The position numbers and the translations under genes are program-made. A stretch of DNA of 64,000 nt from a bacterium (GTDB lineage Bacteria > Sysuimicrobiota > Sysuimicrobiia > Sysuimicrobiales > Kaftiobacteriaceae): contig JBIOWP010000084.1 in assembly GCA_044868695.1 (NCBI GenBank), forward strand, positions 11,659 to 75,658, in the 5' to 3' direction. Shown here in pieces: positions 1-64,000 of this stretch; positions within the stretch are counted from its first letter, which is position 1, and the number at the start of each line of letters is the position of its first letter. The notes beneath the pieces were generated by a model. The model saw nothing but the letters and a program-made list of their open reading frames with translations. It had not been told where the DNA came from and ran no database searches.

Positions 1-752
1 TCGAGCGCGACGATCTCGCGATTCTGCTCGAGCAGTGCCCGTTTGACGGCAAGTTCATCGGCAGACGTTGCCAGAGTCTCGCGTGCCGCCGACAGGTCGA
101 CCCGCAGCCGGTCCCCCGCTGCGGCGCTGGCTACCAGGCGGCGCTGTTCATCTCGCAAGGCAGCAGCCCGCTCTTCCAGGGTCCGGAGGATCCCCGGATC
201 TTTGGTCAGCGCTTTCGTGCCCTTCTCCATTGCCCGGACGTGCTGCTCCAGCCGGCGGATCGCGGTGGCAACGTCCTCGCCCCCACCCCCGACGATGCGG
301 CCGAGTTCTTTGGCGATGCTGGTCTCTTGGATGCGCACTAGCTCCGCCTGAGCCACCTGCGCCGTCGCCTCGAAGAGGACTTCGGTCATGAGTCCGACCT
401 GCGCCACCAGGCGCTCCTGGACGACTTTGTGCTGGTCCCAGACGCGGCCGAGGTCGTCCTGCAGCGTCACTTTTCGCGAGGCGAAATCTTTGGTGAGGAC
501 AAACCGTTTGCCTTCGACCTCAAACTCCAGTTCCAGCAGAGGCGGATCTTCGGCGTCCCACCTGCGAAACTCGTCGCGGGACTTGGCCGACGTCGTGGCG
601 GGATTACCGTACAGCGCCGTCCGGATGGCCGTCCGCAGCGAAGACTTTCCGCTCTCATTCGGGCCGACGATCACGTTCAGCCCGGCGGCAAAGTCGAATA
701 CCTCATCGGGGAGACCGAGGAATCGCCGGGCGCGGAGATGCCGCAGGATCAC
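1..752 (-). CDS. sbcC: DNA double-strand-break repair ATPase SbcC/Rad50, N-terminal part; continues beyond the window start
   Basis: Minus-strand translation from about 752 gives MILRHLRARRFLGLPDEVFDFAAGLNVIVGPNESGKSSLRTAIRTALYG, a Rad50/SbcC Walker A. GTG start overlaps the sbcD stop by 4 nt (GTGA). Missing from the ORF track because it runs off the window edge. Confidence 0.8.
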   Translation of the reverse strand, partial: MILRHLRARRFLGLPDEVFDFAAGLNVIVGPNESGKSSLRTAIRTALYGNPATTSAKSRDEFRRWDAEDPPLLELEFEVEGKRFVLTKDFASRKVTLQDDLGRVWDQHKVVQERLVAQVGLMTEVLFEATAQVAQAELVRIQETSIAKELGRIVGGGGEDVATAIRRLEQHVRAMEKGTKALTKDPGILRTLEERAAALRDEQRRLVASAAAGDRLRVDLSAARETLATSADELAVKRALLEQNREIVAL

Positions 753-1864
753 GACAGCACCTCGCGGCCCTGCAGCAGCGCGACGCCGACCTGGAGTGCT
801 TCTTCCAGCACCGGCCGCTGGCTCTCCTCGGCTTCGGCCAGGCGCTCCCGCATGAGGCGCGCAAACCGGCCGAGCACGCTCTCGTCCGGGAGCCGGCCCA
901 GTTGCTCGTCATCCAACCATAGCTGCACGCGGGACGACACTCGCAGGCGGAAGAACCGGTCGGTCAGCTCCCGCTCGATGGCCTGCGCGTCGACGACCCG
1001 GTCGACCGGCGCTAGGCCGGCCAGCACCACGTCGCAGACCGCGTCCGGATCCGCCGCATCCTCGATCGCCTTTCGCAGGGCGGCATCATCGAGCGCGCTC
1101 ACGTCGAGATCCAGCTTCTTGTATTGGCGGCGCCCCACGCGGACCGCGGTGACGGCGGCGCGGCCCGGCTCGGAAACCTCGACCAGCAGCGCGTGTCCGG
1201 CTCCCTCCTGGTCGTAGGCCAGCAGCTCCGGGGAGCCCGCATACCAGGCCGCCGGCGAGGCGGTGACTTCAGATGCGGAATGCCAGTCCCCCAGCGCCAG
1301 GTAGTCGAGCCCCAGATCGCGGATTTCCTGCGGATGGATGGTGGCCGTGCCTTCCACCTGCCCCCCGCGGTAGGCAGAGCCGTGCGTAACCCCGACTGCA
1401 AACCGTGTGCCGCGCTCCCGCGGCCAACCGGCCAACGGGCTGGCCGGCGTGCCGGGTTCGGGTGACCGGCCCGTAATGGTGAGGTCGAGTTCGGGGATTG
1501 GGTGCGAGACCACTGTGCGGCCGAACAGCAGGACGCGCGACCCCGCGTGACGCAGGCGGTCGCTGCCGCCGACGAACCCGTCCGGAGCCACATCGTGGTT
1601 GCCCGCCACCAGCGCGGTCCAGATCCCGCGGTCATCCAGCCGCCGCAGCTCGCGTTGGACGAGGTCTAGCAGCGCCAGCGACGGCCGCGGGCTGTCAAAG
1701 AGATCGCCGGCGATCACGACCACCTGGACCTCCCGGGCCAGCGCCAGGTCCACCGAGCGCACGAAGGCATCCTCGAGGGCGCGGCGTTGGGCGGCTCCCT
1801 GCGCGCCCAGCATGTGAAAGGCTTTGCCCAGGTGGACATCGGCGAGATGCAGCAACCTCAGCAT
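749..1864 (-). CDS. sbcD: nuclease SbcCD subunit D (Mre11-like metallophosphoesterase)
   Basis: 371 aa. N-terminal LHLADVHLG and GNHD calcineurin-like phosphoesterase motifs. Immediately upstream of sbcC. Confidence 0.85.
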   Translation of the reverse strand: MLRLLHLADVHLGKAFHMLGAQGAAQRRALEDAFVRSVDLALAREVQVVVIAGDLFDSPRPSLALLDLVQRELRRLDDRGIWTALVAGNHDVAPDGFVGGSDRLRHAGSRVLLFGRTVVSHPIPELDLTITGRSPEPGTPASPLAGWPRERGTRFAVGVTHGSAYRGGQVEGTATIHPQEIRDLGLDYLALGDWHSASEVTASPAAWYAGSPELLAYDQEGAGHALLVEVSEPGRAAVTAVRVGRRQYKKLDLDVSALDDAALRKAIEDAADPDAVCDVVLAGLAPVDRVVDAQAIERELTDRFFRLRVSSRVQLWLDDEQLGRLPDESVLGRFARLMRERLAEAEESQRPVLEEALQVGVALLQGREVLS

Positions 1865-1867
1865 CGC

Positions 1868-4800
1868 CTACTCTTCCTCAAGGTCGGGGTCGCCCGTGGC
1901 CGTGTACGGACAGATGGACGCGAAGGCACAGTACCGGCAGGCGCGGTAGAAGTCAGGCGTCGCGATGAACTGCCCGGCGCGGATCCCGCCGGCGACGCGT
2001 TCAATGATCGCGGCGGTCTTCTCCAGCGCCTCAGCGTCGGGCACGGCGGTGCCGACCAGCACCTGCTGCGGGCCCAGGAAGTGCAGCTCCAGGCGGGTCG
2101 GCAGCGCGCCGTAGACCTCGCGATACGCCAGCGCGTAGAGCGCGAGCTGCAGACTCTCGCGGGCGCGGCGGTCGGCGTCCTTCTGCGCGCGGACGTCGGA
2201 GGTCTTGAAGTCGATCAACACCACTTCGTCCCCCCGCAGGTCCACGCGGTCCCAGCGGCCCTTCACGCGGGTGAGGCCGACCTGGAATGAGAACGGCGCT
2301 TCGACGAACGTAGGCACCCGGCCGCTCGTTTCCTGATATTCAAAGAAGCGCGCCAGGACCTCGCGGCCCTCCGCCATCCGCTGGTCCTCATGTTCCCGGC
2401 TGATGAATCCTTCGTTGACCCACGCCCGCTCGAATGAGCCGACCAGGTCGTCCAGGGTAATGAGCTGCCGGCGCGCTTTGCGGCGATGGTACTCGCGGAT
2501 CGCCTCGTGAATCGCCAAGCCGTAGACGACCCGGTGGTCGCGCAGCAGCGGGACGCGCAGGATGTGCGTGTACTTGTACTTCAGCGGGCACAGATCGTAG
2601 TCGTCGACCTGCCGGTAGGAGAGGAAGATGGGCTGGTCCGGCGGGATGAGCCCCGCCAGCCCCTGCTGCCCGTTGGCCGACGGGGCGTGGCGGTGGATAG
2701 CCTCGACCGGGGACGCATGGAATGCCGTCGTGTCTGCCTTGGGCAGGTCGAGCGCCTCCAGCACGAACCGGCTCACTTTGCGAGCCCGCACGCCGCCGTA
2801 GTCCCGTGCGCTGGTCAGGTACAGCTCGCGCTGGGCGCGCGTCATGGCGACGTAGAATAGCCTGCGTTCCTCTTGGAGGTGGAAGTCGCCGCTGGGCAGG
2901 ATGTCCTTGATCAGCGGCCCCGGCAGGGCGATCGGTTCCCCGCGGTGGCGGGTCGGAAAGCGGTCGGCCACGCAGTTGACTAGGAAGACGATGGGAAACT
3001 CCAGTCCCTTGGCTTTATGGACGGTCAGGATGTTGACCGCGTCCTGATCCACCTCGGCCTCGGCCACCGCGGGATCGTCGCCCGCGGCGATGAGGTCGTC
3101 CATGTGCTTGACGAACTCCGGGACGCGGTCGTAGGCGGCGATCTCCCCGTACCGGGCGACGAGGTCAAAGAATTTGGCTAGATTGGCTACGCGGACCTCG
3201 TCGTCGGCGAGGCCGCTCGTGGCCAGGCGCCGGACATACCCGGTACGGGTCACGAGGTACTCGTAGAGGACTCGGCCGGTCGCATGATCGTTCATCACCC
3301 CGCGCATCTCTTCCAGGTCGTTCAGCAGCTTGCTGATCGCGGCGCGGCTCTCCGGGGCAATTTCTTCGACAAGGTCGGCGGATGCGTCGAGGTGCCGGAA
3401 GACGTGCTCGAGCGTCCGGTGCTTGCGGTCGGCGTAGCTGAGGGCCTTGGCCAGGTCGGTGGCCGAGATTAGGTATAGCGGAGAGACGCCCAGATAGTAG
3501 AGGCTCAGGTTGTCCCCGGGCTTGGCCAGGGCCCGCAGGAAGGCCAGGGCGAGGCGAATTTCCTCCCGATTGTACAGGCCGCGGCTGCCGGTGAACCGGA
3601 ACGGCACCCCCCGCATGTTCAACGCGCGCATGAATGGGTCCGCGTCGGCGTTGCTGCGGACGAGGACCGCGCAGTGTTTGTAGGCACAGTCCCCCCGTTC
3701 GACTTTCTGGGCAATCTGCTGGGCGACCCAGTCGGCCTCCCCGCTGAGCGTGTCCAGGTGCACGTGTTGGGGCGCCTGACCGTCGACCCGCACCGCGCGC
3801 AGGCGTTTGTCGAGGTCGCGCCGGTCTTCCAGGCGGTCGGGATTGTTGTGCTGGATCAGGCGGTAGGCCGTATCGAGAATCCCCTGATGCGAGCGATAGT
3901 TGGTGGTCAACACTACCTGCGCGGCCTGCGGGAAGACGTCGAGGAAGTTGAGGATGTTGCTGATCGCGGCGCCCCGGAACTTGTAGATGGACTGGTCGTC
4001 GTCGCCGACCACGGCAATGTGCTGGGGTCCGTCGTCCCCGACCAGCAGCCGCACCAGCTGGAACTGTGCGTAGTTGGTGTCCTGGAACTCGTCGACCAGG
4101 ATGTACGTGAAGCGTTCCCGGTACTCCCGCAGCACCGCCGGTCGCTCCCGGAGGAGCCGCAGCGTGTGGGTGATGAGGTCGCCGAAGTCGACCAGCCCCT
4201 CTTTGGCCAGCAGTTCCTGGTAGCGTTGGTATGTCAGCGCGAGCTCCTGCTGCTGGCGGGCCAGGTCCGCCAGTTCGCGGTCATCCGGATGGGCCCGGGC
4301 TTCCGCGATGACCCGGTCGGCGTGCGCGCGATACTCGGCCGGACTGGCGTCCTCGTCCTTCGCCCGGGAGATCAACGCGATCAGGGTTTCGATGTATCGT
4401 GTCGGGTCGCCCAGCGGCCGGTAGACGTCGAGCGGAAATTCAAACAGGTGCTCCCGGAAGAAGATGACCTGCTCGGCTTTAGTCAGCACGCGGAAGTCGG
4501 GGGACAGGCCCAGCTCCAACGCATGGTCCCGCAACACCCGGTCGCCGAAGGCGTGGAAGGTGCTGATCCAGACGTCGGTGTACCCGTAGGGCACGAGGAC
4601 ATCGACGCGCTCTTCCATCTCGGCCGCGGCCTTGTCCGTGAAGGTGAGGGCGAGGATCTCCGCGGGCCGCGCTCGCCGGGTGGCAATCAGCCAGGCGATC
4701 CGCCGCGTGATGACCGCCGTCTTGCCGGTGCCGGCCCCGGCGACGATCAGCAGCGGCCCCGAGGCGTGCGTGACGGCCCGCCGCTGCTCGTCATTGAGGT

Positions 4801-4921
4801 CGGCCAGGATCCGGTCGTCGAGAGGGACCGGGGCAGCGGCCCGGTCTGGTGCGGTCAGTTCCAGCGGCAGCTGGCCCGGCGGGCGGGCGTCGATGGTGAG
4901 GGGATGGCGTCGGTCCGGCAT
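1868..4921 (-). CDS. UvrD/PcrA-family superfamily-1 helicase fused to a C-terminal Cas4/AddB-type PD-(D/E)XK Fe-S nuclease (AddAB-like single-chain helicase-nuclease)
   Basis: 1017 aa. Walker A AGAGTGKT, motif II DEFQDTNYAQ, other UvrD motifs. C-terminal nuclease with CPLKY, IDFK, QLALYA and CRYCAFASICPY (1+3 Cys). The ATG overlaps the recX stop by 1 nt. sbcD follows after 3 nt. Confidence 0.85.
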   Translation of the reverse strand: MPDRRHPLTIDARPPGQLPLELTAPDRAAAPVPLDDRILADLNDEQRRAVTHASGPLLIVAGAGTGKTAVITRRIAWLIATRRARPAEILALTFTDKAAAEMEERVDVLVPYGYTDVWISTFHAFGDRVLRDHALELGLSPDFRVLTKAEQVIFFREHLFEFPLDVYRPLGDPTRYIETLIALISRAKDEDASPAEYRAHADRVIAEARAHPDDRELADLARQQQELALTYQRYQELLAKEGLVDFGDLITHTLRLLRERPAVLREYRERFTYILVDEFQDTNYAQFQLVRLLVGDDGPQHIAVVGDDDQSIYKFRGAAISNILNFLDVFPQAAQVVLTTNYRSHQGILDTAYRLIQHNNPDRLEDRRDLDKRLRAVRVDGQAPQHVHLDTLSGEADWVAQQIAQKVERGDCAYKHCAVLVRSNADADPFMRALNMRGVPFRFTGSRGLYNREEIRLALAFLRALAKPGDNLSLYYLGVSPLYLISATDLAKALSYADRKHRTLEHVFRHLDASADLVEEIAPESRAAISKLLNDLEEMRGVMNDHATGRVLYEYLVTRTGYVRRLATSGLADDEVRVANLAKFFDLVARYGEIAAYDRVPEFVKHMDDLIAAGDDPAVAEAEVDQDAVNILTVHKAKGLEFPIVFLVNCVADRFPTRHRGEPIALPGPLIKDILPSGDFHLQEERRLFYVAMTRAQRELYLTSARDYGGVRARKVSRFVLEALDLPKADTTAFHASPVEAIHRHAPSANGQQGLAGLIPPDQPIFLSYRQVDDYDLCPLKYKYTHILRVPLLRDHRVVYGLAIHEAIREYHRRKARRQLITLDDLVGSFERAWVNEGFISREHEDQRMAEGREVLARFFEYQETSGRVPTFVEAPFSFQVGLTRVKGRWDRVDLRGDEVVLIDFKTSDVRAQKDADRRARESLQLALYALAYREVYGALPTRLELHFLGPQQVLVGTAVPDAEALEKTAAIIERVAGGIRAGQFIATPDFYRACRYCAFASICPYTATGDPDLEEE

Positions 4922-5565
4922 CAGTCGGTGTCCTGCGGCAGCGAGCCCACCGTGTCCCGGAGGACACGGGCGATCACAGACGTCGAGAATCCGCGGCGTT
5001 CCAGGAGTCCCGCCAGCCGGCGGGCAGCCACCTCGCGGCTCAGGCCGCGGTATCGGCGCAGCCGGCTGCGCGCCACGTCCTGCGCGAGCGCATCCTCGTC
5101 CTGCTCACTGAGACGTTCGCGCAGCGTCCTGTCGATGACCTCCCGCGCGACGCCCTTGCGCGCGAGCTCGTACCGGAGACGGACGCGGCCCGAAGGCTGC
5201 AATGCAGTCCGGCTGCGCACCCAGGCGTCCGCGAAGCGGTGGTCATCCACCAGCCCCGCGTGTTCAAGATCGGTGATGACGGCGGCGACCACCTCAGCGG
5301 GAAGACCCCGCCGGCGCAGCCGGTCGGCCAGTTCCCGGCGGCTGCGGGGGCGGATAGCCAGCAGACGGTAGACGGTTTCTTCTGCCAGCGCCCGCTCTCC
5401 ACGCGCCCGCACCTGCGCGAGCGCGGTCTCGTCAATGTCGGCGCCGGTGGCAAGCCCGAGCGCGTTGACATCCTCCGGCCGCAGGCGAAACGTCCCGCCG
5501 GTGTCCAGCACCACGCGCCGGTGGCCGAGCCGGCCGCGGCTCGGACCGATATGGACGACGTTCAC
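4921..5565 (-). CDS. recX: recombination regulator RecX
   Basis: 214 aa. RecX-like three-repeat helical protein immediately downstream of recA. Confidence 0.85.
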   Translation of the reverse strand: MNVVHIGPSRGRLGHRRVVLDTGGTFRLRPEDVNALGLATGADIDETALAQVRARGERALAEETVYRLLAIRPRSRRELADRLRRRGLPAEVVAAVITDLEHAGLVDDHRFADAWVRSRTALQPSGRVRLRYELARKGVAREVIDRTLRERLSEQDEDALAQDVARSRLRRYRGLSREVAARRLAGLLERRGFSTSVIARVLRDTVGSLPQDTD

Positions 5566-5570
5566 CCCTG

Positions 5571-6626
5571 CTACGCCCTGCCCTTTGCCGGCTCCCTGGC
5601 GGGCGGCGCCTCGCGGACTTCGGCCGGCGCGGGCGATTTGATCAGTCCCAGGTGCGTGCGCACGCGGCGCTCAATCTCTCGCGCCAGTTCCGGGTTCGCG
5701 TCCAGAAAGTCGCGGGCATTGTCGCGTCCCTGGCCCAGTTTCATCTCACCGAACGCGAACCAGGTGCCCGTGCGCTGGACGATGCCGTGCACCGCGGCCA
5801 CGTCGAGGAGACTGGCGGCTTTGGAAATTCCGCGTCCGTAGAAGATGTCGACCTCTGCCTCGCGAAACGGCGGAGCCAGCTTGTTCTTCACCACCTTGAC
5901 CCGCGCGCGCATGCCCTTGAGCTCTTCCCCGACTTTGATGCTCTCCGTCCGCCGGATCTCCATGCGCACCGACGCGTAGAACTTCAGCGCCCGGCCGCCG
6001 GTGGTGGTTTCGGGATTGCCGAACATGACGCCGATCTTCTCACGGATCTGGTTGATGAACACGACGGTCGTGTGGGACCGGCTGATCGCGCCGACCAGTT
6101 TGCGCAGCGCCTGCGACATCAGCCGCGCCTGCAGGCCCATGTGCGCGTCGCCCATGTCGCCTTCCAGTTCGGCTTTGGGGACCAGCGCGGCGACCGAATC
6201 GACGACGATGATGTCGACCGCGCCGCTGCGCACCAGCATCTCGGCGATCTCCAGCGCCTGCTCACCGGAGTCCGGCTGGGAGAGCAGCAGGCCGTCCACG
6301 TCGACGCCTACGGCCTTCGCGTAGTTGGGATCTAGCGCGTGCTCGGCGTCGATAAACGCCGCCACCCCACCCTCGCGCTGCGCCTCGGCGATGATGTGAT
6401 ACCCCAGCGTGGTCTTGCCGGAGGACTCGGGCCCGTAGACTTCGATCACGCGGCCCCGCGGGACCCCGCCGACGCCCAGGGCGATGTCCAACGCCAGAGC
6501 ACCGGTGGAAATGACCTCGACGGCCAGCTTAGCGCTGGCCTCTCCCAGCTTCATAATGGAGCCTTTGCCGAACTGCTTCTCGATCTGCGTCAGGGCGAGA
6601 TCGAGGGCCCGCTGCCGTTCGTTCAT
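5571..6626 (-). CDS. recA: recombinase RecA
   Basis: 351 aa. [10 protein letters not shown] Walker A, canonical RecA throughout. Confidence 0.97.
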
Positions 6627-6659
6627 CGACGCAACCTCCCTGCCCAGCTGTTCGCGCGC

Positions 6660-6688
6660 AGTCTACCAAACGTTTGTTCGCTTGTCAA
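6660..6688 (-). promoter_or_regulatory. recA sigma-A-type promoter (TTGACA, 17 bp spacer, TAGACT) with a Cheo/LexA box GAACAAACGTTT in the spacer
   Basis: Minus strand reads TTGACAagcGAACAAACGTTTggTAGACT about 35 nt upstream of the recA ATG. GAAC-N4-GTTT matches the Firmicutes LexA consensus GAAC-N4-GTTC at 7/8 positions. Confidence 0.5.
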
Positions 6689-6714
6689 TGACTCAGTTGA
6701 GCCGGCCGCACCTA

Positions 6715-7296
6715 CTACTTCTCGTGGCCATGGAGGCTGACCTCCTCAACCCGTGCGTAGATAGGTCCATCAGGGGTCAGATGGCTCTCCATCACCGAGA
6801 TGGTCCTGACCTCTTGGGACCCGACGGGCAGCTCCGCATGCTGGGTGAGGGCCCGGACGACATCTCCCCACTGCCGGGCATCGCGTACCCGCGCCAGCGT
6901 CAGGTGGGGTCGGAACGTGCGGTCCTCGAGCGGGAAGCGGTGATGAGCCAGCCGGTCGTCGAGCCGTTGGGCGAGCGCCTCCAGTGCCTGCGCGCCGTCT
7001 CCCACGCCGATCCACACGACCTGGGGCCGCTGGAGGCTCGGGAACGCGCCCAGGTGGGTCAGCGCGATGGCAAACGGCCGGATCCCGGCCACGGCCTCAC
7101 GTGAGGCGATTTTCGCAAGGGCCACCTGCGCGGGTGTAATCTCGCCGAGAAACCGCAGCGTAAAGTGGAGATTGCCCGGTTTGATCCAGCGGATCCTCGC
7201 GCCGGCCGCTTCCAGGCGCCGCTGTGCTTCGACGACGTGCTGGTGCAGCGCCGGGTCGAGTTCCACGGCGATGAAGATGCGGTGTCGTGCGATCAT
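6715..7296 (-). CDS. thpR: RNA 2',3'-cyclic phosphodiesterase (2H family, ThpR/LigT)
   Basis: 193 aa. Two H-x-T/S-x motifs (HFTLRF, HLTLAR). Confidence 0.8.
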   Translation of the reverse strand: MIARHRIFIAVELDPALHQHVVEAQRRLEAAGARIRWIKPGNLHFTLRFLGEITPAQVALAKIASREAVAGIRPFAIALTHLGAFPSLQRPQVVWIGVGDGAQALEALAQRLDDRLAHHRFPLEDRTFRPHLTLARVRDARQWGDVVRALTQHAELPVGSQEVRTISVMESHLTPDGPIYARVEEVSLHGHEK

Positions 7297-8531
7297 GCCC
7301 GCAGCAGATGGAGGCGCAACAGGTTGAGCGCCGCCTGTGAGGCCAGAAAGCGAATGCCTTCTCGGCCGGCTTCAGACCCCAACAGCAGCCGCCGGTGCGT
7401 CGGTCCTGCGGCACCGGCGAGAGCCAGGAAGACCAGGCCGACCGGTTTTTCGGGCGTCCCCCCGGTAGGACCGGCGATACCGGTGACGGCCAGGCCGAGG
7501 GCCGCACCCGCGCGCCGGCGAATGCCGGCCGCCATGCCCTCCGCGACCTCTGCGCTCACGGCGCCGTGCGCATCGAGGAGTGCTGGATCGACGCCCGCAT
7601 CTCTAATTTTCGCCTCGTTGCTGTAAGCCGCGACGCCCTCGAGGAAATACGTCGAGCTGCCCGGGACGGCCGTCAGGCGGTGGCTGATCTGCCCGCCGGT
7701 GCATGACTCGGCGACCGCAACCGTCAGGCGGCGCGCGGTCAGCGCGGCGGCCACCACGTCTTCCAGCGTCTGGCCGTCGACGCCGTACACGAGGTCGCCG
7801 AGCCGCTCGCGCACAAGGGCTTCGCCTCGATCCAACGTGGCGGCCACGGCGTCGGGGGCTCCCTTTGCGGTGAGTCGCAGGTGCACCTCGCCGAGCTTCG
7901 CGTAGGGCGCGATGGTGGGCTCCGTCAGCTGAAGGAGGTCCTTGATGCGGACCTCGATGGCCGACTCCCCCTCCCCCGTGACACGCAGCACGCGGGATTG
8001 GATGACGGCCGCCCCCGCCCGATCGCGCAGGGCCGGGAGCACGTACCCGTCCATCATGCCCTTCATCTCGTAGGGCACGCCCGGCATCAGGAACAGCGAA
8101 CGGCCGCGGTGCTCGATGTGGACCCCCGGCGCCGTCCCGCGGGTATTGGCGATGATGCGTGCGCCGCGCGGCACCAGCGCCTGCTTGAACACGGTATCCG
8201 ACGGTGTCCGCCCGCGGGCGTCGAAGAACCGGCGGATGTGGTCAGCGGCGCTCTCGTCCGCCACCAGGGGAAGTCCCAGCGTCGTGGCGACCGTCGCCAC
8301 CGTCAGGTCGTCTTCGGTGGGTCCCAGCCCCCCGGTCATCAGCACGACATCGGCGCGTGATAGGGCCAGGCGCGTTGCCTCTTCGATCCGCGTCGGATTG
8401 TCTCCGACGGTCTGCTTGAAGTAGACATCGACGCCGATCTCGGCCAGCCGCTGGGCGAGGTAGGCGGCGTTGGTGTCGACGATCTGACCCAGAAGGAGTT
8501 CCGTACCGACCGAAATGATCTCTGCGCGCAT
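7293..8531 (-). CDS. cinA: competence/damage-inducible protein CinA (MoCF-like domain plus PncC-type NMN deamidase domain)
   Basis: The ORF track extends it to 8732. The conserved N-terminus MRAEIISVGTELLLGQIVDTNAAYLA starts at 8531, giving 412 aa. Confidence 0.85.
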   Translation of the reverse strand: MRAEIISVGTELLLGQIVDTNAAYLAQRLAEIGVDVYFKQTVGDNPTRIEEATRLALSRADVVLMTGGLGPTEDDLTVATVATTLGLPLVADESAADHIRRFFDARGRTPSDTVFKQALVPRGARIIANTRGTAPGVHIEHRGRSLFLMPGVPYEMKGMMDGYVLPALRDRAGAAVIQSRVLRVTGEGESAIEVRIKDLLQLTEPTIAPYAKLGEVHLRLTAKGAPDAVAATLDRGEALVRERLGDLVYGVDGQTLEDVVAAALTARRLTVAVAESCTGGQISHRLTAVPGSSTYFLEGVAAYSNEAKIRDAGVDPALLDAHGAVSAEVAEGMAAGIRRRAGAALGLAVTGIAGPTGGTPEKPVGLVFLALAGAAGPTHRRLLLGSEAGREGIRFLASQAALNLLRLHLLRA

Positions 8532-8533
8532 GG

Positions 8534-9319
8534 CTAGGGTGCCGTGAATGTCTCCTCCCAGACACGTCGCCGCACGTCCGACAGCACCGGTTGGCCGTTG
8601 ACCTGCAACGAAACGGCGGTGGTGTCGCCGACGCGCACCGTGAGCCGTTCGCGTGCCCGCCAGACCTTGACCTCCCCCTCGTGCACCAGCCCCTGGAAGA
8701 TCTCCTCGTCGTCGGCGAGCACGCGCAGCCACGACGTGCCCGTCGCCTGCACGACCAGTTCCACGCCGGCGCCCGGGGTCTGACCCGCGGGCTCGCCGGG
8801 TTCTCCCGGGGCCGGCGGGTGCGCCGGTTCAGCGACCGCCGCCTCCGGCGGGGCCGGCGGCGGAACGGGTTTCGCGAACTGGCGCATCTGCTGGTACCCG
8901 ATCAGGATGAGGACGATGAAGACCAGGACCACCGCCCCGCCGATGATCATGATGATGCGCCGCACACGGGAGGGCGGCACGGCCGGCCGGATGGGCACCT
9001 CCGCGGGGAACGCCGGAACCAGCGGCTGGGCCGGCGCATCAAACGCCAGCGGATACGCCTCGATCAATTCGTCGGGGTTCAGTCCCAGGGTGGCCGCGTA
9101 GGTGCGCAGATATCCCCGCGTGTACACTGTGGCCGGCAGGCGGTCAAACTGTTCCTCCTCCAGCGCCTGAAGGTAGAGGGCGCGGATGTGTGTCAGGGTC
9201 TCGGCCGCGGCCAGCGTCAATCCTTTGGCTTCGCGCGCGTTGCGCAGGCGCTCGCCGATGCCCAGCGTCTCGGAGTGGGGGGACGGGGTCCGATGTTGCT
9301 GCACGCTGTCTGTGTTCAA
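8534..9319 (-). CDS. rodZ: RodZ-like cytoskeleton protein (XRE-type HTH, one TM helix, C-terminal DUF4115-like domain)
   Basis: 261 aa. N-terminal HTH (LGERLRNAREAKGLTLAAAE), TM segment IIMIIGGAVVLVFIVLILIG, Pro-rich linker. Sits upstream of cinA-recA as in Bacillus. Confidence 0.7.
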   Translation of the reverse strand: MNTDSVQQHRTPSPHSETLGIGERLRNAREAKGLTLAAAETLTHIRALYLQALEEEQFDRLPATVYTRGYLRTYAATLGLNPDELIEAYPLAFDAPAQPLVPAFPAEVPIRPAVPPSRVRRIIMIIGGAVVLVFIVLILIGYQQMRQFAKPVPPPAPPEAAVAEPAHPPAPGEPGEPAGQTPGAGVELVVQATGTSWLRVLADDEEIFQGLVHEGEVKVWRARERLTVRVGDTTAVSLQVNGQPVLSDVRRRVWEETFTAP

Positions 9320-9331
9320 TCACCCGAACAA

Positions 9332-10270
9332 TCAATCCTTCGGCGCGGCCGGGGTCATGTGGGAGACCGCCGCGGCCACGGCGGCGGCCAGCGCGGCGTT
9401 GGCGCGCAAAAGGGACAGGTTGGCGCGCAGCGAGCGGCCTCCAGTCCTCTCTACCAGCACGGCAAGCAGGTAGGGCGTGAGGTCGCCGCCCCGCACACCG
9501 GCGGCCCGCGCCTGCTCCGCGGCGTCGCGGACGGCGTGGTCCACTTCCTCCGCAGACAGTGCCTCAGAGACGGGAATGGGGTTGGCGATCACCACGCCCG
9601 TCCGCTGGCCAAGAGCGCGTTTTGCGGCGAGGATCGCGGCAGCCTCGTGCGTCGAGGTGATCTGTCGCGGCGCCGGGAACCCGCTGTCCTGCACGTAGAA
9701 GTTCGGAAAGCGGTCTGATCTGTACGCGACCACGGTGACCCCGGCGCTGTCCAGGTATTCGAGCGTTTTCCCGATATCGCAGACGGCCTTGGCGCCGGCG
9801 CAGACGACGGCGACCGGATGCTCGGCCAGCGCCTGCAGGTCTGCGGAGACATCCCAACTCTGCTCCGCGCCGAGGTGGACTCCGCCGATGCCCCCGGTGG
9901 CCACGACGCCGATGCCGACAAGATCCGCCACCGCGACCGTCGCGGAGACCGTCGTCCCGCCGGACGCCGCGGCTGCGGCGGCGACCGGCAGGTCACGGGA
10001 GGCCACCTTCATCGCAGCCGCGGAGATCAACCCGTTAAGTTCGTCCTGCGTGACTCCGACCCGGATCCGTCCGGCGAGGACGGCCACGATCGCTGGCACC
10101 GCGTCGGCCGCGCGGACGATCTCCTCAAGTTCTCCCGCCATCTGCAGGCCGATGGGATGGGGCAGCCCGTGAGAGACGACCGCCGACTCCAGGGCGACGA
10201 CGGGCCGGCGGCGCGCGAGCGCAGCCGCCACGTCCTCGCGGACGTCAATGAGGGGCGGCAATCTGCGCAT
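9332..10270 (-). CDS. psuG: pseudouridine-5'-phosphate glycosidase
   Basis: Indigoidine-synthase-A-like fold with PVVALESAVVSHGLPHP. Start is probably the internal Met of the 317-aa track ORF. Confidence 0.85.
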   Translation of the reverse strand: MRRLPPLIDVREDVAAALARRRPVVALESAVVSHGLPHPIGLQMAGELEEIVRAADAVPAIVAVLAGRIRVGVTQDELNGLISAAAMKVASRDLPVAAAAAASGGTTVSATVAVADLVGIGVVATGGIGGVHLGAEQSWDVSADLQALAEHPVAVVCAGAKAVCDIGKTLEYLDSAGVTVVAYRSDRFPNFYVQDSGFPAPRQITSTHEAAAILAAKRALGQRTGVVIANPIPVSEALSAEEVDHAVRDAAEQARAAGVRGGDLTPYLLAVLVERTGGRSLRANLSLLRANAALAAAVAAAVSHMTPAAPKD

Positions 10271-11195
10271 GCGCGTACAGGACACCGGGTGTGAGGTCCG
10301 GATGCACGCTGCCTTCGACCGTTGCCGTCAGGGCACCGGCGGCGCGCGCGAGGTGCGCCGCGATGCGATCGTCGAGTCCCGCCAGCAAACCGTAGACGGT
10401 CGCCGCCGCGACGGCATCCCCCGCCCCCGACGGGTCGACCACGGCGACGGGGAGGGCGGGGAGCGGGATGACCTCGCGGCCTCCCCACACCAACCCCTGG
10501 TCCCCCATCGTGACGACGACCGTCGCGTCGGGGAAGCCTCGGATCCTACCGACCGCCTGCACGGCGTCCGCGACCGCGTTGACGGGGGTTGCGGTTAAGG
10601 CAGCGGCCTCCCCGGCGTTCAGCACGACCAGCGAAGCCGCGTGGAGGTGCGCGGCGACCCGCGGCGCTTTCGCCACAGATACCGGCAGCAGACACAACCG
10701 CCGGCCGGCGGCGACACGAACGACGGCGTCGATCGTCCCCGGTGCGAGGTTGGCGTCGACCACAACATAGTCGGCGGCCCGGATGGCATCCGCGTGCGCG
10801 GTGAGGTGGTCAGGCGTGAGCGATTCCGCAGCGGTCATTTCCGAGACCGCCATGGTCGTGGAGGTTGGAGATGCGATGGCCACGTAGGCATTTCGCATCC
10901 CCGCGAGCCGGATCGCGCCGGACACGCGCACGCCAGCATCCTTCGTCCGAGTGAGCACGACTTCGGAGAGCGGATCATCGCCGACGGCGCAGATCAGCTC
11001 CGTGCGGATGCTCAGGCGGGCCAGGTTCTCCGCAACGTTGCGCCCGGCGCCCCCGGCACCGACGCGGATACGGCCCGGAGTGCTAACCTGGGGCCGGAGG
11101 GTCGGCGCGGTCGCGATGATGTCCACGTTGACCCCGCCGATGACGACGGCCGAAAACACGGGATCCCGGATCCCGGACCTTCGATCCTGGATCAT
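10245..11195 (-). CDS. psuK: PfkB-family carbohydrate kinase, probable pseudouridine kinase
   Basis: 316 aa. PfkB motifs (GGVNVD, GAGD). Adjacent to and overlapping psuG. Confidence 0.75.
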   Translation of the reverse strand: MIQDRRSGIRDPVFSAVVIGGVNVDIIATAPTLRPQVSTPGRIRVGAGGAGRNVAENLARLSIRTELICAVGDDPLSEVVLTRTKDAGVRVSGAIRLAGMRNAYVAIASPTSTTMAVSEMTAAESLTPDHLTAHADAIRAADYVVVDANLAPGTIDAVVRVAAGRRLCLLPVSVAKAPRVAAHLHAASLVVLNAGEAAALTATPVNAVADAVQAVGRIRGFPDATVVVTMGDQGLVWGGREVIPLPALPVAVVDPSGAGDAVAAATVYGLLAGLDDRIAAHLARAAGALTATVEGSVHPDLTPGVLYAHAQIAAPH

Positions 11196-11208
11196 CAGTC
11201 GCCCACGG

Positions 11209-12180
11209 TTATTCTTCCTCTTTCGTGTATGCCACGCCGTCGGCGGCCGGCATCTGGGCGCGGCGGACGAACCCGGCCAGAACGAAGATGGTCACAATCT
11301 GTGGGAGCACGCTGATGAATTGATATGGGACGGGCAGCCGCACCACGCGCAGACTCAGGGCGTCAAAGTAGCCAAACAGCGCCGACGCGCCGAGCGCGCC
11401 CACGGGCCACCAGTTCCCGAAGATCATCGCCGCTAGGGCGATAAATCCCCTGCCCTGCGTCATCCCCTCGAAGTACAGGTGGGCCTGTTCGATCGCCAGG
11501 TATGCGCCCGCCATGCCCGCCAGCGCACCGCTCGCCAGCACCCCGATGTACCGCAGCCGATAGACGCTGACGCCGAGCGTGTCGGCAGCCAGCGGGTACT
11601 CGCCGACCGCCCGCAGCCGCAGGCCGAATCGCGTCCGGAGCAGCACCCATTGGCTGAGGAGAACGAGGAGGAGTCCCACTACGATCATCGGCGAGATGCC
11701 GGTCACCAGGGGCCGCAGCAGCGGCACGTCCTTGAGCAGCGGGAGGTCGATCGGCGTGAAGCCCCGCACGCCGGGTGACTGGGTGGCCCGTTCGAACAGG
11801 AGGATGTTCAGGAAACGCGCCAGTCCGCCCGCGAGGAGGTTCAGGGCGACGCCGCTGATGATCTGATCGACCCGGAACGTGATGGTGACGAGGGCGTGGA
11901 TCAGTCCAAAGGCCATCCCCGCGGCTACGGCGGCGAGCACGCCCACCAGCGGCGCGAGGTCCGGCCGGGCCTGCGCCAGATCGGGAAAGCGTTCGGCAAA
12001 CGCGTAGGCGCCGACCGCGCCGAAGAACGTGCCCATGATCATGATGCCTTCCAGAGCAATGTTCACGACGCCGCCGCGTTCCGAGTACACGGCTCCGAGG
12101 GAGGCGAGCAGGATCGGCATCGTGACACGGATCGCCGACGCGACGAGAGCCAGGCTAAACAGGGAGGCCAGCGTGTCCAC
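11209..12180 (-). CDS. ABC transporter permease (BMP/nucleoside system)
   Basis: 323 aa polytopic membrane protein, RbsC/NupQ-like. Confidence 0.8.
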   Translation of the reverse strand: MDTLASLFSLALVASAIRVTMPILLASLGAVYSERGGVVNIALEGIMIMGTFFGAVGAYAFAERFPDLAQARPDLAPLVGVLAAVAAGMAFGLIHALVTITFRVDQIISGVALNLLAGGLARFLNILLFERATQSPGVRGFTPIDLPLLKDVPLLRPLVTGISPMIVVGLLLVLLSQWVLLRTRFGLRLRAVGEYPLAADTLGVSVYRLRYIGVLASGALAGMAGAYLAIEQAHLYFEGMTQGRGFIALAAMIFGNWWPVGALGASALFGYFDALSLRVVRLPVPYQFISVLPQIVTIFVLAGFVRRAQMPAADGVAYTKEEE

Positions 12181-12183
12181 GGG

Positions 12184-13313
12184 CTAGCCTCCGGCCGGGC
12201 TGCCGGCGGCCGCCACGGGTCCGGCCGCCTCGGCCTCACGCTTGCGCTGTGTCCGCACGTACCGCGTCAGCAGTTCGTACGCGACGACGATGGCGAGGAT
12301 GATGATCGCCTGCAGGATCACGATGATCTCCTTGGGCACGCGGGCGAAGAACTGCACCCCCGCCGCCCCGCGGTCCAGGAAGCCGAACAGCAGCGCGGCG
12401 GGGATGACTCCCAGGGGATTATTCTTAGCCAGCAGCGCGACGGAAATCCCCAGGAACCCCAGCCCCTTGGGAAAGTCGATGTCGAGGTAGCCGAAGAACC
12501 CCAGGATGTCGTTCAGCCCTACCAGGCCGGCGACGCCGGCGCTGAGCATGAACATCCAGAATCGCACGCGGGCGTTGGGGATCCCGGCGGCTTCCGCCGC
12601 CAGCGGGTTGAACGCGACGGCCCGCACTTCATACCCGAATCTGGTCCGCCCGATGAAGTAGGCCAGCACGCACGCCAGCGCGATGCCGAGCAGCAGCAAC
12701 AGGTTGAGTTTCTCCACGTCCGATCCGTGCAGCCCCAGGGGAGCCAGGAGAGGACCCATCGACGGGATCCGCGCCGCGGCGGCGACCTCGGGCGTGCGCA
12801 CACGCGGCGTCCCTACCTGCGCGGGGTCGCGAAAGACGTCGTTGATCAGGTAGAGCAGCAGCGCGGAGGCGATGTAGTTCATCATGATCGTGGTGATGAC
12901 TTCGTGCGCTCCGCGCCGCAGCTTCAAGGCGATGGGCACCAGCGCCCAGAGCATGCCTCCGGCCGCCGCCGCGGCTAGGGCCAGCGGCAGGTGGATGGCG
13001 GCCGGCAGGCCGCGGAGGCTGAACCCGACGAACGCGGCGCAGAACGCCCCGACGTAGTACTGTCCTTCCACCCCGATGTTGAACAGGTTGACACGGAACG
13101 ACGCAGCCACCGCGAGGCCCGCGAAGATGAGCGGGGTCGTCTTGAACAGGATCGAGAACAGGCTGTCGGTGCGGGTGAGGTTGAACCGGATCATCACCCC
13201 GTAAACCTCCAGCGGGTTGCGGCCAATGGCCAGGATGATGATCGAGGCGATCAGCATGCCGAACAGGATGGCCACCAGCGGCGCGGCGACCTGCACGAAC
13301 AGCAGACGATGTT

Positions 13314-13317
<4 letters not shown>
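12184..13317 (-). CDS. ABC transporter permease (BMP/nucleoside system)
   Basis: Polytopic membrane protein. GTG at 13317 overlaps the ATPase stop as GTGA. The longer track ORF (to 13356) is probably an over-extension. Confidence 0.75.
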
Positions 13318-14884
<1,567 letters not shown>

Positions 14885-14888
<4 letters not shown>

Positions 14889-15955
14889 TTCTTCAGCGTC
14901 TTCAGGAACTCCTCAAGCTGCTTCTTGTCCTCTGGGACCTTGATCTTCCCGGCGATGATGTCCTTCCGCAGCGCCTCGAGCCGGGCGGCGATGTCCTGCA
15001 CCATCGCCTTGTTGTAGTTGTTGACCGCATAGCCGACCCCGTTCTCCTTCAAGCCGAATGTGCGGACCCCGGCCTTGTACTGGCCGGCGACGGTGGCCTT
15101 GATCGTCTCGTGCACCGCCACGTCGACCCGCTTCAGCATGCTGGTGAGAATCTGCGCCCGCTGGTCCGGCTTGACCGTCAGGGACTGGTCCGCGTCTACG
15201 CCGATGGCCAGCCGCTTCTTCACGACGGCCGCTTCGAACACGCCGATGCCGGTACCGCCGGACGCGTGGTAGATGATGTCGGCGCCCCGGTCGTACTCGG
15301 CCAGCGCGAGCTCCTTGCCTTTGACAGGGTCGCGGAACGCCTCCCCGGTGGTGCCGGCGTATTCGCTGAACACCTCGATGGACGGCTTCACGTACTTGGC
15401 GCCGGCGATGAAGCCGGCCTCAAACTTCTCGATCAGCGGGATCTTCATGCCGCCCACGAATCCGATCTTGTTCGCCCTTGACTTCAGCGCGGCCGCGGCG
15501 CCCACGAGGAACGATCCCTCGTGCTCCTTGAATAGGAGGCTGACCACGTTGGGCTGGTCTCCGATGAACCCGTCTACGATGGCGAACTTGACGCCCGGGA
15601 AATCCTTGGCCACCCGAGTGATGCTGTCCGTGAACAGGAAGCCGATGCCGAAGATGAGGTCAAATTTCTCACCGGCGAGGAGGCGCAGCAGCTCCTCCCG
15701 GTTCTCGCCCCCGGCCGTGGGCTCGAGGTCGCGGGTCTCGATCCGGCTGCCGAATTCCTTCTGGGCGTTCGACAGGCCGGCATACGCCATGTCGTTGAAC
15801 GACAGGTCGCCGCGTCCGCCGACGTCGTACACGATCCCGACCCGCCACTTCTTGGCCTGGGCGACCGCCGGGGTCCCGGGCAGCGCCCATAGAGTGACCG
15901 CGACCACGACCAGCGCCGCAGCCCCGATGCGCATGCCGATTCTCATCCTCAACAC
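14885..15955 (-). CDS. BMP-family (PnrA/Med-like) ABC substrate-binding protein, nucleoside-binding
   Basis: 356 aa. Signal peptide, then the basic-membrane-protein family fold. First gene of the SBP-ATPase-permease-permease-psuK-psuG operon. The true start is probably an ATG a few codons in (AGGTG RBS). Confidence 0.8.
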
Positions 15956-16034
15956 ACCTCCCGTGGGATCACCACTATGTGGATAGAATGGGATTGGTGT
16001 GGGTATCTTCGAGTCGGCGCGGAGGAACTCCTGG

Positions 16035-18305
16035 CTAGGACCGGACGGCGCCGGACTTGATGAGCCGGTCGAGATCTTCCAGCCCGACCAGAATCTCGCG
16101 GGGGTTGCTGCCCTGGGCCGGGCCGACGATGCCCCGCTCCTCGAGCTGGTCTACGATGCGGGCGGCGCGGACGTATCCGATCTTCATCTTCCGCTGCAGC
16201 AGCGACACGGATCCGTAGCCGGCCCGCACCACGAGCCGCGCGGCATCGGCCAGCAGTTCGTCTTCGTCGCTCCCCGCTTCCGGGTTCCCCTGCTCGGACC
16301 GCAGCAGGTCCTGGTCGTACACCGGCTTCCCCTGCGCCTTCCACCAGGCGACCAGGGCCTGGATCTCGCTGTCGGCGATGAAGGCGCCCTGCGCGCGGAC
16401 CGGCCGGGCCGCGCCCATCGGCAGGTACAGCATGTCGCCCTTGCCCAGCAGTTTCTCCGCCCCCGGCATGTCGAGAATGGTCCGGCTGTCCACCTGGCTG
16501 CTCACCGCGAACGCCACCCGCGAGGGAATGTTGGCTTTGATCAGGCCCGTGATCACGTCCACGGACGGCCGCTGGGTCGCCACCACCATGTGGATGCCGG
16601 TGGCCCGGGTCATCTGCGCCAGACGGCAGATGACATCTTCGAAGTCGGCCGGGGCCACCATCATCAGATCCGCCAGCTCGTCGATGATGATGACCACATA
16701 CGGCAGGCGTTCGACGTCGGCCAGCTGGTTGTAGGCCGCGATGTTGCGGGTGCCGGTCGAGGCGAAGCGCTCGAAACGCTCCTCCATTTCCCGCAGCATC
16801 TCCTTCAACGCGCCGGCCGCCGCGCGCGGATTGGTGACCACGGGCGCCAGCAGGTGCGGGATGTTGTTGTAGTTGGCAAACTCCACGCGCTTGGGGTCAA
16901 TCATCAGCAGCCGGACGTGCAGGGGCGTGCAACGGAACAGCAGCCCGGCAATAATCGCATTCAACATCACCGACTTGCCCGACCCGGTGGCGCCCGCGAT
17001 CAGCAGGTGCGGCATCTCGGCCAGGTCGCCCAGGATGGGGTGACCCGCGATGTCTTTGCCCAGCGCGACCACGAGGGGTCCGGCCGTCCGCTGGTAGTCC
17101 TCAGACGACAGGATGTCCTTGATATGGACCAGCGCCGTCTTTTGATTGGGGACCTCGATCCCGACGGCGGACTTGCCGGGGATGGGCGCCTCGATCCGGA
17201 CACTGGGGGCGGCGAGCGCCAGGGCGATGTCGTTGGTGAGGCTGCTGATCTTCTGCACCCGGACGCCGGAGGCGGGCTGCACTTCGAACCGCGTGACGAC
17301 CGGCCCCTGCTCCCACCGGGTGACCTTCGCTTCCACGCCGAAGCTCAAGAGCGTCTGCTCCAGTTGTCTGGCGAGATCGGCGGGATCGGTCTTGGCCTTT
17401 CCCCGTGGCGACGGGAGATCCGCGAGCAGCGTCAGCGGCGGCAGCTGGTATCCGCCTGACGGCACCTCAAGGGCCAGCGTTTCCTGCTTGAACGCCTCGC
17501 TGCGGCGGGCCTCCGCGCATTCCCCGCGATCCTCGTGCGGCGGCGGCGCGGGACTCCGCGCCGGGCGGAGTTCGCCGTTGCGGGGCGCGCCATGCAGTGC
17601 CGGCGGCTCCGCAGTGAGGGGGGCAGGAAGCGAACCGGGCGGTGACACCTCCGGCACCGCCTCCTGGGGATGGCGGAACGCCGACGCGACGGTTCGCGCC
17701 AGCTGCCCCGCGGCGTTCATGGCTTTGAGAATGCTGCCGGCGGCCGCCGCAACGACACCGGCCGCCAGCTGCCACACGGTCGAGACGATACCGGCCAGCG
17801 CCTGCGCCGTCCGGCTGCCGGCCGACACAACGGTCGCCAGCACCGCGGCAAGCGAGGTCCCCGACCACAGCAGCACACCGCCGACGGCGGTAACAGCCAG
17901 GACCAGCCAGGCGCCGGCATCGCCCGACGCGCGGCGCAGCGCCCAGAGCACGACGCCGCCGACCACCCCGCCCGCGCGTCCCGCCGCGCCCGCCGCGAGT
18001 TCCTGGCCGTGCGGGACTTTCATATGGTAGGCGGCGACGGCAGCCAGGGCGACCAGCGCCGCGCCGGCGGCCCGGCGGCCCGGGCGCGAGCGTTCGCCTG
18101 CCAGCAGCAGGGTCACCCCCGCGACCACTGCGGACAGCGGGATCAACCATGCCGCGTCGCCCAGCGCGGTCCGCTGCGCGCGGCCGAGCACGAGCGGGAC
18201 GCCGGTCGCCTCGGGCAAGAACGACAGCGCCAGCATGAGGCCGGCGACCAGGATGAGGGCTCCGGCGGCATGATTCCGGTTGGCGGTTCGTTTCCGGCGC
18301 GGCAC
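16035..18305 (-). CDS. ftsK: DNA translocase FtsK/SpoIIIE
   Basis: 756 aa. N-terminal TM helices, motor domain with AGATGSGKSV, C-terminal gamma winged helix. Confidence 0.9.
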   Translation of the reverse strand: MPRRKRTANRNHAAGALILVAGLMLALSFLPEATGVPLVLGRAQRTALGDAAWLIPLSAVVAGVTLLLAGERSRPGRRAAGAALVALAAVAAYHMKVPHGQELAAGAAGRAGGVVGGVVLWALRRASGDAGAWLVLAVTAVGGVLLWSGTSLAAVLATVVSAGSRTAQALAGIVSTVWQLAAGVVAAAAGSILKAMNAAGQLARTVASAFRHPQEAVPEVSPPGSLPAPLTAEPPALHGAPRNGELRPARSPAPPPHEDRGECAEARRSEAFKQETLALEVPSGGYQLPPLTLLADLPSPRGKAKTDPADLARQLEQTLLSFGVEAKVTRWEQGPVVTRFEVQPASGVRVQKISSLTNDIALALAAPSVRIEAPIPGKSAVGIEVPNQKTALVHIKDILSSEDYQRTAGPLVVALGKDIAGHPILGDLAEMPHLLIAGATGSGKSVMLNAIIAGLLFRCTPLHVRLLMIDPKRVEFANYNNIPHLLAPVVTNPRAAAGALKEMLREMEERFERFASTGTRNIAAYNQLADVERLPYVVIIIDELADLMMVAPADFEDVICRLAQMTRATGIHMVVATQRPSVDVITGLIKANIPSRVAFAVSSQVDSRTILDMPGAEKLLGKGDMLYLPMGAARPVRAQGAFIADSEIQALVAWWKAQGKPVYDQDLLRSEQGNPEAGSDEDELLADAARLVVRAGYGSVSLLQRKMKIGYVRAARIVDQLEERGIVGPAQGSNPREILVGLEDLDRLIKSGAVRS

Positions 18306-18311
18306 GATAAT

Positions 18312-19112
18312 CTACCTCGTCACCAGAAGGACGGCTGCGCCGGTCACCAGGCAGTAGACGGCGAACATGACCAGCCGTCCCCGGCGCAGCAGCGCGAGCA
18401 GCCAGCGAATCGCCGCGGCGCCGGACACCAGCGCCACCGCGCACCCGGCGACCAGCTGCGCTGCAGTATACCCCATCGCCGCGCCCAGCTGAAGATCCTT
18501 GAGCCCGAACACACCTGCACCAGCGACTGCGGGGATTGCGGCGAGAAACGAGAGGCGCGCGGCCTCGTCCTGCCGCAGGCCCATCCACATCCCGGCCGCG
18601 ATCGTCGTTGCCGATCGCGAGATCCCCGGAACAATGGCCACAGCCTGCGCCACGCCGATCGCCGCGGCGTCACGTGCGGTCGCCTCCGTGACGGCGCGGA
18701 CTCCCCGCGCCCGGGCGAATAGCAGCAGCGCTCCCGTCAGCATCAACTGCACCGCCGTTCCACGCACCGAGCCAAACATCCGCTCCAACGGGCCTTCCAG
18801 TGCCAGCCCGGCCGCCGCGGTGATGGCGGTGATGAGGATGATCAACCAGGCCAGGCGTCCGTAGGCGCGCGCGGCGGGATCGGCGGTCCGGCCGGACAGC
18901 GTTGCGATCCACCCGCCGGTCAGGCGCCGGACGTCATCCCAGAACACGATGAGGGCGGCTGCTGCGGTACCGAGATGCAGCACCGCTTCCAGCAGGAGAC
19001 CTGGGCGGGGAATTCCCAGAAAGGCCTCAGCAAAGATGAGGTGGGCGGTACTGCTGACCGGCAGGAACTCAGTCAGCCCCTGGATGAGGCCGAGGATGAT
19101 CATGTTGAGCAC
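18312..19112 (-). CDS. uppP: undecaprenyl-diphosphate phosphatase
   Basis: 266 aa. BacA/UppP family (LPVSSTAHL). Confidence 0.9.
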   Translation of the reverse strand: MLNMIILGLIQGLTEFLPVSSTAHLIFAEAFLGIPRPGLLLEAVLHLGTAAAALIVFWDDVRRLTGGWIATLSGRTADPAARAYGRLAWLIILITAITAAAGLALEGPLERMFGSVRGTAVQLMLTGALLLFARARGVRAVTEATARDAAAIGVAQAVAIVPGISRSATTIAAGMWMGLRQDEAARLSFLAAIPAVAGAGVFGLKDLQLGAAMGYTAAQLVAGCAVALVSGAAAIRWLLALLRRGRLVMFAVYCLVTGAAVLLVTR

Positions 19113-19217
19113 GTACGCGCTCCCGCGAAAGGTGCGTTGTCAGGTGCGTCTGCATGTTCGACCCTAGACGTTCTATGCCCGAAAGAGGCTCTCCTTCACC
19201 GTCCCATGACGCCCGAT

Positions 19218-19805
19218 TCAGCGGCGCGTCTGAAGGAGCATCCGCAGCGCGCGGATATCCCGCCGGAGCATCCGCATCCAGTCCCGCCGGTAGAGGGCCG
19301 CCGCGGGATGGTACAGAGGGAGAATCGTCAAGCGTCCGCTCGCCACCAGGCGGCCGTGCACGTCCGCGATCTTGCGGCCGGGCAGAAAGTACTGGAGCGC
19401 GAACCGGCCGAGGGTGACGACGACCCGCGGGCGGATGATCTCAAGCTGTTCCATCAGCCACGGCGCGCACGCGCCGATCTCGCCGGGCGCCGGCGCGCGG
19501 TTCCGGCCCGGCGGCGGGCCGGCCACCGGCCGCGACTTCACGAGGTTGGTAATGTAGACATCCGACCGGGAGAGTCCTGAGGAAGCCAGCAGGCCGTCCA
19601 AAAGCTTTCCGGCCGCGCCGACGAATGGTTCACCGCGGAGGTCCTCCTGCTTTCCCGGCGCTTCGCCGACGAGCATGATGCGCGCGCTAGCGGGACCGGT
19701 GCCGGGGACGGCCTGCGTGCGGGTTCGCCACAACGGACAGCGCGTGCACGTCCGGATGCGTGCGTGCAGACGCGCCAGCGCGCGGGCCTTCGATGCACCC
19801 TTCAG
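19218..19805 (-). CDS. uracil-DNA glycosylase, family 4 (Fe-S UDG); 5' end uncertain
   Basis: The track ORF starts at a TTG (19733), but the in-frame upstream region encodes LARLHARIRTCTRCPLWRTRTQAVPGTG, the conserved family-4 CxxC Fe-S N-terminus. GEAPG, PFVG, HPAA motifs follow. No ATG/GTG/TTG lies between the in-frame TAG (about 19827) and the CxxC. The only candidate start is a CTG at about 19803-19805, overlapping the dapA stop. Confidence 0.65.
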   Translation of the reverse strand: MKGASKARALARLHARIRTCTRCPLWRTRTQAVPGTGPASARIMLVGEAPGKQEDLRGEPFVGAAGKLLDGLLASSGLSRSDVYITNLVKSRPVAGPPPGRNRAPAPGEIGACAPWLMEQLEIIRPRVVVTLGRFALQYFLPGRKIADVHGRLVASGRLTILPLYHPAAALYRRDWMRMLRRDIRALRMLLQTRR

Positions 19806-20689
19806 ACAGCCACCAGGGCGAGGTCTCTAAGCACCGTCTGAATCTGTTCTCTCTCTTTTGCGGTGGCGTCCACGAGCGGCAGCCGGGGGCGTCCGACCTC
19901 GAACCCGCTGAGATTAAGCGCGGCCTTGACCGGCACCGGGTTCGTCGTGATAAATAGTACTTTGAACAGCGGAAAGAGGCGCAGGTGAATCTGCAGCGCC
20001 TTGCGGCTCTCCCCGCGCTCGTAAGCGCGTACCATCTCCTGGATGTCCGGTCCGACCAGGTGCGATGCGACGCTCACGATTCCCCGGCCGCCGACGGCCA
20101 GGATGGGGAGCGTGAGACTGTCGTCGCCACTGTAGATGTCGAACGCGGCCGGCGTCTTGCGGCGGATCTCCGACGCCTGGTCGAGGCTGCCGCTGGCTTC
20201 CTTCACCGCGACGATGTTGGGAATCTCGGCCAGCGCGGCGATCGTGTCGGGCGCGCAATTGACGCCGGTCCGGCCCGGGATGTTGTACAGCATGCAGGGT
20301 TTTTCGGTGGATTCGGCGATCGCCTTGAAGTGCGCGTGCAGCCCGTCCTGCGACGGTCTGTTGTAATACGGATTCACCAGCAGAAACCCGTCGGCGCCGG
20401 CACGACCCGCCTCTGTGGTCAGATGGATGGAGTGACGCGTGTCATTGGTCCCGGTGCCGGCCACCACGACCGCCCGTACGCCCACCGCCTCCTTGACCGT
20501 GCGGACCAGGCGGATCTTCTCTTCATCGGTGAGAGTGGGAGACTCTCCGGTTGTCCCCGCGACCACCAGCCCATCTGATCCCGCGTCGGCGAGCCGCTTT
20601 GCCAGCGCCGCGGCCTGTCCGTAATCGACGGCTCCCGCGCCGTCGAACGGCGTCACCATGGCGGTCAGGACCCGACCGAAGCCCGACAT
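19802..20689 (-). CDS. dapA: 4-hydroxy-tetrahydrodipicolinate synthase
   Basis: 295 aa. Canonical DapA/TIM barrel (GTTGES). Confidence 0.9.
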   Translation of the reverse strand: MSGFGRVLTAMVTPFDGAGAVDYGQAAALAKRLADAGSDGLVVAGTTGESPTLTDEEKIRLVRTVKEAVGVRAVVVAGTGTNDTRHSIHLTTEAGRAGADGFLLVNPYYNRPSQDGLHAHFKAIAESTEKPCMLYNIPGRTGVNCAPDTIAALAEIPNIVAVKEASGSLDQASEIRRKTPAAFDIYSGDDSLTLPILAVGGRGIVSVASHLVGPDIQEMVRAYERGESRKALQIHLRLFPLFKVLFITTNPVPVKAALNLSGFEVGRPRLPLVDATAKEREQIQTVLRDLALVAV

Positions 20690-20707
20690 CTCTCTTCCCC
20701 CCTCGCC

Positions 20708-21952
20708 CTACCCTTCAGATTCGCGTTCTGAGGTCACGTCGTCCCCGAGGCCGAATTCGTCATGCAGCGCATTCAGCGCCCGCTGCAGCTGTTCTCGTCC
20801 GACCAGGCACGAGATCGTAGTGTGGGAGTCCGCCGTCTGCAGGATCTCCGTGCCGGCGGCGTGCAGCGCCTTCACCACGCGCGCCATCACGCCCGGCCGT
20901 CCGCGCATCCCGGCGCCGATAATCGAGACTTTGGCGCATGCGCTGCTGGTGTTCACTTGGAATCCGAGTTTGGTGAGTAGGTTGGCCGCCTGTGAGACGG
21001 CTTCCTCCTTGACGGTGAACACCAGGACCTCCGGAAGGAGGTTGATGAGGTCGATGCTGATGCCGTGCTCTGCCAGGGCGGCCAGCGCGCGCAACGGCCT
21101 GGACAGGTCTTCTCCCGGCCCCCGGGCAATTCTGACCTGCACCACGTCGGGCAGGTGCGCCAGCGCCACGACCGGCCGGCCGTCGATGATCGGAACTCCG
21201 AGCTCTTGGCCTTTCACGATGATCGTCCCTCCGTCCGCGCTGCCCATGCGCCGGATGACGAGCTTCACGTTGTGGTCGCGCCCGATGTCCGCTGCGCGGG
21301 GGTGCAGAACCCGCGCCCCCAGCGCCGCCATTTGTGACACTTCGTCGTACGTGATTCGGCGGATCGGCCTGGCCGGCCCCACCAGTTTGGGGTCGGCGGT
21401 CATGATGCCCTCGACGTCTTTGTAGATCTCGACGACCTCAGCGTCCAGCGCCGCCCCCACCGCGACCGCCGTGGTATCACTGCCGCCCCGGCCGAGGGTG
21501 GTGATGTCCCCTTCGGGGGTCACGCCCTGAAATCCGGCGACGACGACCACCTCCCCGCGCGCGAGGTGGCGGCGGGTCCGGCCGGAGTCGATGCTGAGGA
21601 TGCGCGCGTCGTTGAACTCGTCGGTGGTAATGATCCCGGCCTGCGCGCCGGTCAGCGCGATCGCGGGGCAGCCGGCGCGGACGAGCGTGTGGGCGACCAG
21701 CGCGGTGGAAATCACCTCGCCGGTCGACAGGAGGAGGTCGAGCGTACGCGGGTCGATCTCGCCGCCGGCTTCGCGCATCAGTCCCACCAGGGTGTCGGTG
21801 GCGTAGGGATCTCCTTCGCGGCCGATCGCGGACACGACGACCACAATCTGGCTCCCGCGCGCCCGGGTCGCGGTGACGAGGTCAGCGACCTGCGTCCGCC
21901 CCGAGCGCGTCGCGAGCAACGCGCCGCCGAATTTTTGAACAACGACTCCCAT
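20708..21952 (-). CDS. lysC: aspartate kinase with C-terminal ACT domains
   Basis: 414 aa. VVQKFGG, amino-acid kinase fold plus two ACT domains. Confidence 0.9.
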   Translation of the reverse strand: MGVVVQKFGGALLATRSGRTQVADLVTATRARGSQIVVVVSAIGREGDPYATDTLVGLMREAGGEIDPRTLDLLLSTGEVISTALVAHTLVRAGCPAIALTGAQAGIITTDEFNDARILSIDSGRTRRHLARGEVVVVAGFQGVTPEGDITTLGRGGSDTTAVAVGAALDAEVVEIYKDVEGIMTADPKLVGPARPIRRITYDEVSQMAALGARVLHPRAADIGRDHNVKLVIRRMGSADGGTIIVKGQELGVPIIDGRPVVALAHLPDVVQVRIARGPGEDLSRPLRALAALAEHGISIDLINLLPEVLVFTVKEEAVSQAANLLTKLGFQVNTSSACAKVSIIGAGMRGRPGVMARVVKALHAAGTEILQTADSHTTISCLVGREQLQRALNALHDEFGLGDDVTSERESEG

Positions 21953-21969
21953 AGAGGACGACCGCGAGA

Positions 21970-22995
21970 CTAGGAGGTGACCCTCGACGTCACGACGTGC
22001 ATGGCGACCAGATGCTCTGCGATCTGGACCGCGTTGAGCGCCGCGCCTTTCCGCAGGTTGTCGCAGGCGGCAAAGAAGGCCAGGAAGCCGGCCTCATCCG
22101 TCCGGATACGTCCCACCAGGCACGGGTCGCGGCCGGCGGCCGCGAGCGCCGTCGGGTAGCGGGCCGCGGAGGGATCGTCCACGACTTCCACGCCCGGGGC
22201 CGCGCTCAGCAGCGCGCGCGCCCGGGGCGCGTCCAGCCGCCGGTCGAACTCGGCGTGCACGGCGACGCCGTGGGCGACCAGCGTCGGCACCCGGACGCAC
22301 GTCACCCCGACCGCGAGGGCGGGTGCGGAGAGCATCTTCCGCAGTTCGGCGGCCACTTTGATCTCTTCACTGAACCCGGCGTCCCGGAGCGATCCGACCG
22401 CCGGGATCACGTTCATCGCAATCGGGTGCGCGAACGCCGTCCCGCGAGGCTGGTCAGATGGCCGCCGGGCCGAGGCGGTTTCGTCGAGCTCGTTCCACAG
22501 CTGGTCCACCCCGCGCTGACCGGCTCCGGACGCCGACTGGTACGAGCAGGCGACGACGCGGCGCAGCCCCGCGGCCCGGTGCAGCGGCGCCAGAGGGACG
22601 GCGATGGTCGCCGTGGTGCAGTTGGGGTTGGCGATGATTCGCCGCGGCGCGTCGCGGAGGGCTTCGGGATTCACCTCGGGGATGACCAGCGGCACGTCCG
22701 GGTCCATGCGAAAGGCGGCGGAGTTGTCGATCGCGATCGCGCCCGCCCCCACCGCCATGGGTACCCACTGCTCCGCCACATCGTCCGGCGTGTCGAACAG
22801 GACCAGATCGAGATCGCGAAACGCGTCTGCGGTGAGCTCGTCAACCCGTCGCGATCCGATCCGCGTCCCGGCCGACCGCGCGGACGCGAACAGCCGGACG
22901 GCCGCCGCGGGGAAGCGCCGCTCTTCCAGGATCCGCAGCACCTCCCGCCCGACGACGCCGGTCGCTCCCACGACTCCGACGCGATACCCGCTCAC
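21970..22995 (-). CDS. asd: aspartate-semialdehyde dehydrogenase
   Basis: 341 aa. GATGVVG NAD-binding motif, catalytic Cys region. Confidence 0.9.
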   Translation of the reverse strand: MSGYRVGVVGATGVVGREVLRILEERRFPAAAVRLFASARSAGTRIGSRRVDELTADAFRDLDLVLFDTPDDVAEQWVPMAVGAGAIAIDNSAAFRMDPDVPLVIPEVNPEALRDAPRRIIANPNCTTATIAVPLAPLHRAAGLRRVVACSYQSASGAGQRGVDQLWNELDETASARRPSDQPRGTAFAHPIAMNVIPAVGSLRDAGFSEEIKVAAELRKMLSAPALAVGVTCVRVPTLVAHGVAVHAEFDRRLDAPRARALLSAAPGVEVVDDPSAARYPTALAAAGRDPCLVGRIRTDEAGFLAFFAACDNLRKGAALNAVQIAEHLVAMHVVTSRVTS

Positions 22996-23005
22996 GGTCC
23001 GGTTG

Positions 23006-23821
23006 TCAACTCCTCAACGTCAGTTCAAGGAGTTTCTCTAGGCCGTAGACCAGTCCTACTTGCGATCGGACCTTGCGCACGGCCAGGAGAAGGCCGGGCA
23101 TGAACGACTCTTCGTTGATGGAATCGTGCCGGATGGTCAGCGTCTGGCCCTGACCGCCGAAGATGACCATCTGGTGCGCCACCAGCCCGGGGAGGCGGAC
23201 GCTGTGCACAGGAATACCGTCCGCTCTGCCCCCGCGCGCGCCGGTCACCATTTCTTCTTCGCCCGCCGGTGCGGGTGGAATGCTGCGGGCAGAGGCGACC
23301 GCGGCGGCGGTTTTCAGTGCGGTCCCCGACGGCGCATCCCGCTTGCGGTCGTGATGGAGTTCGATGATCTCGGCGTGCGGGAAGTACTTCGCGGCGACGC
23401 GGGAGAACTCGATCATCAGGACAGCTCCGACCGCAAAATTGGGCGCGGCGACCGCGCCGACGCGCCGTGAGGCCGACAGCGCCGTGAGGCTCTCGAGGTC
23501 GGCCGCGGACATCCCGGTCGCACCGATGACGGGAGAGACTCCGACCGGGATGGCCGCCCTCGCGTGCTCCACGGCGGCCGTCCCAGGCGAGAAGTCAACG
23601 AGGACGTCAGGTTTGGCGTCGAGCAGGTCGGCGACGCTCGCGGTCACGCTGACGCCGAGCGATCCGGTCCCTGCGATGGTCCCGGCGTCCTGGCCGATGC
23701 CGCGCGAACGGCCGAGGGCGGCGACCAGCGTCATGTCCGGCTGGGCCGCGACCGCCCGCACCGCGGCCTTGCCCATCCGGCCGGCGGCGCCGGCGACCGC
23801 CACGCGGATCTTGTCCCCCAT
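23006..23821 (-). CDS. dapB: 4-hydroxy-tetrahydrodipicolinate reductase
   Basis: The track ORF (to 24103) is over-extended. The conserved N-terminus MGDKIRVAVAGAAGRMGKA starts at 23821, giving 271 aa. Confidence 0.85.
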   Translation of the reverse strand: MGDKIRVAVAGAAGRMGKAAVRAVAAQPDMTLVAALGRSRGIGQDAGTIAGTGSLGVSVTASVADLLDAKPDVLVDFSPGTAAVEHARAAIPVGVSPVIGATGMSAADLESLTALSASRRVGAVAAPNFAVGAVLMIEFSRVAAKYFPHAEIIELHHDRKRDAPSGTALKTAAAVASARSIPPAPAGEEEMVTGARGGRADGIPVHSVRLPGLVAHQMVIFGGQGQTLTIRHDSINEESFMPGLLLAVRKVRSQVGLVYGLEKLLELTLRS

Positions 23822-23857
23822 GGGACTCACCTCCACCCTCAACCCTTCGAGACTGAC

Positions 23858-23937
23858 TGGGGACCAGGGACCGGGGACCGGAGAAAGATGGAGTGCCGTT
23901 CGTCTAATCTGGTCCCTGGTCCCGGGTCCCTGGTCCC
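23858..23937. repeat. tandem-hexamer inverted-repeat hairpin element (GGGACC units), between dapB and the M16 peptidase
   Basis: Left arm tggggaccagggaccggggaccgg, 29-nt loop, right arm ggtccctggtcccgggtccctggtccc. The right arm encodes the last residues (GPGTRDQGPD) of the peptidase. Confidence 0.55.
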
Positions 23938-25253
23938 GCGGGTGTTTTCTGCGCCTTCTCTCCGACGTAGCGCTCGAAGGCTTTCCGCATGCCGGACCGC
24001 AGCGCTCCGTCGGAACGGAACGGGCCGATGGCCGCCATGGACAGCGCTCCGGGGCGGAAGAGGTCGTCGGCGGCGCGTTGCACATCGTCGGCGGTGACGG
24101 CATCGACTTTCGAGATCAACTCGTCGAGCGTGACGTGCCGGCCGTGGTAGATCTCCGATCTGGCCAGCATCGACATCCGGCTGCCGGTGCTCTCCAACCC
24201 CAGCATGAGGCCGCCCTTGAGCGACTCTTTGGCGCGGCGGAGCTCCGCGGCGTCCGGTGGGTGTGCTTTGACCTTCTCGATCTCGTCGATGACGAGGCGG
24301 ATGACCTCGGGGCCGGCATCGGGACTCATCCCGGCATAGATGACGAACAGGCCGCCGTCACGGTACGACGCCGCGTACGACGAGATGCTGTACACCAGCC
24401 CCCGCCGCTCTCGGATCTCCTGGAACAACCGTGAGCTCATGCCGCCGCCCAGCAGGTGGTCCAGGACGGACAGCGCGTAGCGCCGCGGATCCGCCTGGCT
24501 CAGTCCCTGCGTGCCCAGGCATAGGTGGACCTGTTCCGTTTCCTTCGTGCGGGTGGAGAGGCCGGCCTGCGGCTGCGGCGGCGCCTGCGGCACGACGGAC
24601 GCGGCCCCCGCCCACCCGCCGAAGTGAGCGGCGATGAGCGATTCGACCTGCGCGTGTTCCAGCTGCCCGGCCGCGGCAATCACCACGTTGGTAGGCCGGT
24701 AGAACCGCTCGATGTAGGAGAGGAAGTCATCGCGGGTCAGGGCGCCGACGGTCTGCAGGGTGCCGATCACCGGCCGGCCGAGCGGGTGCCTGTTCCACAC
24801 CGTCTGGGCGAGCAGGTCCTGGACCAGCTCATCCGGAGAGTCCTCATAGCTCTTGATCTCCTCGGTGATGACCTGCCGCTCGCGCTCGATGTGTTCCGGG
24901 GTCAGCGTGGAGTGGAGCAGCATGTCCGCGTAGATCTCCAGCGCACGGTCCAGGTGCGTGCTCAGCACCTTCAGATAGAAGACGGTCTGCTCACGATCGG
25001 TGAATGCGTTCATCTGGCCGCCGATGTCGTCGACGGCCTGCGCGATTTCCAGCGCCGACCGCGTCGCGGTGCCTTTGAAGAAGAGATGCTCGAGAAAGTG
25101 TGAGATGCCGTGGTGCTCAGACGGCTCGAAGCGCGAGCCGGCCCCCACCCAGATACCGACGGCGGTCGTGCGGACGTGCGGAATCTGCTCGGTGAGCACA
25201 CGGATGCCGCCCAGCAGCGTGCTCTTGGTGACCGTTCCCGGCGGCGGCTCCAT
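23904..25253 (-). CDS. M16-family zinc peptidase (pitrilysin-like; MlpA/YmxG position)
   Basis: 449 aa. HFLEHLFFKG inverted zincin motif. Downstream of pnp as in Bacillus. Confidence 0.8.
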   Translation of the reverse strand: MEPPPGTVTKSTLLGGIRVLTEQIPHVRTTAVGIWVGAGSRFEPSEHHGISHFLEHLFFKGTATRSALEIAQAVDDIGGQMNAFTDREQTVFYLKVLSTHLDRALEIYADMLLHSTLTPEHIERERQVITEEIKSYEDSPDELVQDLLAQTVWNRHPLGRPVIGTLQTVGALTRDDFLSYIERFYRPTNVVIAAAGQLEHAQVESLIAAHFGGWAGAASVVPQAPPQPQAGLSTRTKETEQVHLCLGTQGLSQADPRRYALSVLDHLLGGGMSSRLFQEIRERRGLVYSISSYAASYRDGGLFVIYAGMSPDAGPEVIRLVIDEIEKVKAHPPDAAELRRAKESLKGGLMLGLESTGSRMSMLARSEIYHGRHVTLDELISKVDAVTADDVQRAADDLFRPGALSMAAIGPFRSDGALRSGMRKAFERYVGEKAQKTPAGPGTRDQGPD

Positions 25254-25276
25254 CCCCCGTGAGTGCCCGGAAATGC

Positions 25277-27517
<2,241 letters not shown>

Positions 27518-27560
27518 GGAGCCCTCCTAGGGACGTACCTGCACAGACCTGACAGGTAAA

Positions 27561-27582
27561 TGGGAGCGGGTACCCCCGCTCC
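27561..27582 (-). terminator. rpsO-pnp intergenic stem-loop (rpsO attenuating terminator or pnp leader processing hairpin)
   Basis: Perfect 9-bp stem GGGAGCGGG / CCCGCTCCC with a 5-nt loop, between the rpsO stop and pnp start. The minus-strand RNA continues with AUUUACCUG. Confidence 0.4.
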
Positions 27583-27629
27583 CATCACCACACCGCACGC
27601 GCCAGACCAGCTGTCGAAGACGAACCGGG

Positions 27630-27899
27630 TTATCGACGCAGGCCAAGGGAGTCGACGATCTGGCGGTACCGATCGACGTCGGTCCGCATCAGATAGGCAA
27701 GGAGTTGGCGGCGCTGGCCGACCATTTTCAGCAACCCCCGCCGGGAGTGGATGTCCTTCTTGTGGGCGGTCAGGTGCTCCGTCAGCTGAGTAATGCGCTC
27801 GGTGAGCAGCGCAATCTGCACTTCTGGTGAGCCCGTATCGCCATCGTGCCGCTTGAACTTTCCCATGATCTCCTTCTTGGATTCCTTGGCTAACACCAC
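27630..27899 (-). CDS. rpsO: 30S ribosomal protein S15
   Basis: 89 aa, canonical S15. Confidence 0.95.
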
Positions 27900-28048
27900 G
27901 CCTCAACCCCCACCACACCGTCAGATCGCGTCATGAAAAAATCGACTCACCGAGGGGGCCGCCGGGGCACGGACCTCCCAGCTATCGACGCCTCAGACTA
28001 TCGTAGCACACCCGTTTCTGCTGTGCCAGCGGAAGCTCGCCCGGGCAC

Positions 28049-29029
28049 TCACGGCGCGCTCGCCCGCCGCCTGACGTCCGGTTCCGATGCCAATCGCGAG
28101 GCCGACGCCGCCAGGGCCTGCGGGATTCCGGCCACGTCCGCGCGGATCTGGCTGATCAGGGCCTCGACGGACGGGAAGGCCACCTCGTCGCGCAGCCGAG
28201 CCGCGAGATGCAGTTCGAGCGATGCGCCGTACAGATCTCCTTCGAAGTCCAGCAGGTAGGCTTCCACCGCCAGCGCGCCCGGGCCGAAGGTCGGCCGCGT
28301 CCCGATGTTGACCGCGGCCGGGTGCGCGCCGGTCGCGGTGCCGGCATGTGCCGCGTAGATGCCGGCCGCGGGAATGAGCTTGCCGGCGGGCAGGCTCACG
28401 TTTGCCGTGGGAAACCCCAACCCTCGCCCCCGGCCGTCTCCATGGACGACCACGCCCCGCAGCGCGTACCAGCGGCCGAGCAGCCGGCCGGCGTCGTCGA
28501 CACGGCCCTGCTGGAGCAGGCTCCGGACACGCGTGCTGCTGACCGGGCCGCCGTCCACCTCCACGGGGCCGTTCACCAGTACGTGAAACCCGAACTGTCT
28601 GGCCAGATGCGCAAGCACCCGCGCATCGCCCGTGCGATCGCGTCCGAACGTGTAGTTGGGCCCGCACACGGCTTCCACCAGCCCGGTCGACGTGACGAGG
28701 GCTGCGACCCACTCCCCGGCCGGCATCCTCCGGAACGCTTCGTCGAAGCGGACGACCACGGCCAGGTCGACGCCCAACCCCGCGAGCAGCTCGAGACGCT
28801 CGTCCAGCGTGGTGAGGAGGACGGCGCCCGATTCCGGGGTCAGGAACGTGCGGGGATGCGGGTCGAACGTAAACACCGCGCACCGGCCGTCACGCTCACG
28901 GGCCCGCCGCATCGCCGTGCCGATCAACGCCTGGTGCCCGCGGTGCACCCCGTCAAACGTGCCCAGGGCTGCCACAACGGGCACGCGCTGTTTGGAAAAC
29001 GACTCGAGGCCGTGAATGACTTCCATCAA
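28049..29029 (-). CDS. ribF: bifunctional riboflavin kinase / FAD synthetase
   Basis: 326 aa. N-terminal FAD synthetase domain (GTFDGVHRGH) and C-terminal riboflavin kinase domain. Confidence 0.9.
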   Translation of the reverse strand: MMEVIHGLESFSKQRVPVVAALGTFDGVHRGHQALIGTAMRRARERDGRCAVFTFDPHPRTFLTPESGAVLLTTLDERLELLAGLGVDLAVVVRFDEAFRRMPAGEWVAALVTSTGLVEAVCGPNYTFGRDRTGDARVLAHLARQFGFHVLVNGPVEVDGGPVSSTRVRSLLQQGRVDDAGRLLGRWYALRGVVVHGDGRGRGLGFPTANVSLPAGKLIPAAGIYAAHAGTATGAHPAAVNIGTRPTFGPGALAVEAYLLDFEGDLYGASLELHLAARLRDEVAFPSVEALISQIRADVAGIPQALAASASRLASEPDVRRRASAP

Positions 29030-29956
29030 TCAATCACGCAGTACCTTGACCGGCTTCAGCATGCCTTCCTCAACCTTCGCAATGGCTACGAGGCCATGGT
29101 GGTCCCGCAGGCGCACCAGCTTCGCCCCGACCAGCCGCTGCCAGTGGGCGATGCGGAACAGCGGAATGGGTTGTCCGTGCACCACGGACTGCCGCTGCGG
29201 GGGCAGCAGGTCGACGGCCGGGAGTTCCGGCAGGGCGTCGTCCATCCCGAGGATCGCCTGCGCCAGCTCCCCCTGATCCGCGAGTGCGCGCAGCTCTTCC
29301 AGGGTGAAGGACGATGCCAGTTCGTATCGCCCGACCCTAGTGCGGACCATGAACGAGGCGTAGGCGCCGCAGCCCAGGACCTCGCCCAGGTCCGCGCACA
29401 GCCGCCTGATGTAGGTGCCTTTCGAGCAGGCAACATGCAGCACGGCGCGGGGTGGCGGCCCAGGACGAAACTCGCGGAGTTCCAACTGGTAGATGCGCAC
29501 CCGTCTGGGCGGCGCGTCCACGACCGCGCCTGAGCGGGCCAATTCGTACAGCCGCCGGCCGCCGACGTGGACCGCAGACGCCATCGGCGGGATCTGCTGG
29601 ATCTCACCTGTGAAACGGGGCAGCGCGCCGGCGACCTGCGGCGCGTCGAGCGTGTCCGCCGGTCCCTCCTGGATGGTGACCCCGTAGGCATCGCCGGTGT
29701 CGGTGGACCGTCCGAACGTGACCTCGACGCGATACTCCTTGTCGGCATCGGTCAGGAACTCGGCGATCCGGGTCGCGTGGTTCAGGGCCAGGACGAGGAC
29801 GCCGCTGGCGCCGGGATCGAGTGTGCCCGTATGCCCCACCCTCCGGGTCCGTGCAAGCAGGCGGACGGCATCGACCACATCGTGCGAGGTCATGCCGACC
29901 GGTTTGCACAGGTTGAGCACTCCGTCCGGCGACGGCGCGGATGGGACGGCGGGCAT
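29030..29956 (-). CDS. truB: tRNA pseudouridine(55) synthase
   Basis: The track ORF is over-extended to 30157. The conserved N-terminus MPAVPSAPSPDGVLNLCKPVGMTSHDVV starts at 29956, with the catalytic Asp in HTGTLDP. Confidence 0.9.
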   Translation of the reverse strand: MPAVPSAPSPDGVLNLCKPVGMTSHDVVDAVRLLARTRRVGHTGTLDPGASGVLVLALNHATRIAEFLTDADKEYRVEVTFGRSTDTGDAYGVTIQEGPADTLDAPQVAGALPRFTGEIQQIPPMASAVHVGGRRLYELARSGAVVDAPPRRVRIYQLELREFRPGPPPRAVLHVACSKGTYIRRLCADLGEVLGCGAYASFMVRTRVGRYELASSFTLEELRALADQGELAQAILGMDDALPELPAVDLLPPQRQSVVHGQPIPLFRIAHWQRLVGAKLVRLRDHHGLVAIAKVEEGMLKPVKVLRD

Positions 29957-29972
29957 GTGCACGGGCCGGGTG

Positions 29973-30040
29973 TCAGGGGTCGGAGGTCGGCAATGGCGCC
30001 GGGTCCGCTCTGACCCCAGACCCCCGACCCCCGATCCCCA
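29973..30040. repeat. tandem-heptamer inverted-repeat hairpin element (GGGGTCG units) inside the 3' end of nrnA
   Basis: Left arm ggggtcggaggtcgg, 20-nt loop, right arm tgaccccagacccccgacccccgatcccc. The right arm encodes the C-terminal tail of NrnA (GIGGRGSGVRADPAPLPTSDP). Confidence 0.5.
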
Positions 30041-31001
30041 TCTCCCGCAGTTCGTTCTCTGCTGCGGCCAGGGTCGTCGCGAGCACCTGGTCCAGCGGGC
30101 CGGCGCGGGTGAACCCAGCGGCGCCCTGGTGTCCTCCTCCGCCGAACGCCTCCGCAATCACGTTCGACCTGACACCGTCTCGCGACCGGATCCCCACCCG
30201 GATCCCCTGGGCGGTCTCCTCGAACAGCAGGGCCGCCCGGACGCCCCGGATCTGGCGAAGCATGCCGACGATGCCGGTCGTGTCTTCCGGCACCGCCCCG
30301 GCCTCCTGCAGCATCTGTGGCGTGACCACCGTCCACGCCATCTGTCCGTCCGCGGACAGCCTCAGGGATGCCAGGGCCATGCCCAGCAGGCGCAGGCCGC
30401 CCGGGCTGCGGGTTTCATAGACACGCTCCACGATCTCGGGGACCGACCCGCCCGCGTCCACGAGGTCGGCAGCCAACCGAAGGGACCTGGCTCCTGTGTT
30501 GGGATAGCGGAAGCTGCCGGTGTCGGTGACGATGGCGGTGAGCAGGCACTGTGCGATCTCGCGGTCGATCGCGACGCGCAGTGCCTGGATCACTTTGGTC
30601 ACCTGCTCGCCGACCGCAGCCGCGGTGGTGTCCCAATAGACGATGTGGCCGTAGCCGGCGTTGCTGACGTGGTGGTCGATATTGATCAGCGTGCCTGCGC
30701 GGGTGAGGGCCGGCGCGAACGTCCCGGCCCGGTCCGGGGTGCTGCACTCGACGGCGACGGCCGCGTCGGCGGGGTCGGCGGGCGGCGCGGTGAGAATGCG
30801 GTCGGCCCCCGGCAGAGTGAGGAACGCGTCAGGGACGCCGTCGGAACTTCCGACCTGCGCGCTGATCCGCAGACGCGCCAGCGCCAGCCGCAGCGCCAGC
30901 GCCGACCCCAGGCAGTCGCCGTCGGGCGCGACGTGGCAGGCGATGAGCACGTTACGGCTTTTTCGGAGTCTTGCCGCGATCTGGTGTGGAAGCTCGGTCA
31001 T
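29973..31001 (-). CDS. nrnA: DHH/DHHA1-family bifunctional oligoribonuclease / pAp phosphatase
   Basis: 342 aa. DHH motifs (HVAPDGD, DHH) and DHHA1 GGGH. Sits between rbfA and truB. Confidence 0.8.
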   Translation of the reverse strand: MTELPHQIAARLRKSRNVLIACHVAPDGDCLGSALALRLALARLRISAQVGSSDGVPDAFLTLPGADRILTAPPADPADAAVAVECSTPDRAGTFAPALTRAGTLINIDHHVSNAGYGHIVYWDTTAAAVGEQVTKVIQALRVAIDREIAQCLLTAIVTDTGSFRYPNTGARSLRLAADLVDAGGSVPEIVERVYETRSPGGLRLLGMALASLRLSADGQMAWTVVTPQMLQEAGAVPEDTTGIVGMLRQIRGVRAALLFEETAQGIRVGIRSRDGVRSNVIAEAFGGGGHQGAAGFTRAGPLDQVLATTLAAAENELREMGIGGRGSGVRADPAPLPTSDP

Positions 31002-31347
31002 GCCCGGTGTCCTTGGCCACCTCGCGGATCAGGGTGACGATCCGCGTGCCGCGCTCGATGGATTCGTCGAGCCGGAAGAGGATCTCCGGCGCGAACCGCA
31101 TCTGCAGACGCCGGCCCAGCTCGCCCCGGACATAGCCCTGCGCGCTCTCCAGGCCGGCCATCGTGTCGGACTTGGCCTGCGCGTCCCCCAGCACGCTGAC
31201 GAAGACCTTCGCGTGGCGCAGGTCGACGCTGACCTCCACGTCCGTCACCGACACAAACCCGATGCGCGGGTCTTTCAGCTGGTGCTGGATGATGTCGCTG
31301 ACCTGTTCTTTGATGAATTCCCGAACCTTCTCCGGGCGATGGGACAT
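30952..31347 (-). CDS. rbfA: ribosome-binding factor A
   Basis: 131 aa. KH-like RbfA fold. Overlaps the nrnA start by 50 nt. Confidence 0.85.
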   Translation of the reverse strand: MSHRPEKVREFIKEQVSDIIQHQLKDPRIGFVSVTDVEVSVDLRHAKVFVSVLGDAQAKSDTMAGLESAQGYVRGELGRRLQMRFAPEILFRLDESIERGTRIVTLIREVAKDTGHDRASTPDRGKTPKKP

Positions 31348-31368
31348 GTGCGTACCCTCTCGCGTTGA

Positions 31369-31650
31369 TCACCGCAGCTCCATGTCGAAGTGGACGACCA
31401 CCATCTCGGTTTCCCGTTCCACTCGTGACATCACGCGGGACAGGATCTGGTTGGCGTGCCGCGCCTCGCTGCTGACGCAGGTCACAGCCAGGTGGGCATG
31501 ACGGTGGTTGTCCTGCGCGTCGACCTCGGCCGCGGCGATGTTGAATTCGTTGTGCAGCCGGTCCAACAGGCTCTTCACCAGCCGCCGCTTGTCTTTCAGG
31601 CTCTGGCTGGCCGGCAAACTCAGTTCCACCTGCAGGACGCCGATGACCAT
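31369..31650 (-). CDS. ylxP: DUF503 protein (YlxP-like)
   Basis: Conserved start MVIGVLQVELSLPASQSLKDKRR. Occupies the Bacillus ylxP position between infB and rbfA. Confidence 0.7.
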   Translation of the reverse strand: MVIGVLQVELSLPASQSLKDKRRLVKSLLDRLHNEFNIAAAEVDAQDNHRHAHLAVTCVSSEARHANQILSRVMSRVERETEMVVVHFDMELR

Positions 31651-31663
31651 GACCGCGACTACA

Positions 31664-31750
31664 GGGAACAAGGGATCGAGGGAACGAGGGAACACGGGAC
31701 CGCCCGACGTGGCTTCCTTGGTTCCCTCGTTCCCTGGTTCCCTCGTTTCC
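31664..31750. repeat. tandem-hexamer inverted-repeat hairpin element (GGGAAC units) in the infB-ylxP intergenic space
   Basis: Left arm gggaacaagggatcgagggaacgagggaacacggg, 15-nt loop, right arm ttccttggttccctcgttccctggttccctcgtttcc. Confidence 0.55.
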
Positions 31751-31754
31751 TGAC

Positions 31755-34214
<2,460 letters not shown>

Positions 34215-34217
34215 CGG

Positions 34218-34577
34218 TTACCTGTCCTCCGGTCCAGGCGCCCTCAATGGGCGTCCGCCTGACGGAATTCTGATCACACGCGGTTCGCCGGCTCCGGACT
34301 GCACGGCCGCCGCCGATGCGGCAACCTGCAGCAGCTCTGCCTCCAGCGATGCGGGGACCGCGGACTCCAGAGCGTGCTGCAGGCGGCCCTCCCGGACCCC
34401 GGTCGCCACACAGCTCGCCGTCGGACACACATATGCGCCGCGGCCCGACAGCTTGCCGGTCGGATCCACGGCGACGTCGCCCGAGCCGGTCCGGACAACG
34501 CGCACGAGCTCCCTCTTAGGCCGCATCTGCTGGCAGGCCACGCACATCCGCGTCGGGATCTTTCGGGTCCTAGGCAT
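34218..34577 (-). CDS. ylxR: YlxR/RnpM-family RNA-binding protein (DUF448)
   Basis: [28 protein letters not shown] matches the YlxR family. Sits between nusA and infB. The track ORF is over-extended to 34856. Confidence 0.8.
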
Positions 34578-36033
34578 CCGCCTGTGCGGTCTTCTTGCTC
34601 CGCCGCTTCGGCTTTGCCGGCACGGTCCCCTCCGAGCTTTCGGCAGTCCCCAGCGCCTCGGTCGGCGCCGGGTCCGCCACGGCGGGCGCTGCCGAGGGCT
34701 CTGCGTGCTCCACCGCAGGCTCCGCAGTCTCTGCGGGGACATCCGCGGAAGGCGGCGCAGCAGTGGAAAGATCGGCAGCCGGGGTCTCTTCCGCGGCCGC
34801 GCCGGCGGGAGCCGACCCATCGCCGAATGCGGTCTCGGCCTCGGCCGCCGCGGCAACCGGCGCGCCCTCCGCGGGGACGCCCTCCGCGGGCACGCTCTCC
34901 GCAGGCACGCTCTCCGCCGGGACGCCTTCTGCGGGGACGGGAGCCTCCTCTTCAGGCAGGTCCACGAACAGCTTCTTGGCCTCGATCTCCTTGATCTGCG
35001 TTTCGCTCTTGATGTCGATCCGCCAGCCGGTCAGCTTCGCAGCCAGGCGCGCGTTCTGCCCCTCGCGGCCGATCGCCAGCGACAACTGGTTGTCCGGCAC
35101 GATGACCAGCGCGGTCTTCGTCTCCTCATGAATCTCCACCCGCGTCACTTTGGCGGGGCTGAGTGCGCCGGCGACGAAGAGCGCCTGGTCGATGTTCCAC
35201 GGCACGATGTCAATCTTCTCGCCCTTCAACTCATCCACGATGGACTGCACGCGGGTGCCTTTGGGCCCCACGCAGGCGCCGACGGCATCCACGTTCTTGT
35301 CCCGGGACGACACGGCGATCTTGCTGCGGGCGCCGGCTTCGCGCGCGATGGCTTTGATCTCCACGATGCCCTCGTAAATCTCCGGGACCTCCAGTTCGAA
35401 CAACCGCTTCAACAGGCCCGGGTGGGTGCGTGAGACGACGATCTGCGGACCGCGCGTGCCCTGGCGCACTTCCACCACGTAGGCTTTGATCCGTTCGCTC
35501 TGGCGGTAACTTTCCCGCGGGATCTGCTCCGTCGGAGGCAGGACGGCCTCGATCCGGCCCAGATCGAGATAGACGTTCTTCCGCTCGATCCGCTGGACCG
35601 TCCCGGTGACGATGTCGCCTTCGCGGTCGCGAAACTCCTTGTAGACCAGGTCGCGCTCCGCCTCGCGCAACCGCTGGACGACGACTTGTTTGGCGGTCTG
35701 CGCGGCGATCCGCCCGAAGTCGCGGGGCGTGACCTCGATCTCGACCATGTCCCCTACCTTGGCGGTCGGATCCCACTCCCGCGCCTCGTCGAGGGAGATC
35801 TGCGAGTGTTCATCCTCCACGGCCTCGACGATGGTCCGGATCTGGTAGGCCCGCATCTCGCCGGTCTCGCGGTCCACCTCGATGCGCATGTTCTGCGCCG
35901 AGGCGCCGTAGTTCTTCTTGTACGCGGACAGCAGCGCCGCCTCGATGGCCTCGATGATGACCTCTTTGCCGATGCCTTTTTCTTCCTCGATTTGCTCGAG
36001 GGCTTTCATCAGTTCGACGTTCATCCCGCCCAC
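34570..36033 (-). CDS. nusA: transcription termination/antitermination factor NusA
   Basis: 487 aa. NusA N-terminal domain, S1 and two KH domains, then an acidic Ala/Pro/Glu-rich tail with four VPAE(S/G) pentapeptide repeats. Confidence 0.9.
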
Positions 36034-36050
36034 CTCATCACTGTCACGCC

Positions 36051-36542
36051 TTACGCCTGCAGGTCCGCGCGGAGGTCGTCCATCTCGACCACAAGGCGCG
36101 CCTGCGCGATCTGCGCCTTGGGCAGACGCACCTGCCGGTCATCCACCTGCAGGATCACCGCGTCCCCTATGACCCCCAGCAGGATGCCGCGGAAGTGCCG
36201 CTGTCCGTCGACCGGGCCGTACGTCGTAATCTCCGCTTTCCGGCCCGCAAACCGGCGGAAGTCCGCGTCGGAGCGGAGCGGCCGGTCGAGTCCCGGCGAT
36301 GACACCTCCAGCGTGTAGCGGTGCACGAAGATGTCATAGAGATCCAGCTGCCGGCTGAGGGATTCGCTCACCCGCGCGCACTCCTCCACGGTGATGCCCC
36401 CCTCGGGACGGTCCATCAACACCCGCAGCACCGTCCGGTGGGCCTCCCCTGAGACCGACACGTCCACCGTTTCCAGTCCAAGCCGCGCCGCGATCGGCCG
36501 CAGCAGCTCTTCCACCTGTGCTACCACGTCCTGGCGTGTCAT
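36051..36542 (-). CDS. rimP: ribosome maturation factor RimP
   Basis: Conserved start [28 protein letters not shown] at 36542 (163 aa). The track ORF is over-extended to 36665. Confidence 0.85.
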
Positions 36543-36559
36543 CGTCGTCCTTTTCCCAT

Positions 36560-36591
36560 AAAAAAGAGTGGGCCGAGACCTCCACCCACTC
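36560..36591 (-). terminator. intrinsic terminator in the rimP-nusA leader (candidate NusA-autoregulatory attenuator)
   Basis: Minus-strand RNA: GAGUGGG-UGGAGGUCUCGG-CCCACUC followed by UUUUUUAU, ending about 18 nt before the rimP ATG. Confidence 0.5.
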
Positions 36592-36641
36592 CGCAACGCT
36601 CCCAAGGCGGGAGCTCCCCATCCCTCTTGCGCCGCGCGTTG

Positions 36642-36670
36642 CACGCGACAGCCCAAGTATAGCACGCACC
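36642..36670 (-). promoter_or_regulatory. putative sigma-A promoter of the rimP-nusA-infB operon (TTGAAG, 17 bp spacer, TGc-TATACT)
   Basis: Minus strand reads cgTTGAAGcggccgggggtgcgtgcTATACTtggg about 95 nt upstream of rimP. Confidence 0.45.
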
Positions 36671-36766
36671 CCCGGCCGCTTCAACGCCGCCGCCGCGCGG
36701 TCTTCACGGCACGGGCGGGAAGAAAGCGCCGCCCGCGCAGCGAAGCCCCTTCTACGGAGGCGGACG

Positions 36767-38059
36767 ATGCTCATCAGGATCGAAGACGCGGCAGCGCACA
36801 CAGGGACGGAGATTGAAGTCCGGGGCTGGCTGTACCACCGGCGCAGTAGCGGAAGCATCCACTTCCTGATGATCCGCGACGGGTCTGGGCTCATGCAGGC
36901 GGTCCTGGCCAAGCAAGACGTCTCGCCCGCCGTGTTTGCCGCCGCCGCCGAAGCGACCCAGGAATCGGCTATCGTCGTGAAGGGAGTGGTGCGGGCAGAC
37001 CAGAGGGCGCCCGGAGGATTTGAGCTGACGGTCCGGGACCTGCGCGTCGTCCAGCAGGCGGCCCCCTACCCCATCACCCCAAAAGAGCACGGCGTCGAGT
37101 TCCTCATGGACCACCGCCACCTCTGGCTGCGCTCCCGGCACCAGCACGCGCTGATGCGCGTCCGGGCCGAGGTAATCCGGGCCGCCACGGAGTTTTTGGA
37201 TACTGCCGGGTATCTTCGCGTGGATGCCCCTATCCTCACGCCGGCGTCCGTGGAGGGCACCACGACGCTGTTCGAGACGCCCTATTTCGACCTGGGCAAA
37301 GCCTATCTGACGCAGTCGGGGCAGCTGTACAACGAAGCGGCCGCGATGGCATTCGGCCGGGTGTACTGCTTCGGCCCGACGTTTCGCGCGGAGAAGTCCA
37401 AGACCCGGCGTCACCTCACGGAGTTCTGGATGCTTGAGCCCGAGGCCGCGTACATGACCCTCGACGAGTACATGGATCTGGCCGAGGCCCTCGTCTGCGC
37501 CATCGTGGGGCAGGTGCTGGAGCGCCGCCTGACGGAGCTCCAGGTCCTGGAGCGCGACGTCGCCAAACTCCAGGCCGTACGCCCGCCGTTCCCGCGCCTG
37601 TCATACGATGAGGCGCTGGCGAAACTCCGGGCCGCGGGCACACCGCTTCCGTGGGGGGACGATCTCGGCGGCGACGAGGAAACGGTGATCTCGTCTGCGT
37701 TCGACCGTCCGGTCTTCATCCACCATTATCCGGCGCAGTGCAAGGCATTCTACATGCAGCCGGACGACGATCGCGCCGAGGTCGTGCTCTCGGCGGATCT
37801 GCTGGCCAGCGAAGGGTACGGGGAGATCGTCGGCGGAGGCCAGCGCATCCACGACCCGGGGCTGCTGCAGCGCCGGCTGCGGGAGCACGGGCTGCCGGAG
37901 GAAGTCTACCGGTGGTACTCGGACCTGCGGCAGTACGGATCGGTTCCGCACTGCGGGTTCGGGATCGGCATCGAGCGCACGGTGGCCTGGATCGCGGGCA
38001 TCGAGCACGTGCGCGAGGCGATTCCGTTTCCGAGGCTCTTGAACCGCCTCTATCCGTAG
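36767..38059 (+). CDS. asnS: asparagine--tRNA ligase
   Basis: Conserved start [13 protein letters not shown] at 36767 (430 aa). Class IIb motifs: [35 protein letters not shown]. The track ORF is over-extended to 36518. Confidence 0.9.
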
Positions 38060-38076
38060 CGGCAGGAGGACAGCCT

Positions 38077-39345
38077 ATGGGTCTCCGTGGTGGACGGTGG
38101 ATGCGAGCGGCGCTCGGCCTCGCCGTCCTGCTCGCGTTGCCGGCGTCGGGCGCCGGGCCGGTGACGGTGACGTTCTGGCACGGCATGAGCGGTGTGCTCC
38201 AGCCGGCCCTCGCCGAGCTCACCGCGGACTTCAACACGCTGAATCCCGGGATCGCCGTGACCGCGCAGTATCAGGGGAACTATCCCACCTTGAACCAGAA
38301 GGTGATTGCCGCGGTGGCCGCCGGCAATCCCCCGACCATCACCCAGCTCTTCCCCAACTGGACGGAGGTGCTGATCCGCGCGAATGCGCTGGTCCCTGTG
38401 GCCAATTTCATTCAGGGAGCCGACGGGCTCTCGGCCGAGAGCCTGAATGACATTCTCCCGATCCTCCGGCAGGAGAACACCTTCGGCGGCGTCCTGTGGA
38501 CCCTGCCGTTCAACAAGAGCGTCTACCTCCTCTTCTACAATGCCGACCTGCTGAAAGAACACCAGCAGAAGGTGCCGCAGACGTGGGACGATCTGGCGAG
38601 CGTCGCCAAGGCGCTGACCAAAGAGGACGGCGGGCGGACGGTGCGGTACGGGTTCGTGGTCCGGCCGACCGTCGAGTACTTCACGACCTTTCTGCTGACC
38701 AACGGCGGCGAGTTCTTCCAGCCCGGCGGGAAGGCGTTTGCGTTCAACAGCCCAGCCGGCGTGGAAGCGCTCCAGTACCTGGTCGACCTGATCGCCCTCC
38801 ACAAGGCCGCGTACGTCCTGCCAGGATTCCCAGATGGAGATTTCGGCGCGGGGAAGACGGCGATGTACATTGCCACCAACCCCGGGCTCGCGTTTGCCAA
38901 AGCCGCGGTCGCCGGCAAGTTCACGATCGGCCTCGCCCCGCTGCCGTACAAACGGGTCCGGTCGACGCTGCTCACCGGGACGAACGTCGGAATCATGGCG
39001 CGGGCCACCCCGGAGCAGCAGGCCGCGGCGTGGAAATACCTCAAGTTCATCACCGGGACCACCGGGACCACCCGGTGGTCACTGCGGACGTTCTACATGC
39101 CGGTCCGCCGGTCGGCCCGCGACTCCACGCTGATGCAGGTCTACCTCCGCGACAATCCCGAGCATCAGGCGGGCCTGGACTCACTGGCGTTCGCCCGTAC
39201 GGATCCCAGCATTGCTGAATGGGAAGAGGTGCGGGACATCGTTGCCGGCGCAGTGGAGGAAGCGGTGCTGGGCAAGAAGACGCCGCGCCAGGCGCTGGAT
39301 GAGGCGACCGCGAAGGCCAACCGCCTGCTGGCGCAGCGCAAGTAG
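38077..39345 (+). CDS. ABC transporter extracellular solute-binding protein, family 1 (carbohydrate type)
   Basis: ATG at 38077 preceded by GGCAGGAGGA. Signal peptide MGLRGGRWMRAALGLAVLLALPASGAGP. Confidence 0.85.
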   Translation: MGLRGGRWMRAALGLAVLLALPASGAGPVTVTFWHGMSGVLQPALAELTADFNTLNPGIAVTAQYQGNYPTLNQKVIAAVAAGNPPTITQLFPNWTEVLIRANALVPVANFIQGADGLSAESLNDILPILRQENTFGGVLWTLPFNKSVYLLFYNADLLKEHQQKVPQTWDDLASVAKALTKEDGGRTVRYGFVVRPTVEYFTTFLLTNGGEFFQPGGKAFAFNSPAGVEALQYLVDLIALHKAAYVLPGFPDGDFGAGKTAMYIATNPGLAFAKAAVAGKFTIGLAPLPYKRVRSTLLTGTNVGIMARATPEQQAAAWKYLKFITGTTGTTRWSLRTFYMPVRRSARDSTLMQVYLRDNPEHQAGLDSLAFARTDPSIAEWEEVRDIVAGAVEEAVLGKKTPRQALDEATAKANRLLAQRK

Positions 39346-40241
39346 TGCGGCCGCGCCGGGTGCGCCGGGCGCGTGAGCATCTGGAAGCCTACGGCTTCCT
39401 GCTGCCGGCCGCGCTCGTGCTGGCCGTCTTCCATCTCCTGCCGATCGCCTACGCATTCTACGTCAGCCTGCTGCGGTGGAACCTTCTCGATCCCGACCGG
39501 CCGTTTGTTGGACTGGACAACTACCGCCAGCTCGCGTCAGACGCCAGGTTTCTCACCGCGCTGTGGAATACGGCGTACTTTGCGGTCGTGTCGGTGGGCG
39601 TGGCCATCCCGCTGGCGTTGGGATGCGCCCTGCTGCTGAACCGCCGGCTGGCGGGGATGTCCGTGTACCGCACGGCGTTCTTTATCCCGTACGTGACGCC
39701 GCTGGCGGCCGCGGCCATGGCGTGGAAGTGGCTCTACCATCCGGACTCCTTCGGCCTGCTCAACACGCTGCTCGGGGCGATCGGGCTCCCTGCGCAGCCG
39801 TGGCTGCTGGATCCGGGGCAGGCAATGCCGGCGGTGATCGCGGTGGCAATCTGGGCCGGGATGGGCCGGGACGTCGTCATCTTCCTCGCTGGGCTGCAGC
39901 ACATTGCGCCCGAATACTACGAGGCGGCGGCGCTGGACGGGGCCGGGACCTGGCAGCGGCTGCGCCACATCACCCTGCCGCTGCTCTCGCCGACGACCTA
40001 TTTCATCCTGCTCATCAGCATGATTGGGGCGTTCAAAGTGTTCGCGCTGCCGCTGTTTCTCACCGACGGGGGGCCGCTGGACCGCACGTTCACCATCGTC
40101 TTCTCCATCTATAGGCAGGGGTTTACGTATTTCCGGATGGGCTACGCCTCGGCGCAGGCGTACGCCCTGTTCGCGATTATCTTCATCCTGACGATGCTGC
40201 AGCGGCGTGTGCTCGCCGGCCGCGTGCACTACGACAGCTGA
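39345..40241 (+). CDS. carbohydrate ABC transporter permease (MalF/UgpA-like)
   Basis: 298 aa. Six TM segments with the EAA loop region. Confidence 0.85.
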   Translation: MRPRRVRRAREHLEAYGFLLPAALVLAVFHLLPIAYAFYVSLLRWNLLDPDRPFVGLDNYRQLASDARFLTALWNTAYFAVVSVGVAIPLALGCALLLNRRLAGMSVYRTAFFIPYVTPLAAAAMAWKWLYHPDSFGLLNTLLGAIGLPAQPWLLDPGQAMPAVIAVAIWAGMGRDVVIFLAGLQHIAPEYYEAAALDGAGTWQRLRHITLPLLSPTTYFILLISMIGAFKVFALPLFLTDGGPLDRTFTIVFSIYRQGFTYFRMGYASAQAYALFAIIFILTMLQRRVLAGRVHYDS

Positions 40242-41053
40242 TGGCGGCCCGGGTGCTCGTGCATGCCGTCCTGCTGGCCGGCGCCGCGGCGATGCTCCTG
40301 CCCTATTACCTGATGGTCGCAACGTCGCTCAAGCCGCTGGGGGAGGTGTTTACCGACCCGTTCACGTGGATCCCGTCCGCCATGGCATGGGAGAACTACG
40401 TTGACGCCTGGACCCACGCGCCGTTTGCCAGGTACTTCTTCAACAGCGCGGTCATCGCGACCGCGGAAACGCTCGGCGTGCTGGTGACCTCGGCGCTCGC
40501 AGCCTACGCCTTTTCCAGGATGCGGTTTGCCGGGCGGGAGCTGCTGTTTGTGCTCTTCTTGGGGACGTTGATGGTGCCGGGGGAGGTGCAGCTGGTGCCC
40601 AATTACATCACGATTACACGCCTGGGGTGGCTCAACACCTATGCCGCGCTGATCGTCCCCTGGCTGGCCAGCGTCTTCGGGATTTTCTTCCTCCGGCAGT
40701 CCTTTGCCACGATCCCCCAAGAGCTCCAGGACGCCGCCACCGTCGACGGCGCGTCGCACCTGACGTTCTTATGGCGTGTGGTGGCGCCGCTCAGCACGCC
40801 GGCGTTCATTACGGTGGCGCTGCTCACCTTTTTGGGATCGTGGAACGCCCTGACCTGGCCGCTGATCGTCACGAATACGCCGGAGATGCGCCCGATCATG
40901 GTCGGCCTCCTGTCGTTCTCCACGGAGTGGGGCACGCAGCCCAGGCTGCTGATGGCGGCCGCGACGTTTTCGACCGCGCCGGTCCTGCTGCTGTTTTTTG
41001 TGCTGCAGCGCTACTTCGTCGAGGGGATTGCCAGGTCGGGGCTCACGCGCTAG
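40241..41053 (+). CDS. carbohydrate ABC transporter permease (MalG/UgpE-like)
   Basis: 270 aa. Start overlaps the previous stop (ATGA). No ATPase gene in the operon, so it probably shares an MsmX-like ATPase. Confidence 0.85.
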   Translation: MAARVLVHAVLLAGAAAMLLPYYLMVATSLKPLGEVFTDPFTWIPSAMAWENYVDAWTHAPFARYFFNSAVIATAETLGVLVTSALAAYAFSRMRFAGRELLFVLFLGTLMVPGEVQLVPNYITITRLGWLNTYAALIVPWLASVFGIFFLRQSFATIPQELQDAATVDGASHLTFLWRVVAPLSTPAFITVALLTFLGSWNALTWPLIVTNTPEMRPIMVGLLSFSTEWGTQPRLLMAAATFSTAPVLLLFFVLQRYFVEGIARSGLTR

Positions 41054-41057
41054 CTGA

Positions 41058-41146
41058 GGGGGAACGCGGGAACGGGGGAACGCGGAAACACGATACGGTC
41101 CGACGTTAGCGCCGCGTTTCCTCGCTTCCACGTTTCCGTGTTTCCG
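41058..41146. repeat. tandem-hexamer inverted-repeat hairpin element (GGGAAC/GGAAAC units) between the convergent sugar permease and bcp
   Basis: Left arm gggggaacgcgggaacgggggaacgcggaaacacg, 20-nt loop, right arm cgcgtttcctcgcttccacgtttccgtgtttccg. The right arm encodes the Bcp C-terminal tail TETRKRGSEETRR. Confidence 0.55.
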
Positions 41147-41606
41147 TTAGTTGTTTCAGCGCCTCCAGCACTGCGGCGCTGTGGCCGCTGACCTGCACCT
41201 TCGGGAACACTTTCACGATCGTCCCGTGCTCGTCGATGATGAACGTCGTCCGCGCGACGCCCCAGTACGTCTTGCCCATCATGGATTTCTCCGCCCAGAC
41301 CCCGTACCGGTTCGCGACGGCATGATCCGTGTCGGCCAGCAATGGGTGAGGAATCCGCAGCTTCTCCTTCCACCTGGCGTGGGACTCCACCGTGTCGGTG
41401 CTCACGCCCAGGATCTCCGCGTGCAGGGTCGTATAGGCCGCGTAGTCGTCACGGAACGCGGTGGCCTCGATGGTTCAGCCGGCCGTGTCATCCCGGACGT
41501 AGAACCACAGCACGACCCTCCTGCCGCGAAAATCCGAGAGTGCCACCCGCCGGCCGTGATCGTCCGTCAGCGTGAACTGCGGAGCCGTTTCGCCTTCTGC
41601 AACCAC
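41106..41606 (-). CDS. Bcp/PrxQ-type peroxiredoxin with in-frame TGA (41475..41477) at the peroxidatic-Cys codon; candidate selenoprotein (PrxU-like), alternatively a nonsense pseudogene
   Basis: Two track ORFs (41475..41723 and 41106..41405) are in the same frame, separated only by the TGA. Joined product: [58 protein letters not shown]...GVSTDTVESHARW...YGVW..MGKTYWGVARTTFIIDEHGTIV. It aligns to E. coli Bcp FYPKAMTPGCTVQACGLRD with the TGA at the Cp position. GTG start at 41606 is preceded by AGGAGGAG. A GC-rich hairpin begins about 10 nt 3' of the UGA. Confidence 0.6.
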
Positions 41607-41674
41607 TGGAGTCTCCTCCTGCGCGCCACGTGCGCGCACGAAGACATTAGACCCGGTCCGGCGAACTCCCTGTC

Positions 41675-42352
41675 GTGATGCGGCCGGACGAAGTCGCGCT
41701 GATCTTTGATCTCGACAACACACTGCTCATGTCCAACATCGACTTCCTGGCGGTGCGCCACCGCCTGATCGATCTCCTCGAGCATGCGGGGGCGGCCGGG
41801 CCGCCCCGCGACGCGCTGGTGCCCCTCGCACTGCCGGAGCTGGTGGCCCTGGGCGCCGCCGCCAGCGCGTCCCTGGCCGACGCGATGTGGGAGGTCATCC
41901 GGCAGGCGGAGCTTGCCGGCCTGGCCGGCGCGACGCTGGACGCGGCGGCCCCCGTCGTGCTTGAGGCGTTCCGCGCCCGCGGGTTCCAGCTCGCGATGCT
42001 GACCAACAACGCCAGCGAGATGCTGGCGGAGGTGCTTGCCACCTTCGGCCTGGCCCAGTACTTTCGTGTGATGGCCGCCCGCGACACCGTGCCGGCGCTC
42101 AAGCCCGCGCCCGACGGGATCCGCCACGTGCTGGCGCAGCTGGCGGGCATCCGCCGCGCCTACATGATCGGCGACGCCTGGATTGACGCGGGCGCCGCAC
42201 ACGCCGCCGGCGTGAGATTCATCGGCGTCGGTCCCAGGCGGGATACCGTGGAAGCGCGGGGGATTCCAATCTGGGCGTGGGCGGACGATCTGTCGGCGCT
42301 GCTGACGCTGGACCTTGTGGGGAAGGCGCGCGACAGGGAGTCGGAGAGTTGA
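41675..42352 (+). CDS. HAD-superfamily hydrolase (phosphoglycolate-phosphatase-like)
   Basis: 225 aa. Motif I IFDLDNTL, motif III K, motif IV GDAWIDAGAA. Confidence 0.8.
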   Translation: MMRPDEVALIFDLDNTLLMSNIDFLAVRHRLIDLLEHAGAAGPPRDALVPLALPELVALGAAASASLADAMWEVIRQAELAGLAGATLDAAAPVVLEAFRARGFQLAMLTNNASEMLAEVLATFGLAQYFRVMAARDTVPALKPAPDGIRHVLAQLAGIRRAYMIGDAWIDAGAAHAAGVRFIGVGPRRDTVEARGIPIWAWADDLSALLTLDLVGKARDRESES

Positions 42353-42421
42353 AGAGTTGGAAAGTTGAAGAGTCAACCAAAAATTCTCGACTGACGTTCC
42401 AACTCTCCAACTTTTCAACTG
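42344..42421. repeat. tandem-heptamer inverted-repeat hairpin element (GAGTTGA units), AT-rich
   Basis: Left arm gagagttgaagagttggaaagttgaagagtc, 21-nt loop, right arm gttccaactctccaacttttcaactg. Lies between the convergent HAD hydrolase and the Cys-rich small gene. Confidence 0.55.
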
Positions 42422-42430
42422 CAGTTCGCG

Positions 42431-42829
42431 TTACCAGAGATGCTTGAACTTGGCCGCAAACCGCCGCTCCATCTCCTCTTGATGGAGCGCGTACACCGGG
42501 CATTCCCGGAGGCGGCAGATATGCAGCGCGGTATTGCAGTACGCCTCGGACAGCTCCCAGCACTTCTTGTTGACGAAGTACGCGGCGCACACCCCCTTCT
42601 TCGGGTGCAGCACCAGCTCGTCCAGCCCCCGGACCGGCTCGGGGACCGCCGGGGAAGCGTCACGCACCAGCCGCAGGATGGGCCGGTCGGCCGGCGCCGG
42701 CTCCCGCGAGGCGGGAGGCTTCGGCGGGACGGCGGGAGCGGGTGCCGACGTGAACGCCGCGAGCTCGGCCGAGGTGTCCTGGATGAACGCCCTAATGCCG
42801 CGCCGCAGTTCCTCGCGTTCTTTCCTCAT
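42431..42829 (-). CDS. hypothetical Cys-rich protein (C-terminal CX8CX7CX6CX4C cluster)
   Basis: 132 aa. The last gene of the ParA-like cluster; its 5' end overlaps the ParA stop. No family recognised. Confidence 0.45.
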   Translation of the reverse strand: MRKEREELRRGIRAFIQDTSAELAAFTSAPAPAVPPKPPASREPAPADRPILRLVRDASPAVPEPVRGLDELVLHPKKGVCAAYFVNKKCWELSEAYCNTALHICRLRECPVYALHQEEMERRFAAKFKHLW

Positions 42830-43619
42830 GGAGCTTCATGACCTCCTTGGCCAGTTCCATGTACTCCTGCGCGCCGCGCGACGACGAGTCGTGGACCAGC
42901 AGCGGCACGCCCACCATCGATGACTCCACCAGCTTGATGTTGAAGTGGATGCTGGTGGAGAAGACCTTATCCCCAAAGAAATCCTTGATGCCCTGCACAA
43001 TCTCCTTGCTGATATTGGTCCGGGAGTCGTACATCGTCGGCAGGACGCCCAGGATCTCGACCTGATGGCCAACCTCTTCACGCACCATCTTCAGTGTCCG
43101 CAGCAGCTGCCGCATCCCCAGCAGCGCGTAGTAGTGGGTCTGGATCGGGATGATGACGTCGTCGCTGGCGACCAGCGCGTTGAGGGTCAATAGCCCCAGG
43201 CTCGGCGGGGTATCTATAAAGATGTATGCGTACTCCGAGAGGACCGGTCCCATCCGCTTGCGCAGCGAGTTCTCCCGGCCGATCCGCGCCGCCAGTTCCA
43301 GCTCCGCGGCCGCCAGGTCGATGGACGACGGGGCCAGGAACAGATTGCTGACCGTGGTCGGGACAATGATCTGCGAGAGCGAGACGGACGCATCGTCCTG
43401 GTCTTCGCTCACCATCAGGTGGTACACCGTTCTGGTCAATCCCCCGGGATCGACGCCGAGGCTGACCGTCGCGTTGGCCTGGGGATCCAGATCGATCAGC
43501 AGGATCTTCCGGCCGCTGACGGCAAGACAGGCTGCAAGGTTGACCGCCGTCGTCGTCTTCGCGCAGCCACCCTTCTGGTTGACGAGCGCGATCACTCGGG
43601 CGGGTTGCGAGTGCGCCAC
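42792..43619 (-). CDS. ParA/MinD-family P-loop ATPase with atypical Walker A KGGCAKTT
   Basis: 275 aa. NQKGGCAKTT deviant Walker A (A in place of the second Gly), DLDPQAN, DTPP Walker B. No parB in the window. Confidence 0.8.
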   Translation of the reverse strand: MAHSQPARVIALVNQKGGCAKTTTAVNLAACLAVSGRKILLIDLDPQANATVSLGVDPGGLTRTVYHLMVSEDQDDASVSLSQIIVPTTVSNLFLAPSSIDLAAAELELAARIGRENSLRKRMGPVLSEYAYIFIDTPPSLGLLTLNALVASDDVIIPIQTHYYALLGMRQLLRTLKMVREEVGHQVEILGVLPTMYDSRTNISKEIVQGIKDFFGDKVFSTSIHFNIKLVESSMVGVPLLVHDSSSRGAQEYMELAKEVMKLHEERTRGTAARH

Positions 43620-43649
43620 ACGATCCTCCCGCGTACCGTGGTGCGGGGG

Positions 43650-44042
43650 TCAGCGATCCAGGAGCCAGGCCAGGCGCCGGTCGACGGCGTCCAGGACCGC
43701 GGCAACCGCGGCGTCCTCCAGCGGTCCGCCCCGGCCGAGCGCGCTCCCGACCAGGTGCTCCTGTCCCCGCGGCGTATCCACGACGACGTGCGTCACCACC
43801 GCGGGTCCGGCCCCTACGAGCTCACTGCTCGCTCGCTGGAGCACGAACGTTGTGTCCGGCGGCGCCACCTGGCGGACGGCTTGGACCGCGGCTTCCGCCG
43901 CGACCTGCACCCCGCCCGACTCTCCGGCCGGACGCTCGACCCGTGCGGTGAGCACGGTATCGTCGTGCAGCAAATTCACAGTGACCGCCACGCGTCCCGG
44001 CGTCCGTTCGACGCGAACCCCTGCCACCCGCAGCCGCGCCAT
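43650..44042 (-). CDS. hypothetical protein with an internal duplication of a ~60-aa domain
   Basis: Conserved-looking start MARLRVAGVRVERTPGRVAVTV. Two similar halves, each ending in an AAEAAVQAV / AAVAAVLDAV helix. First gene of the ParA-like cluster. Confidence 0.45.
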   Translation of the reverse strand: MARLRVAGVRVERTPGRVAVTVNLLHDDTVLTARVERPAGESGGVQVAAEAAVQAVRQVAPPDTTFVLQRASSELVGAGPAVVTHVVVDTPRGQEHLVGSALGRGGPLEDAAVAAVLDAVDRRLAWLLDR

Positions 44043-44201
44043 TCTCCCCCGCCCGCACAGAGTCAGCGGCACGTACCTGCGGGGGGCGGCAAGGCAGCGT
44101 GTCGTGCGCTATCCGCAAGCCTGTTCGACTCAGTTGAGAGGTTTTCCTCTATGAGACCAGAACTGCTACAAGTACCGCGTTCCAGGCGAGGTGGTTGACT
44201 G

Positions 44202-45335
44202 ATGCGGGTTACCGTGAGTGTGATCAAGGCGGACATCGGCGCTGTCGGCGGTCACACCGTTCCCAGCGCTGAAGTCCTCGGCGTGGTGCGCGACCGCGTC
44301 GCCCGCGAGCGCGGCCGGCTCCTCATCGACGCGTTCGTGTACCATACTGGCGATGACATCGCCATCCTCATGACCCACACGAAAGGCAGCGATCACCCAG
44401 CCGTCCATCAGCTGGCCTGGGACGCGTTCCGTGAAGCGACGGAGGTCGCCAAACGCCAGGGCCTGTACGGCGCGGGCCAGGACCTGTTGAAAGACGCGTT
44501 CTCGGGCAACGTCAAGGGATTGGGACCCGGCTCCGCTGAGATCGAGACTGAGGAGCGGCCCAACGAAGCGTTGATGATTCTCACCGCGGACAAGACGGAA
44601 CCCGGCGCGTTCAACCTGCCGCTGTATCTCGTCTTCGCCGATCCGATGTACTCGTCGGGGCTGCTGCTGTCGGAGTCCCTGCATGCCGGGTTTACTTTCC
44701 GCATCATGGACGTAGACTACACGGAAGGCGACCGGGTGATCACGCTGGAGGCTCCGGAGCGCCTCTACGACATCGCCGCGCTGCTGCGCGACACGCACCG
44801 GTATGTCGTGGAATCCATCTGGTCCCGGAAATACCCGAAGGAGCAGGCGGCTGCGGTCAGCACGTCCCGGCTGCGCAACATCGCGGGCAAGTACGTCGGC
44901 AAGGATGACCCGTGCGCGGTCGTACGGGTGCAGAAGATTTTCCCGGCGACGGAGGAATTCGGCCCCGCCTTTGCCCTGGGACAGTACGTGGCCGGCGATA
45001 CCCGCGGCAGCCACAACCTGCCGCTCATGCCGGTGCCGATGAACACCGCGGCATCGACGTTCTTCTGTTGCCCGATGGTCTGCGGCCTGGGATTCTCGAT
45101 GCACGAGGGGCGCCTCACCGAGCCCTCGGATCTGTTCGCCGATCCCTTCTGGAACGGGGTCCGAGACCACATCGCCCAGAAGGCGGTGGAAATGCGCAAG
45201 CAGGGTTTCTTTGGCCCGGCGATGCTGCCGATGTCGGAACTGGAATACGGCGGCATTGTGGCCCGCCTGCGCAGTCTGGAGCAGGAGTTCGTGATCAAGA
45301 AGGAAGCTGCCGGCGCGCCGGCGGGGTCGGACTAG
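44202..45335 (+). CDS. fbp: bifunctional fructose-1,6-bisphosphate aldolase/phosphatase (class V FBPase, archaeal type)
   Basis: 377 aa. N-terminus MRVTVSVIKADIGAVGGHTV is characteristic of FBP aldolase/phosphatase. Confidence 0.85.
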   Translation: MRVTVSVIKADIGAVGGHTVPSAEVLGVVRDRVARERGRLLIDAFVYHTGDDIAILMTHTKGSDHPAVHQLAWDAFREATEVAKRQGLYGAGQDLLKDAFSGNVKGLGPGSAEIETEERPNEALMILTADKTEPGAFNLPLYLVFADPMYSSGLLLSESLHAGFTFRIMDVDYTEGDRVITLEAPERLYDIAALLRDTHRYVVESIWSRKYPKEQAAAVSTSRLRNIAGKYVGKDDPCAVVRVQKIFPATEEFGPAFALGQYVAGDTRGSHNLPLMPVPMNTAASTFFCCPMVCGLGFSMHEGRLTEPSDLFADPFWNGVRDHIAQKAVEMRKQGFFGPAMLPMSELEYGGIVARLRSLEQEFVIKKEAAGAPAGSD

Positions 45336-45338
45336 CGA

Positions 45339-45360
45339 GAGTTGGAGAGTTGGAAAGGCC
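45339..45360. repeat. half-copy of the GAGTTGG repeat element (no inverted partner)
   Basis: gagagttggagagttggaaagg directly after the fbp stop. Related to the 42344..42421 element. Confidence 0.4.
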
Positions 45361-45361
45361 G

Positions 45362-45516
45362 TTAGTGGTTTTTCTCCCCGTCAGAACCCTTCTCTTCCTT
45401 CAGCACCGCGGTATCGAGGTAGCGGACCAGCGACGGTAGGTACTTCGGGATCAACGCGCCGACGACCACAAAAACCGCCAGGAGTCCAAGGAAGAGATAG
45501 ACGATGGCGAGTTCAT
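45362..45516 (-). CDS. small hypothetical membrane protein (51 aa), downstream of cca
   Basis: Minus-strand ORF MNELAIVYLFLGLLAVFVVVGALIPKYLPSLVRYLDTAVLKEEKGSDGEKNH with one TM helix and a GGGGTGA RBS-like upstream. Too short for the ORF track. May be spurious. Confidence 0.3.
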
Positions 45517-45526
45517 TCACGCCGTA

Positions 45527-46879
45527 TCACCCCGACGTTGACTTCCGCACCTGCCGGTTCGTTCCTTCCGCGGGAAACGCCGTGCGGATGAGAGCTACGG
45601 CCTCATCGCGCGTCCGGATCCGTCCCTCGAGCATGGCGTCCTCGATCGTCTCCAGGATGATCTTGAATTGAGGGCCGGGGCGGTACCCCAGGTCAATCAA
45701 GTCATCGCCGTTGATCAGGGGGCGTGGAGGCGGCGGCTCGATGGCTAGGCCCTGTAGCGCGTCCACCGCCCATTGATGCACGCTCAGGTCTCCATGGCTG
45801 GCCAGGCAGTCCGCGCGGTGCAGCTCCAGATGGTCGGCGGCGTCCGGTTGCAGCAGAAACCGCTTCGCCTTAGCGGGCCGCATCTTCGGCAGGTCTTTCA
45901 CCCGCAGATGGTTGGCGACCAGGTCGACGATCCGGTCGGTCTCCTCCCCCGAGAGGTGGAGGCGGCGGCAGACCGCTCCTGCCATCTCCGCCCCAACGGC
46001 GTCGTGTTCGTTGAAGCGGATCCGGTCCGTCCGTGACAACGTCGGGGGCTTGCCGATGTCGTGCAGCAAGGCGGCCATCGCGAGCGCCGGCGACGGGTCG
46101 CGCAGGTGTTCGACCGTCATGACGGTATGCGTGAAGACGTCGCCCTCGGGGTGAAATTCCGGCGGTTGCGGCACCCCGGCGGTCGCGGCGACTTCCGGGA
46201 GGATGATCCGGAGCAGGCCGGAGGCGTGGAGCGCCCTGAGGCCCCTCCCCCTTCCTGGGCAGGTCAGGAGGCGCAGGAGTTCGTCGCGGACGCGCTCTGC
46301 GCTGACCGCCGCGATGGCCGGGGCGTTTGCGGAGACGGCGCGGAGGGCCTCGGGATCGATCTCGAAGTCGAGCTCCGCCGCCAACCGGACCGCCCGCAGC
46401 ATCCGCAGCCGGTCTTCTGCAAATCGTTCGGTGGCCGTCCCAATGGTCCGGACGATCCGGGCGCGAATATCCGCTCTCCCGCCGACATAGTCGATCGTCT
46501 CACCCCGCACGGGATCGTGCAGCAGCCCGTTGATCGTAAAATCGCGTCGGGTGACGTCGGTCCGCGCGTCGACAAACTCCACCCGGCTGGGATGCCTGCC
46601 GTCCAGGTAGGGGCCTTCCGCCCGGAAGGTAGAGACATCGTAGCGATGCGAGTTGATCGTCACGACTACGACACCGAACTGGGCGCCGACTAGGATGGTC
46701 TGTTCAAACAGCGCGGCGACGTCGGACGGTCTGGCCTCGGTGGCGATATCGTAATCGTGCGGCTCCCGGCCCATCTCGAGGTCCCGGACGCATCCGCCTA
46801 CCCAGTACGCGGCAAACCCGGCGCCGCGCAGCCGGCGCACCACCTCCAGCGCGCCGTCGCGCAGGCTGAGCGCGCTCAC
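45527..46879 (-). CDS. cca: CCA tRNA nucleotidyltransferase with HD domain
   Basis: GTG at 46879 overlaps the ctpA stop (GTGA). PolyA-polymerase head domain (GGCVRD, DYD), HD domain HDIGK. The track ORF is over-extended to 47068. Confidence 0.85.
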   Translation of the reverse strand: MSALSLRDGALEVVRRLRGAGFAAYWVGGCVRDLEMGREPHDYDIATEARPSDVAALFEQTILVGAQFGVVVVTINSHRYDVSTFRAEGPYLDGRHPSRVEFVDARTDVTRRDFTINGLLHDPVRGETIDYVGGRADIRARIVRTIGTATERFAEDRLRMLRAVRLAAELDFEIDPEALRAVSANAPAIAAVSAERVRDELLRLLTCPGRGRGLRALHASGLLRIILPEVAATAGVPQPPEFHPEGDVFTHTVMTVEHLRDPSPALAMAALLHDIGKPPTLSRTDRIRFNEHDAVGAEMAGAVCRRLHLSGEETDRIVDLVANHLRVKDLPKMRPAKAKRFLLQPDAADHLELHRADCLASHGDLSVHQWAVDALQGLAIEPPPPRPLINGDDLIDLGYRPGPQFKIILETIEDAMLEGRIRTRDEAVALIRTAFPAEGTNRQVRKSTSG

Positions 46880-48207
46880 GGCCTGGTGCCGGTCCCGGCC
46901 GCCATGCGGGCCCTCAGCGCCGTGGTGGCTTCCAGCGCCTGCACGTCCGCCGCTCCCTGGATCTGCTCGTCGTCCATCGTGACGGGGACCTCCGGCTGCA
47001 GGCCCTGCCCGTCGATGGCCCGCCCGCGGCGTGTGAAGTAGCGGGCCGTGGTCAGCCGCAGTCCCCATCCTCCCCGCAGCGGGTAGATGGTCTGGACGGT
47101 GGCTTTGCCAAACGTGCGCCGTCCCACCAGCGGCGCGCCGGTATCCTGGAGGGCGCCGGCGACGATCTCCGAGGCGCTGGCCGTAAAGATGTTGGTGATC
47201 ACCACCACCGGCCCCGAGAAACGTCGCGCCTGCGGGATGATGGGGAGCGGGTTCAACGCTCCCCGCCGCTCTTCCATGGCGACGATGCCATCGGGCAGGA
47301 ACAGGCTGGCAATCGCGATCGCTTCGTCAAGGAGTCCCCCGCCGTTGTCCCGCAGGTCCAGCAACAGCGCCGCGGCCCCGGCGTCCGTCAGGCCGCCGAG
47401 CGCGCGGCGCACGTCGGTCGATGCCCCTTCGGAGAACTCCAGGAGCCGCAGGTACCCAATGCGCGGGTCCACCATTTTTGCGCGGACCGGGGTCTCGCGC
47501 GCCGCTTCGCGCGTCAGGGACAGGCGGACGACACCGCCGGCTGCCCTGCGGACGACGATCACCACTAGGCTGCCCGTGTCCCCGCGCAGGCGGTCCATCA
47601 CGTGATCGGGGGTGCTGCCCGTGGTGGGCCGGCCGTCGACTTCAACGATGACGTCCCCGGCCCGCAGACCTGCGCGGGCGGCAGGCCCCCTCGCCGTCAC
47701 GTCGGCAAGAATAATCTCGCCTCGCACCGCGTCGACCTGCGCGCCGATGCCGGTGTGTTCCCCGCGCAGTTCGCGATGATACCGGGTGAACTCGATCGGT
47801 GGAAACACCGCTCCCTGGAGGTCGCTTCCGGTGCGCACCATGCCCCGCAGCACGGATGCCATGATGCGGTCGGTATCGCGGGGTGCGGCGGCGAGCACCG
47901 CCTGGACGTAGGCGACCACGACGGCGAGGTCCCGGGCCTCCTGCCCGGTCACGACCGGCAGGGGCGGCGGATCTGCGACGCCCGAGGAGATCACGGCGAG
48001 ATGCGCGGACAGGACTGTCTGATGAAGGAGGGTTAGCAGGTCGGGTGGACGCAGCGCGTCGTCCCGGATGGCCTCGTAGATTTCCCTGATCAGTCCTTCG
48101 GCCAGATCGGGGGGAACATCCGCAGCCAGCGGACTCGGCCACCCTGCCGCGATCAGGACCGCGACCAGCAGGGCGACACGGCGGGACCGGCGATGTCCCG
48201 TTACCAC
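46876..48207 (-). CDS. ctpA: S41-family carboxyl-terminal processing protease with PDZ domain
   Basis: 443 aa. N-terminal TM/signal segment, PDZ domain, S41 catalytic region (GGG..GTASASEI). Confidence 0.85.
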   Translation of the reverse strand: MVTGHRRSRRVALLVAVLIAAGWPSPLAADVPPDLAEGLIREIYEAIRDDALRPPDLLTLLHQTVLSAHLAVISSGVADPPPLPVVTGQEARDLAVVVAYVQAVLAAAPRDTDRIMASVLRGMVRTGSDLQGAVFPPIEFTRYHRELRGEHTGIGAQVDAVRGEIILADVTARGPAARAGLRAGDVIVEVDGRPTTGSTPDHVMDRLRGDTGSLVVIVVRRAAGGVVRLSLTREAARETPVRAKMVDPRIGYLRLLEFSEGASTDVRRALGGLTDAGAAALLLDLRDNGGGLLDEAIAIASLFLPDGIVAMEERRGALNPLPIIPQARRFSGPVVVITNIFTASASEIVAGALQDTGAPLVGRRTFGKATVQTIYPLRGGWGLRLTTARYFTRRGRAIDGQGLQPEVPVTMDDEQIQGAADVQALEATTALRARMAAGTGTRP

Positions 48208-48228
48208 ACCTCTATTGTATCGGGTTGG

Positions 48229-49335
48229 CTAGGCGTAGACTCGGGCAGGCAGCCGTACGTGGGTGATCGTCCCGCCGCCGAGCACGAGGGCGCCGTCGTA
48301 GAACGCGATCGCCTGCCCGGTAGACGGCGCCCGCTGCGGCTGAGCGAACCGCACCGTCACCTCTCCCCGGTGTTCGGTCGGCTGCAGGCTCGCATCGACG
48401 TCCTGGGCGGCGTGCCGCACGCGCGCGGTCGCCCCCCGGGGGTGATCGAGCGCGTCAATGCCGATCCAGTTGAGCGCCGACACAGTCAGTTCCTCGCAGA
48501 AGAGATCCCGCTCGTCCCCGATGATGACCGCGTTGCGTTGTGGGTCGATCCCCACCACGTACCGCGGCGCGCCGGCGGAGAGGCCCAGGCCGCGGCGCTG
48601 ACCGACGGTATAGCGGGCAATCCCCTGGTGCTCCCCCAGCACGCGTCCGTCCGTATCGAGAATCTGACCGGGCCGCAGCGCCTCAGGGTGGAACCGGGCT
48701 ACGACATCGGCGTACGATCCCCTGGGCACGAAGCAGATTTCCTGACTGTCCGGTTTGTCCGCGACCGGGAGCGCGAACGTCCGCGCCAGATCGCGGATGC
48801 GCGCTTTCGTGTGGATCCCCGTGGGAAAGCGAACACGGCCCAACTGGTCCTGCGTGAGGCCGTACAGCACATACGACTGGTCTTTCCGGCCATCCACCGC
48901 GCGCAGGAGCAGGTACCGTCCGGAGGTCTCATCACGGGCCACGCGCGCGTAGTGGCCGGTGGCCACCCCGTCCAGGCCGAGCGCGGTGACTTTCCGCAGG
49001 AGGAGGGAGAACTTTATCGCCTGGTTGCACGCGACACACGGGTTGGGGGTCCTGCCCAGCGCGTACTCGTCGGCAAAATAGCCGATGACCGACTGCTCGA
49101 ACTCCTCGCGCATGTTGAGGACGTAGTGCCGGATCCCCAATTGCCGGGCCACGGCGCGGGCGTCGTCGATCGCCGACATGCCGCAGCAGGCCTTAAAGGC
49201 GTCGTCGGGCTCGGGCAGCCAGTCCGGCCACAGGTTCATGGTGAGGCCGACCACCTCGTGTCCCTCGGCCGCCAGCAGCGCCGCGGCGACTGAACTGTCA
49301 ACTCCGCCGCTCATCGCGACGGCCCACGTGCCCAC
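48229..49335 (-). CDS. mnmA: tRNA 2-thiouridine(34) synthase
   Basis: GTG at 49335 preceded by GAGGGGG. AVAMSGGVDSSVAA PP-loop, catalytic Cys residues. Confidence 0.9.
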   Translation of the reverse strand: MGTWAVAMSGGVDSSVAAALLAAEGHEVVGLTMNLWPDWLPEPDDAFKACCGMSAIDDARAVARQLGIRHYVLNMREEFEQSVIGYFADEYALGRTPNPCVACNQAIKFSLLLRKVTALGLDGVATGHYARVARDETSGRYLLLRAVDGRKDQSYVLYGLTQDQLGRVRFPTGIHTKARIRDLARTFALPVADKPDSQEICFVPRGSYADVVARFHPEALRPGQILDTDGRVLGEHQGIARYTVGQRRGLGLSAGAPRYVVGIDPQRNAVIIGDERDLFCEELTVSALNWIGIDALDHPRGATARVRHAAQDVDASLQPTEHRGEVTVRFAQPQRAPSTGQAIAFYDGALVLGGGTITHVRLPARVYA

Positions 49336-49394
49336 ACAGGACCCCCTCGCTCGACCAAATCGCGTCCATGATAGCAACTGCGCGGATGCTATGT

Positions 49395-50738
49395 CTACTC
49401 GGGGGTGTAGCGTTTCACGCCCTTCCACCACGCCCGCAGCCGGCGGCGGACCTCGGCTTCCAGGCCGTGCTCGGTCGGGTCGTAGTAGATACGGCCCGCC
49501 ACATTGGCCGGAAGGTATTCCTGGGGGGTGAAACTGTCAGGATAGTCGTGGGCGTATTTGTAACCTTCGCCGTGCCCAAGCTGGCGGACGGCCTGCGGGT
49601 GGCTGGTATCCCTGAGATGGATTGGAACGGGATCGGCGCGCCGTTCCTCGACGTCGCGCATCGCTGCGCCGATGGCCCGGACGACGGCATTGCTTTTCGG
49701 GGCGGAGGCGATGTAAATGGCCGCCTCGGCCATGGGGATCTGCGCTTCCGGCAGTCCCACATACTCCACCGCGTGCGCCGCGGACGTGGCGACCACCAGA
49801 GCCATTGGATCCGCCATCCCGACGTCCTCCGCCGCGTGCACTACCATCCGGCGGGCGATGTAGCGCGGGTCCTCACCGGCCGCCAGCATCCGGGCCAGCC
49901 AGTACACGGCGGCATCGGGATCTGAGCCCCGCATGCTCTTAATGAAGGCCGACACGTGATCGTAATGCGCGTCGCCCTCCCGGTCGTACACCAGGGCGCG
50001 ACGCTGGGTGATTTCCTCAATCGCCTGCCGGCCCACCCGGCGGCCACCTGACCCGTCCGGCGGCGAGGTCATGACAGCCATCTCCAGCGTGTTCAGCGCG
50101 GCCCGCGCATCGCCGTTGCTGATGAGGACCAGGTGGGCCAGGGCGTCCTCATCCACCTGCGGCCGGTATCCGCCCAGGCCCCGTTCTCCGTCGGAGAGCG
50201 CACGCGCCAGGATCAGCCGGACCTCCTCATCCCGCAGCGGCTCCAGCCGGAGTACCCTGGAGCGCGACACTAGGGTGGAGTTGACTTCGAAGAATGGGTT
50301 TTCGGTCGTGGCGCCGATGAGAATCACCGTACCGGCCTCCACGTGGGGCAGCAGCACGTCCTGCTGCGCCTTGTTGAACCTGTGGATTTCATCGATGAAG
50401 AGAATCGTCCGCGTCCCATGCAGCGCCTGCCGTTCCTGGGCGCGGGCGATGACCCGTTTGAGGTCTGCGACGCCGGCCGTGACGGCGTTCACCTGCTCGA
50501 CCTCCGAGCGGGTGGCCTGCGCGATGACATGCGCGAGCGACGTCTTGCCGGTTCCGGGGGGTCCGTACAGGATCAGCGAGGACAGCTCGTCGCGCTCGAT
50601 CGCGCGCCGCAGGACGCGATCCGCGCCGACCAGGTGGCTCTGCCCGACGAACTCATCGAGCGTCCGCGGCCGCATCCGCGCCGCCAGCGGCGCCTGGGCG
50701 GCGGTCCGCTGGGCTGCGCTCTGCCGGAATAGCTCCAC
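49395..50738 (-). CDS. rarA: replication-associated recombination protein A (AAA+ ATPase)
   Basis: 447 aa. GPPGTGKTS Walker A, MgsA C-terminal domain. Confidence 0.9.
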   Translation of the reverse strand: MELFRQSAAQRTAAQAPLAARMRPRTLDEFVGQSHLVGADRVLRRAIERDELSSLILYGPPGTGKTSLAHVIAQATRSEVEQVNAVTAGVADLKRVIARAQERQALHGTRTILFIDEIHRFNKAQQDVLLPHVEAGTVILIGATTENPFFEVNSTLVSRSRVLRLEPLRDEEVRLILARALSDGERGLGGYRPQVDEDALAHLVLISNGDARAALNTLEMAVMTSPPDGSGGRRVGRQAIEEITQRRALVYDREGDAHYDHVSAFIKSMRGSDPDAAVYWLARMLAAGEDPRYIARRMVVHAAEDVGMADPMALVVATSAAHAVEYVGLPEAQIPMAEAAIYIASAPKSNAVVRAIGAAMRDVEERRADPVPIHLRDTSHPQAVRQLGHGEGYKYAHDYPDSFTPQEYLPANVAGRIYYDPTEHGLEAEVRRRLRAWWKGVKRYTPE

Positions 50739-50968
50739 CTGTCTCCTCCCCCCGCCTCAGTCCCGGCGGCCATCCAGGCCGCCGCCTCGATGGTAGCATA
50801 CTCGAGCGGGGCCGGGCTGGAGCGGTCGCCCGCGGGTCGGGAGAGCGGAAAAGCCGCATCAGGACTGGGAAATCTTGAGGTCAGAGGTCGGCAGAAGCAG
50901 GAAAATCAGGCCTGGCGCGGAAATTCCGCATCCGAACGAAATTCGACGCTGCCTCAGGAGGGGTATCA

Positions 50969-51259
50969 ATGGCCAAAGCGATGACGAAGGCGAAGGTTGC
51001 CGACTACCTGGCCGGCAAGCTGGACATCTCCAAGAAGCAAGCCGCCACGTTCCTGGAGGAATTGGCCCAGCTCGCCTACCGGGAGGCGAAGAACGCGTTT
51101 ACCCTTCCCGGGCTGGGCAAGCTCGTGCTGGTGAATCGCAAGGCGCGCATGGGCCGCAACCCGCAGACCGGTGAACCGATCCGCATCCCGGCCAAGCGGG
51201 TGGTCAGGTTCCGTGTGGCCAAGGCTGCGAAGGACGCGATTCTCGGCAACAGCAAGTAG
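50969..51259 (+). CDS. hup: HU-family DNA-binding protein
   Basis: 96 aa. GRNPQTGEPIRIPAKRVVRFRVAKA beta-arm region. AGGAGGGG RBS. Confidence 0.9.
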   Translation: MAKAMTKAKVADYLAGKLDISKKQAATFLEELAQLAYREAKNAFTLPGLGKLVLVNRKARMGRNPQTGEPIRIPAKRVVRFRVAKAAKDAILGNSK

Positions 51260-51284
51260 CGGGTTGGCCTTCTTCCGATAGCGC

Positions 51285-51317
51285 GCGAGCGGGACGTAGG
51301 GTCTACGTCCCGCTCGT
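51285..51317. terminator. strong stem-loop after hup, at the far 3' end of the convergent aspS transcript
   Basis: Perfect 13-bp stem GAGCGGGACGTAG / CTACGTCCCGCTC with a 3-5 nt loop. Followed on the plus strand by gtcacatttcccc (weak T tract). Confidence 0.5.
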
Positions 51318-51542
51318 CACATTTCCCCGCCGTGCCGTGAGGCAGAAGTTCCCGAACCTGCACTAAGCAGGTGGGTGCCCTCCTGGCCGCTCCTGAGATC
51401 CCCGACGTGATGGGGCGTGTCATCGGCGGTCAGAGCCCGGGCTCCCAGTGTATTCGGTGTTGGATCGGAACTATCGGCCCACACGCACACGGCAGGAACC
51501 CTGCTTACGGCCATCGTACGCCCCAGGGCACGAAATTGCAAT

Positions 51543-52877
51543 CTAGGGGTGGAGTCTGGTGGGTCCCCGGTAGATGTAGGTCACCTCGCGGATGCTGGGC
51601 CGGTTGAGCAGGACCATCAGCATACGGCTCAATCCGAACCCGAATCCCCCGTGCGGCGGACACCCATATTTGAAGAAGTCCAGATAGAACTGGATCGGCT
51701 CCAGGCTCAGCCCCGCCTCTTTCGCCTGCGCCACGAGCACGTCGTACCGGTGCTCGCGCTGCGCGCCGGTGCTCATCTCGATGCCGTTCCACAGGAGGTC
51801 GAAGCTCTTGGTGGTCGCCGGCGCGTGGTCGTACCGCATGTGGTAGAAGGCTCTCACAGCGGCCGGGTAGTCGGTGACAAACACGAACTGGTGCCCGAGT
51901 TCCAGGGCGGCGTACTCGCCGATCATCCGCTCCCCGGCCGGGTCGAGGTCGCCCCTGCGCTCCGGCGTGTGCCCGCGCAGGGCGACGATGCGCAGGACCT
52001 CATCCATCGGGATGCGCGGAAACGGGATCTCCGGCACGATGACCTCGGCACCGAACGCCTCCCGGATCTGTGGGCCGAACTCCTCCCGCACGCGCCCCAG
52101 CGCATGCTGCAGCCAGCGTTCTTTGAAGGCCATCACATCCTCATGCGACTCGATCCATGACATCTCCATGTCCACACTGGTGAACTCCGTGGCATGGCGC
52201 GGGGTGAACGACGGGTCGGCGCGGAACGCCGGTCCGATCTCGAAGACACGATCGAACCCGGCGGCCATCGCCATCTGTTTGTAGAATTGCGGGGATTGCG
52301 CCAGATAGGCCGGGCGTCCGAAGTAGTCGAGCGTGAACAACTCGGCTCCCGACTCACTGGCGCTGCCCATCAGCTTCGGCGAGTGGATCTCGATGAACCC
52401 CTCATGGATCCAGAATTCCCGCATCGCGTGCTCGACGGCCGTCTGGACGCGGAAGATGAGCAGATTCTCGGGGTGGCGCAGGTCGAGCATCCGCCAGTTG
52501 AGCCGGACCTCCGGATTTGATTCCTGGGGGCCGGACACGTCAAGCGGGAGCAGGCGGTCGGCCAGTCCCTCGACCCGCAGGTCTCGGATGGCGATCTCGA
52601 CCCCGCCGGTCTTGACGATTGGGTTCTCGACCACCGTGCCGGTCACCGTCACCGCCGACTCGCGGGTGAGGGATGCGATGGTGTTGTTGATGGCGCTCTT
52701 CCCTGGGCTGCGCTCGGTGGTCGCCTGGGCCAGTCCCGTATGGTCGCGGAGGATAAGGAACTGCACGCGTTTCTGGTCCCGGATGGTCCTGACCCACCCG
52801 CAGACTTTCACCTCGCGCCCGACATGCGAGCGGAGGTCTCTGATGAGGGTGCGCCCCATGGCCGGCATCCCGCTCAC
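51543..52877 (-). CDS. aspS: aspartate--tRNA ligase, archaeal/eukaryotic type (class IIb)
   Basis: 444 aa. FEIGPAFRADPSFTPRHATEFTSVDMEMSW and GGFGFGLSRM motifs. Downstream of hisS as in Bacillus. True start is probably the Met at residue 7. Confidence 0.85.
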   Translation of the reverse strand: MSGMPAMGRTLIRDLRSHVGREVKVCGWVRTIRDQKRVQFLILRDHTGLAQATTERSPGKSAINNTIASLTRESAVTVTGTVVENPIVKTGGVEIAIRDLRVEGLADRLLPLDVSGPQESNPEVRLNWRMLDLRHPENLLIFRVQTAVEHAMREFWIHEGFIEIHSPKLMGSASESGAELFTLDYFGRPAYLAQSPQFYKQMAMAAGFDRVFEIGPAFRADPSFTPRHATEFTSVDMEMSWIESHEDVMAFKERWLQHALGRVREEFGPQIREAFGAEVIVPEIPFPRIPMDEVLRIVALRGHTPERRGDLDPAGERMIGEYAALELGHQFVFVTDYPAAVRAFYHMRYDHAPATTKSFDLLWNGIEMSTGAQREHRYDVLVAQAKEAGLSLEPIQFYLDFFKYGCPPHGGFGFGLSRMLMVLLNRPSIREVTYIYRGPTRLHP

Positions 52878-54151
52878 GCTCCGTTCCGGGCCGCCGCGGT
52901 GAGGTGGGCGATGACCCGGTCCAGCGGAATGTCTTGCTGAGTCCCGGCCCGCATGTCCCGCACGCCAGCGCGCCGCCCGGCCACCTCCTGCTCGCCGAGA
53001 ATCACGGCGAACCGTGCCCCGAGACGGTCGGCCTGCTTCATCTGCGCACGGAGGCCGCGGTCGATCGTTTCACCCACCGCCCGCAGGCCGGCGGCGCGGA
53101 TACGGTCGAGCAGGCGGAAAGCTTCCCGCTCCGCCTCAGGGCCCACCGCGGCGACGAACACATCCAATCCGTCCACATGCGTGCGGGAGGGAATGTCGAG
53201 TCCTTCGGCGCGCAGGACGAGGAGCAGCCGCTCGATGCCCAGGCCGAACCCGACCCCCGGCGTGTGCGGGCCCCCAAGCTGCTCGGCGAGGCCGTCATAC
53301 CGCCCGCCGCCCAGCACCTGGTGCTGCGCCCCGCCGAGGCGGCCCGAGTGAATCTCAACCGCGGTGCGGGTGTAGTAGTCCAGCCCGCGCACGATGAACG
53401 GATCCTCGACGAATGGGATTTCCAGCGCCGCCAGCAACTGTTTCACGCCCTCGAAGTGCGCGCGGCAGGCATCGTCGAGGTAGGCGGTGATGCGGGGCGC
53501 GCCTTCGGCAATCGCGTGATCGGCCGGCACCTTGCACTCCAGGATCCGGAGCGGGTTGACATCCAGCCGGCGGGCGCAATCCTCGCACAGTGCGTCGCGA
53601 TGAGGCCGGAAATACTCCCGCAGCGCCTGCAGGTAGGCCGGCCGGCACACCGGATCGCCGACGGTGTTCAGGTGGACCTGCACCTCGGTGAGCCCCAGGC
53701 TCTGAATAAGCCTGATGGGCAGGCTGAGTACCTCGACGTCGGCCGTCGGGGACGGCGAGCCCAGAGCCTCCGCCCCGAACTGGTTATGCATCCGGTACCG
53801 GCCCTTCTGCGGCCGGTCGTACCGGAACATCGGGGCGACGTAGTAGAGCCGGACCGGCTGGGGCCATGAGGCCATGCCGTGCTCAAGGTAGGCGCGGACC
53901 ACCCCCGCCGTGCCTTCCGGCCGCAGGGTGAGACTCCGCCCGCCCCGGTCCGCAAACGTGTACATCTCCTTCTCGACGATGTCGGATGTCTCGCCGGCCG
54001 TCCGCTGGAACACCTCGGTCTGCTCGACGGGCGGCGTGCGGATCTCCCGGTACCCGTACCGGGCGGAGAACTCCCGGATGAGGGATTCCAGCGCCTGCCA
54101 CTGCGGTGTCTCGTCCGGAAGAATGTCGTGGATTCCTCGAGGAGCTTTCAT
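52874..54151 (-). CDS. hisS: histidine--tRNA ligase
   Basis: 425 aa. Class IIa motifs, canonical HisRS N-terminus MKAPRGIHDILPDE. Confidence 0.9.
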   Translation of the reverse strand: MKAPRGIHDILPDETPQWQALESLIREFSARYGYREIRTPPVEQTEVFQRTAGETSDIVEKEMYTFADRGGRSLTLRPEGTAGVVRAYLEHGMASWPQPVRLYYVAPMFRYDRPQKGRYRMHNQFGAEALGSPSPTADVEVLSLPIRLIQSLGLTEVQVHLNTVGDPVCRPAYLQALREYFRPHRDALCEDCARRLDVNPLRILECKVPADHAIAEGAPRITAYLDDACRAHFEGVKQLLAALEIPFVEDPFIVRGLDYYTRTAVEIHSGRLGGAQHQVLGGGRYDGLAEQLGGPHTPGVGFGLGIERLLLVLRAEGLDIPSRTHVDGLDVFVAAVGPEAEREAFRLLDRIRAAGLRAVGETIDRGLRAQMKQADRLGARFAVILGEQEVAGRRAGVRDMRAGTQQDIPLDRVIAHLTAAARNGA

Positions 54152-54170
54152 GCGCGTCTCCGCCCGGACT

Positions 54171-54280
54171 GAAATGAAAGACTCCCATCCCCATTCAGGG
54201 ACGGGAGCCGTCGCCCCTACTGGTCTCCGTCATCGCCGCACTGTGGATGGATTATACTAGGAAAGCCGCCGGACCGGCAA
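54171..54280 (-). promoter_or_regulatory. hisS-aspS promoter (TTGCCG, 18 bp spacer, TATAAT) and a short leader with alternative antiterminator/terminator hairpins
   Basis: Minus strand: TTGCCGgtccggcggctttcctagTATAAT. The leader contains GGGGCGACGG/CCGTCCCC overlapping CTCCCGTCCC-TGAAT-GGGGATGGGAG, followed by UCUUUCAUUUC just before the ATG. The leader is under 100 nt, too short for a T-box. Confidence 0.35.
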
Positions 54281-54314
54281 GAATGGTACACGCGGTTGAC
54301 GTGGGGGTGTGACG

Positions 54315-55022
54315 ATGCAGGCCATCATCCTGGCGGGCGGAAAGGGCGAACGGCTGCGGCCGTTCACGTCTGACCGGCCCAAGCCGATGGTGGAAATCCT
54401 CGGGATCCCGCTGTTGGGATACCAGCTCCAGTGGCTGCAGGCGCAGGGAGTCACCGAGATCATCATTGTCTGCGGCTACCGTCACGAGGTGATCCAGGAG
54501 TACTTTGGAGTGGGCGAGAAGTGGGGCGTGCAGATCCAGTACGCCGTGGAGCCCCAGCCCCTCGGACGCGGCGGCGCGCTCAAGCTCGGGTTCGGCCTCC
54601 TGCGCGCCGGCGAGGATGCCTGCCTGGCGACCAACGGCGATGTCCTCACTAACGTGCGGATCAAGAACCTGGTGCAGACCCACCGCGCCAGCAATTGCAT
54701 GGCGACCGTGATGCTGACGCCGTTTGTCAGCCAATACGGAATTGTTGAAGTGGACGCGGACGAGAAGATCGTCGCCTTCCGAGAGAAGCCGGAACTCCCC
54801 TATTGGATCAACGGCGGCATCTACGTCCTGTCGCGCGAGATCCAGAGCCTGCTCCCTGACCAGGGCGATCAAGAAGACACGACCTTCCCCCGCCTTGCCG
54901 CCGAGCACCAGCTGGCCGCGTACAAGTCCCGGTCCTACTGGCGCGCGGTGGACACGGTCAAAGACCTCTCCGAGGTCCACAAAGACCTTGAGCAGAGACT
55001 CTTGACGTCCTTCCTCGCCTAA
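54315..55022 (+). CDS. sugar-phosphate nucleotidyltransferase (NTP_transferase family, GCD1/mannose-1-phosphate guanylyltransferase-like)
   Basis: Start MQAIILAGGKGERLRPFT (G-x-G-x-R-L motif). The track ORF begins 2 codons earlier at a GTG. Confidence 0.8.
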   Translation: MQAIILAGGKGERLRPFTSDRPKPMVEILGIPLLGYQLQWLQAQGVTEIIIVCGYRHEVIQEYFGVGEKWGVQIQYAVEPQPLGRGGALKLGFGLLRAGEDACLATNGDVLTNVRIKNLVQTHRASNCMATVMLTPFVSQYGIVEVDADEKIVAFREKPELPYWINGGIYVLSREIQSLLPDQGDQEDTTFPRLAAEHQLAAYKSRSYWRAVDTVKDLSEVHKDLEQRLLTSFLA

Positions 55023-55026
55023 CTAA

Positions 55027-55109
55027 CGGAAACGGGAAGCAGGAAGCCCGGAAACGGGAAACGGGAATTGCCTGCCGGGCCGTTTCCCGCTTCCCGTTTC
55101 CCGCTTCCG
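55027..55109. repeat. tandem-heptamer inverted-repeat hairpin element (GGGAAAC/GGGAAGC units) between convergent genes
   Basis: Left arm cggaaacgggaagcaggaagcccggaaacgggaaacggg, 15-nt loop, right arm cgtttcccgcttcccgtttcccgcttccg. Abuts the amidase stop codon. Confidence 0.55.
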
Positions 55110-56489
55110 TCAGGTCAGCACGGGGCGCCGCAGGTGCCAGTCTGTCGCCTGCTGGTACGCGTGTCCCGCACGCAGCACCGTCGCGTCGGCGAACGGCTTG
55201 CCCACAATCTGGAGTCCGATAGGCAGGCCGCCCGACGTGAATCCGCAGGGAACGGACAGCGCGGGCAGCCCCGTGAGGTTGAACGGATTGGTGCACCGCG
55301 TGTACTCGGCGCTCATCGCGAGCGACGCGGCCGGCGCCTTCTCCTGGTCTTCTTCGATCGGCGCCGCTGGGACGGCGGTGGCGGGCGTCAGGATGAGGTC
55401 GACGCCCGCGATCGCCTCCAGGAATTCCCGCGTCAGGAAGCGCCGGGCGCGCAGCCCAATGAGATAATCGGCCGCGGAGAGGAACAGGCCGCGGTCCAGC
55501 CGGATGCGCACATCCGGTCCGTAGGCCTCCCCGTGCTCCCGAAGGCGTCGCTCATGGTACGCTGACGCTTCGGCCGTGAGCACCAGGGCCGAGGCGGCGC
55601 CGGCATCCGCGGCGTGCGGGATCGACACATCCGTCACCGCGGCTCCGAGACCGGCGAGGGTGCGGACCGCCTGCTGGCAGGCGGCACTCACTTCAGCGTC
55701 CACGCCGTCCCAAAAGAATTCCTTCGGGATGCCCACGCGCAGGCCGGCCATCCCTCGAGTGAGCTCTGAGGTCATCTGCGGCGTGCCAGCCAGGACGGAC
55801 AGGAGCAGCGCCGCGTCCGCCGCCGTGCGGGCGAGGGGTCCGAGATGGTCGAGGCTCCAGGCCAGCGGAACGACGCCGGCCGTCGGCACGACTCCGCGCG
55901 TCGGTTTCAGGCCCGTGACACCGCACAGCGACGCCGGAATGCGGATGGATCCGCCCGTGTCGCTGCCGAGCGCGGCGGCGCAGAAGCCGGCCGCGACGGC
56001 CGCGGCCGACCCTCCACTGGATCCCCCAGGAATGCGCGAGCGGTCCCAGGGATTGCGCACCGGGCCCATGTGCGGGTTGATGTTCGTGACGCCGTAGGCG
56101 AATTCGTGCAGGCCGGTTTTCCCGACGATCACGGCTCCGGCGGTGCGCAGGCGCGCCACCACCGGGGCGTCCTCCGCCGGGGTGGTGTGAAACCGGCGGT
56201 GCGCGCCGGATGTCGTGGGCACGCCGGCGATGTCGATGATGTCCTTGACGGCGATGGGAACGCCGGCGATCGGCGCCGGGGACCGGCCCGCGCGCACCGC
56301 GGCGTCGATCCGCCGCGCGGTCAGGAGCGCCTCTTCGGGCATCGGCCGGATGAAACTGTTCAAGAGACGGTCGGAGGAGGCGAGTTGCTCCAGGTGGGCT
56401 TCCGCCACATCCACCGCGGAGATGGATCCATTGCCCACCATCGAAGCGATCGTGGCCGCCGGCGCAAAGCACAGGTCGGCCGCGTTCAC
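55110..56489 (-). CDS. amidase-signature family amidase (GatA/AtzE-like)
   Basis: 459 aa. GGSSGGSAAAVAAG Gly/Ser-rich signature, Ser-cisSer-Lys triad context. Confidence 0.85.
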   Translation of the reverse strand: MNAADLCFAPAATIASMVGNGSISAVDVAEAHLEQLASSDRLLNSFIRPMPEEALLTARRIDAAVRAGRSPAPIAGVPIAVKDIIDIAGVPTTSGAHRRFHTTPAEDAPVVARLRTAGAVIVGKTGLHEFAYGVTNINPHMGPVRNPWDRSRIPGGSSGGSAAAVAAGFCAAALGSDTGGSIRIPASLCGVTGLKPTRGVVPTAGVVPLAWSLDHLGPLARTAADAALLLSVLAGTPQMTSELTRGMAGLRVGIPKEFFWDGVDAEVSAACQQAVRTLAGLGAAVTDVSIPHAADAGAASALVLTAEASAYHERRLREHGEAYGPDVRIRLDRGLFLSAADYLIGLRARRFLTREFLEAIAGVDLILTPATAVPAAPIEEDQEKAPAASLAMSAEYTRCTNPFNLTGLPALSVPCGFTSGGLPIGLQIVGKPFADATVLRAGHAYQQATDWHLRRPVLT

Positions 56490-56683
56490 GTAGGAGCGCC
56501 CCCCTCCGCCGGCGGTTCCTCGCCCAGGGCTAGCGCGTCGAGCCGGCGGACCAGCTCGTGCAGGCGGCGGACTTCGGGGAGCACCGCCTGGAGCCTCTCA
56601 CGCGAGAACTCATAACCGCGCGCGCGGGCCAGCGTCTCCAGCGCGTCGAGGGTCAGCTCCCGTCCCGCGGCGGGTTCCGTCAT
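56486..56683 (-). CDS. small GatC/AtzG-like (DUF4089-like) helical protein, probable partner subunit of the amidase
   Basis: 65 aa (MTEPAAGRELTLDALETLARARGYEFSRERLQAVLPEVRRLHELVRRLDAL...). ATG overlaps the upstream stop (ATGA) and its stop overlaps the amidase start. The track ORF is over-extended to 56875. Confidence 0.5.
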   Translation of the reverse strand: MTEPAAGRELTLDALETLARARGYEFSRERLQAVLPEVRRLHELVRRLDALALGEEPPAEGGAPT

Positions 56684-57294
56684 GACATCGGCGTGCCGAT
56701 GTTGATGCCGGCGACGACCGTGCCGTAGGTCGTTTCCCGGCAGGCCGAGAGCCCTCCGGTTCCGATCTCCAGTGCGCGGATCCCGTTCAGCGGGGCGTGC
56801 AGCAGCCGACAGAGCAGCGCCGACAGCGGATCCTGGTGCGAGACCAGCACCCCGGGCTCGCCGCGCCCTGCCCACTCCCGGTACGCAATTTCCATGCGGT
56901 CGGCCACCTGGTCAAGGCGCTCAGCCCCGTCAAGGCGCAGGTCGTCGGGGCGCTCCCGCCAGGTGCTCCACTGTGCGGGGTACCTCCGCTGGATCTCCGC
57001 AATCTCCATCCCTTCCCAGGGACCGAAGCGCCACTCGATGAGCCGGTCGTCGGGTTTCACCGTCAGGCCGTGCTCACGAGCGATGATGTCCGCGGTCTGC
57101 ATCGTGCGCTGGAGGGGGCTGCTGGCCACCCAGGCGAGCGGTTCGCCGGCCAGCCGCATCGCGAGGTGAGTCGCTTCGCGAATCCCCTGCTCGTTCAATC
57201 CGACCCCGGGCAGCGTGCCGGCCAGGCGGCCGTGGTCCGGCCGCAGCCAGTCGTGCATGCCGTGGCGCGCCAGATACACCGTTGTCTCCGGCAT
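56680..57294 (-). CDS. histidine phosphatase family protein (phosphoglycerate-mutase-like)
   Basis: 204 aa. RHG motif (LARHGMHDW), second catalytic His in SHQD. Confidence 0.75.
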   Translation of the reverse strand: MPETTVYLARHGMHDWLRPDHGRLAGTLPGVGLNEQGIREATHLAMRLAGEPLAWVASSPLQRTMQTADIIAREHGLTVKPDDRLIEWRFGPWEGMEIAEIQRRYPAQWSTWRERPDDLRLDGAERLDQVADRMEIAYREWAGRGEPGVLVSHQDPLSALLCRLLHAPLNGIRALEIGTGGLSACRETTYGTVVAGINIGTPMS

Positions 57295-57312
57295 CTGCTC
57301 CCGGGGGCGCGG

Positions 57313-58485
57313 CTACGCGATGCCGTCCCGTTCGAGGTCGGCAATGGCGGCCACCACGCGCGCACACTCGTCCGGGGTGTTGTAAAAGTACGGCGACAGG
57401 CGCACGATGCCGGGCCGGGCGTCGGCGATGATGCCCCGGCGGGCGAGCGCGGAGACGACCGCGCGTGGATCCGTCCGCGGCACCGTGACGATGCCGGCAT
57501 GCGCCTCGCCGCGGCCGCCGACACGGGGCCGGAGGTGACGGGTGCGGGCCGCGTCGATCACGACCTCCAGCAACTCCACCTGGCGCCGCCGGATCCGCGG
57601 GACACCGATCTCTTCCACCATCTCCAATCCCGCACTTCCCGCATAGATGGCCGCCACCGATGGCGTGCCTCCCTCAAACCGTCGCGCGCCGTCCGCGTAG
57701 TCGAAGTGATGAATGTCAAAGGCGAACTGGTCGCGGTGCGCGAACCAGCCGACGTCACTCGGCCGCAGCCGGCCGGCCAGGTCTCGCCGGACGTACAGAT
57801 AGGCGATCCCTGGTCCCCCCAGCAACCACTTCAGCCCGCCTGTGATCAGAAAGTCGACCCCGGTCGCGTGCACGTCGGTGGGAAGCTGTCCGGTGGCGTG
57901 GTAGGCGTCGATGAGGCTGTGCGCGCCGCGTTCACGCGCGATGCGTGCCAGTGCGGCGATGTCCTGAATCACTCCGCTGGTGAAGTACACGTGCGATGCC
58001 ACGAGCAGCTGCGTCCGCTCGTCTGTCGCCTGCTCGTACAGGTCGATGGGCACGGAGAGCTGGTCGGGGCTGCGCAGCATGTGCAGCGCGACCCCCTCCC
58101 GTTCCTTGACGAGCCACTGGTACACCGTGGTCGGGAACTCCAAGTCGCTGATGACGACCTTTGGTCTGGCGCGGTAGTCGAAGGCGCTGGCTACCGCCGT
58201 GAGCGCCGCGGTCACCGATGGGAACAGGGCCACTTCGTCGGGGGCGGCTCCGATGAGGCCCGCGAAGCGCTCCCGCAGCCGCTCGATCTCATCGTGCCAC
58301 GGTCCGTGCCACGCCGCGGCGCCCGACGCATCCCACAACTCGACGAACCGGCGTACCGCGGCGGCGACACGGGTCGACACCGCACCCAGCGAGCAGGAGT
58401 TGAAATAGGTCGTGCGCTCGAAGATAGGAAATTCCGCGCGGTAGGCGTCCCACGCGACAGCCACCGGAGGTGCGGTCTTCTCCAT
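57313..58485 (-). CDS. class V aminotransferase-fold PLP-dependent enzyme (kynureninase / cysteine-desulfurase-like)
   Basis: 390 aa. PLP-Lys region ITGGLKWLLGGPG. Confidence 0.8.
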   Translation of the reverse strand: MEKTAPPVAVAWDAYRAEFPIFERTTYFNSCSLGAVSTRVAAAVRRFVELWDASGAAAWHGPWHDEIERLRERFAGLIGAAPDEVALFPSVTAALTAVASAFDYRARPKVVISDLEFPTTVYQWLVKEREGVALHMLRSPDQLSVPIDLYEQATDERTQLLVASHVYFTSGVIQDIAALARIARERGAHSLIDAYHATGQLPTDVHATGVDFLITGGLKWLLGGPGIAYLYVRRDLAGRLRPSDVGWFAHRDQFAFDIHHFDYADGARRFEGGTPSVAAIYAGSAGLEMVEEIGVPRIRRRQVELLEVVIDAARTRHLRPRVGGRGEAHAGIVTVPRTDPRAVVSALARRGIIADARPGIVRLSPYFYNTPDECARVVAAIADLERDGIA

Positions 58486-58508
58486 CCCGCTACGGGCTCT
58501 CCACCTGT

Positions 58509-59696
58509 TCAGCGCTTCAACTTTGCAACGGCCTTGGGAAGACGGGCCAGGCGCCGGGCAACGTCATCGAACGTTTCTTCGCGCTTGGGATAGGCGAAGC
58601 GGATGTAGCGCCTGCCCCGCGCCGGGTCATGGAAGAAACTGCTGCCGGGGACCGTCGCCACCCCGACGTCTTTGACCAGAAACTGCGTGAACGCGACGTC
58701 GTCGTCGCCGAACCCGCCGATATCGGCCATGATGTAGTATGCGCCCCGGGGCACGATCGGCTGGAATCCGGTCTCCTGCAGAATCCCCAGCAGCCGGTCC
58801 CGTTTGCGGCGGTACATCGCGGCCAGATCGGCGTAGTACTGGCGGGGAAAGTGCAGGGCCGTGACGGCGGCCTCCTGCAGCGGCGCCGCGGCGCCGACGG
58901 TGAGGAAGTCGTGCGCCTTGCGGATCGCGGTGGTGATGTCGGCGTTCTTGCAGATCGTCCACCCGACGCGCCACCCGGTCACACTGTACGTCTTGCTCGC
59001 GCTGTTGATCGTCACCGTTCGCTCCGCCATCCCCGGGAGCGACGCCAGGCTGATGTGCCGGCGGTCATCGTAGAGGAGGTGTTCGTACACTTCATCTGTC
59101 ACCGCGAGCGCGTCGTGGCGAACGCACAGGTCGGCGATCAGCTCGAGCTCGGCGCGCGTGAACACTTTCCCGGTGGGGTTGTGAGGGGTGTTGACGATGA
59201 CCGCTTTGGTCCTGGGCGAGAAGGCCCGGCGGAGGTCCTCCGGGTCGAACCGGAACTCCGGATCGTCAAGGTGCATCGCCACGTACCGCGGCGACGCCCC
59301 GGTCAGGGCGGCGTCCGGCCCGTAATTTTCGTAGAAGGGCTCGAAGATGATGACCTCGTCGCCCGGGTCGATGATGGCGAGCAGCGTGGCCATCATGGCT
59401 TCCGTCGCGCCGCAAGTGACGGTGAGGTGGCGCTCGGGATCCACCTCGACCCCGTTGTACCAGGCGAACTTTTCGGCAATCGCCTGCCGCAACCGGGCCG
59501 AGCCCCAGGTGATGGCGTACTGGTTGTGCCCCTCCCGCAGCGCCTTCGCGGCCGCGTCCAGCAGCTCTGCCGGCGGCTCGAAGTCCGGGAAGCCCTGCGC
59601 GAGGTTGACGCCGCCGTGGAGGGCGTTGAGGCGGGTCATCTCGCGGATGACCGATTCCGTAAACACGCCCACCCGGGCCGCCGTGCTGCGCTTCAC
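58509..59696 (-). CDS. class I/II PLP-dependent aminotransferase (aspartate / methionine / kynurenine aminotransferase-like)
   Basis: 395 aa. NLAQGFPDF N-terminal motif, SASKTYSVTGWRVGW PLP-Lys motif. Confidence 0.85.
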   Translation of the reverse strand: MKRSTAARVGVFTESVIREMTRLNALHGGVNLAQGFPDFEPPAELLDAAAKALREGHNQYAITWGSARLRQAIAEKFAWYNGVEVDPERHLTVTCGATEAMMATLLAIIDPGDEVIIFEPFYENYGPDAALTGASPRYVAMHLDDPEFRFDPEDLRRAFSPRTKAVIVNTPHNPTGKVFTRAELELIADLCVRHDALAVTDEVYEHLLYDDRRHISLASLPGMAERTVTINSASKTYSVTGWRVGWTICKNADITTAIRKAHDFLTVGAAAPLQEAAVTALHFPRQYYADLAAMYRRKRDRLLGILQETGFQPIVPRGAYYIMADIGGFGDDDVAFTQFLVKDVGVATVPGSSFFHDPARGRRYIRFAYPKREETFDDVARRLARLPKAVAKLKR

Positions 59697-59763
59697 AAGA
59701 CCCTCCGCCCTGACGAAAAGTACGCTTCAGGCATTTAGACGCGTGGGCGGGGGAACCTTCCGT

Positions 59764-60159
59764 TCACGCCTGTCCAAGGAGTTGTTTGACGAGCTCGCGG
59801 GCGTCGTAGTAGACGCGCTGCCGGCGGATCGCCCCGGCAGCGACGTCGACGAACATCGCGAATCGGTGCCGGTAGGTCGGGGCGTCTGCGGGGATCCTTC
59901 CGGGAATGCGCAGGTGCAGGGTGCGGTGGCGCCCGGTGACTGTGCCCTCCACCGCGGCCGCGTTCCCGGAAACGATGACCGCCTCGTAGGTGCTGGTCTC
60001 GTCCCAGTTCTCAAAGAATGATGCAAACGCCCGCCGGATCTTGTCCTTCCCTTCCATCCGCGGGCTGGCTGGGAACTCCAGGATGGCCCCGTCCGCGTAA
60101 AAGGTCATCAACCGGTCCAGGTCCCGGTGGTTGAGCGCGTCGAGGTAGGCCACCAGCAT
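59764..60159 (-). CDS. SnoaL-like / NTF2-like small protein (ketosteroid-isomerase fold)
   Basis: Only the C-terminal 131 aa of the 454-aa track ORF (from MLVAYLDALNHRDLDRLMTFYADGAILEF) is plausible. The rest is antisense to relA. Confidence 0.55.
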   Translation of the reverse strand: MLVAYLDALNHRDLDRLMTFYADGAILEFPASPRMEGKDKIRRAFASFFENWDETSTYEAVIVSGNAAAVEGTVTGRHRTLHLRIPGRIPADAPTYRHRFAMFVDVAAGAIRRQRVYYDARELVKQLLGQA

Positions 60160-60239
60160 CCGTTGGAGATCGCCCGGCGGCGCGGCCAGCCCGTGCGCCG
60201 ATGACTTGGGCGTCCGCGGAGTCTTGCGCGAGGCGCGGG

Positions 60240-62444
60240 TCACGAGTGCACCACGCGGTCGACGGAGTACACCTCGGGGACTTTGCCGACCTTCTGCATC
60301 ACCGCGTGCAGCTGCGCGACGTTGCGGATGTCCAGGACGACGTTGATGACCCCGACTTTGTCCTTGCGCACGCGGGCGTTGACCGAGACCACGTTGGTCT
60401 TGCTGTCCGCGATCGCCGCCAGGACGTCTTTCAACAGCCCCACCCGATCGAACGCCGCCACTTCGATTTCCACCTGGTAGGATCCTTCGGGGATAGACTC
60501 CCATTCGACCTCGATCACGCGCTCCGGATGGGTACGCAGCGAGTCCACGTTCGGGCAGTCCTGGCGATGGATCGTGACGCCTCGCCCGCGCGTGACGTAT
60601 CCGACAATGCGGTCGCCGGGCAGCGGCGTGCAGCAGCGCGAGAAGCGCGTCAGTACGTTGTCGGCGCCGCGTACGCGTACGCCTGCGGGCGATGGAGCCG
60701 GCGCGGTGGGCATGGGCGCCGCCGCGGGTGGGGCTTCGGCGGCGCGCGGTTCCCCGCGCAGGGCGGTGATGACGGACAGCAGCGAGATGTCGCCGTTGCC
60801 CAGGGCCGCGAGCAGTTCCTCTTCTGACGGCAGGTCGAATGCCGGCGCGGCGTCCCGCAGCTTGTCCGGCTTCATCAGAGCGGTGAGCGCCCCCAGCCTC
60901 CGGAGCTCCTTCTCCAGCATCTCCCGGCCCCGCTGGATGTTCTCGTCGCGCGCCTCCTTCTTGAACCACTGCCGGATCTTCGTCCGGGCGTTGTTGGTGG
61001 TGACGAACGCCAGCCAGTCCCGGCTGGGGCCCGCGCTGGTCTTGCTCGTCACGACTTCCACGATGTCGCCGGTGCGGAGACGGTACGACAGCGGCACGAG
61101 CCGCCCGCTCACCTTGGCGCCGACGCACCGGTGGCCGACGTCGGTGTGGATCCGGTACGCGAAGTCGACCGGCGTGGCACCGGACGGCAGGTCGATGACG
61201 TCGCCCTTGGGGGTGAAGACGAATACCTCGTTCTGGAAGAGATCCAGCTTGACCGACTGCACAAACGTCCGGGCGTCCTGCAGTTCCGAGTGCCAGTCCA
61301 GCAGGTGCCGCAGCCAGGACAGCTTCTGCTCGAACTCTCGTTCTGCCGGTTTGCCTTCCTTATATTTCCAGTGCGCCGCAATGCCGTGCTCGGCCTCGCG
61401 GTGCATCTGGAGGGTGCGAATCTGGATCTCCAGCGGCTCGCCTTCGTAGAGCACGGTGGTGTGGAGGGACTGGTACCCGCTGGTCTTCGGGTTCGCGATG
61501 TAGTCGTCGAACTCGCCGGGGATGGGCTTCCAGAGGGAGTGCACGACGCCCAGCGCCGCGTAGCATTCCTTTACGTCGTCCACGATGGCGCGGACACCCA
61601 GGCGATCGTAGATGCGGGCCACCGGCTGGCCGGCGTACTTGGGGCGCTGCATCTTGCGCCAGATGCTGTACACGTGCTTCGGCCGGGCGGTGATCTGCTC
61701 GCGGCCCACGCTGAGACCGGCGCGGTTCAACTCCCGGTGGAGGGTCTCGGCCACCTGCTCGAGGAACTGGGCGCGGGTCGCCTCGGCCTGCGCCAGCTGA
61801 CTCTTGATTTCCTGGAACGGCTCCGCCTGCAGGACGCCGAACGCGAGGTCCTCCAGTTCCCGCTGGATTGTCCCGATCCCCAGCCGTTCTGCCAGCGGCG
61901 CGTAGATATCGAGGGTTTCCTGGCTGGTGCGCCGCTGCTTCCACTCGGGCAGGTACTGGATGGTGCGCATGTTGTGCAGGCGGTCGGCCAGCTTGATGAG
62001 CACGATCCTAATGTCGCTGGCCATCGCCAGGAACATCTTCCGCAGGTTTTCCGCCTGCCGTTCCTCACGGCTCATCCACTCAATCTTCCCGAGCTTGGTG
62101 ACCCCGTCCACCAGGGCGGCAATCTCGAGCCCGAAGTGTTCCTGAACTTCTTTGAGCGTGACGCCGGTGTCTTCGGCGACGTCGTGCAGCAGCGCGGAGG
62201 CGACCGTCACGGGGTCCAGCCGCAGATCGACCAGGGTGGAGGCGACGGCGAGAGAGTGGTTGATATACGGCTCCCCGGAGGCGCGGGTCTGCGTCCGGTG
62301 GGCGTGTGCCGCGAAGGCATACGCCGCGCGGATGACATCCAGGTCTGCTTTGGGGAAGTGCTCGCGCATCTTCGCCAGCAGGGCCTGAATGTCGGCCGGC
62401 AGGTCCCGGAACGCGTCCGTTTGTCGAGCCTGCAGCCACTTCAT
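60240..62444 (-). CDS. relA: bifunctional (p)ppGpp synthetase/hydrolase Rel
   Basis: 734 aa. Intact HD hydrolase motif (HDVAED), synthetase domain, TGS and ACT domains. Confidence 0.95.
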   Translation of the reverse strand: MKWLQARQTDAFRDLPADIQALLAKMREHFPKADLDVIRAAYAFAAHAHRTQTRASGEPYINHSLAVASTLVDLRLDPVTVASALLHDVAEDTGVTLKEVQEHFGLEIAALVDGVTKLGKIEWMSREERQAENLRKMFLAMASDIRIVLIKLADRLHNMRTIQYLPEWKQRRTSQETLDIYAPLAERLGIGTIQRELEDLAFGVLQAEPFQEIKSQLAQAEATRAQFLEQVAETLHRELNRAGLSVGREQITARPKHVYSIWRKMQRPKYAGQPVARIYDRLGVRAIVDDVKECYAALGVVHSLWKPIPGEFDDYIANPKTSGYQSLHTTVLYEGEPLEIQIRTLQMHREAEHGIAAHWKYKEGKPAEREFEQKLSWLRHLLDWHSELQDARTFVQSVKLDLFQNEVFVFTPKGDVIDLPSGATPVDFAYRIHTDVGHRCVGAKVSGRLVPLSYRLRTGDIVEVVTSKTSAGPSRDWLAFVTTNNARTKIRQWFKKEARDENIQRGREMLEKELRRLGALTALMKPDKLRDAAPAFDLPSEEELLAALGNGDISLLSVITALRGEPRAAEAPPAAAPMPTAPAPSPAGVRVRGADNVLTRFSRCCTPLPGDRIVGYVTRGRGVTIHRQDCPNVDSLRTHPERVIEVEWESIPEGSYQVEIEVAAFDRVGLLKDVLAAIADSKTNVVSVNARVRKDKVGVINVVLDIRNVAQLHAVMQKVGKVPEVYSVDRVVHS

Positions 62445-62456
62445 CCTTGAGTCACA

Positions 62457-62556
62457 AATCTGTTGAATCTCTTGAATCTGTTGAATCTATTGGATCCAAG
62501 ATTCAATAGATCCAATAGATCCAAAAGATTCGCAGTTCTCTAGATCCAACAGATTC
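62457..62556. repeat. AT-rich tandem-heptamer inverted-repeat element (TTGAATC/TTGGATC units) between the RecQ-like stop and the relA start
   Basis: aatctgttgaatctcttgaatctgttgaatctattggatc | caa | gattcaatagatccaatagatccaaaagattc..tagatccaacagattc. About 30% GC in a roughly 70% GC window. It occupies the relA promoter/leader region. Confidence 0.55.
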
Positions 62557-64000
62557 ACGCCGTTGTTCCCGCGGTCGGTCCGGCTACCGCTTTTAGGATG
62601 TCGGTCAGCGGGCCGAAGGCCCAGCGGCTCACGTCGGCCAGGGCCTGCGCTTCGCGACGGCCTTCGGCGTACCGCAGCGACGTGGTTAAGTCCCGGCGCT
62701 CCTGCCCGGCGGGCGTAATGCGCCACCGCTCTCCATCGTACTCCCGCTGGACCGCCCCTGCCTCGGCCAAGATGTCCAGTGCGATGCCGGCGGTCCTGGG
62801 TGAGACCCCTGCGGCCTCCAGCGCCGTCCGCACCGTTTCATCCGGCCACTGCGCGGCGCCCGCCCGCTCAACTTCTTCGCGGACCACTCGATAGACCGCC
62901 GCCAGGGTCTCCCGATTCGGATGGTCCTGGTCCAGGATCACTGCCGTCGCCGCGAGATCCTCCTTCCGATATAACAACGTCACCGTGGCCTGCCGTCCAT
63001 CCAATCCGGCCGACCCGATGACCTCAAGGAAATCCCCCCGGTGCACCGGCAGCCCGGCCACGGCGGCCTGCCGGATGTCCGCGGGTGCGGCCTCGGCGGT
63101 GAATCCGTCCGACGCCACGAGCACCGAAATCTTGCCGTCCGCAAACAACTGCTCAACGACCTCCCGCACCCGGACGGGGAGTCCTCCGTGGTAATAGGCG
63201 ACCGGCCCGTGTGTCGTGTCGCGCAGCCGGGCCGCGACCGCAACGGCCTCCGCCCTGGTGCCGGCGTAGATCAGCGTCTTCTCCCCGCGGCCGACAATCG
63301 CCGCGAGCGCGGCGTCGCGGTCCACCGTGCCCCGCCGGTCGATCAGCCGGAGGTTTACGCGCAGGAAGGCATCGGTGATGACCTCACCGTGTTCCGGCTG
63401 CGGTCCCCCTCCGGAGGATGCAAACAGGCCCCACTGGGAGACCCCCGGCGCGTGCACGGCCGCCTCCAGCGGGTTATTCTCCATTGTAGGGTCGCAATCT
63501 CCGAGAAGCAAAGACGCGCGCAGTGGGGGCGTCCCGGCCCGCAAGTATTCCGCGCTAGCCAGGACGACGTCCACCGATCCGGCCTGCAGCGCCTGCAGCA
63601 GATGCTGGCGGGCGCGGAAGCGCAGGGCGCCGTGGGCGCGGGCGCAGCGCACGCCGATCTCCCGCAGGCCTGCGGCCAGCCGTTCGTACCACCGGTCCAC
63701 CTGGGACTGCAGAGGAACCGCGATGACCACCGGACCCCGGCCGGAGATCACCCAGCAGGCCGCGGCAATCCCAATGATGGCCCGCCGTCCGCGCCCCGGA
63801 CCGAAGATGCCCCGGATCGGCCGGCCATCGAGGATGGCCTTGATCGCGGCGAATTGGGGATCGCGCAGGCGGCGTCCACGATGCAGGTGGACGCGGACCC
63901 GCTCGATAACGTCCGCCGCCGGCAGCTCCCTCCAGGCGAGTCGAAGAGCCCCGCCCGGGTCAGGCTCATCGGCGGGACCATCGTGGCGCTGGATGTGGAT
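62555..64000 (-). CDS. RecQ-family helicase homologue with degenerate ATPase motifs; partial, 5' end beyond the window
   Basis: Minus-strand frame is open from 64000 to 62555. It aligns to RecQ across the whole core: FRPGQ-like LRDPQFAAIKAILDGRP; Walker A position GPGRGRRA (RecQ PTGGGKSL); DEAH position LEAAVHAPGVSQWG (RecQ VDEAHCISQWG); helicase-C block IYAGTRAEAVAVAARLRD..YYHGGL..VLVASDGF; motif VI EVIGSAGLDG (RecQ QETGRAGRDG). The track ORF 62555..63751 starts at an internal GTG. Confidence 0.7.
   Translation of the reverse strand: MHIQRHDGPADEPDPGGALRLAWRELPAADVIERVRVHLHRGRRLRDPQFAAIKAILDGRPIRGIFGPGRGRRAIIGIAAACWVISGRGPVVIAVPLQSQVDRWYERLAAGLREIGVRCARAHGALRFRARQHLLQALQAGSVDVVLASAEYLRAGTPPLRASLLLGDCDPTMENNPLEAAVHAPGVSQWGLFASSGGGPQPEHGEVITDAFLRVNLRLIDRRGTVDRDAALAAIVGRGEKTLIYAGTRAEAVAVAARLRDTTHGPVAYYHGGLPVRVREVVEQLFADGKISVLVASDGFTAEAAPADIRQAAVAGLPVHRGDFLEVIGSAGLDGRQATVTLLYRKEDLAATAVILDQDHPNRETLAAVYRVVREEVERAGAAQWPDETVRTALEAAGVSPRTAGIALDILAEAGAVQREYDGERWRITPAGQERRDLTTSLRYAEGRREAQALADVSRWAFGPLTDILKAVAGPTAGTTA

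Follow-up and report, generated by a model that had tools for sequence, protein, structure and literature searches.

The window, a 64-kb stretch of DNA, carries a ParA/Soj-type ATPase gene and, overlapping its 3' end, a small gene termed here geneC, whose sequence suggests that it probably encodes a ParA partner of a new kind. On balance, we favour the view that both genes constitute a ParA-partner module which Candidatus Sysuimicrobiota (CSP1-3) has inherited vertically, and in which geneC would act as the adaptor of a nucleoid-based positioning system. ATPases of the ParA/MinD family position chromosomes, plasmids, carboxysomes, chemoreceptor arrays and flagella, and specificity is provided by the partner protein. 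To our knowledge, only a handful of such partner classes are known. The relevant features are, in window coordinates:

43650..44042, minus strand: geneA, a 130-aa accessory protein with two predicted βββα units and a LeuA/citramalate-synthase regulatory-domain-like fold
42792..43619, minus strand: ParA, a ParA/Soj-type deviant-Walker-A ATPase of 275 aa with a GTG start after GGGAGG
43551..43574, minus strand: Walker A motif KGGCAKTT of ParA (residues 16-23) with the signature lysine K16, Cys19, and Ala20 for the usual glycine
42792..42829, minus strand: overlap of 38 nt between the 3' end of ParA and the 5' end of geneC
42431..42829 (stop codon included), minus strand: geneC, a 132-aa putative ParA partner/adaptor
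42782..42817, minus strand: invariant basic motif near the N-terminus of geneC (residues 5-16, REELRRGIRAFI), a candidate peptide for binding ParA and stimulating its ATPase
42662..42685, minus strand: short conserved motif RPILRLVR of geneC (residues 49-56), located within the disordered linker
42434..42604, minus strand: geneC residues 76-132, a 57-aa Cys-rich domain (C81, C90, C98, C105, C110; terminal W132), putatively serving metal binding and cargo or DNA attachment
42338..42420, no strand: an imperfect long hairpin of 8-nt repeats (GAGTTGRA / TCCAACTY), flanked by the geneC and HAD hydrolase genes, which converge on it

An earlier note had described a three-gene cluster in which both small proteins overlap ParA. 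The three co-directional reading frames are present, and public gene callers deliver identical products of 130, 275 and 132 aa, but the overlap holds for geneC only; the stop codon of geneA ends at 43650 and the GTG codon of ParA lies at 43619, separated by a 30-nt gap containing the GGGAGG ribosome-binding site. Likewise, conservation is restricted to ParA and geneC, with geneA found next to the pair in merely 20 loci. Relatives of geneC are present in 67 species-representative genomes, among which every taxonomically informative name belongs to Sysuimicrobiota/CSP1-3. When the count is confined to the 65 loci with sufficient upstream sequence, a ParA gene immediately precedes geneC in all of them, and the named genera with the pair represent no fewer than four families within the phylum. 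The overlap of ca. 38 nt is kept in most related loci (ParA frame end at 5038, geneC start at 5001), which suggests that the two genes are probably translationally coupled. Selective constraint, as read from the orthologous sequences, is stronger on ParA (66-90% identity) than on geneC (42-88%). Across the relatives the pair is embedded in a conserved order, hisS-aspS-HU-rarA-mnmA-cca / FBPase / ParA-geneC / HAD ... rimP-nusA-infB, and this housekeeping environment argues for vertical inheritance rather than for a mobile element or a defence island. According to the earlier note, its proposal would have been refuted if both small proteins had been placed in well-characterised families unrelated to ParA function and the cluster were conserved in no related genome; the ParA-geneC pair is conserved, and no such placement resulted. 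No cargo candidate was found among its conserved neighbours, a PADLOC scan of geneA and geneC gave no usable match, and promoter and terminator scans detected nothing.

The assignment of ParA is based on matches to the Pfam families AAA_31 (1e-58, cut-off 27 bits) and CbiA (7e-23), and its closest solved relatives are ParA/Soj proteins of the chromosomal type (8ray_B, 6.5e-62; Thermus Soj 1wcv, 1e-51). Besides this overall profile match, the protein possesses the signature lysine and the Walker A' and Walker B aspartates of the ParA/MinD family: in the Walker A' motif IDLDPQ, D43 and D45 are invariant in the aligned ParA sequences, and the Walker B motif reads IFIDTPP in the window protein. 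The family is further characterized by the signature motifs THYYALLGMRQL and HFNIKLVESSM.GVP. In an alignment of 63 sequences (62 orthologs and the window protein) the Walker A residues K16, G17, G18, C19, K21 and T22 are invariant, and position 20 is occupied by glycine in 45 (KGGCGKTT) and by alanine in 18, i.e. the window protein and 17 orthologs. The atypical KGGCAKTT pointed out in the earlier note is present but is a subclade-level substitution and not the hallmark of the family; it also has a precedent in the structures 4pfs, 5ihp and 5if9, which carry KGGVAKTT with an alanine at the equivalent position. As a defining feature it was rejected owing to the interspersed Ala and Gly forms (L013-L015 carry Gly, their neighbours Ala), and a tie to geneA was rejected since geneA co-occurs with both forms. 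An alanine at the last P-loop glycine, as in the window protein, could lower the nucleotide affinity. The basic patch used by Soj for non-specific DNA binding was mapped after PMC6393308; the positions of B. subtilis Soj R189, K201, R215 and R218 correspond to R200 (100% R), K212 (variable H/K/R/Y), F226 (95% F) and K229 (97% K). The equivalents of R189 and R218, whose importance in B. subtilis was demonstrated by mutagenesis, are therefore basic, but the patch is incomplete; the phenylalanine and the variable residue suggest that DNA binding by ParA may be weaker or different.

The geneC family comprises 159 homologs, every one annotated as hypothetical, and a search of 1.84 billion cluster representatives yielded only 66 matches with E <= 0.001 and 56 with E <= 1e-10. 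Neither Pfam nor NCBIfam gave a match above threshold. The AF2 model of geneC consists of a helix (residues 2-27), a disordered segment (28-73) and a helical domain (79-132), and the linker varies from 0 to 271 aa across family members, fragments included. Such a layout, in which a disordered linker joins a conserved N-terminal helix to a small C-terminal domain, conforms to the general pattern of ParA/MinD partners, which commonly contact the ATPase via their N-terminal region (PMC11407121; PMC7333895); literature searches found no description of a ParA with a cysteine-rich partner. Within the N-terminal motif (pLDDT 84-88 for residues 5-16), 65 sequences share R5, E6, L8, R10, G11 and R13 without exception, and the stretch L8-x-R10-G11-I-x-A-F-I aligns with L8-G-R10-G11-L-E-A-L-L of Thermus Spo0J (1vz0_A). 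The N-terminus of H. pylori ParB reads 1-MAKNKVLGRG-10, and its Arg9 contacts ParA (PMC11229316). The tail pattern has no other occurrence in 1.29 million six-frame codons; the similarity to ParB is that of a short motif only, the full ParB-like pattern being found in just 21 of the ca. 66 geneC N-termini, with a variable alanine. In the linker, the motif RPILRLVR (P50, L52 and L54 invariant, V55 and R56 at least 90% conserved) is found in 108 of the 157 family members and is missing from the long-linker subfamily. The proposal of the earlier note that the ATPase is paired with unrelated small adaptor proteins is consequently sustained for geneC by the invariable adjacency in at least four families, the overlap and the L-x-R-G motif, but not for geneA.

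A further-reaching interpretation, to which we attach a rather low probability, regards geneC as a functional replacement of ParB and the pair as the system by which the phylum segregates its chromosome; centromere-like DNA or the nucleoid would be bound by the basic Cys-rich domain and by the Arg-rich linkers found in the long forms, instead of by the CTPase and HTH domains of ParB. ParA is indeed as close to the chromosomal Soj/ParA proteins of other phyla as these are to one another, and geneC occupies the position that parB has in a parAB operon, shares an overlap with parA and encodes at its start an LxRG tail of the ParB type. The C-terminal domain carries a net charge of +3 to +7 and the linkers of several long-linker members are strongly basic, up to +16, but neither a DNA-binding fold nor any PDB fold match was recognized for this domain. 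As stated in the earlier note, a parB partner is lacking in the 64-kb window, where neither the ParB motif GERRxRA in a plausible context nor a second KGGxxK[ST], and hence a second ParA, was detected; at the same time, the window displays no GC-skew turn, the conserved neighbours include neither dnaA nor rsmG, and no origin is identifiable nearby. A canonical parS was not found, the best candidate being one match with 3 mismatches, which is at chance level, and no conserved repeat array adjoins the operon. The hairpin behind geneC (dG -42.4 kcal/mol, z -5.0) was considered as a centromere and rejected, as it is species-specific, being missing at this position in all species other than that of the window, and its 8-mers are dispersed, recurring on the 3' side of the FBPase gene both in the window and in a related genome, L007. 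It probably serves as a terminator or represents a dispersed repeat element. The supplementary data of two published CSP1-3 genomics papers contained nothing on parA/parB.

The C-terminal domain of geneC shows the spacing C81-x8-C90-x7-C98-x6-C105-x4-C110, already recognized in the earlier note, with all five cysteines invariant in 65 homologs, and W132 is the final residue in 154 of the 157 members. Profile comparison with hhalign relates the domain to the CWE modules of P0253, P0256, P0257 and P0258 with 98.1% probability; at the level of sequence profiles, it is homologous to CWE-type Cys-rich modules. The last five cysteines of the two-CW domain (NF045718) and of the CWE-type modules are spaced as in geneC (C-x8-CWE-x5-C-x6-C-x4-CPVY). 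Of the seven-Cys module, the first CW and the second cysteine are missing in geneC, which retains a single CW (C90-W91). It gives no match to NCBIfam NF045718 and does not have the two CW of this profile, for which its remote CWE relatives score 12.8-14.7 bits at a cut-off of 35, and no description of a 'two-CW domain' was found in the literature. Given the invariant cysteines, which are the sole ground for postulating metal binding, the domain probably harbours a Zn or Fe-S centre.

Unlike geneC, its CWE relatives are not linked to ParA; in other bacteria their modules reside in a cheW-cheW-mcp-cheA-cheB operon, beside an OmpR-type response regulator, and in a histidine kinase/response regulator/MshE ATPase set. 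Such a vicinity to signalling genes suggests a sensory role and leads to another scenario, in our opinion improbable, in which the pair regulates division or replication initiation in space or time in the style of MipZ, PomZ or Soj-DnaA, with geneC as a switch that senses redox state or metal and adjusts ParA activity via the Cys domain. Redox sensing would be useful for Sysuimicrobiota, which are described as facultatively anaerobic (PMC11604079). However, the sensory role amounts to guilt by association from three contexts, the pair shows no linkage to genes of division or replication, and it is more typically cargo adaptors that carry an activating, ParB-like tail on a long, disordered tether.

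It might also be argued that the neighbourhood of the two genes has no functional meaning, geneC being a small metalloprotein in its own right and ParA an orphan ATPase of the Soj type that works with an unlinked partner. The lack of a recognized family for geneC and the putative nature of its interaction with ParA fit this assumption, but we consider it very unlikely in view of the adjacency in 65 of 65 loci across the phylum with overlapping reading frames, the invariant ParB-like N-terminal motif, and the near-complete confinement of geneC to the ParA context, as reflected in the few matches among the 1.84 billion representatives. An Mrp/NBP35/ApbC-like Fe-S carrier with the Cys-rich protein as Fe-S client or scaffold, as might be prompted by weak Pfam/NCBIfam matches to NUBPL/ParA (PF10609), NifH and Mrp and by the Cys-rich neighbour, is most unlikely because these matches stay far below AAA_31 and under the NCBIfam cut-offs (MrpORP 25.7 vs 450 bits, ApbC 23.3 vs 348), those to Mrp and ApbC covering only the P-loop region, because ParA contains no CxxC and thus not the C-terminal CxxC of Mrp/NBP35 carriers, and because its closest solved relatives are Soj/ParA proteins.

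The structure predicted for geneA (pLDDT 92.5) is composed of two successive βββα units, and its fold is assigned with high confidence, on the basis of the model, to the type of the LeuA/citramalate-synthase regulatory domain. The allosteric (dimerisation) domain of these synthases (PF08502; 3fig, 3f6g) contains two βββα units as well; in contrast, geneA is a stand-alone protein of 130 aa without the catalytic TIM barrel and shares only 13-17% identity. The internal duplication of ca. 60 aa claimed in the earlier note is therefore visible in the structure, but BLASTP produced no alignment between the halves and their profile-profile comparison a weak, in-register signal (E 0.015). Against Pfam, the window protein gave nothing at E <= 1, its remote relatives match PF08502 weakly (12.4-19.1 bits, below the 24.9 cut-off), and NCBIfam provided no match above threshold. 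Both small proteins are thus, as the earlier note had it, uncharacterised; profile searches placed neither in a well-characterised family. Distant relatives of geneA do not adjoin ParA; one from Roseiflexaceae is adjacent to a DUF5317 gene and has no ParA in its vicinity. Accordingly, geneA is a lineage-restricted accessory gene not required for the ParA-geneC module. It is probably a dimeric small-molecule binder, and it may modulate the module.

For the favoured ParA-adaptor module we propose the following scenario. ATP-bound ParA would dimerise and coat the nucleoid through the partly retained Soj basic patch. The basic N-terminal helix of geneC, with its invariant ParB-tail-like L-x-R-G, would bind to the ParA dimer and stimulate ATP hydrolysis, while the disordered linker of variable length might function as a tether and the five-Cys domain, probably in its Zn- or Fe-S-loaded form, might attach the adaptor to its cargo, either a protein assembly or DNA. 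Where geneC is bound to its cargo, ParA would be locally depleted, and this depletion would drive positioning or segregation of the cargo in the manner of the usual diffusion ratchet. We only tentatively entertain the more specific idea, itself doubtful, that a metallo (Zn/Fe-S) Cys-rich adaptor which has kept nothing but the activating tail of ParB replaces or supplements ParB in Sysuimicrobiota. If true, a domain that senses metal or redox state would be linked to ParA-driven chromosome segregation or component positioning, and a partition or positioning system would employ a previously undescribed type of centromere- or cargo-binding module. A phylum-wide protein combining a ParB-like tail, a variable tether and a five-Cys domain would add an adaptor class, possibly together with a new cargo; it would represent a natural example of a ParB tail grafted onto an unrelated module and offer the first functional context for the CWE Cys-rich domain, found elsewhere beside signalling genes. 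The impact is limited by the uncultured state of Sysuimicrobiota.

Among the known systems, the chromosomal ParABS machineries (Soj/Spo0J; Thermus thermophilus 1wcv/1vz0, Helicobacter pylori HpSoj-HpSpo0J) share with the pair a small deviant-Walker-A ParA (PDB matches of 1e-51 to 6e-62) which retains the two basic residues experimentally important for DNA binding, and a directly downstream, overlapping partner gene whose product starts with L-x-R-G-hydrophobic. In contrast, geneC contains neither the ParB/Srx CTPase domain nor HTH or GERRxRA, but a disordered linker and the five-Cys domain instead; no parS was found, the locus is not at a recognisable origin, and neither a ParB- or RHH-type partner nor a centromere was detected; and ParA carries THYYALLG and HFNIKLVESS in place of the canonical (A/C)EYYALEG and PRNVRLSEAP. 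Among the orphan ParA-like ATPases with non-ParB partners, which include actinobacterial PldP, the mycobacterial ParA-like protein of 4pfs has the Walker A alanine (KGGVAKTT) and an LPT(M/L)YDSRT motif in common with the window ParA. However, the E-value against 4pfs (7e-50) is no better than that against Soj, which argues against a specific orthology, and orphan ParA systems differ in partner and context, with no chemoreceptor, xerD or scpAB neighbours found for the present pair. McdA-McdB, which positions carboxysomes, likewise combines a ParA-type ATPase with a small fast-evolving adaptor, and the terminal tryptophan of geneC recalls the invariant C-terminal Trp of McdB-type proteins, although this is a resemblance only. 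Sequence homology is not detectable, geneC possesses a folded Cys-rich domain which is absent from McdB, and ParA retains the signature lysine; moreover, no carboxysome, BMC or RuBisCO genes lie within ±10 kb of any locus examined, and the pair occurs in autotrophic and non-autotrophic families of Sysuimicrobiota. In PpfA-TlpT, finally, a nucleoid-type ParA cooperates with a partner whose N-terminus plays the role of ParB (PMC7333895), an arrangement resembling that envisaged for ParA and geneC.

Three genes, all pointing in the same direction, occupy positions 42431-44042 on the minus strand of the window:

43650-44042, minus strand: geneA, encoding a duplicated-domain protein of 130 aa when counted from the ATG; a longer GTG-started ORF extends to 44072
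42792-43619, minus strand: the Soj-like ATPase (ParA), 275 aa, with a GTG start and GGGAGG just before it
42431-42829, minus strand: geneC, encoding a five-cysteine small protein of 132 aa

The identical three products are called by public gene callers on near-identical MAG contigs. The earlier note had both small genes overlap that of the ATPase, which is correct for geneC, sharing 38 nt of reading frame with ParA, but not for geneA, which is separated from ParA by a 30-nt gap.

In all 65 related loci with enough upstream sequence, geneC is preceded by a ParA ortholog (66-90% identity) whose reading frame stops at the geneC start or just within it. The overlap amounts to 38 nt in most related loci too, and the wider gene order around the pair is kept in distant families. 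Adjacency, conserved overlap and maintained gene order together argue that the pair is an ancient unit of the chromosome, passed on by vertical inheritance. PADLOC linked the pair to no defence system. The surrounding genes are of the housekeeping type, with hisS, aspS, HU, rarA, mnmA, cca and then a divergently oriented class V FBPase gene upstream, and a convergent HAD hydrolase gene, a sugar ABC transporter, a second Asp/Asn-tRNA synthetase-type gene and rimP-nusA-ylxR-infB downstream. The G+C content is 64-70% across the whole window, and no GC-skew turn occurs within its 64 kb.

Further features were noted in the neighbourhood. Two class II Asp/Asn-tRNA synthetase-type genes (PF00152 plus anticodon-binding OB fold) lie on either side of the ParA region (about 38000-47000), one beside hisS and the other beside the HAD hydrolase gene, in all phylum genomes examined (the window and the related loci L001, L074, L075 and L077); this arrangement would fit a pair of AspRS or AsnRS enzymes, one discriminating and one non-discriminating. 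A Bcp/AhpC-TSA peroxiredoxin gene looks split on the minus strand (41106-41405 and 41475-41723): an 82-aa ORF stops at "...VVLWFYVRDDTAG", just short of the expected catalytic Cys, and the remainder is found on a separate 99-aa ORF, the only one given by gene callers, also in near-identical MAG contigs; the split may reflect a frameshift, pseudogenisation or faulty assembly. The gene for the CCA-adding enzyme is immediately followed by a hydrophobic ORF without family assignment (MNELAIVYLFLGLLAVFVVVGALIPKYL...; about 52 aa; 45362-45520, minus strand), which corresponds in place to ORFs of about 50 aa called in distant phylum genomes (L002, L075, L077). Finally, convergent intergenic regions contain hairpins of tandem 8-nt units (GAGTTGRA in one arm, TCCAACTY in the other; dG -42 kcal/mol, z -5), which resemble a terminator or REP-like element that is dispersed and specific to the lineage:

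42338-42420 of the window: hairpin downstream of geneC in the window species
45339-45354 of the window: hairpin remnant 3' of the FBPase gene
2193-2297 of L007, a locus of a related species: full copy at the FBPase site

The ATPase belongs to a known family, of which it is an ordinary representative. It matches Pfam AAA_31 (1e-58), and its nearest solved relatives are chromosomal-type ParA/Soj proteins (8ray_B, 6.5e-62; Thermus Soj 1wcv, 1e-51; H. pylori Soj 6iub, 3e-49). Its Walker A motif indeed reads KGGCAKTT, as noted earlier, but the supposed peculiarity is a clade variant. In an alignment of 63 sequences (orthologs from 62 related loci and the window protein), K16, G17, G18, C19, K21 and T22 are invariant and position 20 is Gly in 45 and Ala in 18, the window protein included; apart from the Ala, a substitution at subclade level, the motif is thus a canonical deviant Walker A. 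The same exchange (KGGVAKTT, aligned with residues 16-23) is present in PDB 4pfs/5ihp/5if9, a ParA-like ATPase of solved structure filed under the name "cobyrinic acid a,c-diamide synthase", so that the variant recurs independently among ParA-like proteins. The signature motifs THYYALLGMRQL and HFNIKLVESSM.GVP are peculiar to the family, where canonical Soj has (A/C)EYYALEG and PRNVRLSEAPS.GKP. The DNA-binding patch of Soj (Thermus R182/R194/R208/R211, equivalent to B. subtilis R189/K201/R215/R218; PMC6393308, HpSoj-DNA complexes) was transferred via the alignment with solved relatives to R200 (invariant), K212 (variable: H, K, R or Y), F226 (Phe in 95%) and K229 (Lys in 97% of the 63 sequences). 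Both positions shown to be important by mutagenesis in B. subtilis are basic here, which makes nucleoid binding plausible, if not assured.

GeneC, the putative partner, is novel, with a family restricted in essence to a single uncultured phylum. It has no match in Pfam or NCBIfam; a word-indexed search retrieved 159 homologs, every one annotated as hypothetical. When 1.84 billion cluster representatives were searched exhaustively with an HMM, only 66 proteins came in at E<=0.001. Scanning one genome per species revealed relatives in 67 genomes, named ones being Candidatus Sysuimicrobium, Tepidifontimicrobium, Fervidifonticultor, Calidihabitans, Geohabitans and Thermofontivivens, besides CSP1-3 and ANGP1; Candidatus Sysuimicrobiota has five families, of which four are represented by the genera that were looked up (Fervidifonticultor, Calidihabitans, Tepidifontimicrobium, Thermofontivivens). 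The protein begins with the segment M-x-K-E-R-E-E-L-R-R-G-x-R-x-F-I-Q-D, in which R5, E6, L8, R10, G11 and R13 are invariant in the alignments, followed by a Pro/Ala-rich linker with the short conserved motif RPILRLVR and a C-terminal domain with five invariant cysteines (C81, C90, C98, C105, C110) and invariant W91, Y84, Y113, P111, R108 and terminal W132. Among 157 members with the full Cys motif, the linker as measured spans 0-271 aa, a range that takes in partial sequences; the C-terminal domain has a constant length of 57 aa and mostly a net charge of +3 to +7, and Trp is the final residue in 154.

The N-terminus is similar to the tail by which chromosomal ParB activates ParA. Thermus Spo0J (1vz0_A) starts with MSRKPSGLGRGLEALLP and H. 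pylori ParB with MAKNKVLGRG, whose Arg9 is the key ParA contact in the crystal structure (PMC11229316); window geneC reads E-E-L8-R-R10-G11-I-R-A-F-I, its invariant L8, R10 and G11 matching the L, R and G residues in ParB. Across window and loci, 1.29 million six-frame codons contain 21 instances of the pattern L.RG[LIV].A[LFIM][LIV], each at a geneC N-terminus; since its Ala is not conserved in geneC, the common core is L-x-R-G-Φ-x-x-Φ-Φ. As ParA/MinD partners generally work via their N-terminal region (PMC11407121, PMC7333895), we infer from motif, architecture and synteny that geneC is an ATPase-stimulating adaptor. The adaptor role suggested in the earlier note thereby gains support for geneC, though none for geneA.

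On balance we favour, with some reserve, a nucleoid-based ParA positioning module, in which the ParB-like tail of geneC would stimulate ParA and its Cys-rich, probably metal-binding, domain would tether a cargo. Gene position, tail and positive charge speak for a geneC acting in place of ParB on the chromosome itself; against it, no origin context, canonical parS or conserved repeats were found at the locus, and no DNA-binding fold was recognised in geneC. We regard this version as unlikely.

The weak tail of the exhaustive search led to small proteins (P0253, P0256, P0257, P0258) with the module CWE-x3-C-x7-C-x8-CWE-x5-C-x6-C-x4-CPVY, whose last-five-Cys spacing is exactly that of geneC; profile-profile comparison relates the two (98.1% probability, E 1.3e-13), and NCBIfam NF045718 ("two-CW domain") scores just under threshold. 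The remote homologs carry one or two such seven-Cys modules and adjoin signalling genes: cheW-cheW-mcp-cheA-cheB, an OmpR-type response regulator, or a PAS histidine kinase with response regulator and MshE-type ATPase (L079 5001-5246, L085 400-834, L086 4575-5411). They may constitute an uncharacterised sensory module. These contexts suggest that ParA and geneC might act as a regulatory switch, with redox state or metal sensed by the Cys domain of geneC, a reading we consider quite improbable. Mere coincidence of the ParA-geneC adjacency is very improbable, and an Fe-S carrier function of the ATPase even more so.

We take geneA for an accessory protein of part of the phylum, possibly one that binds a ligand. 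It was detected in only 20 related loci, always directly upstream of ParA, is absent in more distant families and has no match in Pfam or NCBIfam. Its AlphaFold2 model (58 sequences; pLDDT 92.5, pTM 0.88, very confident) comprises two βββα units, so the internal duplication noticed earlier is real at the fold level, but its sequence trace is nearly erased: BLASTP finds nothing between the halves, and hhalign aligns them in register at E 0.015. Remote relatives of about 220 aa (L082 5916-6569; P0183, P0186-P0195), from Roseiflexaceae among other sources, have the C-terminal AARAVLDAVNRRL helix in common with geneA, and their sequences suggest that the β-rich unit is present a third time, at the N-terminal end. 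In the one context examined, the Roseiflexaceae gene follows a DUF5317 membrane-protein gene without ParA linkage. These relatives seem to belong to a broader, as yet uncharacterised family that has the LeuA/citramalate-synthase regulatory-domain fold.

The literature collection searched yielded no description of a ParA with a Cys-rich partner or of the CWE/two-CW module, and no microcompartment genes are linked to the ParA-geneC pair. McdB offers a resemblance, and only that: McdB and geneC both show disorder, a charged N-terminus and, at the C-terminus, an invariant Trp, and in McdB this Trp mediates cargo binding (PMC11321042).

Follow-up and report, generated by a model that had tools for sequence, protein, structure and literature searches.

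The window analysed here, a 64,000-nucleotide stretch of a bacterial contig, carries directly upstream of relA a short AT-rich segment composed of tandem repeats and their inverted copies. This locus raises the question of whether the repeats form a control element for the stringent-response gene, as a sequence-only reading had considered when it proposed a regulator-binding site or an AT-rich relA promoter, or belong to something more general. The interpretation put forward below, to which we assign a probability of roughly 0.55, is that the element is a member of a lineage-specific class of self-complementary tandem arrays and would act as a generic gene-end or intercistronic hairpin, rather than as an operator or promoter specific to relA. 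In this class, each arm comprises 3-5 units of 7-9 nt, the loop measures 3-30 nt, and the members lie immediately 3' of stop codons, both in convergent gaps and in gaps within operons.

The array fills the gap between the recJ-family gene and relA (Table 1) and occupies the place of any relA leader, as had been pointed out before. Its 9-nt unit, TTGRATC plus 2 nt, is present in ~4.4 copies at 62457-62557 and is then followed by inverted copies: Tandem Repeats Finder (TRF) reports 4.4 copies of AATCTGTTG at 62457-62496 (period 9, 87% matches) and 3.4 copies of the inverse unit at 62499-62529 (period 9), and an inverted-repeat search yields 32-nt arms that are 84% complementary, with an additional 1.5 units at 62541-62557. 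Both searches recover the AT-rich repeats where the sequence-only reading had placed them; the repeats it described as heptamers have true periods of 9 nt (a 7-nt core and two further nucleotides) and 8 nt. TTGRATC matches 13 times in the 64-kb window, and nine of these matches fall in 62463-62549. The earlier estimate of an element with ~30% GC in a region of ~70% GC also holds: GC is 0.34 at 62456-62555, the minimum of all 100-nt stretches (window mean 0.68, sd 0.055), and the second-lowest stretch is the 42352 element.

The minus strand of 62457..62557 is predicted to fold into a hairpin of ~45 bp with -52.2 kcal/mol (z = -8.1; 0/200 shuffles as stable). The recJ-family stop codon at 62555-62557 lies within the base of the predicted stem, and the relA start codon follows 12 nt past the last repeat base and 8 nt past the predicted stem. 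The upstream gene, previously taken to be RecQ-like, turned out to encode a RecJ-family fusion (DHH, DHHA1, RecJ_OB, HIRAN, Helicase_C); its full-length orthologue has 1110 aa with DHH, DHHA1, RecJ_OB and HIRAN domains. The same element is present in the independent assemblies GCA_044870075.1 and GCA_044867385.1 and is therefore not an assembly artefact. In an Rfam scan of the window, no array matched any family at gathering score, the sole hit being a 6S RNA at 51320-51501.

Table 1. Genes flanking the relA-upstream array, parts of the array and further arrays in the window
Feature	Position	Strand	Evidence
RecJ-family fusion gene, 3' part (RecJ, HIRAN, helicase C)	62555..64000	-	ORF list; Pfam Helicase_C
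relA/spoT-family (p)ppGpp synthetase-hydrolase gene	60240..62444	-	ORF list; HD_4, RelA_SpoT, TGS, ACT_4
Palindromic tandem array in the recJ-relA gap, whole predicted hairpin-forming element	62457..62557	- (transcribed strand)	Repeat and inverted-repeat searches, RNA fold
Left arm: AATCTG, then TTGAATCTC, TTGAATCTG, TTGAATCTA, TTGGATCCA (9-nt units)	62457..62498	+	TRF, unit table
Apex: 10-nt perfect palindrome TTGGATCCAA	62490..62499	.	Direct reading; TTGGATC matches both strands there
Right arm: GATTCAATA, GATCCAATA, GATCCAAAA, GATTC	62499..62531	+	TRF, period 9 (3.4 copies); inverted-repeat pairs I1-I4
Outer 1.5 units (TAGATCCAACAGATTCA), pairing with 62457-62489 and overlapping the recJ stop codon	62541..62557	+	Inverted-repeat pairs I5-I8; fold
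AT-rich array, AGAGTTGR x3.6 + inverse x2.9, between convergent HAD-hydrolase gene and 132-aa gene	42338..42430	.	TRF, inverted repeats, fold
One-armed array, GAGAGTTG x2.2, directly 3' of FBPase stop codon, without inverted partner	45337..45354	+	TRF
G-rich array, GGGGACC x3.9, 27-nt loop, inverse x4.1, between M16 peptidase gene and dapB	23855..23937	.	TRF, inverted repeats
Weaker G-rich member (GGGGTC/GACCCC units), in 3' end of DHH/DHHA1 gene	29968..30039	.	Inverted repeats, fold
G-rich array, AGGGAACG x4.6 + inverse x3.9, filling infB-DUF503 gap	31662..31752	.	TRF, inverted repeats, fold
G-rich array, GGGAACGC x3.8 + inverse x3.9, between convergent ABC permease and AhpC-like genes	41058..41147	.	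TRF, fold
G-rich array, GGAAACG x5.6 + inverse x4.1, filling convergent NTP-transferase/amidase gap	55028..55109	.	TRF, inverted repeats, fold

The window contains at least seven palindromic tandem arrays, G-rich as well as AT-rich, with periods of 7-9 nt (TRF and inverted-repeat scans give 7-8), whereas 30 Markov shuffles of the window yielded no paired array. The arm-loop-arm architecture that the sequence-only reading had recognized in both compositional types is indeed common to them, with 3.4-5.6 copies per arm and periods of 7, 8 or 9 nt, and it is also found beside unrelated genes (infB, dapB, amidase, HAD hydrolase). In the second AT-rich array, the core at 42345-42420 consists of AGAGTTGA x3.6 followed by the inverse x2.9, the first unit holds a TGA stop codon, and the predicted folds of the two strands have -43 and -42 kcal/mol; AGTTGRA matches 14 times in the window against 4.6 expected, a count reached in 0/100 shuffles. 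Arms do occur singly, as had been noted: the array at 45337-45354 (2.2 copies) is one-armed and has no significant fold (z = +0.96). Among the G-rich arrays, the right arm of that at 23855..23937 encodes the last codons of the M16 peptidase, and that at 31662..31752 has a predicted fold of -65.6 kcal/mol (z = -6.2). Iterons, CRISPR and a replication origin were rejected as identities, the units being too short and without spacers and the arrays being dispersed at gene ends.

The distribution of the arrays was assessed in clade loci, in nearer relatives and in loci of other bacteria as controls, using two detectors. Clade loci, defined as those of relatives with RelA at least 85% identical, contain 7.0-7.7 arrays per 100 kb, as compared to 0 arrays in 134-171 kb of nearer relatives outside the clade; the control loci, 1.5 Mb in total, contain 0-0.13 per 100 kb. 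The arrays are confined to a narrow subgroup of a lineage resembling CSP1-3 (Sysuimicrobiota). Within the window they are placed at gene ends and are absent from divergent gaps: in the small sample provided by one window, arrays occupy three of five convergent gaps (a fourth holds the one-armed copy) and four of the 16 tandem gaps of at least 30 nt, but 0/5 divergent gaps. The window arrays begin 0-12 nt from a stop codon or overlap one, some of them extending into the 3' ends of coding regions, and they leave 12-19 nt clear ahead of downstream start codons. A scan of viral contigs with TTGAATCNNTTGAATCNNTTGRATC returned 89 raw matches, many on GVMAG-labelled contigs.

A hallmark of the orthologous recJ-relA junctions is that the unit changes on both arms together while the array persists. 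The window species and a 92% relative share the TTGRATC unit, whereas TTGCGTC is found in relatives at 87% identity, GATTGGG or GACCGGG in those at 86-87% and GGGAACGC in one at 88%; the junction conserves neither a motif nor its AT-richness. The two arms read TTGRATC/GATTCAA in the window and the related locus L083 and TTGCGTC/GACGCAA in L086, with a period of 9 common to both types. Folded individually, these three junction arrays have predicted energies of -47 to -55 kcal/mol, and in 3/3 the predicted stem takes in the recJ stop codon and leaves 0-8 nt to the relA ATG. In a MAFFT alignment of the hairpins the units are in register and the pairing register differs among the orthologues. A formal covariation count was rejected because unit numbers and loops differ, so that no single column-to-column structure is valid; the compensatory unit change was taken directly from the sequences and the per-sequence folds. 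L088, L089 and L169 carry direct arrays only, without a partner arm, and the junction can thus do without the hairpin. Relatives with 83% identity or less have no array here; their recJ and relA overlap or lie 0 to ~110 nt apart, an arrangement that suggests ancestral co-transcription of relA with recJ. The two genes overlap or abut in L002, L096, L169 and L174.

Arrays also differ between strains that are 99.9% identical, both by single units and by loss or gain of the whole array. The junction array has one 9-nt unit fewer in L082 than in the window and one unit fewer in L170 than in L086, and the amidase array of L087 has one 8-nt unit fewer. A 179-nt TTGAATC-type array is situated 3' of the aspS stop in L082 and is absent from the window and L266, and a 1-2-unit remnant is found at this position in an 87% relative. 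That the window strain has lost, or never acquired, an array that its sister strain possesses argues for the dispensability of individual arrays. Polymorphism was found only in TTGAATC-type and L086-type arrays; those at 41058, 42338 and 45337 are identical among strain-level contigs. In the relA-upstream array, the heptamer cores are invariant, the inter-core positions vary, and the unit variants alternate strictly. The alternation, together with additional TRF periods of 14, 16 and 18, points to duplication of two-unit blocks, which is simpler than an error-prone addition at unit junctions; the latter had been considered because the variation is concentrated at unit boundaries, and was rejected.

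A generic gene-end hairpin could operate at the recJ-relA junction in the following manner: The array would be transcribed together with recJ and relA and fold such that the base of the hairpin contains the recJ stop and its end lies 0-8 nt ahead of the relA start. The hairpin may then serve as a transcription pause or partial termination site and as a barrier to 3' exonucleases, and possibly holds stop and start codons close to each other in an ancestrally overlapping gene pair. At convergent gene ends, the same structure may function as a two-way terminator-like element. A stable predicted stem-loop is indeed positioned directly 3' of the stop codon, as in intrinsic terminators; a terminator scan of 61800-63200 found 0 sites, and the stem is followed by GATTTGTGAC, which by eye contains no T-tract. 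Since the relA array resides inside an ancestral operon, efficient termination there is unlikely. A structural effect on relA expression that is generic rather than particular to relA is nevertheless plausible, because the predicted hairpin of ~45 bp ends 8 nt before the start codon. Replication slippage, involving blocks of one or two units, would generate the arms and, together with template switching from one arm to the other (quasipalindrome correction), would keep them alike. All steps of this scheme, namely transcription, termination, processing and coupling, are deduced here from the sequence.

Among the alternatives, the one that survives best assumes that the arrays are functionless: a neutral or mildly selfish mutational by-product, namely slippage-prone palindromic microsatellites that accumulate where insertions are tolerated, after stops. 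The fast turnover between near-identical strains would be expected in this case, and the direct-only arrays of some orthologues, the arrays running into coding 3' ends, the relatives that do without arrays and the analogous Xanthomonas and Nostoc repeats, which have no known function (PMC4692102), fit as well. Strand asymmetry points the same way. The relA-upstream array has a more stable predicted fold in sense than in antisense (-52 vs -38 kcal/mol), and G.U pairs favouring the sense strand could have been a sign of RNA-level selection, but the test was dropped since the differences across eight co-directional arrays (-13.6, -5.1, -0.2, +4.5, +4.5, +17.5, -10.1 and -14.1 kcal/mol) are of mixed sign; there is thus no strand-specific mark of such selection, and a purely DNA-level origin fits equally well. 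On the other hand, arrays are kept at the same junctions in species with 87-92% RelA identity, and their arms remain complementary despite the unit change. In the amidase/NTP-transferase gap, a non-repetitive inverted repeat is present in L088 and arrays in the window, L083 and L086, so that, in this orthologous gap between convergent genes, the array takes the place of an ordinary inverted repeat instead of being added to it. The 12-19 nt left free before downstream starts likewise speak against this reading. A functionless by-product is therefore a possibility to be taken seriously, albeit an unlikely one.

Two further scenarios invoke a dedicated activity, and both are improbable. In the first, the arrays would behave as MITE-like or REPIN-like elements, non-autonomous and mobilized by a transposase whose gene lies at another genomic location. 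This would account for the recurrence of related units at distant sites: the TTGAATC family at recJ-relA and, in L082, after aspS; the AGAGTTGR family at 42345 and 45337; and the GGGAACG type at 31662, at 41058, in the amidase gap of L086 and at the recJ end of L169. The aspS array, present or absent in near-identical strains, moreover carries a 3-nt GAT repeat at its junction, which can be read equally as a target-site duplication or as deletion microhomology. However, there are no conserved termini or inverted terminal repeats besides the units themselves, copies within a family differ in unit number, loop and flanks, the remnant at aspS in the 87% relative favours expansion or deletion in place over insertion, orthologous junctions retain their arrays through speciation, and a search limited to the window and its flanks found no transposase. 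In the second scenario, a long shot of similar standing, the arrays would be actively made and homogenised by a lineage-specific writing activity and would act as hairpin attenuators tunable by copy number. For instance, an enzyme that switches templates at hairpins or adds repeats would place units from a limited set at gene ends while maintaining the match between both arms. If so, a strain gaining or losing one unit would thereby adjust read-through or translational coupling into downstream genes such as relA, and the arrays would represent contingency loci for core housekeeping operons.

Specific control of relA through AT-rich heptamers, be it as regulator-binding sites or as the promoter or leader of the gene, is very improbable. 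It would explain why the GC minimum of the window is found right before relA and why invariant cores, as expected of contacted motifs, are separated by variable positions, and a preprint describes modest reporter effects of AT-rich heptamer arrays adjoining the Nostoc recF and recO start codons (bioRxiv 10.1101/2022.06.06.494920). The pattern of variable positions, however, is accounted for by the two-unit duplication, unit sequence and AT-richness are not kept in orthologous junctions built of TTGCGTC, GATTGGG, GACCGGG or GGGAACGC, and the array is missing altogether in the relatives of 83% identity or below, whose recJ and relA genes overlap or adjoin. Nor did a sigma-70-like promoter scan upstream of relA find a site (0 sites): the TTGGAT/TAGATT hexamers proposed as promoter boxes exist, but their spacers on the relA strand are 11, 20 or 29 nt, and no -35/-10 pair has a spacing of 15-19 nt. 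A second TTGAATC-type array after aspS in the sister strain and the like architecture beside unrelated genes argue in the same direction, and the proposal of a relA-specific regulator site or promoter is thus not sustained. An action via G-quadruplexes or i-motifs, as proposed for the G-rich heptamers of Xanthomonas and Nostoc, can be set aside almost entirely: most window members have GGG or GGGG once per unit in four or more units, and GGGAATC repeats form quadruplexes in vitro (PMC4692102), but the relA, 42345 and L086 CGTTGAAA arrays possess the same architecture and placement without G-runs, so that the common denominator is the complementarity of the arms.

The generic hairpin reading bears on a wider problem, since tandem heptamer arrays, frequently as inverted pairs, are abundant in Xanthomonas and filamentous cyanobacteria and have for decades lacked a known function. 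The same architecture, with several unit families including AT-rich ones, is now apparent in a third lineage that is unrelated to both, namely an uncultured CSP1-3-like clade of deep soil. This separates properties that are not common to the arrays (quadruplex potential and a fixed protein-binding motif) from those that are (arm complementarity and gene-end placement). The graded series of orthologous junctions offers a system for studying the concerted evolution of palindromic microsatellites and could also reveal whether arrays tune expression within operons. For annotation, such arrays should not be read as gene-specific operators.

Several known systems share individual features with the class. 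Intrinsic (Rho-independent) terminators likewise place a stem-loop right after the stop, and the arrays in convergent gaps could work both ways; in contrast to terminators, the arrays lack a T-tract, their predicted stems of 25-45 bp contain periodic mismatches, the relA copy is AT-rich, and several copies are within conserved operons. The REP/BIME sequences of enterobacteria are extragenic palindromes after stops or inside operons, too, and were reportedly characterized as intercistronic 3' hairpins at malE-malF by Newbury, Higgins and co-workers in 1987. Their roles are to protect the mRNA upstream and to determine how strongly adjacent cistrons are expressed relative to one another. A REP unit is a 20-40-nt imperfect palindrome, of which each genome has a single conserved sequence type, and is associated with RAYT transposases, whereas the arms found in the window and ~250 kb of related loci are assembled from several families of tandem units 7-9 nt long. 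Quasipalindrome template-switch mutagenesis and microsatellite slippage, said to go back to work by Ripley (1982) and by Dutra and Lovett (2006), would explain arm-to-arm copying and the gain and loss of units, and hence concerted evolution; they are mutational mechanisms rather than an element family, and their operation here is suggested by sequence patterns.

The closest known analogues are the GGGAATC repeats of Xanthomonas and the heptamer repeats of cyanobacteria. The Xanthomonas arrays, typically of ~4 copies, are 89-93% intergenic and close to a neighbouring ORF, and often form convergent pairs able to adopt a stem-loop (~70-75 convergent, i.e. inverted, pairs per genome); they are under-represented between divergent ORFs, mostly transcribed, and kept in location while length and sequence vary in close species (Rehm et al. 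2015, PMC4692102). The arrays of the present clade resemble them in their short head-to-tail units, convergent arm pairs and position at gene ends, and the G-rich units GGGAACG, GGGGACC and GGAAACG are similar to GGGAATC, none being identical. They differ in that one genome holds several unit families (periods 7, 8 and 9 nt), in the AT-rich relA (TTGRATC) and 42345 (AGAGTTGR) units, which cannot form quadruplexes, in commonly touching or overlapping the stop codon, in the CSP1-3-like host phylum and in the concerted unit change on both arms documented at an orthologous junction. In Nostoc, AT-rich TTTTGAA and GACYAAT arrays adjoin start codons (bioRxiv 10.1101/2022.06.06.494920), and few arrays are paired (PMC4692102), whereas pairing is the rule in this clade, known so far from its sequences. 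The unit sequences are different from the consensus heptamers of the cyanobacterial STRR arrays, and the best named relative belongs to Candidatus Sysuimicrobiota (CSP1-3) rather than to the heterocystous cyanobacteria. Nevertheless, short-unit intergenic or intercistronic hairpins and AT-rich heptamers near start codons are common to both: hairpin-forming 7-bp repeats lie between hupS and hupL and upstream of hoxW, and transcript stabilisation or translational coupling has been proposed for such intergenic hairpins (PMC2670836). Together with termination, these proposed roles resemble those that the relA-upstream array may fulfil.

The element between recJ and relA is a self-complementary gene-end array. 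It belongs to a class specific to one clade (loci whose RelA is at least 85% identical to that of the window), and while its location and pairing are conserved, its sequence is not. The AT-rich palindromic array placed at 62457-62556 by a sequence-only reading was confirmed, its GC content of 0.34 (window mean, 0.68) being the lowest of any 100-nt stretch in the window; next comes the AGAGTTGR array. On the plus strand, the left arm consists of AATCTG followed by TTGAATCTC, TTGAATCTG, TTGAATCTA and TTGGATCCA, and the inverse arm of GATTCAATA, GATCCAATA, GATCCAAAA and GATTC, after which come a 9-nt break and another 1.5 inverse units. The apex is a perfect palindrome, TTGGATCCAA. The window contains 13 TTGRATC matches, nine of them inside the array. 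An assembly artefact can be dismissed, since the array is identical in a second assembly (GCA_044870075.1) and present minus one 9-nt unit in a third (GCA_044867385.1).

Features of the window (arrays are self-complementary tandem repeats: arm, loop, inverse arm)
Feature	Position (strand)	Unit	Period (nt)	Remark
relA	60240-62444 (-)			
RecJ-family fusion, 3' part	62555-64000 (-)			stop 62555-62557; same strand as relA, upstream of it
recJ-relA palindromic array	62457-62557		9	from sequence, tandem- and inverted-repeat searches
Array	23855-23937	GGGGACC	7	
Array	31662-31752	AGGGAACG	8	
Array	41058-41147	GGGAACGC	8	
Array	42338-42420	AGAGTTGR	8	
Array	55028-55109	GGAAACG	7	
Array	29968-30039	GGGGTC/GACCCC		weaker
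One-armed copy	45337-45354			no significant fold
Uncalled 52-aa ORF	45362-45520 (-)			no Pfam match
6S RNA gene	51320-51501 (-)			Rfam RF00013, 79.3 bits, E = 5e-14
15-nt repeat	34863-34939	CGCCCTCCGCGGGGA (5.1 copies)	15	in frame within NusA-like gene 34570-36033 (-)
Short arrays	39051-39117	CACCGGGAC, GCCGGTCC (2.4 copies each)		within coding region 38101-39345 (+)

The upstream gene, previously read as RecQ-like, encodes a RecJ-family fusion of 1110 aa in full, as indicated by its DHH, DHHA1, RecJ_OB, HIRAN and Helicase_C domains. Fusions of RecJ, HIRAN and a helicase C-terminal part (1110-1205 aa) occur clade-wide (6567-9899 in L082, the locus of the near-identical strain GCA_044867385.1), and the gene order secD-secF-recJ-relA is conserved. 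Upstream of the position of the window's end, L082 (1-2707) and the related loci L083 (1-1605), L084 (1-2545) and L088 (1-2446) carry a family-B DNA polymerase gene with an intein (Intein_splicing, sometimes LAGLIDADG_3); in L085-L087, L170 and L174 this gene is intein-free and encodes 751-752 aa. According to the gene ends, 62444 and 62555, the recJ-relA gap measures 110 nt and is filled by the array. The hairpin predicted on the transcribed strand has ~45 bp (-52.2 kcal/mol, z = -8.1), with the recJ stop codon inside its stem base and its other end 8 nt short of the relA ATG; a scan around the gap found no T-tract terminator.

Tandem-repeat and inverted-repeat scans located the same arm-loop-arm build elsewhere in the window. 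An array at 42344-42421 and a one-armed copy at 45339-45360 had been described correctly; the scans place them at 42345-42420 and 45337-45354. In a gene map derived from codon usage and verified against called genes and Pfam matches in related contigs, a stop codon lies at every window array, be it at same-direction junctions (infB/DUF503, M16 peptidase/dapB, recJ/relA) or between convergent pairs (ABC permease/AhpC-like, HAD hydrolase/132-aa protein, NTP-transferase/amidase). When window gaps of 30 nt or longer are counted, arrays are present in 3/5 convergent (plus a half copy in a fourth), 4/16 tandem and 0/5 divergent ones. The 52-aa ORF, whose codon usage is good and whose product would include a hydrophobic stretch (MNELAIVYLFLGLLAVFVVVGALIPKYL...), adjoins the one-armed array in a 191-nt convergent gap. 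The 15-nt repeat (34863-34939) looks like a coding pentapeptide repeat, and the short arrays at 39051-39117, identical across four strain-level contigs, are probably a different kind of element.

Paired arrays exceed chance and are confined to one lineage. In a census with two detectors, clade loci contain 7.0-7.7 paired arrays per 100 kb (233-257 kb searched), nearer relatives with RelA 68-83% identical none (134-171 kb), and relA loci of other phyla 0 to 0.13 per 100 kb (1.5 Mb); 30 window shuffles yielded none. These figures are underestimates, because a long-loop palindromic array in the clade locus L169 (~7205-7330) escaped both detectors; there, three GTGATTG units directly follow a SnoaL-like stop, with 3-4 inverse ACGAATC-type units ~60 nt beyond. 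The best named relative (RelA 72% identical) is Candidatus Fervidifonticultor of the phylum Candidatus Sysuimicrobiota (CSP1-3), and deep-soil 'CRIT' metagenomes are the source of several related contigs. L174, an 81% relative without palindromic arrays, has a pyrimidine-rich direct repeat, CCCTTTTCCCTCTTCCTCTTCCCTTTTCCCTCTT, before its NTP-transferase gene (15828-15878). Among viral contigs (L176-L255), 89 match a 25-nt pattern of the TTGAATC array, many of them labelled GVMAG.

The recJ-relA junction in related loci
Loci	RelA identity	Junction
L082	~100%	window's array minus one 9-nt unit
L083, L084	92%	TTGRATC/GATTCAA units as in window; 31-nt loop unrelated
L085-L087, L170, L171	87%	TTGCGTC/GACGCAA, period 9; one-unit difference between two strains
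L088, L089	86-87%	direct arrays only: GGGGACC x3, then GATTGGGNA or GACCGGGNA x4 abutting start codon
L169	88%	GGGAACGC x4 within recJ 3' end; recJ/relA overlap (ATGA)
L172	85%	non-repetitive short hairpin
L001, L002, L090, L091, L096, L174, those near 70%	<=83%	no array; recJ/relA overlap or 0-~110 nt apart

The recJ-relA junction is the most informative comparison. Position and 9-nt period of its array are inherited within the clade, but unit sequence and AT-richness are not; in the 87% lineage, AA has become CG in all units of both arms. The hairpin is retained via two-sided changes in three lineages (-47 to -55 kcal/mol), its predicted extent always running from the stop codon to 0-8 nt before the start codon. 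The one-armed arrays at this junction (L088, 9900-9990; L089, ~9910-9998; L169, ~4470-4520) are in part translated as a RecJ C-terminal tail. The same picture emerges at the amidase/NTP-transferase gap: the window has GGAAACG units, L083 GGGATTA and L086 CGGGAACG, L087 equals L086 minus one unit, and the inverted repeat found there in L088 is non-repetitive. Units of one locus in one genome turn up again at other loci of other genomes.

Turnover is also seen at aspS. Directly 3' of its stop, L082 carries a 179-nt TTGAATC-type array (20899-21077; 10.7 + 4.3 inverted units), which is exactly missing from the window (~51540/51541) and from L266 (GCA_044870075.1), with GAT microhomology at the junction; the 87% relative L086 retains a 1-2-unit remnant. 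The 6S RNA gene between aspS and the HU gene is strongly conserved in every clade locus and is followed 3' by an ordinary GC-rich hairpin without T-tract (~51262-51300). The positions that vary within arrays are the unit boundary and one R/Y position; since variants strictly alternate and TRF gives periods of 14, 16 and 18 as well, duplication acts on blocks of two units. Such patterns are consistent with replication slippage and arm-to-arm copying, well-known mutational routes at microsatellites and quasipalindromes.

The recJ-relA array is presumably transcribed together with both genes and would then act as a generic intercistronic hairpin. It may cause pausing or partial termination of transcription, block 3' exonucleases, or fold compactly and so hold the recJ stop near the relA start; this last effect is relevant because recJ and relA overlap in relatives. 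Efficient termination before relA is unlikely, as relA in relatives seems to lack its own promoter; at convergent gene ends, the same structure would be a two-way terminator-like hairpin. A neutral or mildly selfish origin of the arrays, although rather unlikely, stays a serious rival, because the sense-minus-antisense stability difference is mixed across arrays (-14 to +17 kcal/mol) and shows no RNA-level selection, certain orthologues have direct arrays only, and the aspS array is dispensable between strains. That the arrays are MITE-like or REPIN-like mobile elements is improbable. The structural element proposed at the relA leader stands, but support for a regulator array or promoter specific to relA is poor, and such a role is very improbable: the scan around the gap found no sigma-70-like promoter, and the TTGGAT..TAGATT boxes suggested for relA belong to TTGRAT/TAGATT hexamers with spacers of 11, 20 or 29 nt, none of them in the 15-19 nt range. 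A quadruplex mechanism, inapplicable to the AT-rich members, is scarcely credible. The tie of the gene-end hairpin array to relA is incidental.

Follow-up is merited by the array class, by the way it evolves in concert and by its confinement to one clade, since what such repeat hairpins do has not been solved in any lineage having them. The closest published analogues are twofold: (i) the GGGAATC heptamers of Xanthomonas, with ~186 per genome including 70-75 convergent pairs, are 89-93% intergenic, lie near ORF ends, are under-represented between divergent ORFs, differ in length among sister species and have no known function (PMC4692102); (ii) cyanobacterial STRR and other heptamer arrays form hairpins between genes, for which transcript stabilisation or translation coupling was suggested (PMC2670836), and a preprint describes modest reporter effects for AT-rich heptamers next to start codons in Nostoc (bioRxiv 10.1101/2022.06.06.494920). 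The clade arrays belong to neither family, because they lack the sequence features that define each; an intrinsic-terminator T-tract is likewise missing. They resemble both families in architecture and placement, but comprise several unit families whose periods span 7-9 nt, include AT-rich units without G-runs, abut stop codons and occur in an unrelated, uncultured phylum.

Follow-up and report, generated by a model that had tools for sequence, protein, structure and literature searches.

At one edge of the window, the stretch of 64,000 nucleotides analysed here, the minus strand carries a reading frame of 481 codons that contains no stop before its terminal TGA and whose 5' side runs off the window (Table 1), with the remaining two frames over the same positions being rich in stops. 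This agrees with the intact frame of more than 480 codons reported in the preliminary description, as does the adjacency to relA: the relA/spoT gene starts 110 nt past the 3' end of the frame, and the spacer between the two genes matched no known Rfam family. Downstream of the frame, the window presents the order relA-SnoaL-aminotransferase. In the orthologue L001, the order is secD-secF-recJ fusion-relA-SnoaL-aminotransferase, and in Thermincola it is tgt-yajC-secDF-recJ fusion-relA-dtd, so that the housekeeping position secDF-recJ-relA, of which the window shows the downstream half (relA), can be seen as a whole locus in both. A second, canonical recQ, which it had been proposed to look for elsewhere in the genome, was searched for within the 64-kb window by tblastn with four true RecQs, and the sole match was the frame itself.

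Table 1. Positions of the frame, of the elements recognized in it and of the neighbouring gene (aa numbering starts at the window edge)
Feature	Position	Strand	Basis
Putative recJ fusion gene, 3' part (481 codons + TGA stop)	62555..64000	-	Frame open to edge; orthologues
Last residues of HIRAN and linker, aa 1-13, IHIQRHDGPADEP	63962..64000	-	Alignment with GVNIHVHRHDAPLDEPDP, the end of the Pfam HIRAN match in P0002, P0014 and L001
RecA-like lobe 1, aa 40-205, least conserved part	63386..63883	-	Alternating strand/helix pattern in the AF2 model
Motif 0 (Q motif) relic, LRDPQ, aa 45-49, Gln kept	63854..63868	-	Aligns with FRPGQ of RecQ and YRxKQ of active fusions
Degenerate Walker A/motif I, GPGRGRR, aa 67-73	63782..63802	-	Alignments; loop between AF2 strand 62-66 and helix 72-85
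Degenerate Walker B/motif II, LLLGDCDP, aa 164-171, followed by a deletion of ~9 residues	63488..63511	-	MAFFT with RecQs, hmmalign with active fusions, AF2 strand 164-169
LEAAVHAP, aa 177-184, helix after Walker B	63449..63472	-	AF2 helix 177-182; aligns with L..v..lG.P of RecQ upstream of motif III
Motif III relic, WGLFASS, aa 190-196, TAT lost; contains coincidental SQWG	63413..63433	-	Alignments and AF2 model
RecA-like lobe 2, aa 206-345	62966..63385	-	Pfam Helicase_C, 8.6e-11; invariant columns
Motif V relic, LVASDGFTAEAAP, aa 294-306	63083..63121	-	Compared with TSAFGEGIDI in active relatives
Degenerate motif VI, IGSAGLDGRQ, aa 328-337	62990..63019	-	Alignments with RecQs and active fusions
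C-terminal winged helix and two helices, aa 346-481	62558..62965	-	AF2 topology H-S-H-H-S-S plus two helices
relA/spoT, 734 aa, downstream neighbour, synteny marker of the housekeeping recJ locus	60240..62444	-	Pfam HD_4, RelA_SpoT, TGS, ACT_4

Relationship to RecJ-HIRAN fusion proteins

The frame had been described as a stand-alone gene of the RecQ family. Different from that proposal, every full-length relative is a RecJ-HIRAN-SF2 fusion. In particular, in all seven full-length relatives, found in MAGs of Candidatus Sysuimicrobiota (CSP1-3), the region in question makes up the C-terminal 40% of a protein about 1190 aa long, which comprises a RecJ 5'-3' ssDNA exonuclease core, a HIRAN domain, the RecQ-like SF2 module and a winged helix. 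The orthologues L001 (7925-11509), L008 and L010 are 1181 to 1194 aa long, with matches to DHH, DHHA1, RecJ_OB, HIRAN and Helicase_C. The orthologue RecJ core passes the equivalog cutoff of TIGR00644 (514 bits against a cutoff of 397), and the RecJ catalytic motifs DxDxDG, DHH and GGH are intact in every degenerate member. Furthermore, a profile of the clade compared with 1.84 billion representative sequences gave 161 matches below 1e-30, mostly proteins of 1050 to 1290 aa in which the module lies at about residues 650 to 1200; all 73 representatives that reach 1000 aa or more are fusions.

In the window, the SF2 module and the winged helix match the fusion family colinearly over their full length, including the C-terminal DLxxSxRYxEG motif, and the alignment places the first residues, IHIQRHDGPADEPDP, at the end of the HIRAN domain, of which only the last 8 to 13 residues or so fall inside the window. 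This alignment speaks against a RecQ-type gene of its own, as does the absence of the RecQ Zn-binding/RQC region even from the active relatives. It is possible to infer from orthologues with no more than 68% identity that the frame corresponds to the C-terminal 40%, approximately, of the housekeeping recJ of the Sysuimicrobiota/CSP1-3 lineage; the recourse to orthologues is due to the position of the 5' part beyond the window edge. This missing part, of about 2.1 kb, would encode the RecJ core and most of the HIRAN domain. A search of metagenome contigs for an exact 42-mer taken from the window edge gave no match, and protein-guided scans of genome and metagenome contigs yielded nothing closer to the frame than 65 to 68% identity.

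The family shares with HLTF/Rad5 the location of a HIRAN domain beside an SF2 ATPase-like module, and the HIRAN domain of HLTF binds 3'-OH DNA ends. In HLTF/Rad5, however, the partner is an active motor of the Snf2 type, whereas in the window's family it is RecQ-like, predicted to be inactive and joined to a 5'-3' exonuclease. With respect to canonical RecJ (E. coli, T. thermophilus and D. radiodurans), the RecJ core of the orthologues is alike and keeps its catalytic motifs, but canonical RecJ stops after the OB fold and the fusion protein adds about 620 aa. The RecJ of Deinococcus-Thermus carries a small extra C-terminal domain (PMC4663267). In the literature on RecJ, HIRAN and helicase-domain fusions, we found neither the active nor the dead form of the fusion described.

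RecQ-like fold and degenerate helicase motifs

The colinearity with RecQ noticed from the start is confirmed across both helicase lobes by MAFFT alignment with true RecQs. RecQ is the best-matching family, but with scores well under the membership cutoffs (55.7 bits against 640 for TIGR01389 and 54.3 against 219.8 for TIGR00614), and these matches cover lobe 2 only. The comparison of the family profile with the bacterial RecQ 4tmu (9e-21) extends over both lobes, at RecQ residues 28 to 377. Moreover, the AF2 model (pLDDT 83, pTM 0.84) shows two RecA-like lobes followed by a winged helix, and its top Foldseek matches are RECQL5, RecQ, RECQL4 and WRN. The RecQ catalytic core (E. coli 1OYW/1OYY and C. 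sakazakii 4TMU) is the best match for both lobes in sequence and fold, and shares with the module residues of motif 0, motif Ia and the motif IV region. Lobe 2 features the conserved segments FLRxNLRLVDRR, TLIYxxTR and YYHGGLPxRVREVxEQ.

Different from RecQ, the module lacks the ATPase motifs, the aromatic-rich loop, the Zn-binding subdomain and any RQC/HRDC Pfam match, and, in the fusion, it is attached to RecJ rather than free-standing. As regards the Zn-binding/RQC region, no match to PF16124 or PF09382 was obtained in the frame, and the encoded protein presents only three Cys residues (aa 82, 119 and 169), none of them after lobe 2; the region is absent from the active fusion relatives, too. 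The C-terminal domain carries the family-wide motif RDLxTSLRYxEGxRE, and both this motif and the winged helix are conserved in active and degenerate members. We also considered whether this domain might be the RQC winged helix of RecQ, but the only PDB profile matches were weak ones to wHTH domains of the ArsR/MarR type (E 0.003), which do not support that identification.

The ATPase motifs are degenerate. GPGRGRR lies opposite PTGSGKS of RecQ and GTGRGKS of the active RecJ fusions, which means that the Walker A Lys and the following Ser are both replaced by Arg. In motif VI, the comparison of GSAGLDG (aa 329 to 335) with GRAGRDG indicates the replacement of the two arginines with Ser and Leu. 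Motifs III (TAT) and V (TSAFGxGID) are likewise degenerate. For these losses in Walker A and motif VI, as for the FRPGQ-like motif, recognized here as LRDPQ with its Gln retained, the first reading of the sequence proved correct. The loss of the DEAH box also stands, and realignment revealed no intact DEAH, but the box had been misplaced at LEAAVHAP: both the alignments and the AF2 strand 164-169 locate Walker B at LLLGD-CDP, where active fusions have VVDEAHH(x)6-9FR, and the deletion of about nine residues after the LLLGD strand takes away the rest of DEAH together with the aromatic-rich loop of RecQ. The correspondence of LEAAVHAP...SQWG to DEAHCxSQWG was rejected: it is confined to the window, relatives do not conserve it, and the predicted secondary structure contradicts it. 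Similarly, SQWG is not the RecQ feature that it had been taken for; it belongs to the motif III strand, where relatives present PLWG, PLRG or PRWS. Thus, among the features that define the RecQ family, the two RecA-like lobes are present, and the Walker A motif, the DEAH box with the aromatic-rich loop and the motif VI arginines are missing.

Active relatives, motif loss and selection

Among the 115 representatives that cover motifs I, II and VI, 98 have all three intact (GTGRGKS, DEAHH and GRAGRDG), none of the three survives in 15, and the other 2 are partial. Bacillota such as Thermincola possess the same fusion with every helicase motif intact, and the best family score of the active module is to recQ (194 bits). 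The Bacillota fusions resemble the window's family in domain order, length and the secDF-recJ-relA locus, and they resemble the window's protein in the C-terminal winged helix and its SLRYxEG motif, with colinearity over the whole 481 aa. However, they keep GTGRGKS, DEAHH, TAT, TSAFGEGIDI and QxxGRAGRDG, all of which the window's protein has lost, with the additional deletion after Walker B.

In a neighbour-joining tree built on the RecJ core as the one domain considered, the 12 full-length sequences of the degenerate clade are monophyletic (99.5% bootstrap). As judged from this tree, the motifs were lost once in the window's clade; the sequences of further lineages indicate independent losses, with dead versions having arisen several times.

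The dN/dS ratios across relatives, a check that had been suggested from the outset, point to purifying selection. For unsaturated pairs, the values are 0.10 to 0.12 (L002/L003/L005) and 0.26 (L006/L007) for the module and 0.05 to 0.14 for the RecJ core; distant pairs were left out of the evidence because their dS exceeds 1 and is saturated. Within the module, lobe 1 reaches 0.15 to 0.20 in close pairs, and lobe 2 shows 0.04 to 0.09 in the L002/3/5 pairs; lobe 2 and the winged helix taken together (0.04 to 0.13, close pairs) are as low as the RecJ core. Lobe 1, which evolves clearly faster than lobe 2, may in part be vestigial. When the identity of the module is divided by that of the RecJ core, active pairs give about 1.0 and degenerate pairs 0.64 to 0.83, which indicates that the constraint on the module is relaxed but persists. 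Since the dead motifs are found clade-wide, the frames recovered from genomes are intact in 7/7 full-length relatives and dN/dS is low, the interpretation as a retained pseudoenzyme, and not a decaying pseudogene, is upheld: motif loss, purifying selection, clade-wide conservation and a confidently predicted fold occur together, with inactivity as the prediction.

Proposed role of the module and alternative explanations

Taken as a whole, the observations are probably best explained by a recJ-fusion tail whose motor-dead RecQ-like module has been kept as an ATP-independent DNA-binding or scaffold domain serving RecJ. For 5'-end resection in the RecF pathway, the textbook helicase and nuclease are RecQ and RecJ, and in this family the two are found in one chain with a 3'-end-binding HIRAN domain. 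The ancestral form, which survives in Bacillota such as Thermincola, has every helicase motif, and it is possible to hypothesize that it is a single-chain helicase-nuclease for resection of the 5' strand, equivalent to that pair. Motifs I, II, III, V and VI disappeared in the common ancestor of the window's clade, together with the aromatic-rich loop; given this loss, the dead module is very probably unable to hydrolyse ATP or to translocate. The fold, the surface motifs of lobe 2 and the winged helix were retained under purifying selection, with the nuclease half remaining catalytically intact. The dead module would most likely act as an ATP-independent scaffold for DNA binding or positioning, in which the module and HIRAN may keep hold of the junction or of the 3' strand during digestion of the 5' strand by RecJ, and the recruitment of partners such as SSB may be a further task of the module.

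More tentatively, RecJ-HIRAN-RecQ-like fusions may represent a widespread single-chain resection machine of Bacillota-related bacteria in which the motor has been turned off independently at least three or four times, including one event at the base of a whole lineage of phylum rank (Sysuimicrobiota and allies), with the module kept. If so, the RecQ-like module would also perform a second task that requires no ATP and that is able to become its only one, for which junction or end recognition with HIRAN, RecJ gating and SSB binding are candidates, and the family offers a natural separation-of-function experiment for helicase-nuclease coupling. The retention of the helicase body after motor loss in one deep lineage would likewise be a natural test of what such a body does for a resection nuclease other than unwinding.

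Among the alternatives, the one that survives best, although we consider it unlikely, is that the module is a non-hydrolysing switch, in which the binding of ATP/ADP or another nucleotide regulates RecJ or its DNA affinity. Walker A Lys-to-Arg mutants of RecA-type ATPases often bind ATP and do not hydrolyse it, behaviour that would suit the GPG(R/K)G(R)x loop conserved within the Sysuimicrobiota subclade, and Gln49 of motif 0 is kept by most clade members. Against such a switch, the loop varies in the wider dead clade (SPRSGGE, PEAGSRS and PPGRGWA), lobe 1 is the fastest-evolving part, and the Mg-coordinating Ser/Thr, the Glu and His of DEAH and both motif VI arginines are gone.

It is somewhat less probable still that the module is a vestigial, slowly decaying tail devoid of a function of its own and kept since its truncation would destabilise RecJ. 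Relative to RecJ, the module does evolve faster than its counterpart in active relatives, and the repeated origin of dead versions suggests that the motor is dispensable. Nevertheless, a decaying tail is at odds with the low close-pair dN/dS of lobe 2 and the winged helix, with the many invariant residues of surface type (Arg, Asp, Glu and Trp) common to the clade, and with the persistence of about 480 residues with neither frameshift nor truncation over phylum-level divergence.

We regard as very improbable an active helicase with non-canonical catalytic residues, in which, for instance, R72 would serve as the phosphate ligand and D168/D170 would form the acid pair. An acidic D-x-D/E pair does persist at the end of the Walker B strand in most Sysuimicrobiota members, but the aromatic-rich loop was lost together with motifs I, II, III, V and VI, and we know of no SF2 helicase that is functional when the Walker A Lys and the two arginines of motif VI are missing. 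Least probable of all is a stand-alone RecQ-derived pseudo-helicase gene separate from recJ in the window's genome, for which it can be said that the window ends before any RecJ sequence, but against which stand a frame that continues up to the edge itself and offers no plausible start, the HIRAN end in its first residues, the identical downstream synteny and the fusion architecture of the seven full-length relatives and the long representatives.

The architecture is already in RefSeq, unremarked, with a function that is predicted. The 1233-aa proteins of Thermincola potens/ferriacetica (WP_013120088/WP_052216456) are annotated only as "single-stranded-DNA-specific exonuclease RecJ," and such genes are in general labelled "RecJ" and their fragments "helicase-related protein" or "hypothetical"; the 3' end alone is easily mistaken for a broken recQ.

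Gene identity of the open reading frame

The open reading frame (ORF) under study extends for 481 codons to the window edge, where its 5' end is cut, leaving a truncated gene, and the other two minus-strand frames of the region contain many stops; the intact frame of more than 480 codons and the proximity to relA, both stated in the preliminary description, were confirmed. The sole Pfam match in the ORF is Helicase_C (8.6e-11), and the top NCBIfam matches are recQ models, which score 54 to 56 bits (cutoffs, 220 and 640) and cover lobe 2 only.

A word-indexed protein search returned about 15 close relatives, from metagenomes only, two of which carry HIRAN and one RecJ_OB N-terminal to the helicase-like part. 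Scanning species-representative genomes gave one distant match and ten close loci, labeled mostly "bacterium" or Armatimonadetes, one of them from Candidatus Calidihabitans tengchongensis, whose taxonomy gives the phylum Candidatus Sysuimicrobiota, which is the former CSP1-3 according to the title of PMC11604079. Seven loci extend far enough upstream, and in all of them the region equivalent to the ORF is the last 40% of a single unbroken ORF of about 1180 to 1200 aa. The N-terminal domains of these full-length relatives are DHH, DHHA1, and RecJ_OB, with 514 bits for the RecJ equivalog TIGR00644 (cutoff, 397), and they also contain HIRAN, followed by a weak DEAD match and Helicase_C. Furthermore, the ORF translation begins at the window edge with IHIQRHDGPADEPDP, which aligns to the closing residues of HIRAN in the relatives, and the genes downstream of the ORF (relA-SnoaL-aminotransferase) follow the order of L001, a locus encoding a full-length orthologue (secD-secF-fusion-relA-SnoaL-aminotransferase). 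The unbroken ORF of the relatives, the HIRAN alignment, and the shared gene order argue that the ORF is the 3' portion of recJ in this lineage and not a separate recQ-type gene. The window carries the tail of a RecJ-HIRAN-SF2-winged-helix fusion; the earlier assignment of the ORF to a RecQ-family gene was mistaken, and a stand-alone gene in this genome is not favored.

Two shorter proteins combine parts of the fusion with other N termini: P0015 (413 aa) joins an AAA_14/DUF4143 ATPase to the family's last ~130 residues (winged-helix tail), and P0010 (526 aa) joins a PKD-domain-like N terminus to a HIRAN tail; they are either assembly chimeras or genuine rearrangements. The metagenome-assembled genome (MAG) SMAG_U2802 (DASWFZ01) contains two fusion-gene copies, L004 and L005, with ~91% amino acid identity. 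Since L003, from another MAG, shares 99% identity with one of the two, strain mixing in the bin is suggested rather than paralogy.

Parent family of RecJ-helicase fusions

Below 1e-30, a profile search gave 161 representatives of clusters at 50% identity; the majority are 1050 to 1290 aa long, with the helicase-like module at residues ~650 to 1200. Pfam analysis of a sample identified RecJ core, HIRAN, DEAD, and Helicase_C, as well as a shorter subgroup without HIRAN. Among the 115 representatives whose sequence covers motifs I, II, and VI, all three are intact in 98 (active), all are lost in 15, and the loss is partial in 2. Named members include the "RecJ" proteins (1233 aa) of Thermincola potens and T. 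ferriacetica, and the Thermincola locus reads tgt-yajC-secD-secF-recJ-relA-dtd; dtd lies 3' of relA, where the window and L001 have the SnoaL-like and aminotransferase genes instead.

The best score of the active module is for recQ (194 bits), and recQ_fam gives 189 bits, slightly below its cutoff of 220. The recQ match is limited to the two lobes, and no Zn-binding/RQC region was found among the domain and family model matches of the active fusion relatives. On these grounds, the helicase of the fusion family, joined to RecJ and devoid of Zn-binding/RQC, is to be regarded as RecQ-like and not as a canonical RecQ. We found no publication describing a RecJ-HIRAN-helicase architecture in the searchable literature; the dead form (ATPase motifs lost) would represent an inactivated version of a RecJ-helicase fusion that is present in databases and apparently uncharacterized.

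Loss of the ATPase motifs and retention of the fold

Motifs were called on two alignments, one made with MAFFT that included five true RecQ-family helicases and one made with an HMM that included 149 of the representatives retrieved by an exhaustive profile search.

Genes, spacer elements, and helicase motifs (nucleotide positions in the window unless a locus is named; residues counted from the window edge)
Feature	Position	Strand	Sequence	RecQ / active relatives	Remark
ORF	64000-62558	minus			TGA stop at 62555-62557
relA/spoT	start 62444	minus			110 nt downstream of ORF; 734 aa; HD_4, RelA_SpoT, TGS, ACT
SnoaL-like protein	59764-60165	minus			downstream of relA
Class I/II aminotransferase	58509-59696	minus			downstream of relA
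Spacer hairpin	62452-62559				between recJ-fusion stop and relA start
Spacer hairpin, L012	5476-5606				between recJ and relA
Short spacer, L001	11500-11543				between recJ and relA
Short spacer, L013	5500-5543				between recJ and relA
Motif 0	aa 45-49		LRDPQ	FRPGQ (RecQ)	Gln retained
Motif I	aa 67-73		GPGRGRR	PTGSGKS / GTGRGKS	Lys to Arg, Ser to Arg
Motif Ia			PLQSQV	SPLIALMKDQV / YPLRALVNDQ	shorter; P-L and Q-V retained
Motif II	aa 164-171		LLLGD-CDP	VVDEAH / VVDEAHH	~9 residues deleted: rest of DEAH and aromatic-rich loop gone
Motif III			WGLFASS	TAT	lost
Motif V			LVASDGFTAEAAP	TSAFGEGIDI	lost
Motif VI			IGSAGLDG	GRAGRDG	both arginines gone

The ATPase motifs of the window module are gone, and the replacements proposed earlier for Walker A and the motif VI arginines hold. 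LEAAVHAP, previously taken as the DEAH box, is contradicted by the AF2 model, which places it in a helix (177 to 182) and the Walker B strand at 164 to 169; SQWG, previously read as a RecQ match, lies on the motif III strand, where relatives read PLWG, PLRG, or PRWS. The data favor neither non-canonical catalysis by the module nor a nucleotide-binding switch, although the switch is conceivable.

The AF2 model (13-sequence alignment; pLDDT, 83; pTM, 0.84) presents two alternating strand/helix lobes, a winged helix (helix-strand-helix-helix-strand-strand), and two terminal helices. The top Foldseek matches in the PDB are RecQ-family cores (E, ~1e-15), with modest TM-scores (0.3 to 0.5) that could derive from a differing lobe orientation, and the clade profile matches bacterial RecQ across the two lobes (9e-21). 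The C-terminal domain weakly resembles ArsR/MarR wHTH proteins. Active and dead members share the lobe 2 motif RxNLxhhDxR and the C-terminal motif DLxxSxRYxEGxxE, and the RecJ catalytic motifs DxDxDG, DHH, and GGH are intact in all dead-helicase members.

In a neighbor-joining tree of the RecJ core only, the twelve full-length sequences with dead motifs (P0023, P0024, P0026, P0027, P0029, P0080, and the six orthologues taken from the loci) group together in a single clade (bootstrap, 99.5%), which implies one ancestral loss. The dead-motif P0154/P0170, P0116, and P0130 are placed elsewhere, among active sequences, implying further independent losses. Outside the window's clade, some or all ATPase motifs are lost in P0154, P0170, P0116, P0130, P0108, and P0031, which indicates recurrent inactivation of RecJ-helicase fusions with the module retained.

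Nei-Gojobori dN/dS of unsaturated pairs (saturated distant pairs set aside)
Region	L002/L003/L005 pairs	L006/L007
Whole module	0.10-0.12	0.26
Lobe 1	0.15-0.18	0.20
Lobe 2	0.04-0.09	0.45
Winged helix	0.07-0.13	0.08
RecJ core	0.05-0.13	0.14

At matched RecJ divergence, the ratio of module identity to RecJ identity is ~1.0 in active pairs and 0.64 to 0.83 in dead pairs. We read the constraint on the dead module as relaxed, yet clearly present; a vestigial tail is not favored, although it is likewise conceivable. Selection has kept the fold and the non-catalytic motifs across a deep clade. The retained pseudoenzyme of the preliminary description thus survives as a domain, with motifs lost and fold and selection kept, and not as a separate recQ-type gene; the observation was largely real, with the DEAH motif and the gene identity misassigned.

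We infer that, in the active ancestor, RecQ-like 3'-5' unwinding was coupled to 5'-3' digestion by RecJ, similar to the pairing of RecQ and RecJ when the RecF pathway resects DNA, and that a 3' end was engaged by HIRAN. In the dead module, ATP hydrolysis has very probably been lost, and the module most likely serves as a DNA-binding or positioning scaffold for the still-active nuclease, possibly also binding partners.

Repeat elements in the recJ-relA spacer

The window spacer, AT-rich against GC-rich surroundings, is a near-perfect hairpin of ~107 nt (RNA MFE, -51.7 kcal/mol; z = -7.7). One arm is built of 9-bp units GATTCAA(C/G/T)A, and the second arm carries their inverted copies. The number of unit pairs is seven, where 0.08 would be expected, and every one lies within the spacer; the window has no second copy of the element, and Rfam has no matching family. 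In the relative L012, whose adjacent ORF is 65% identical, an element of this kind lies at the corresponding site, a hairpin (-51.5 kcal/mol; z = -7.7) formed by arrays of AATCTGTTG / CAACAGATT units; both the position and the unit sequence are therefore conserved between two genomes or more. A role as an operator array or structured leader for relA is conceivable. The short spacers of L001 and L013 instead contain four tandem 9-bp units, GGGTAGACC GGGTAGACC GGGAAGACC GGGGAGACT, directly before the GTG start of relA, and share with the window and L012 the 9-bp periodicity but not the unit sequence.
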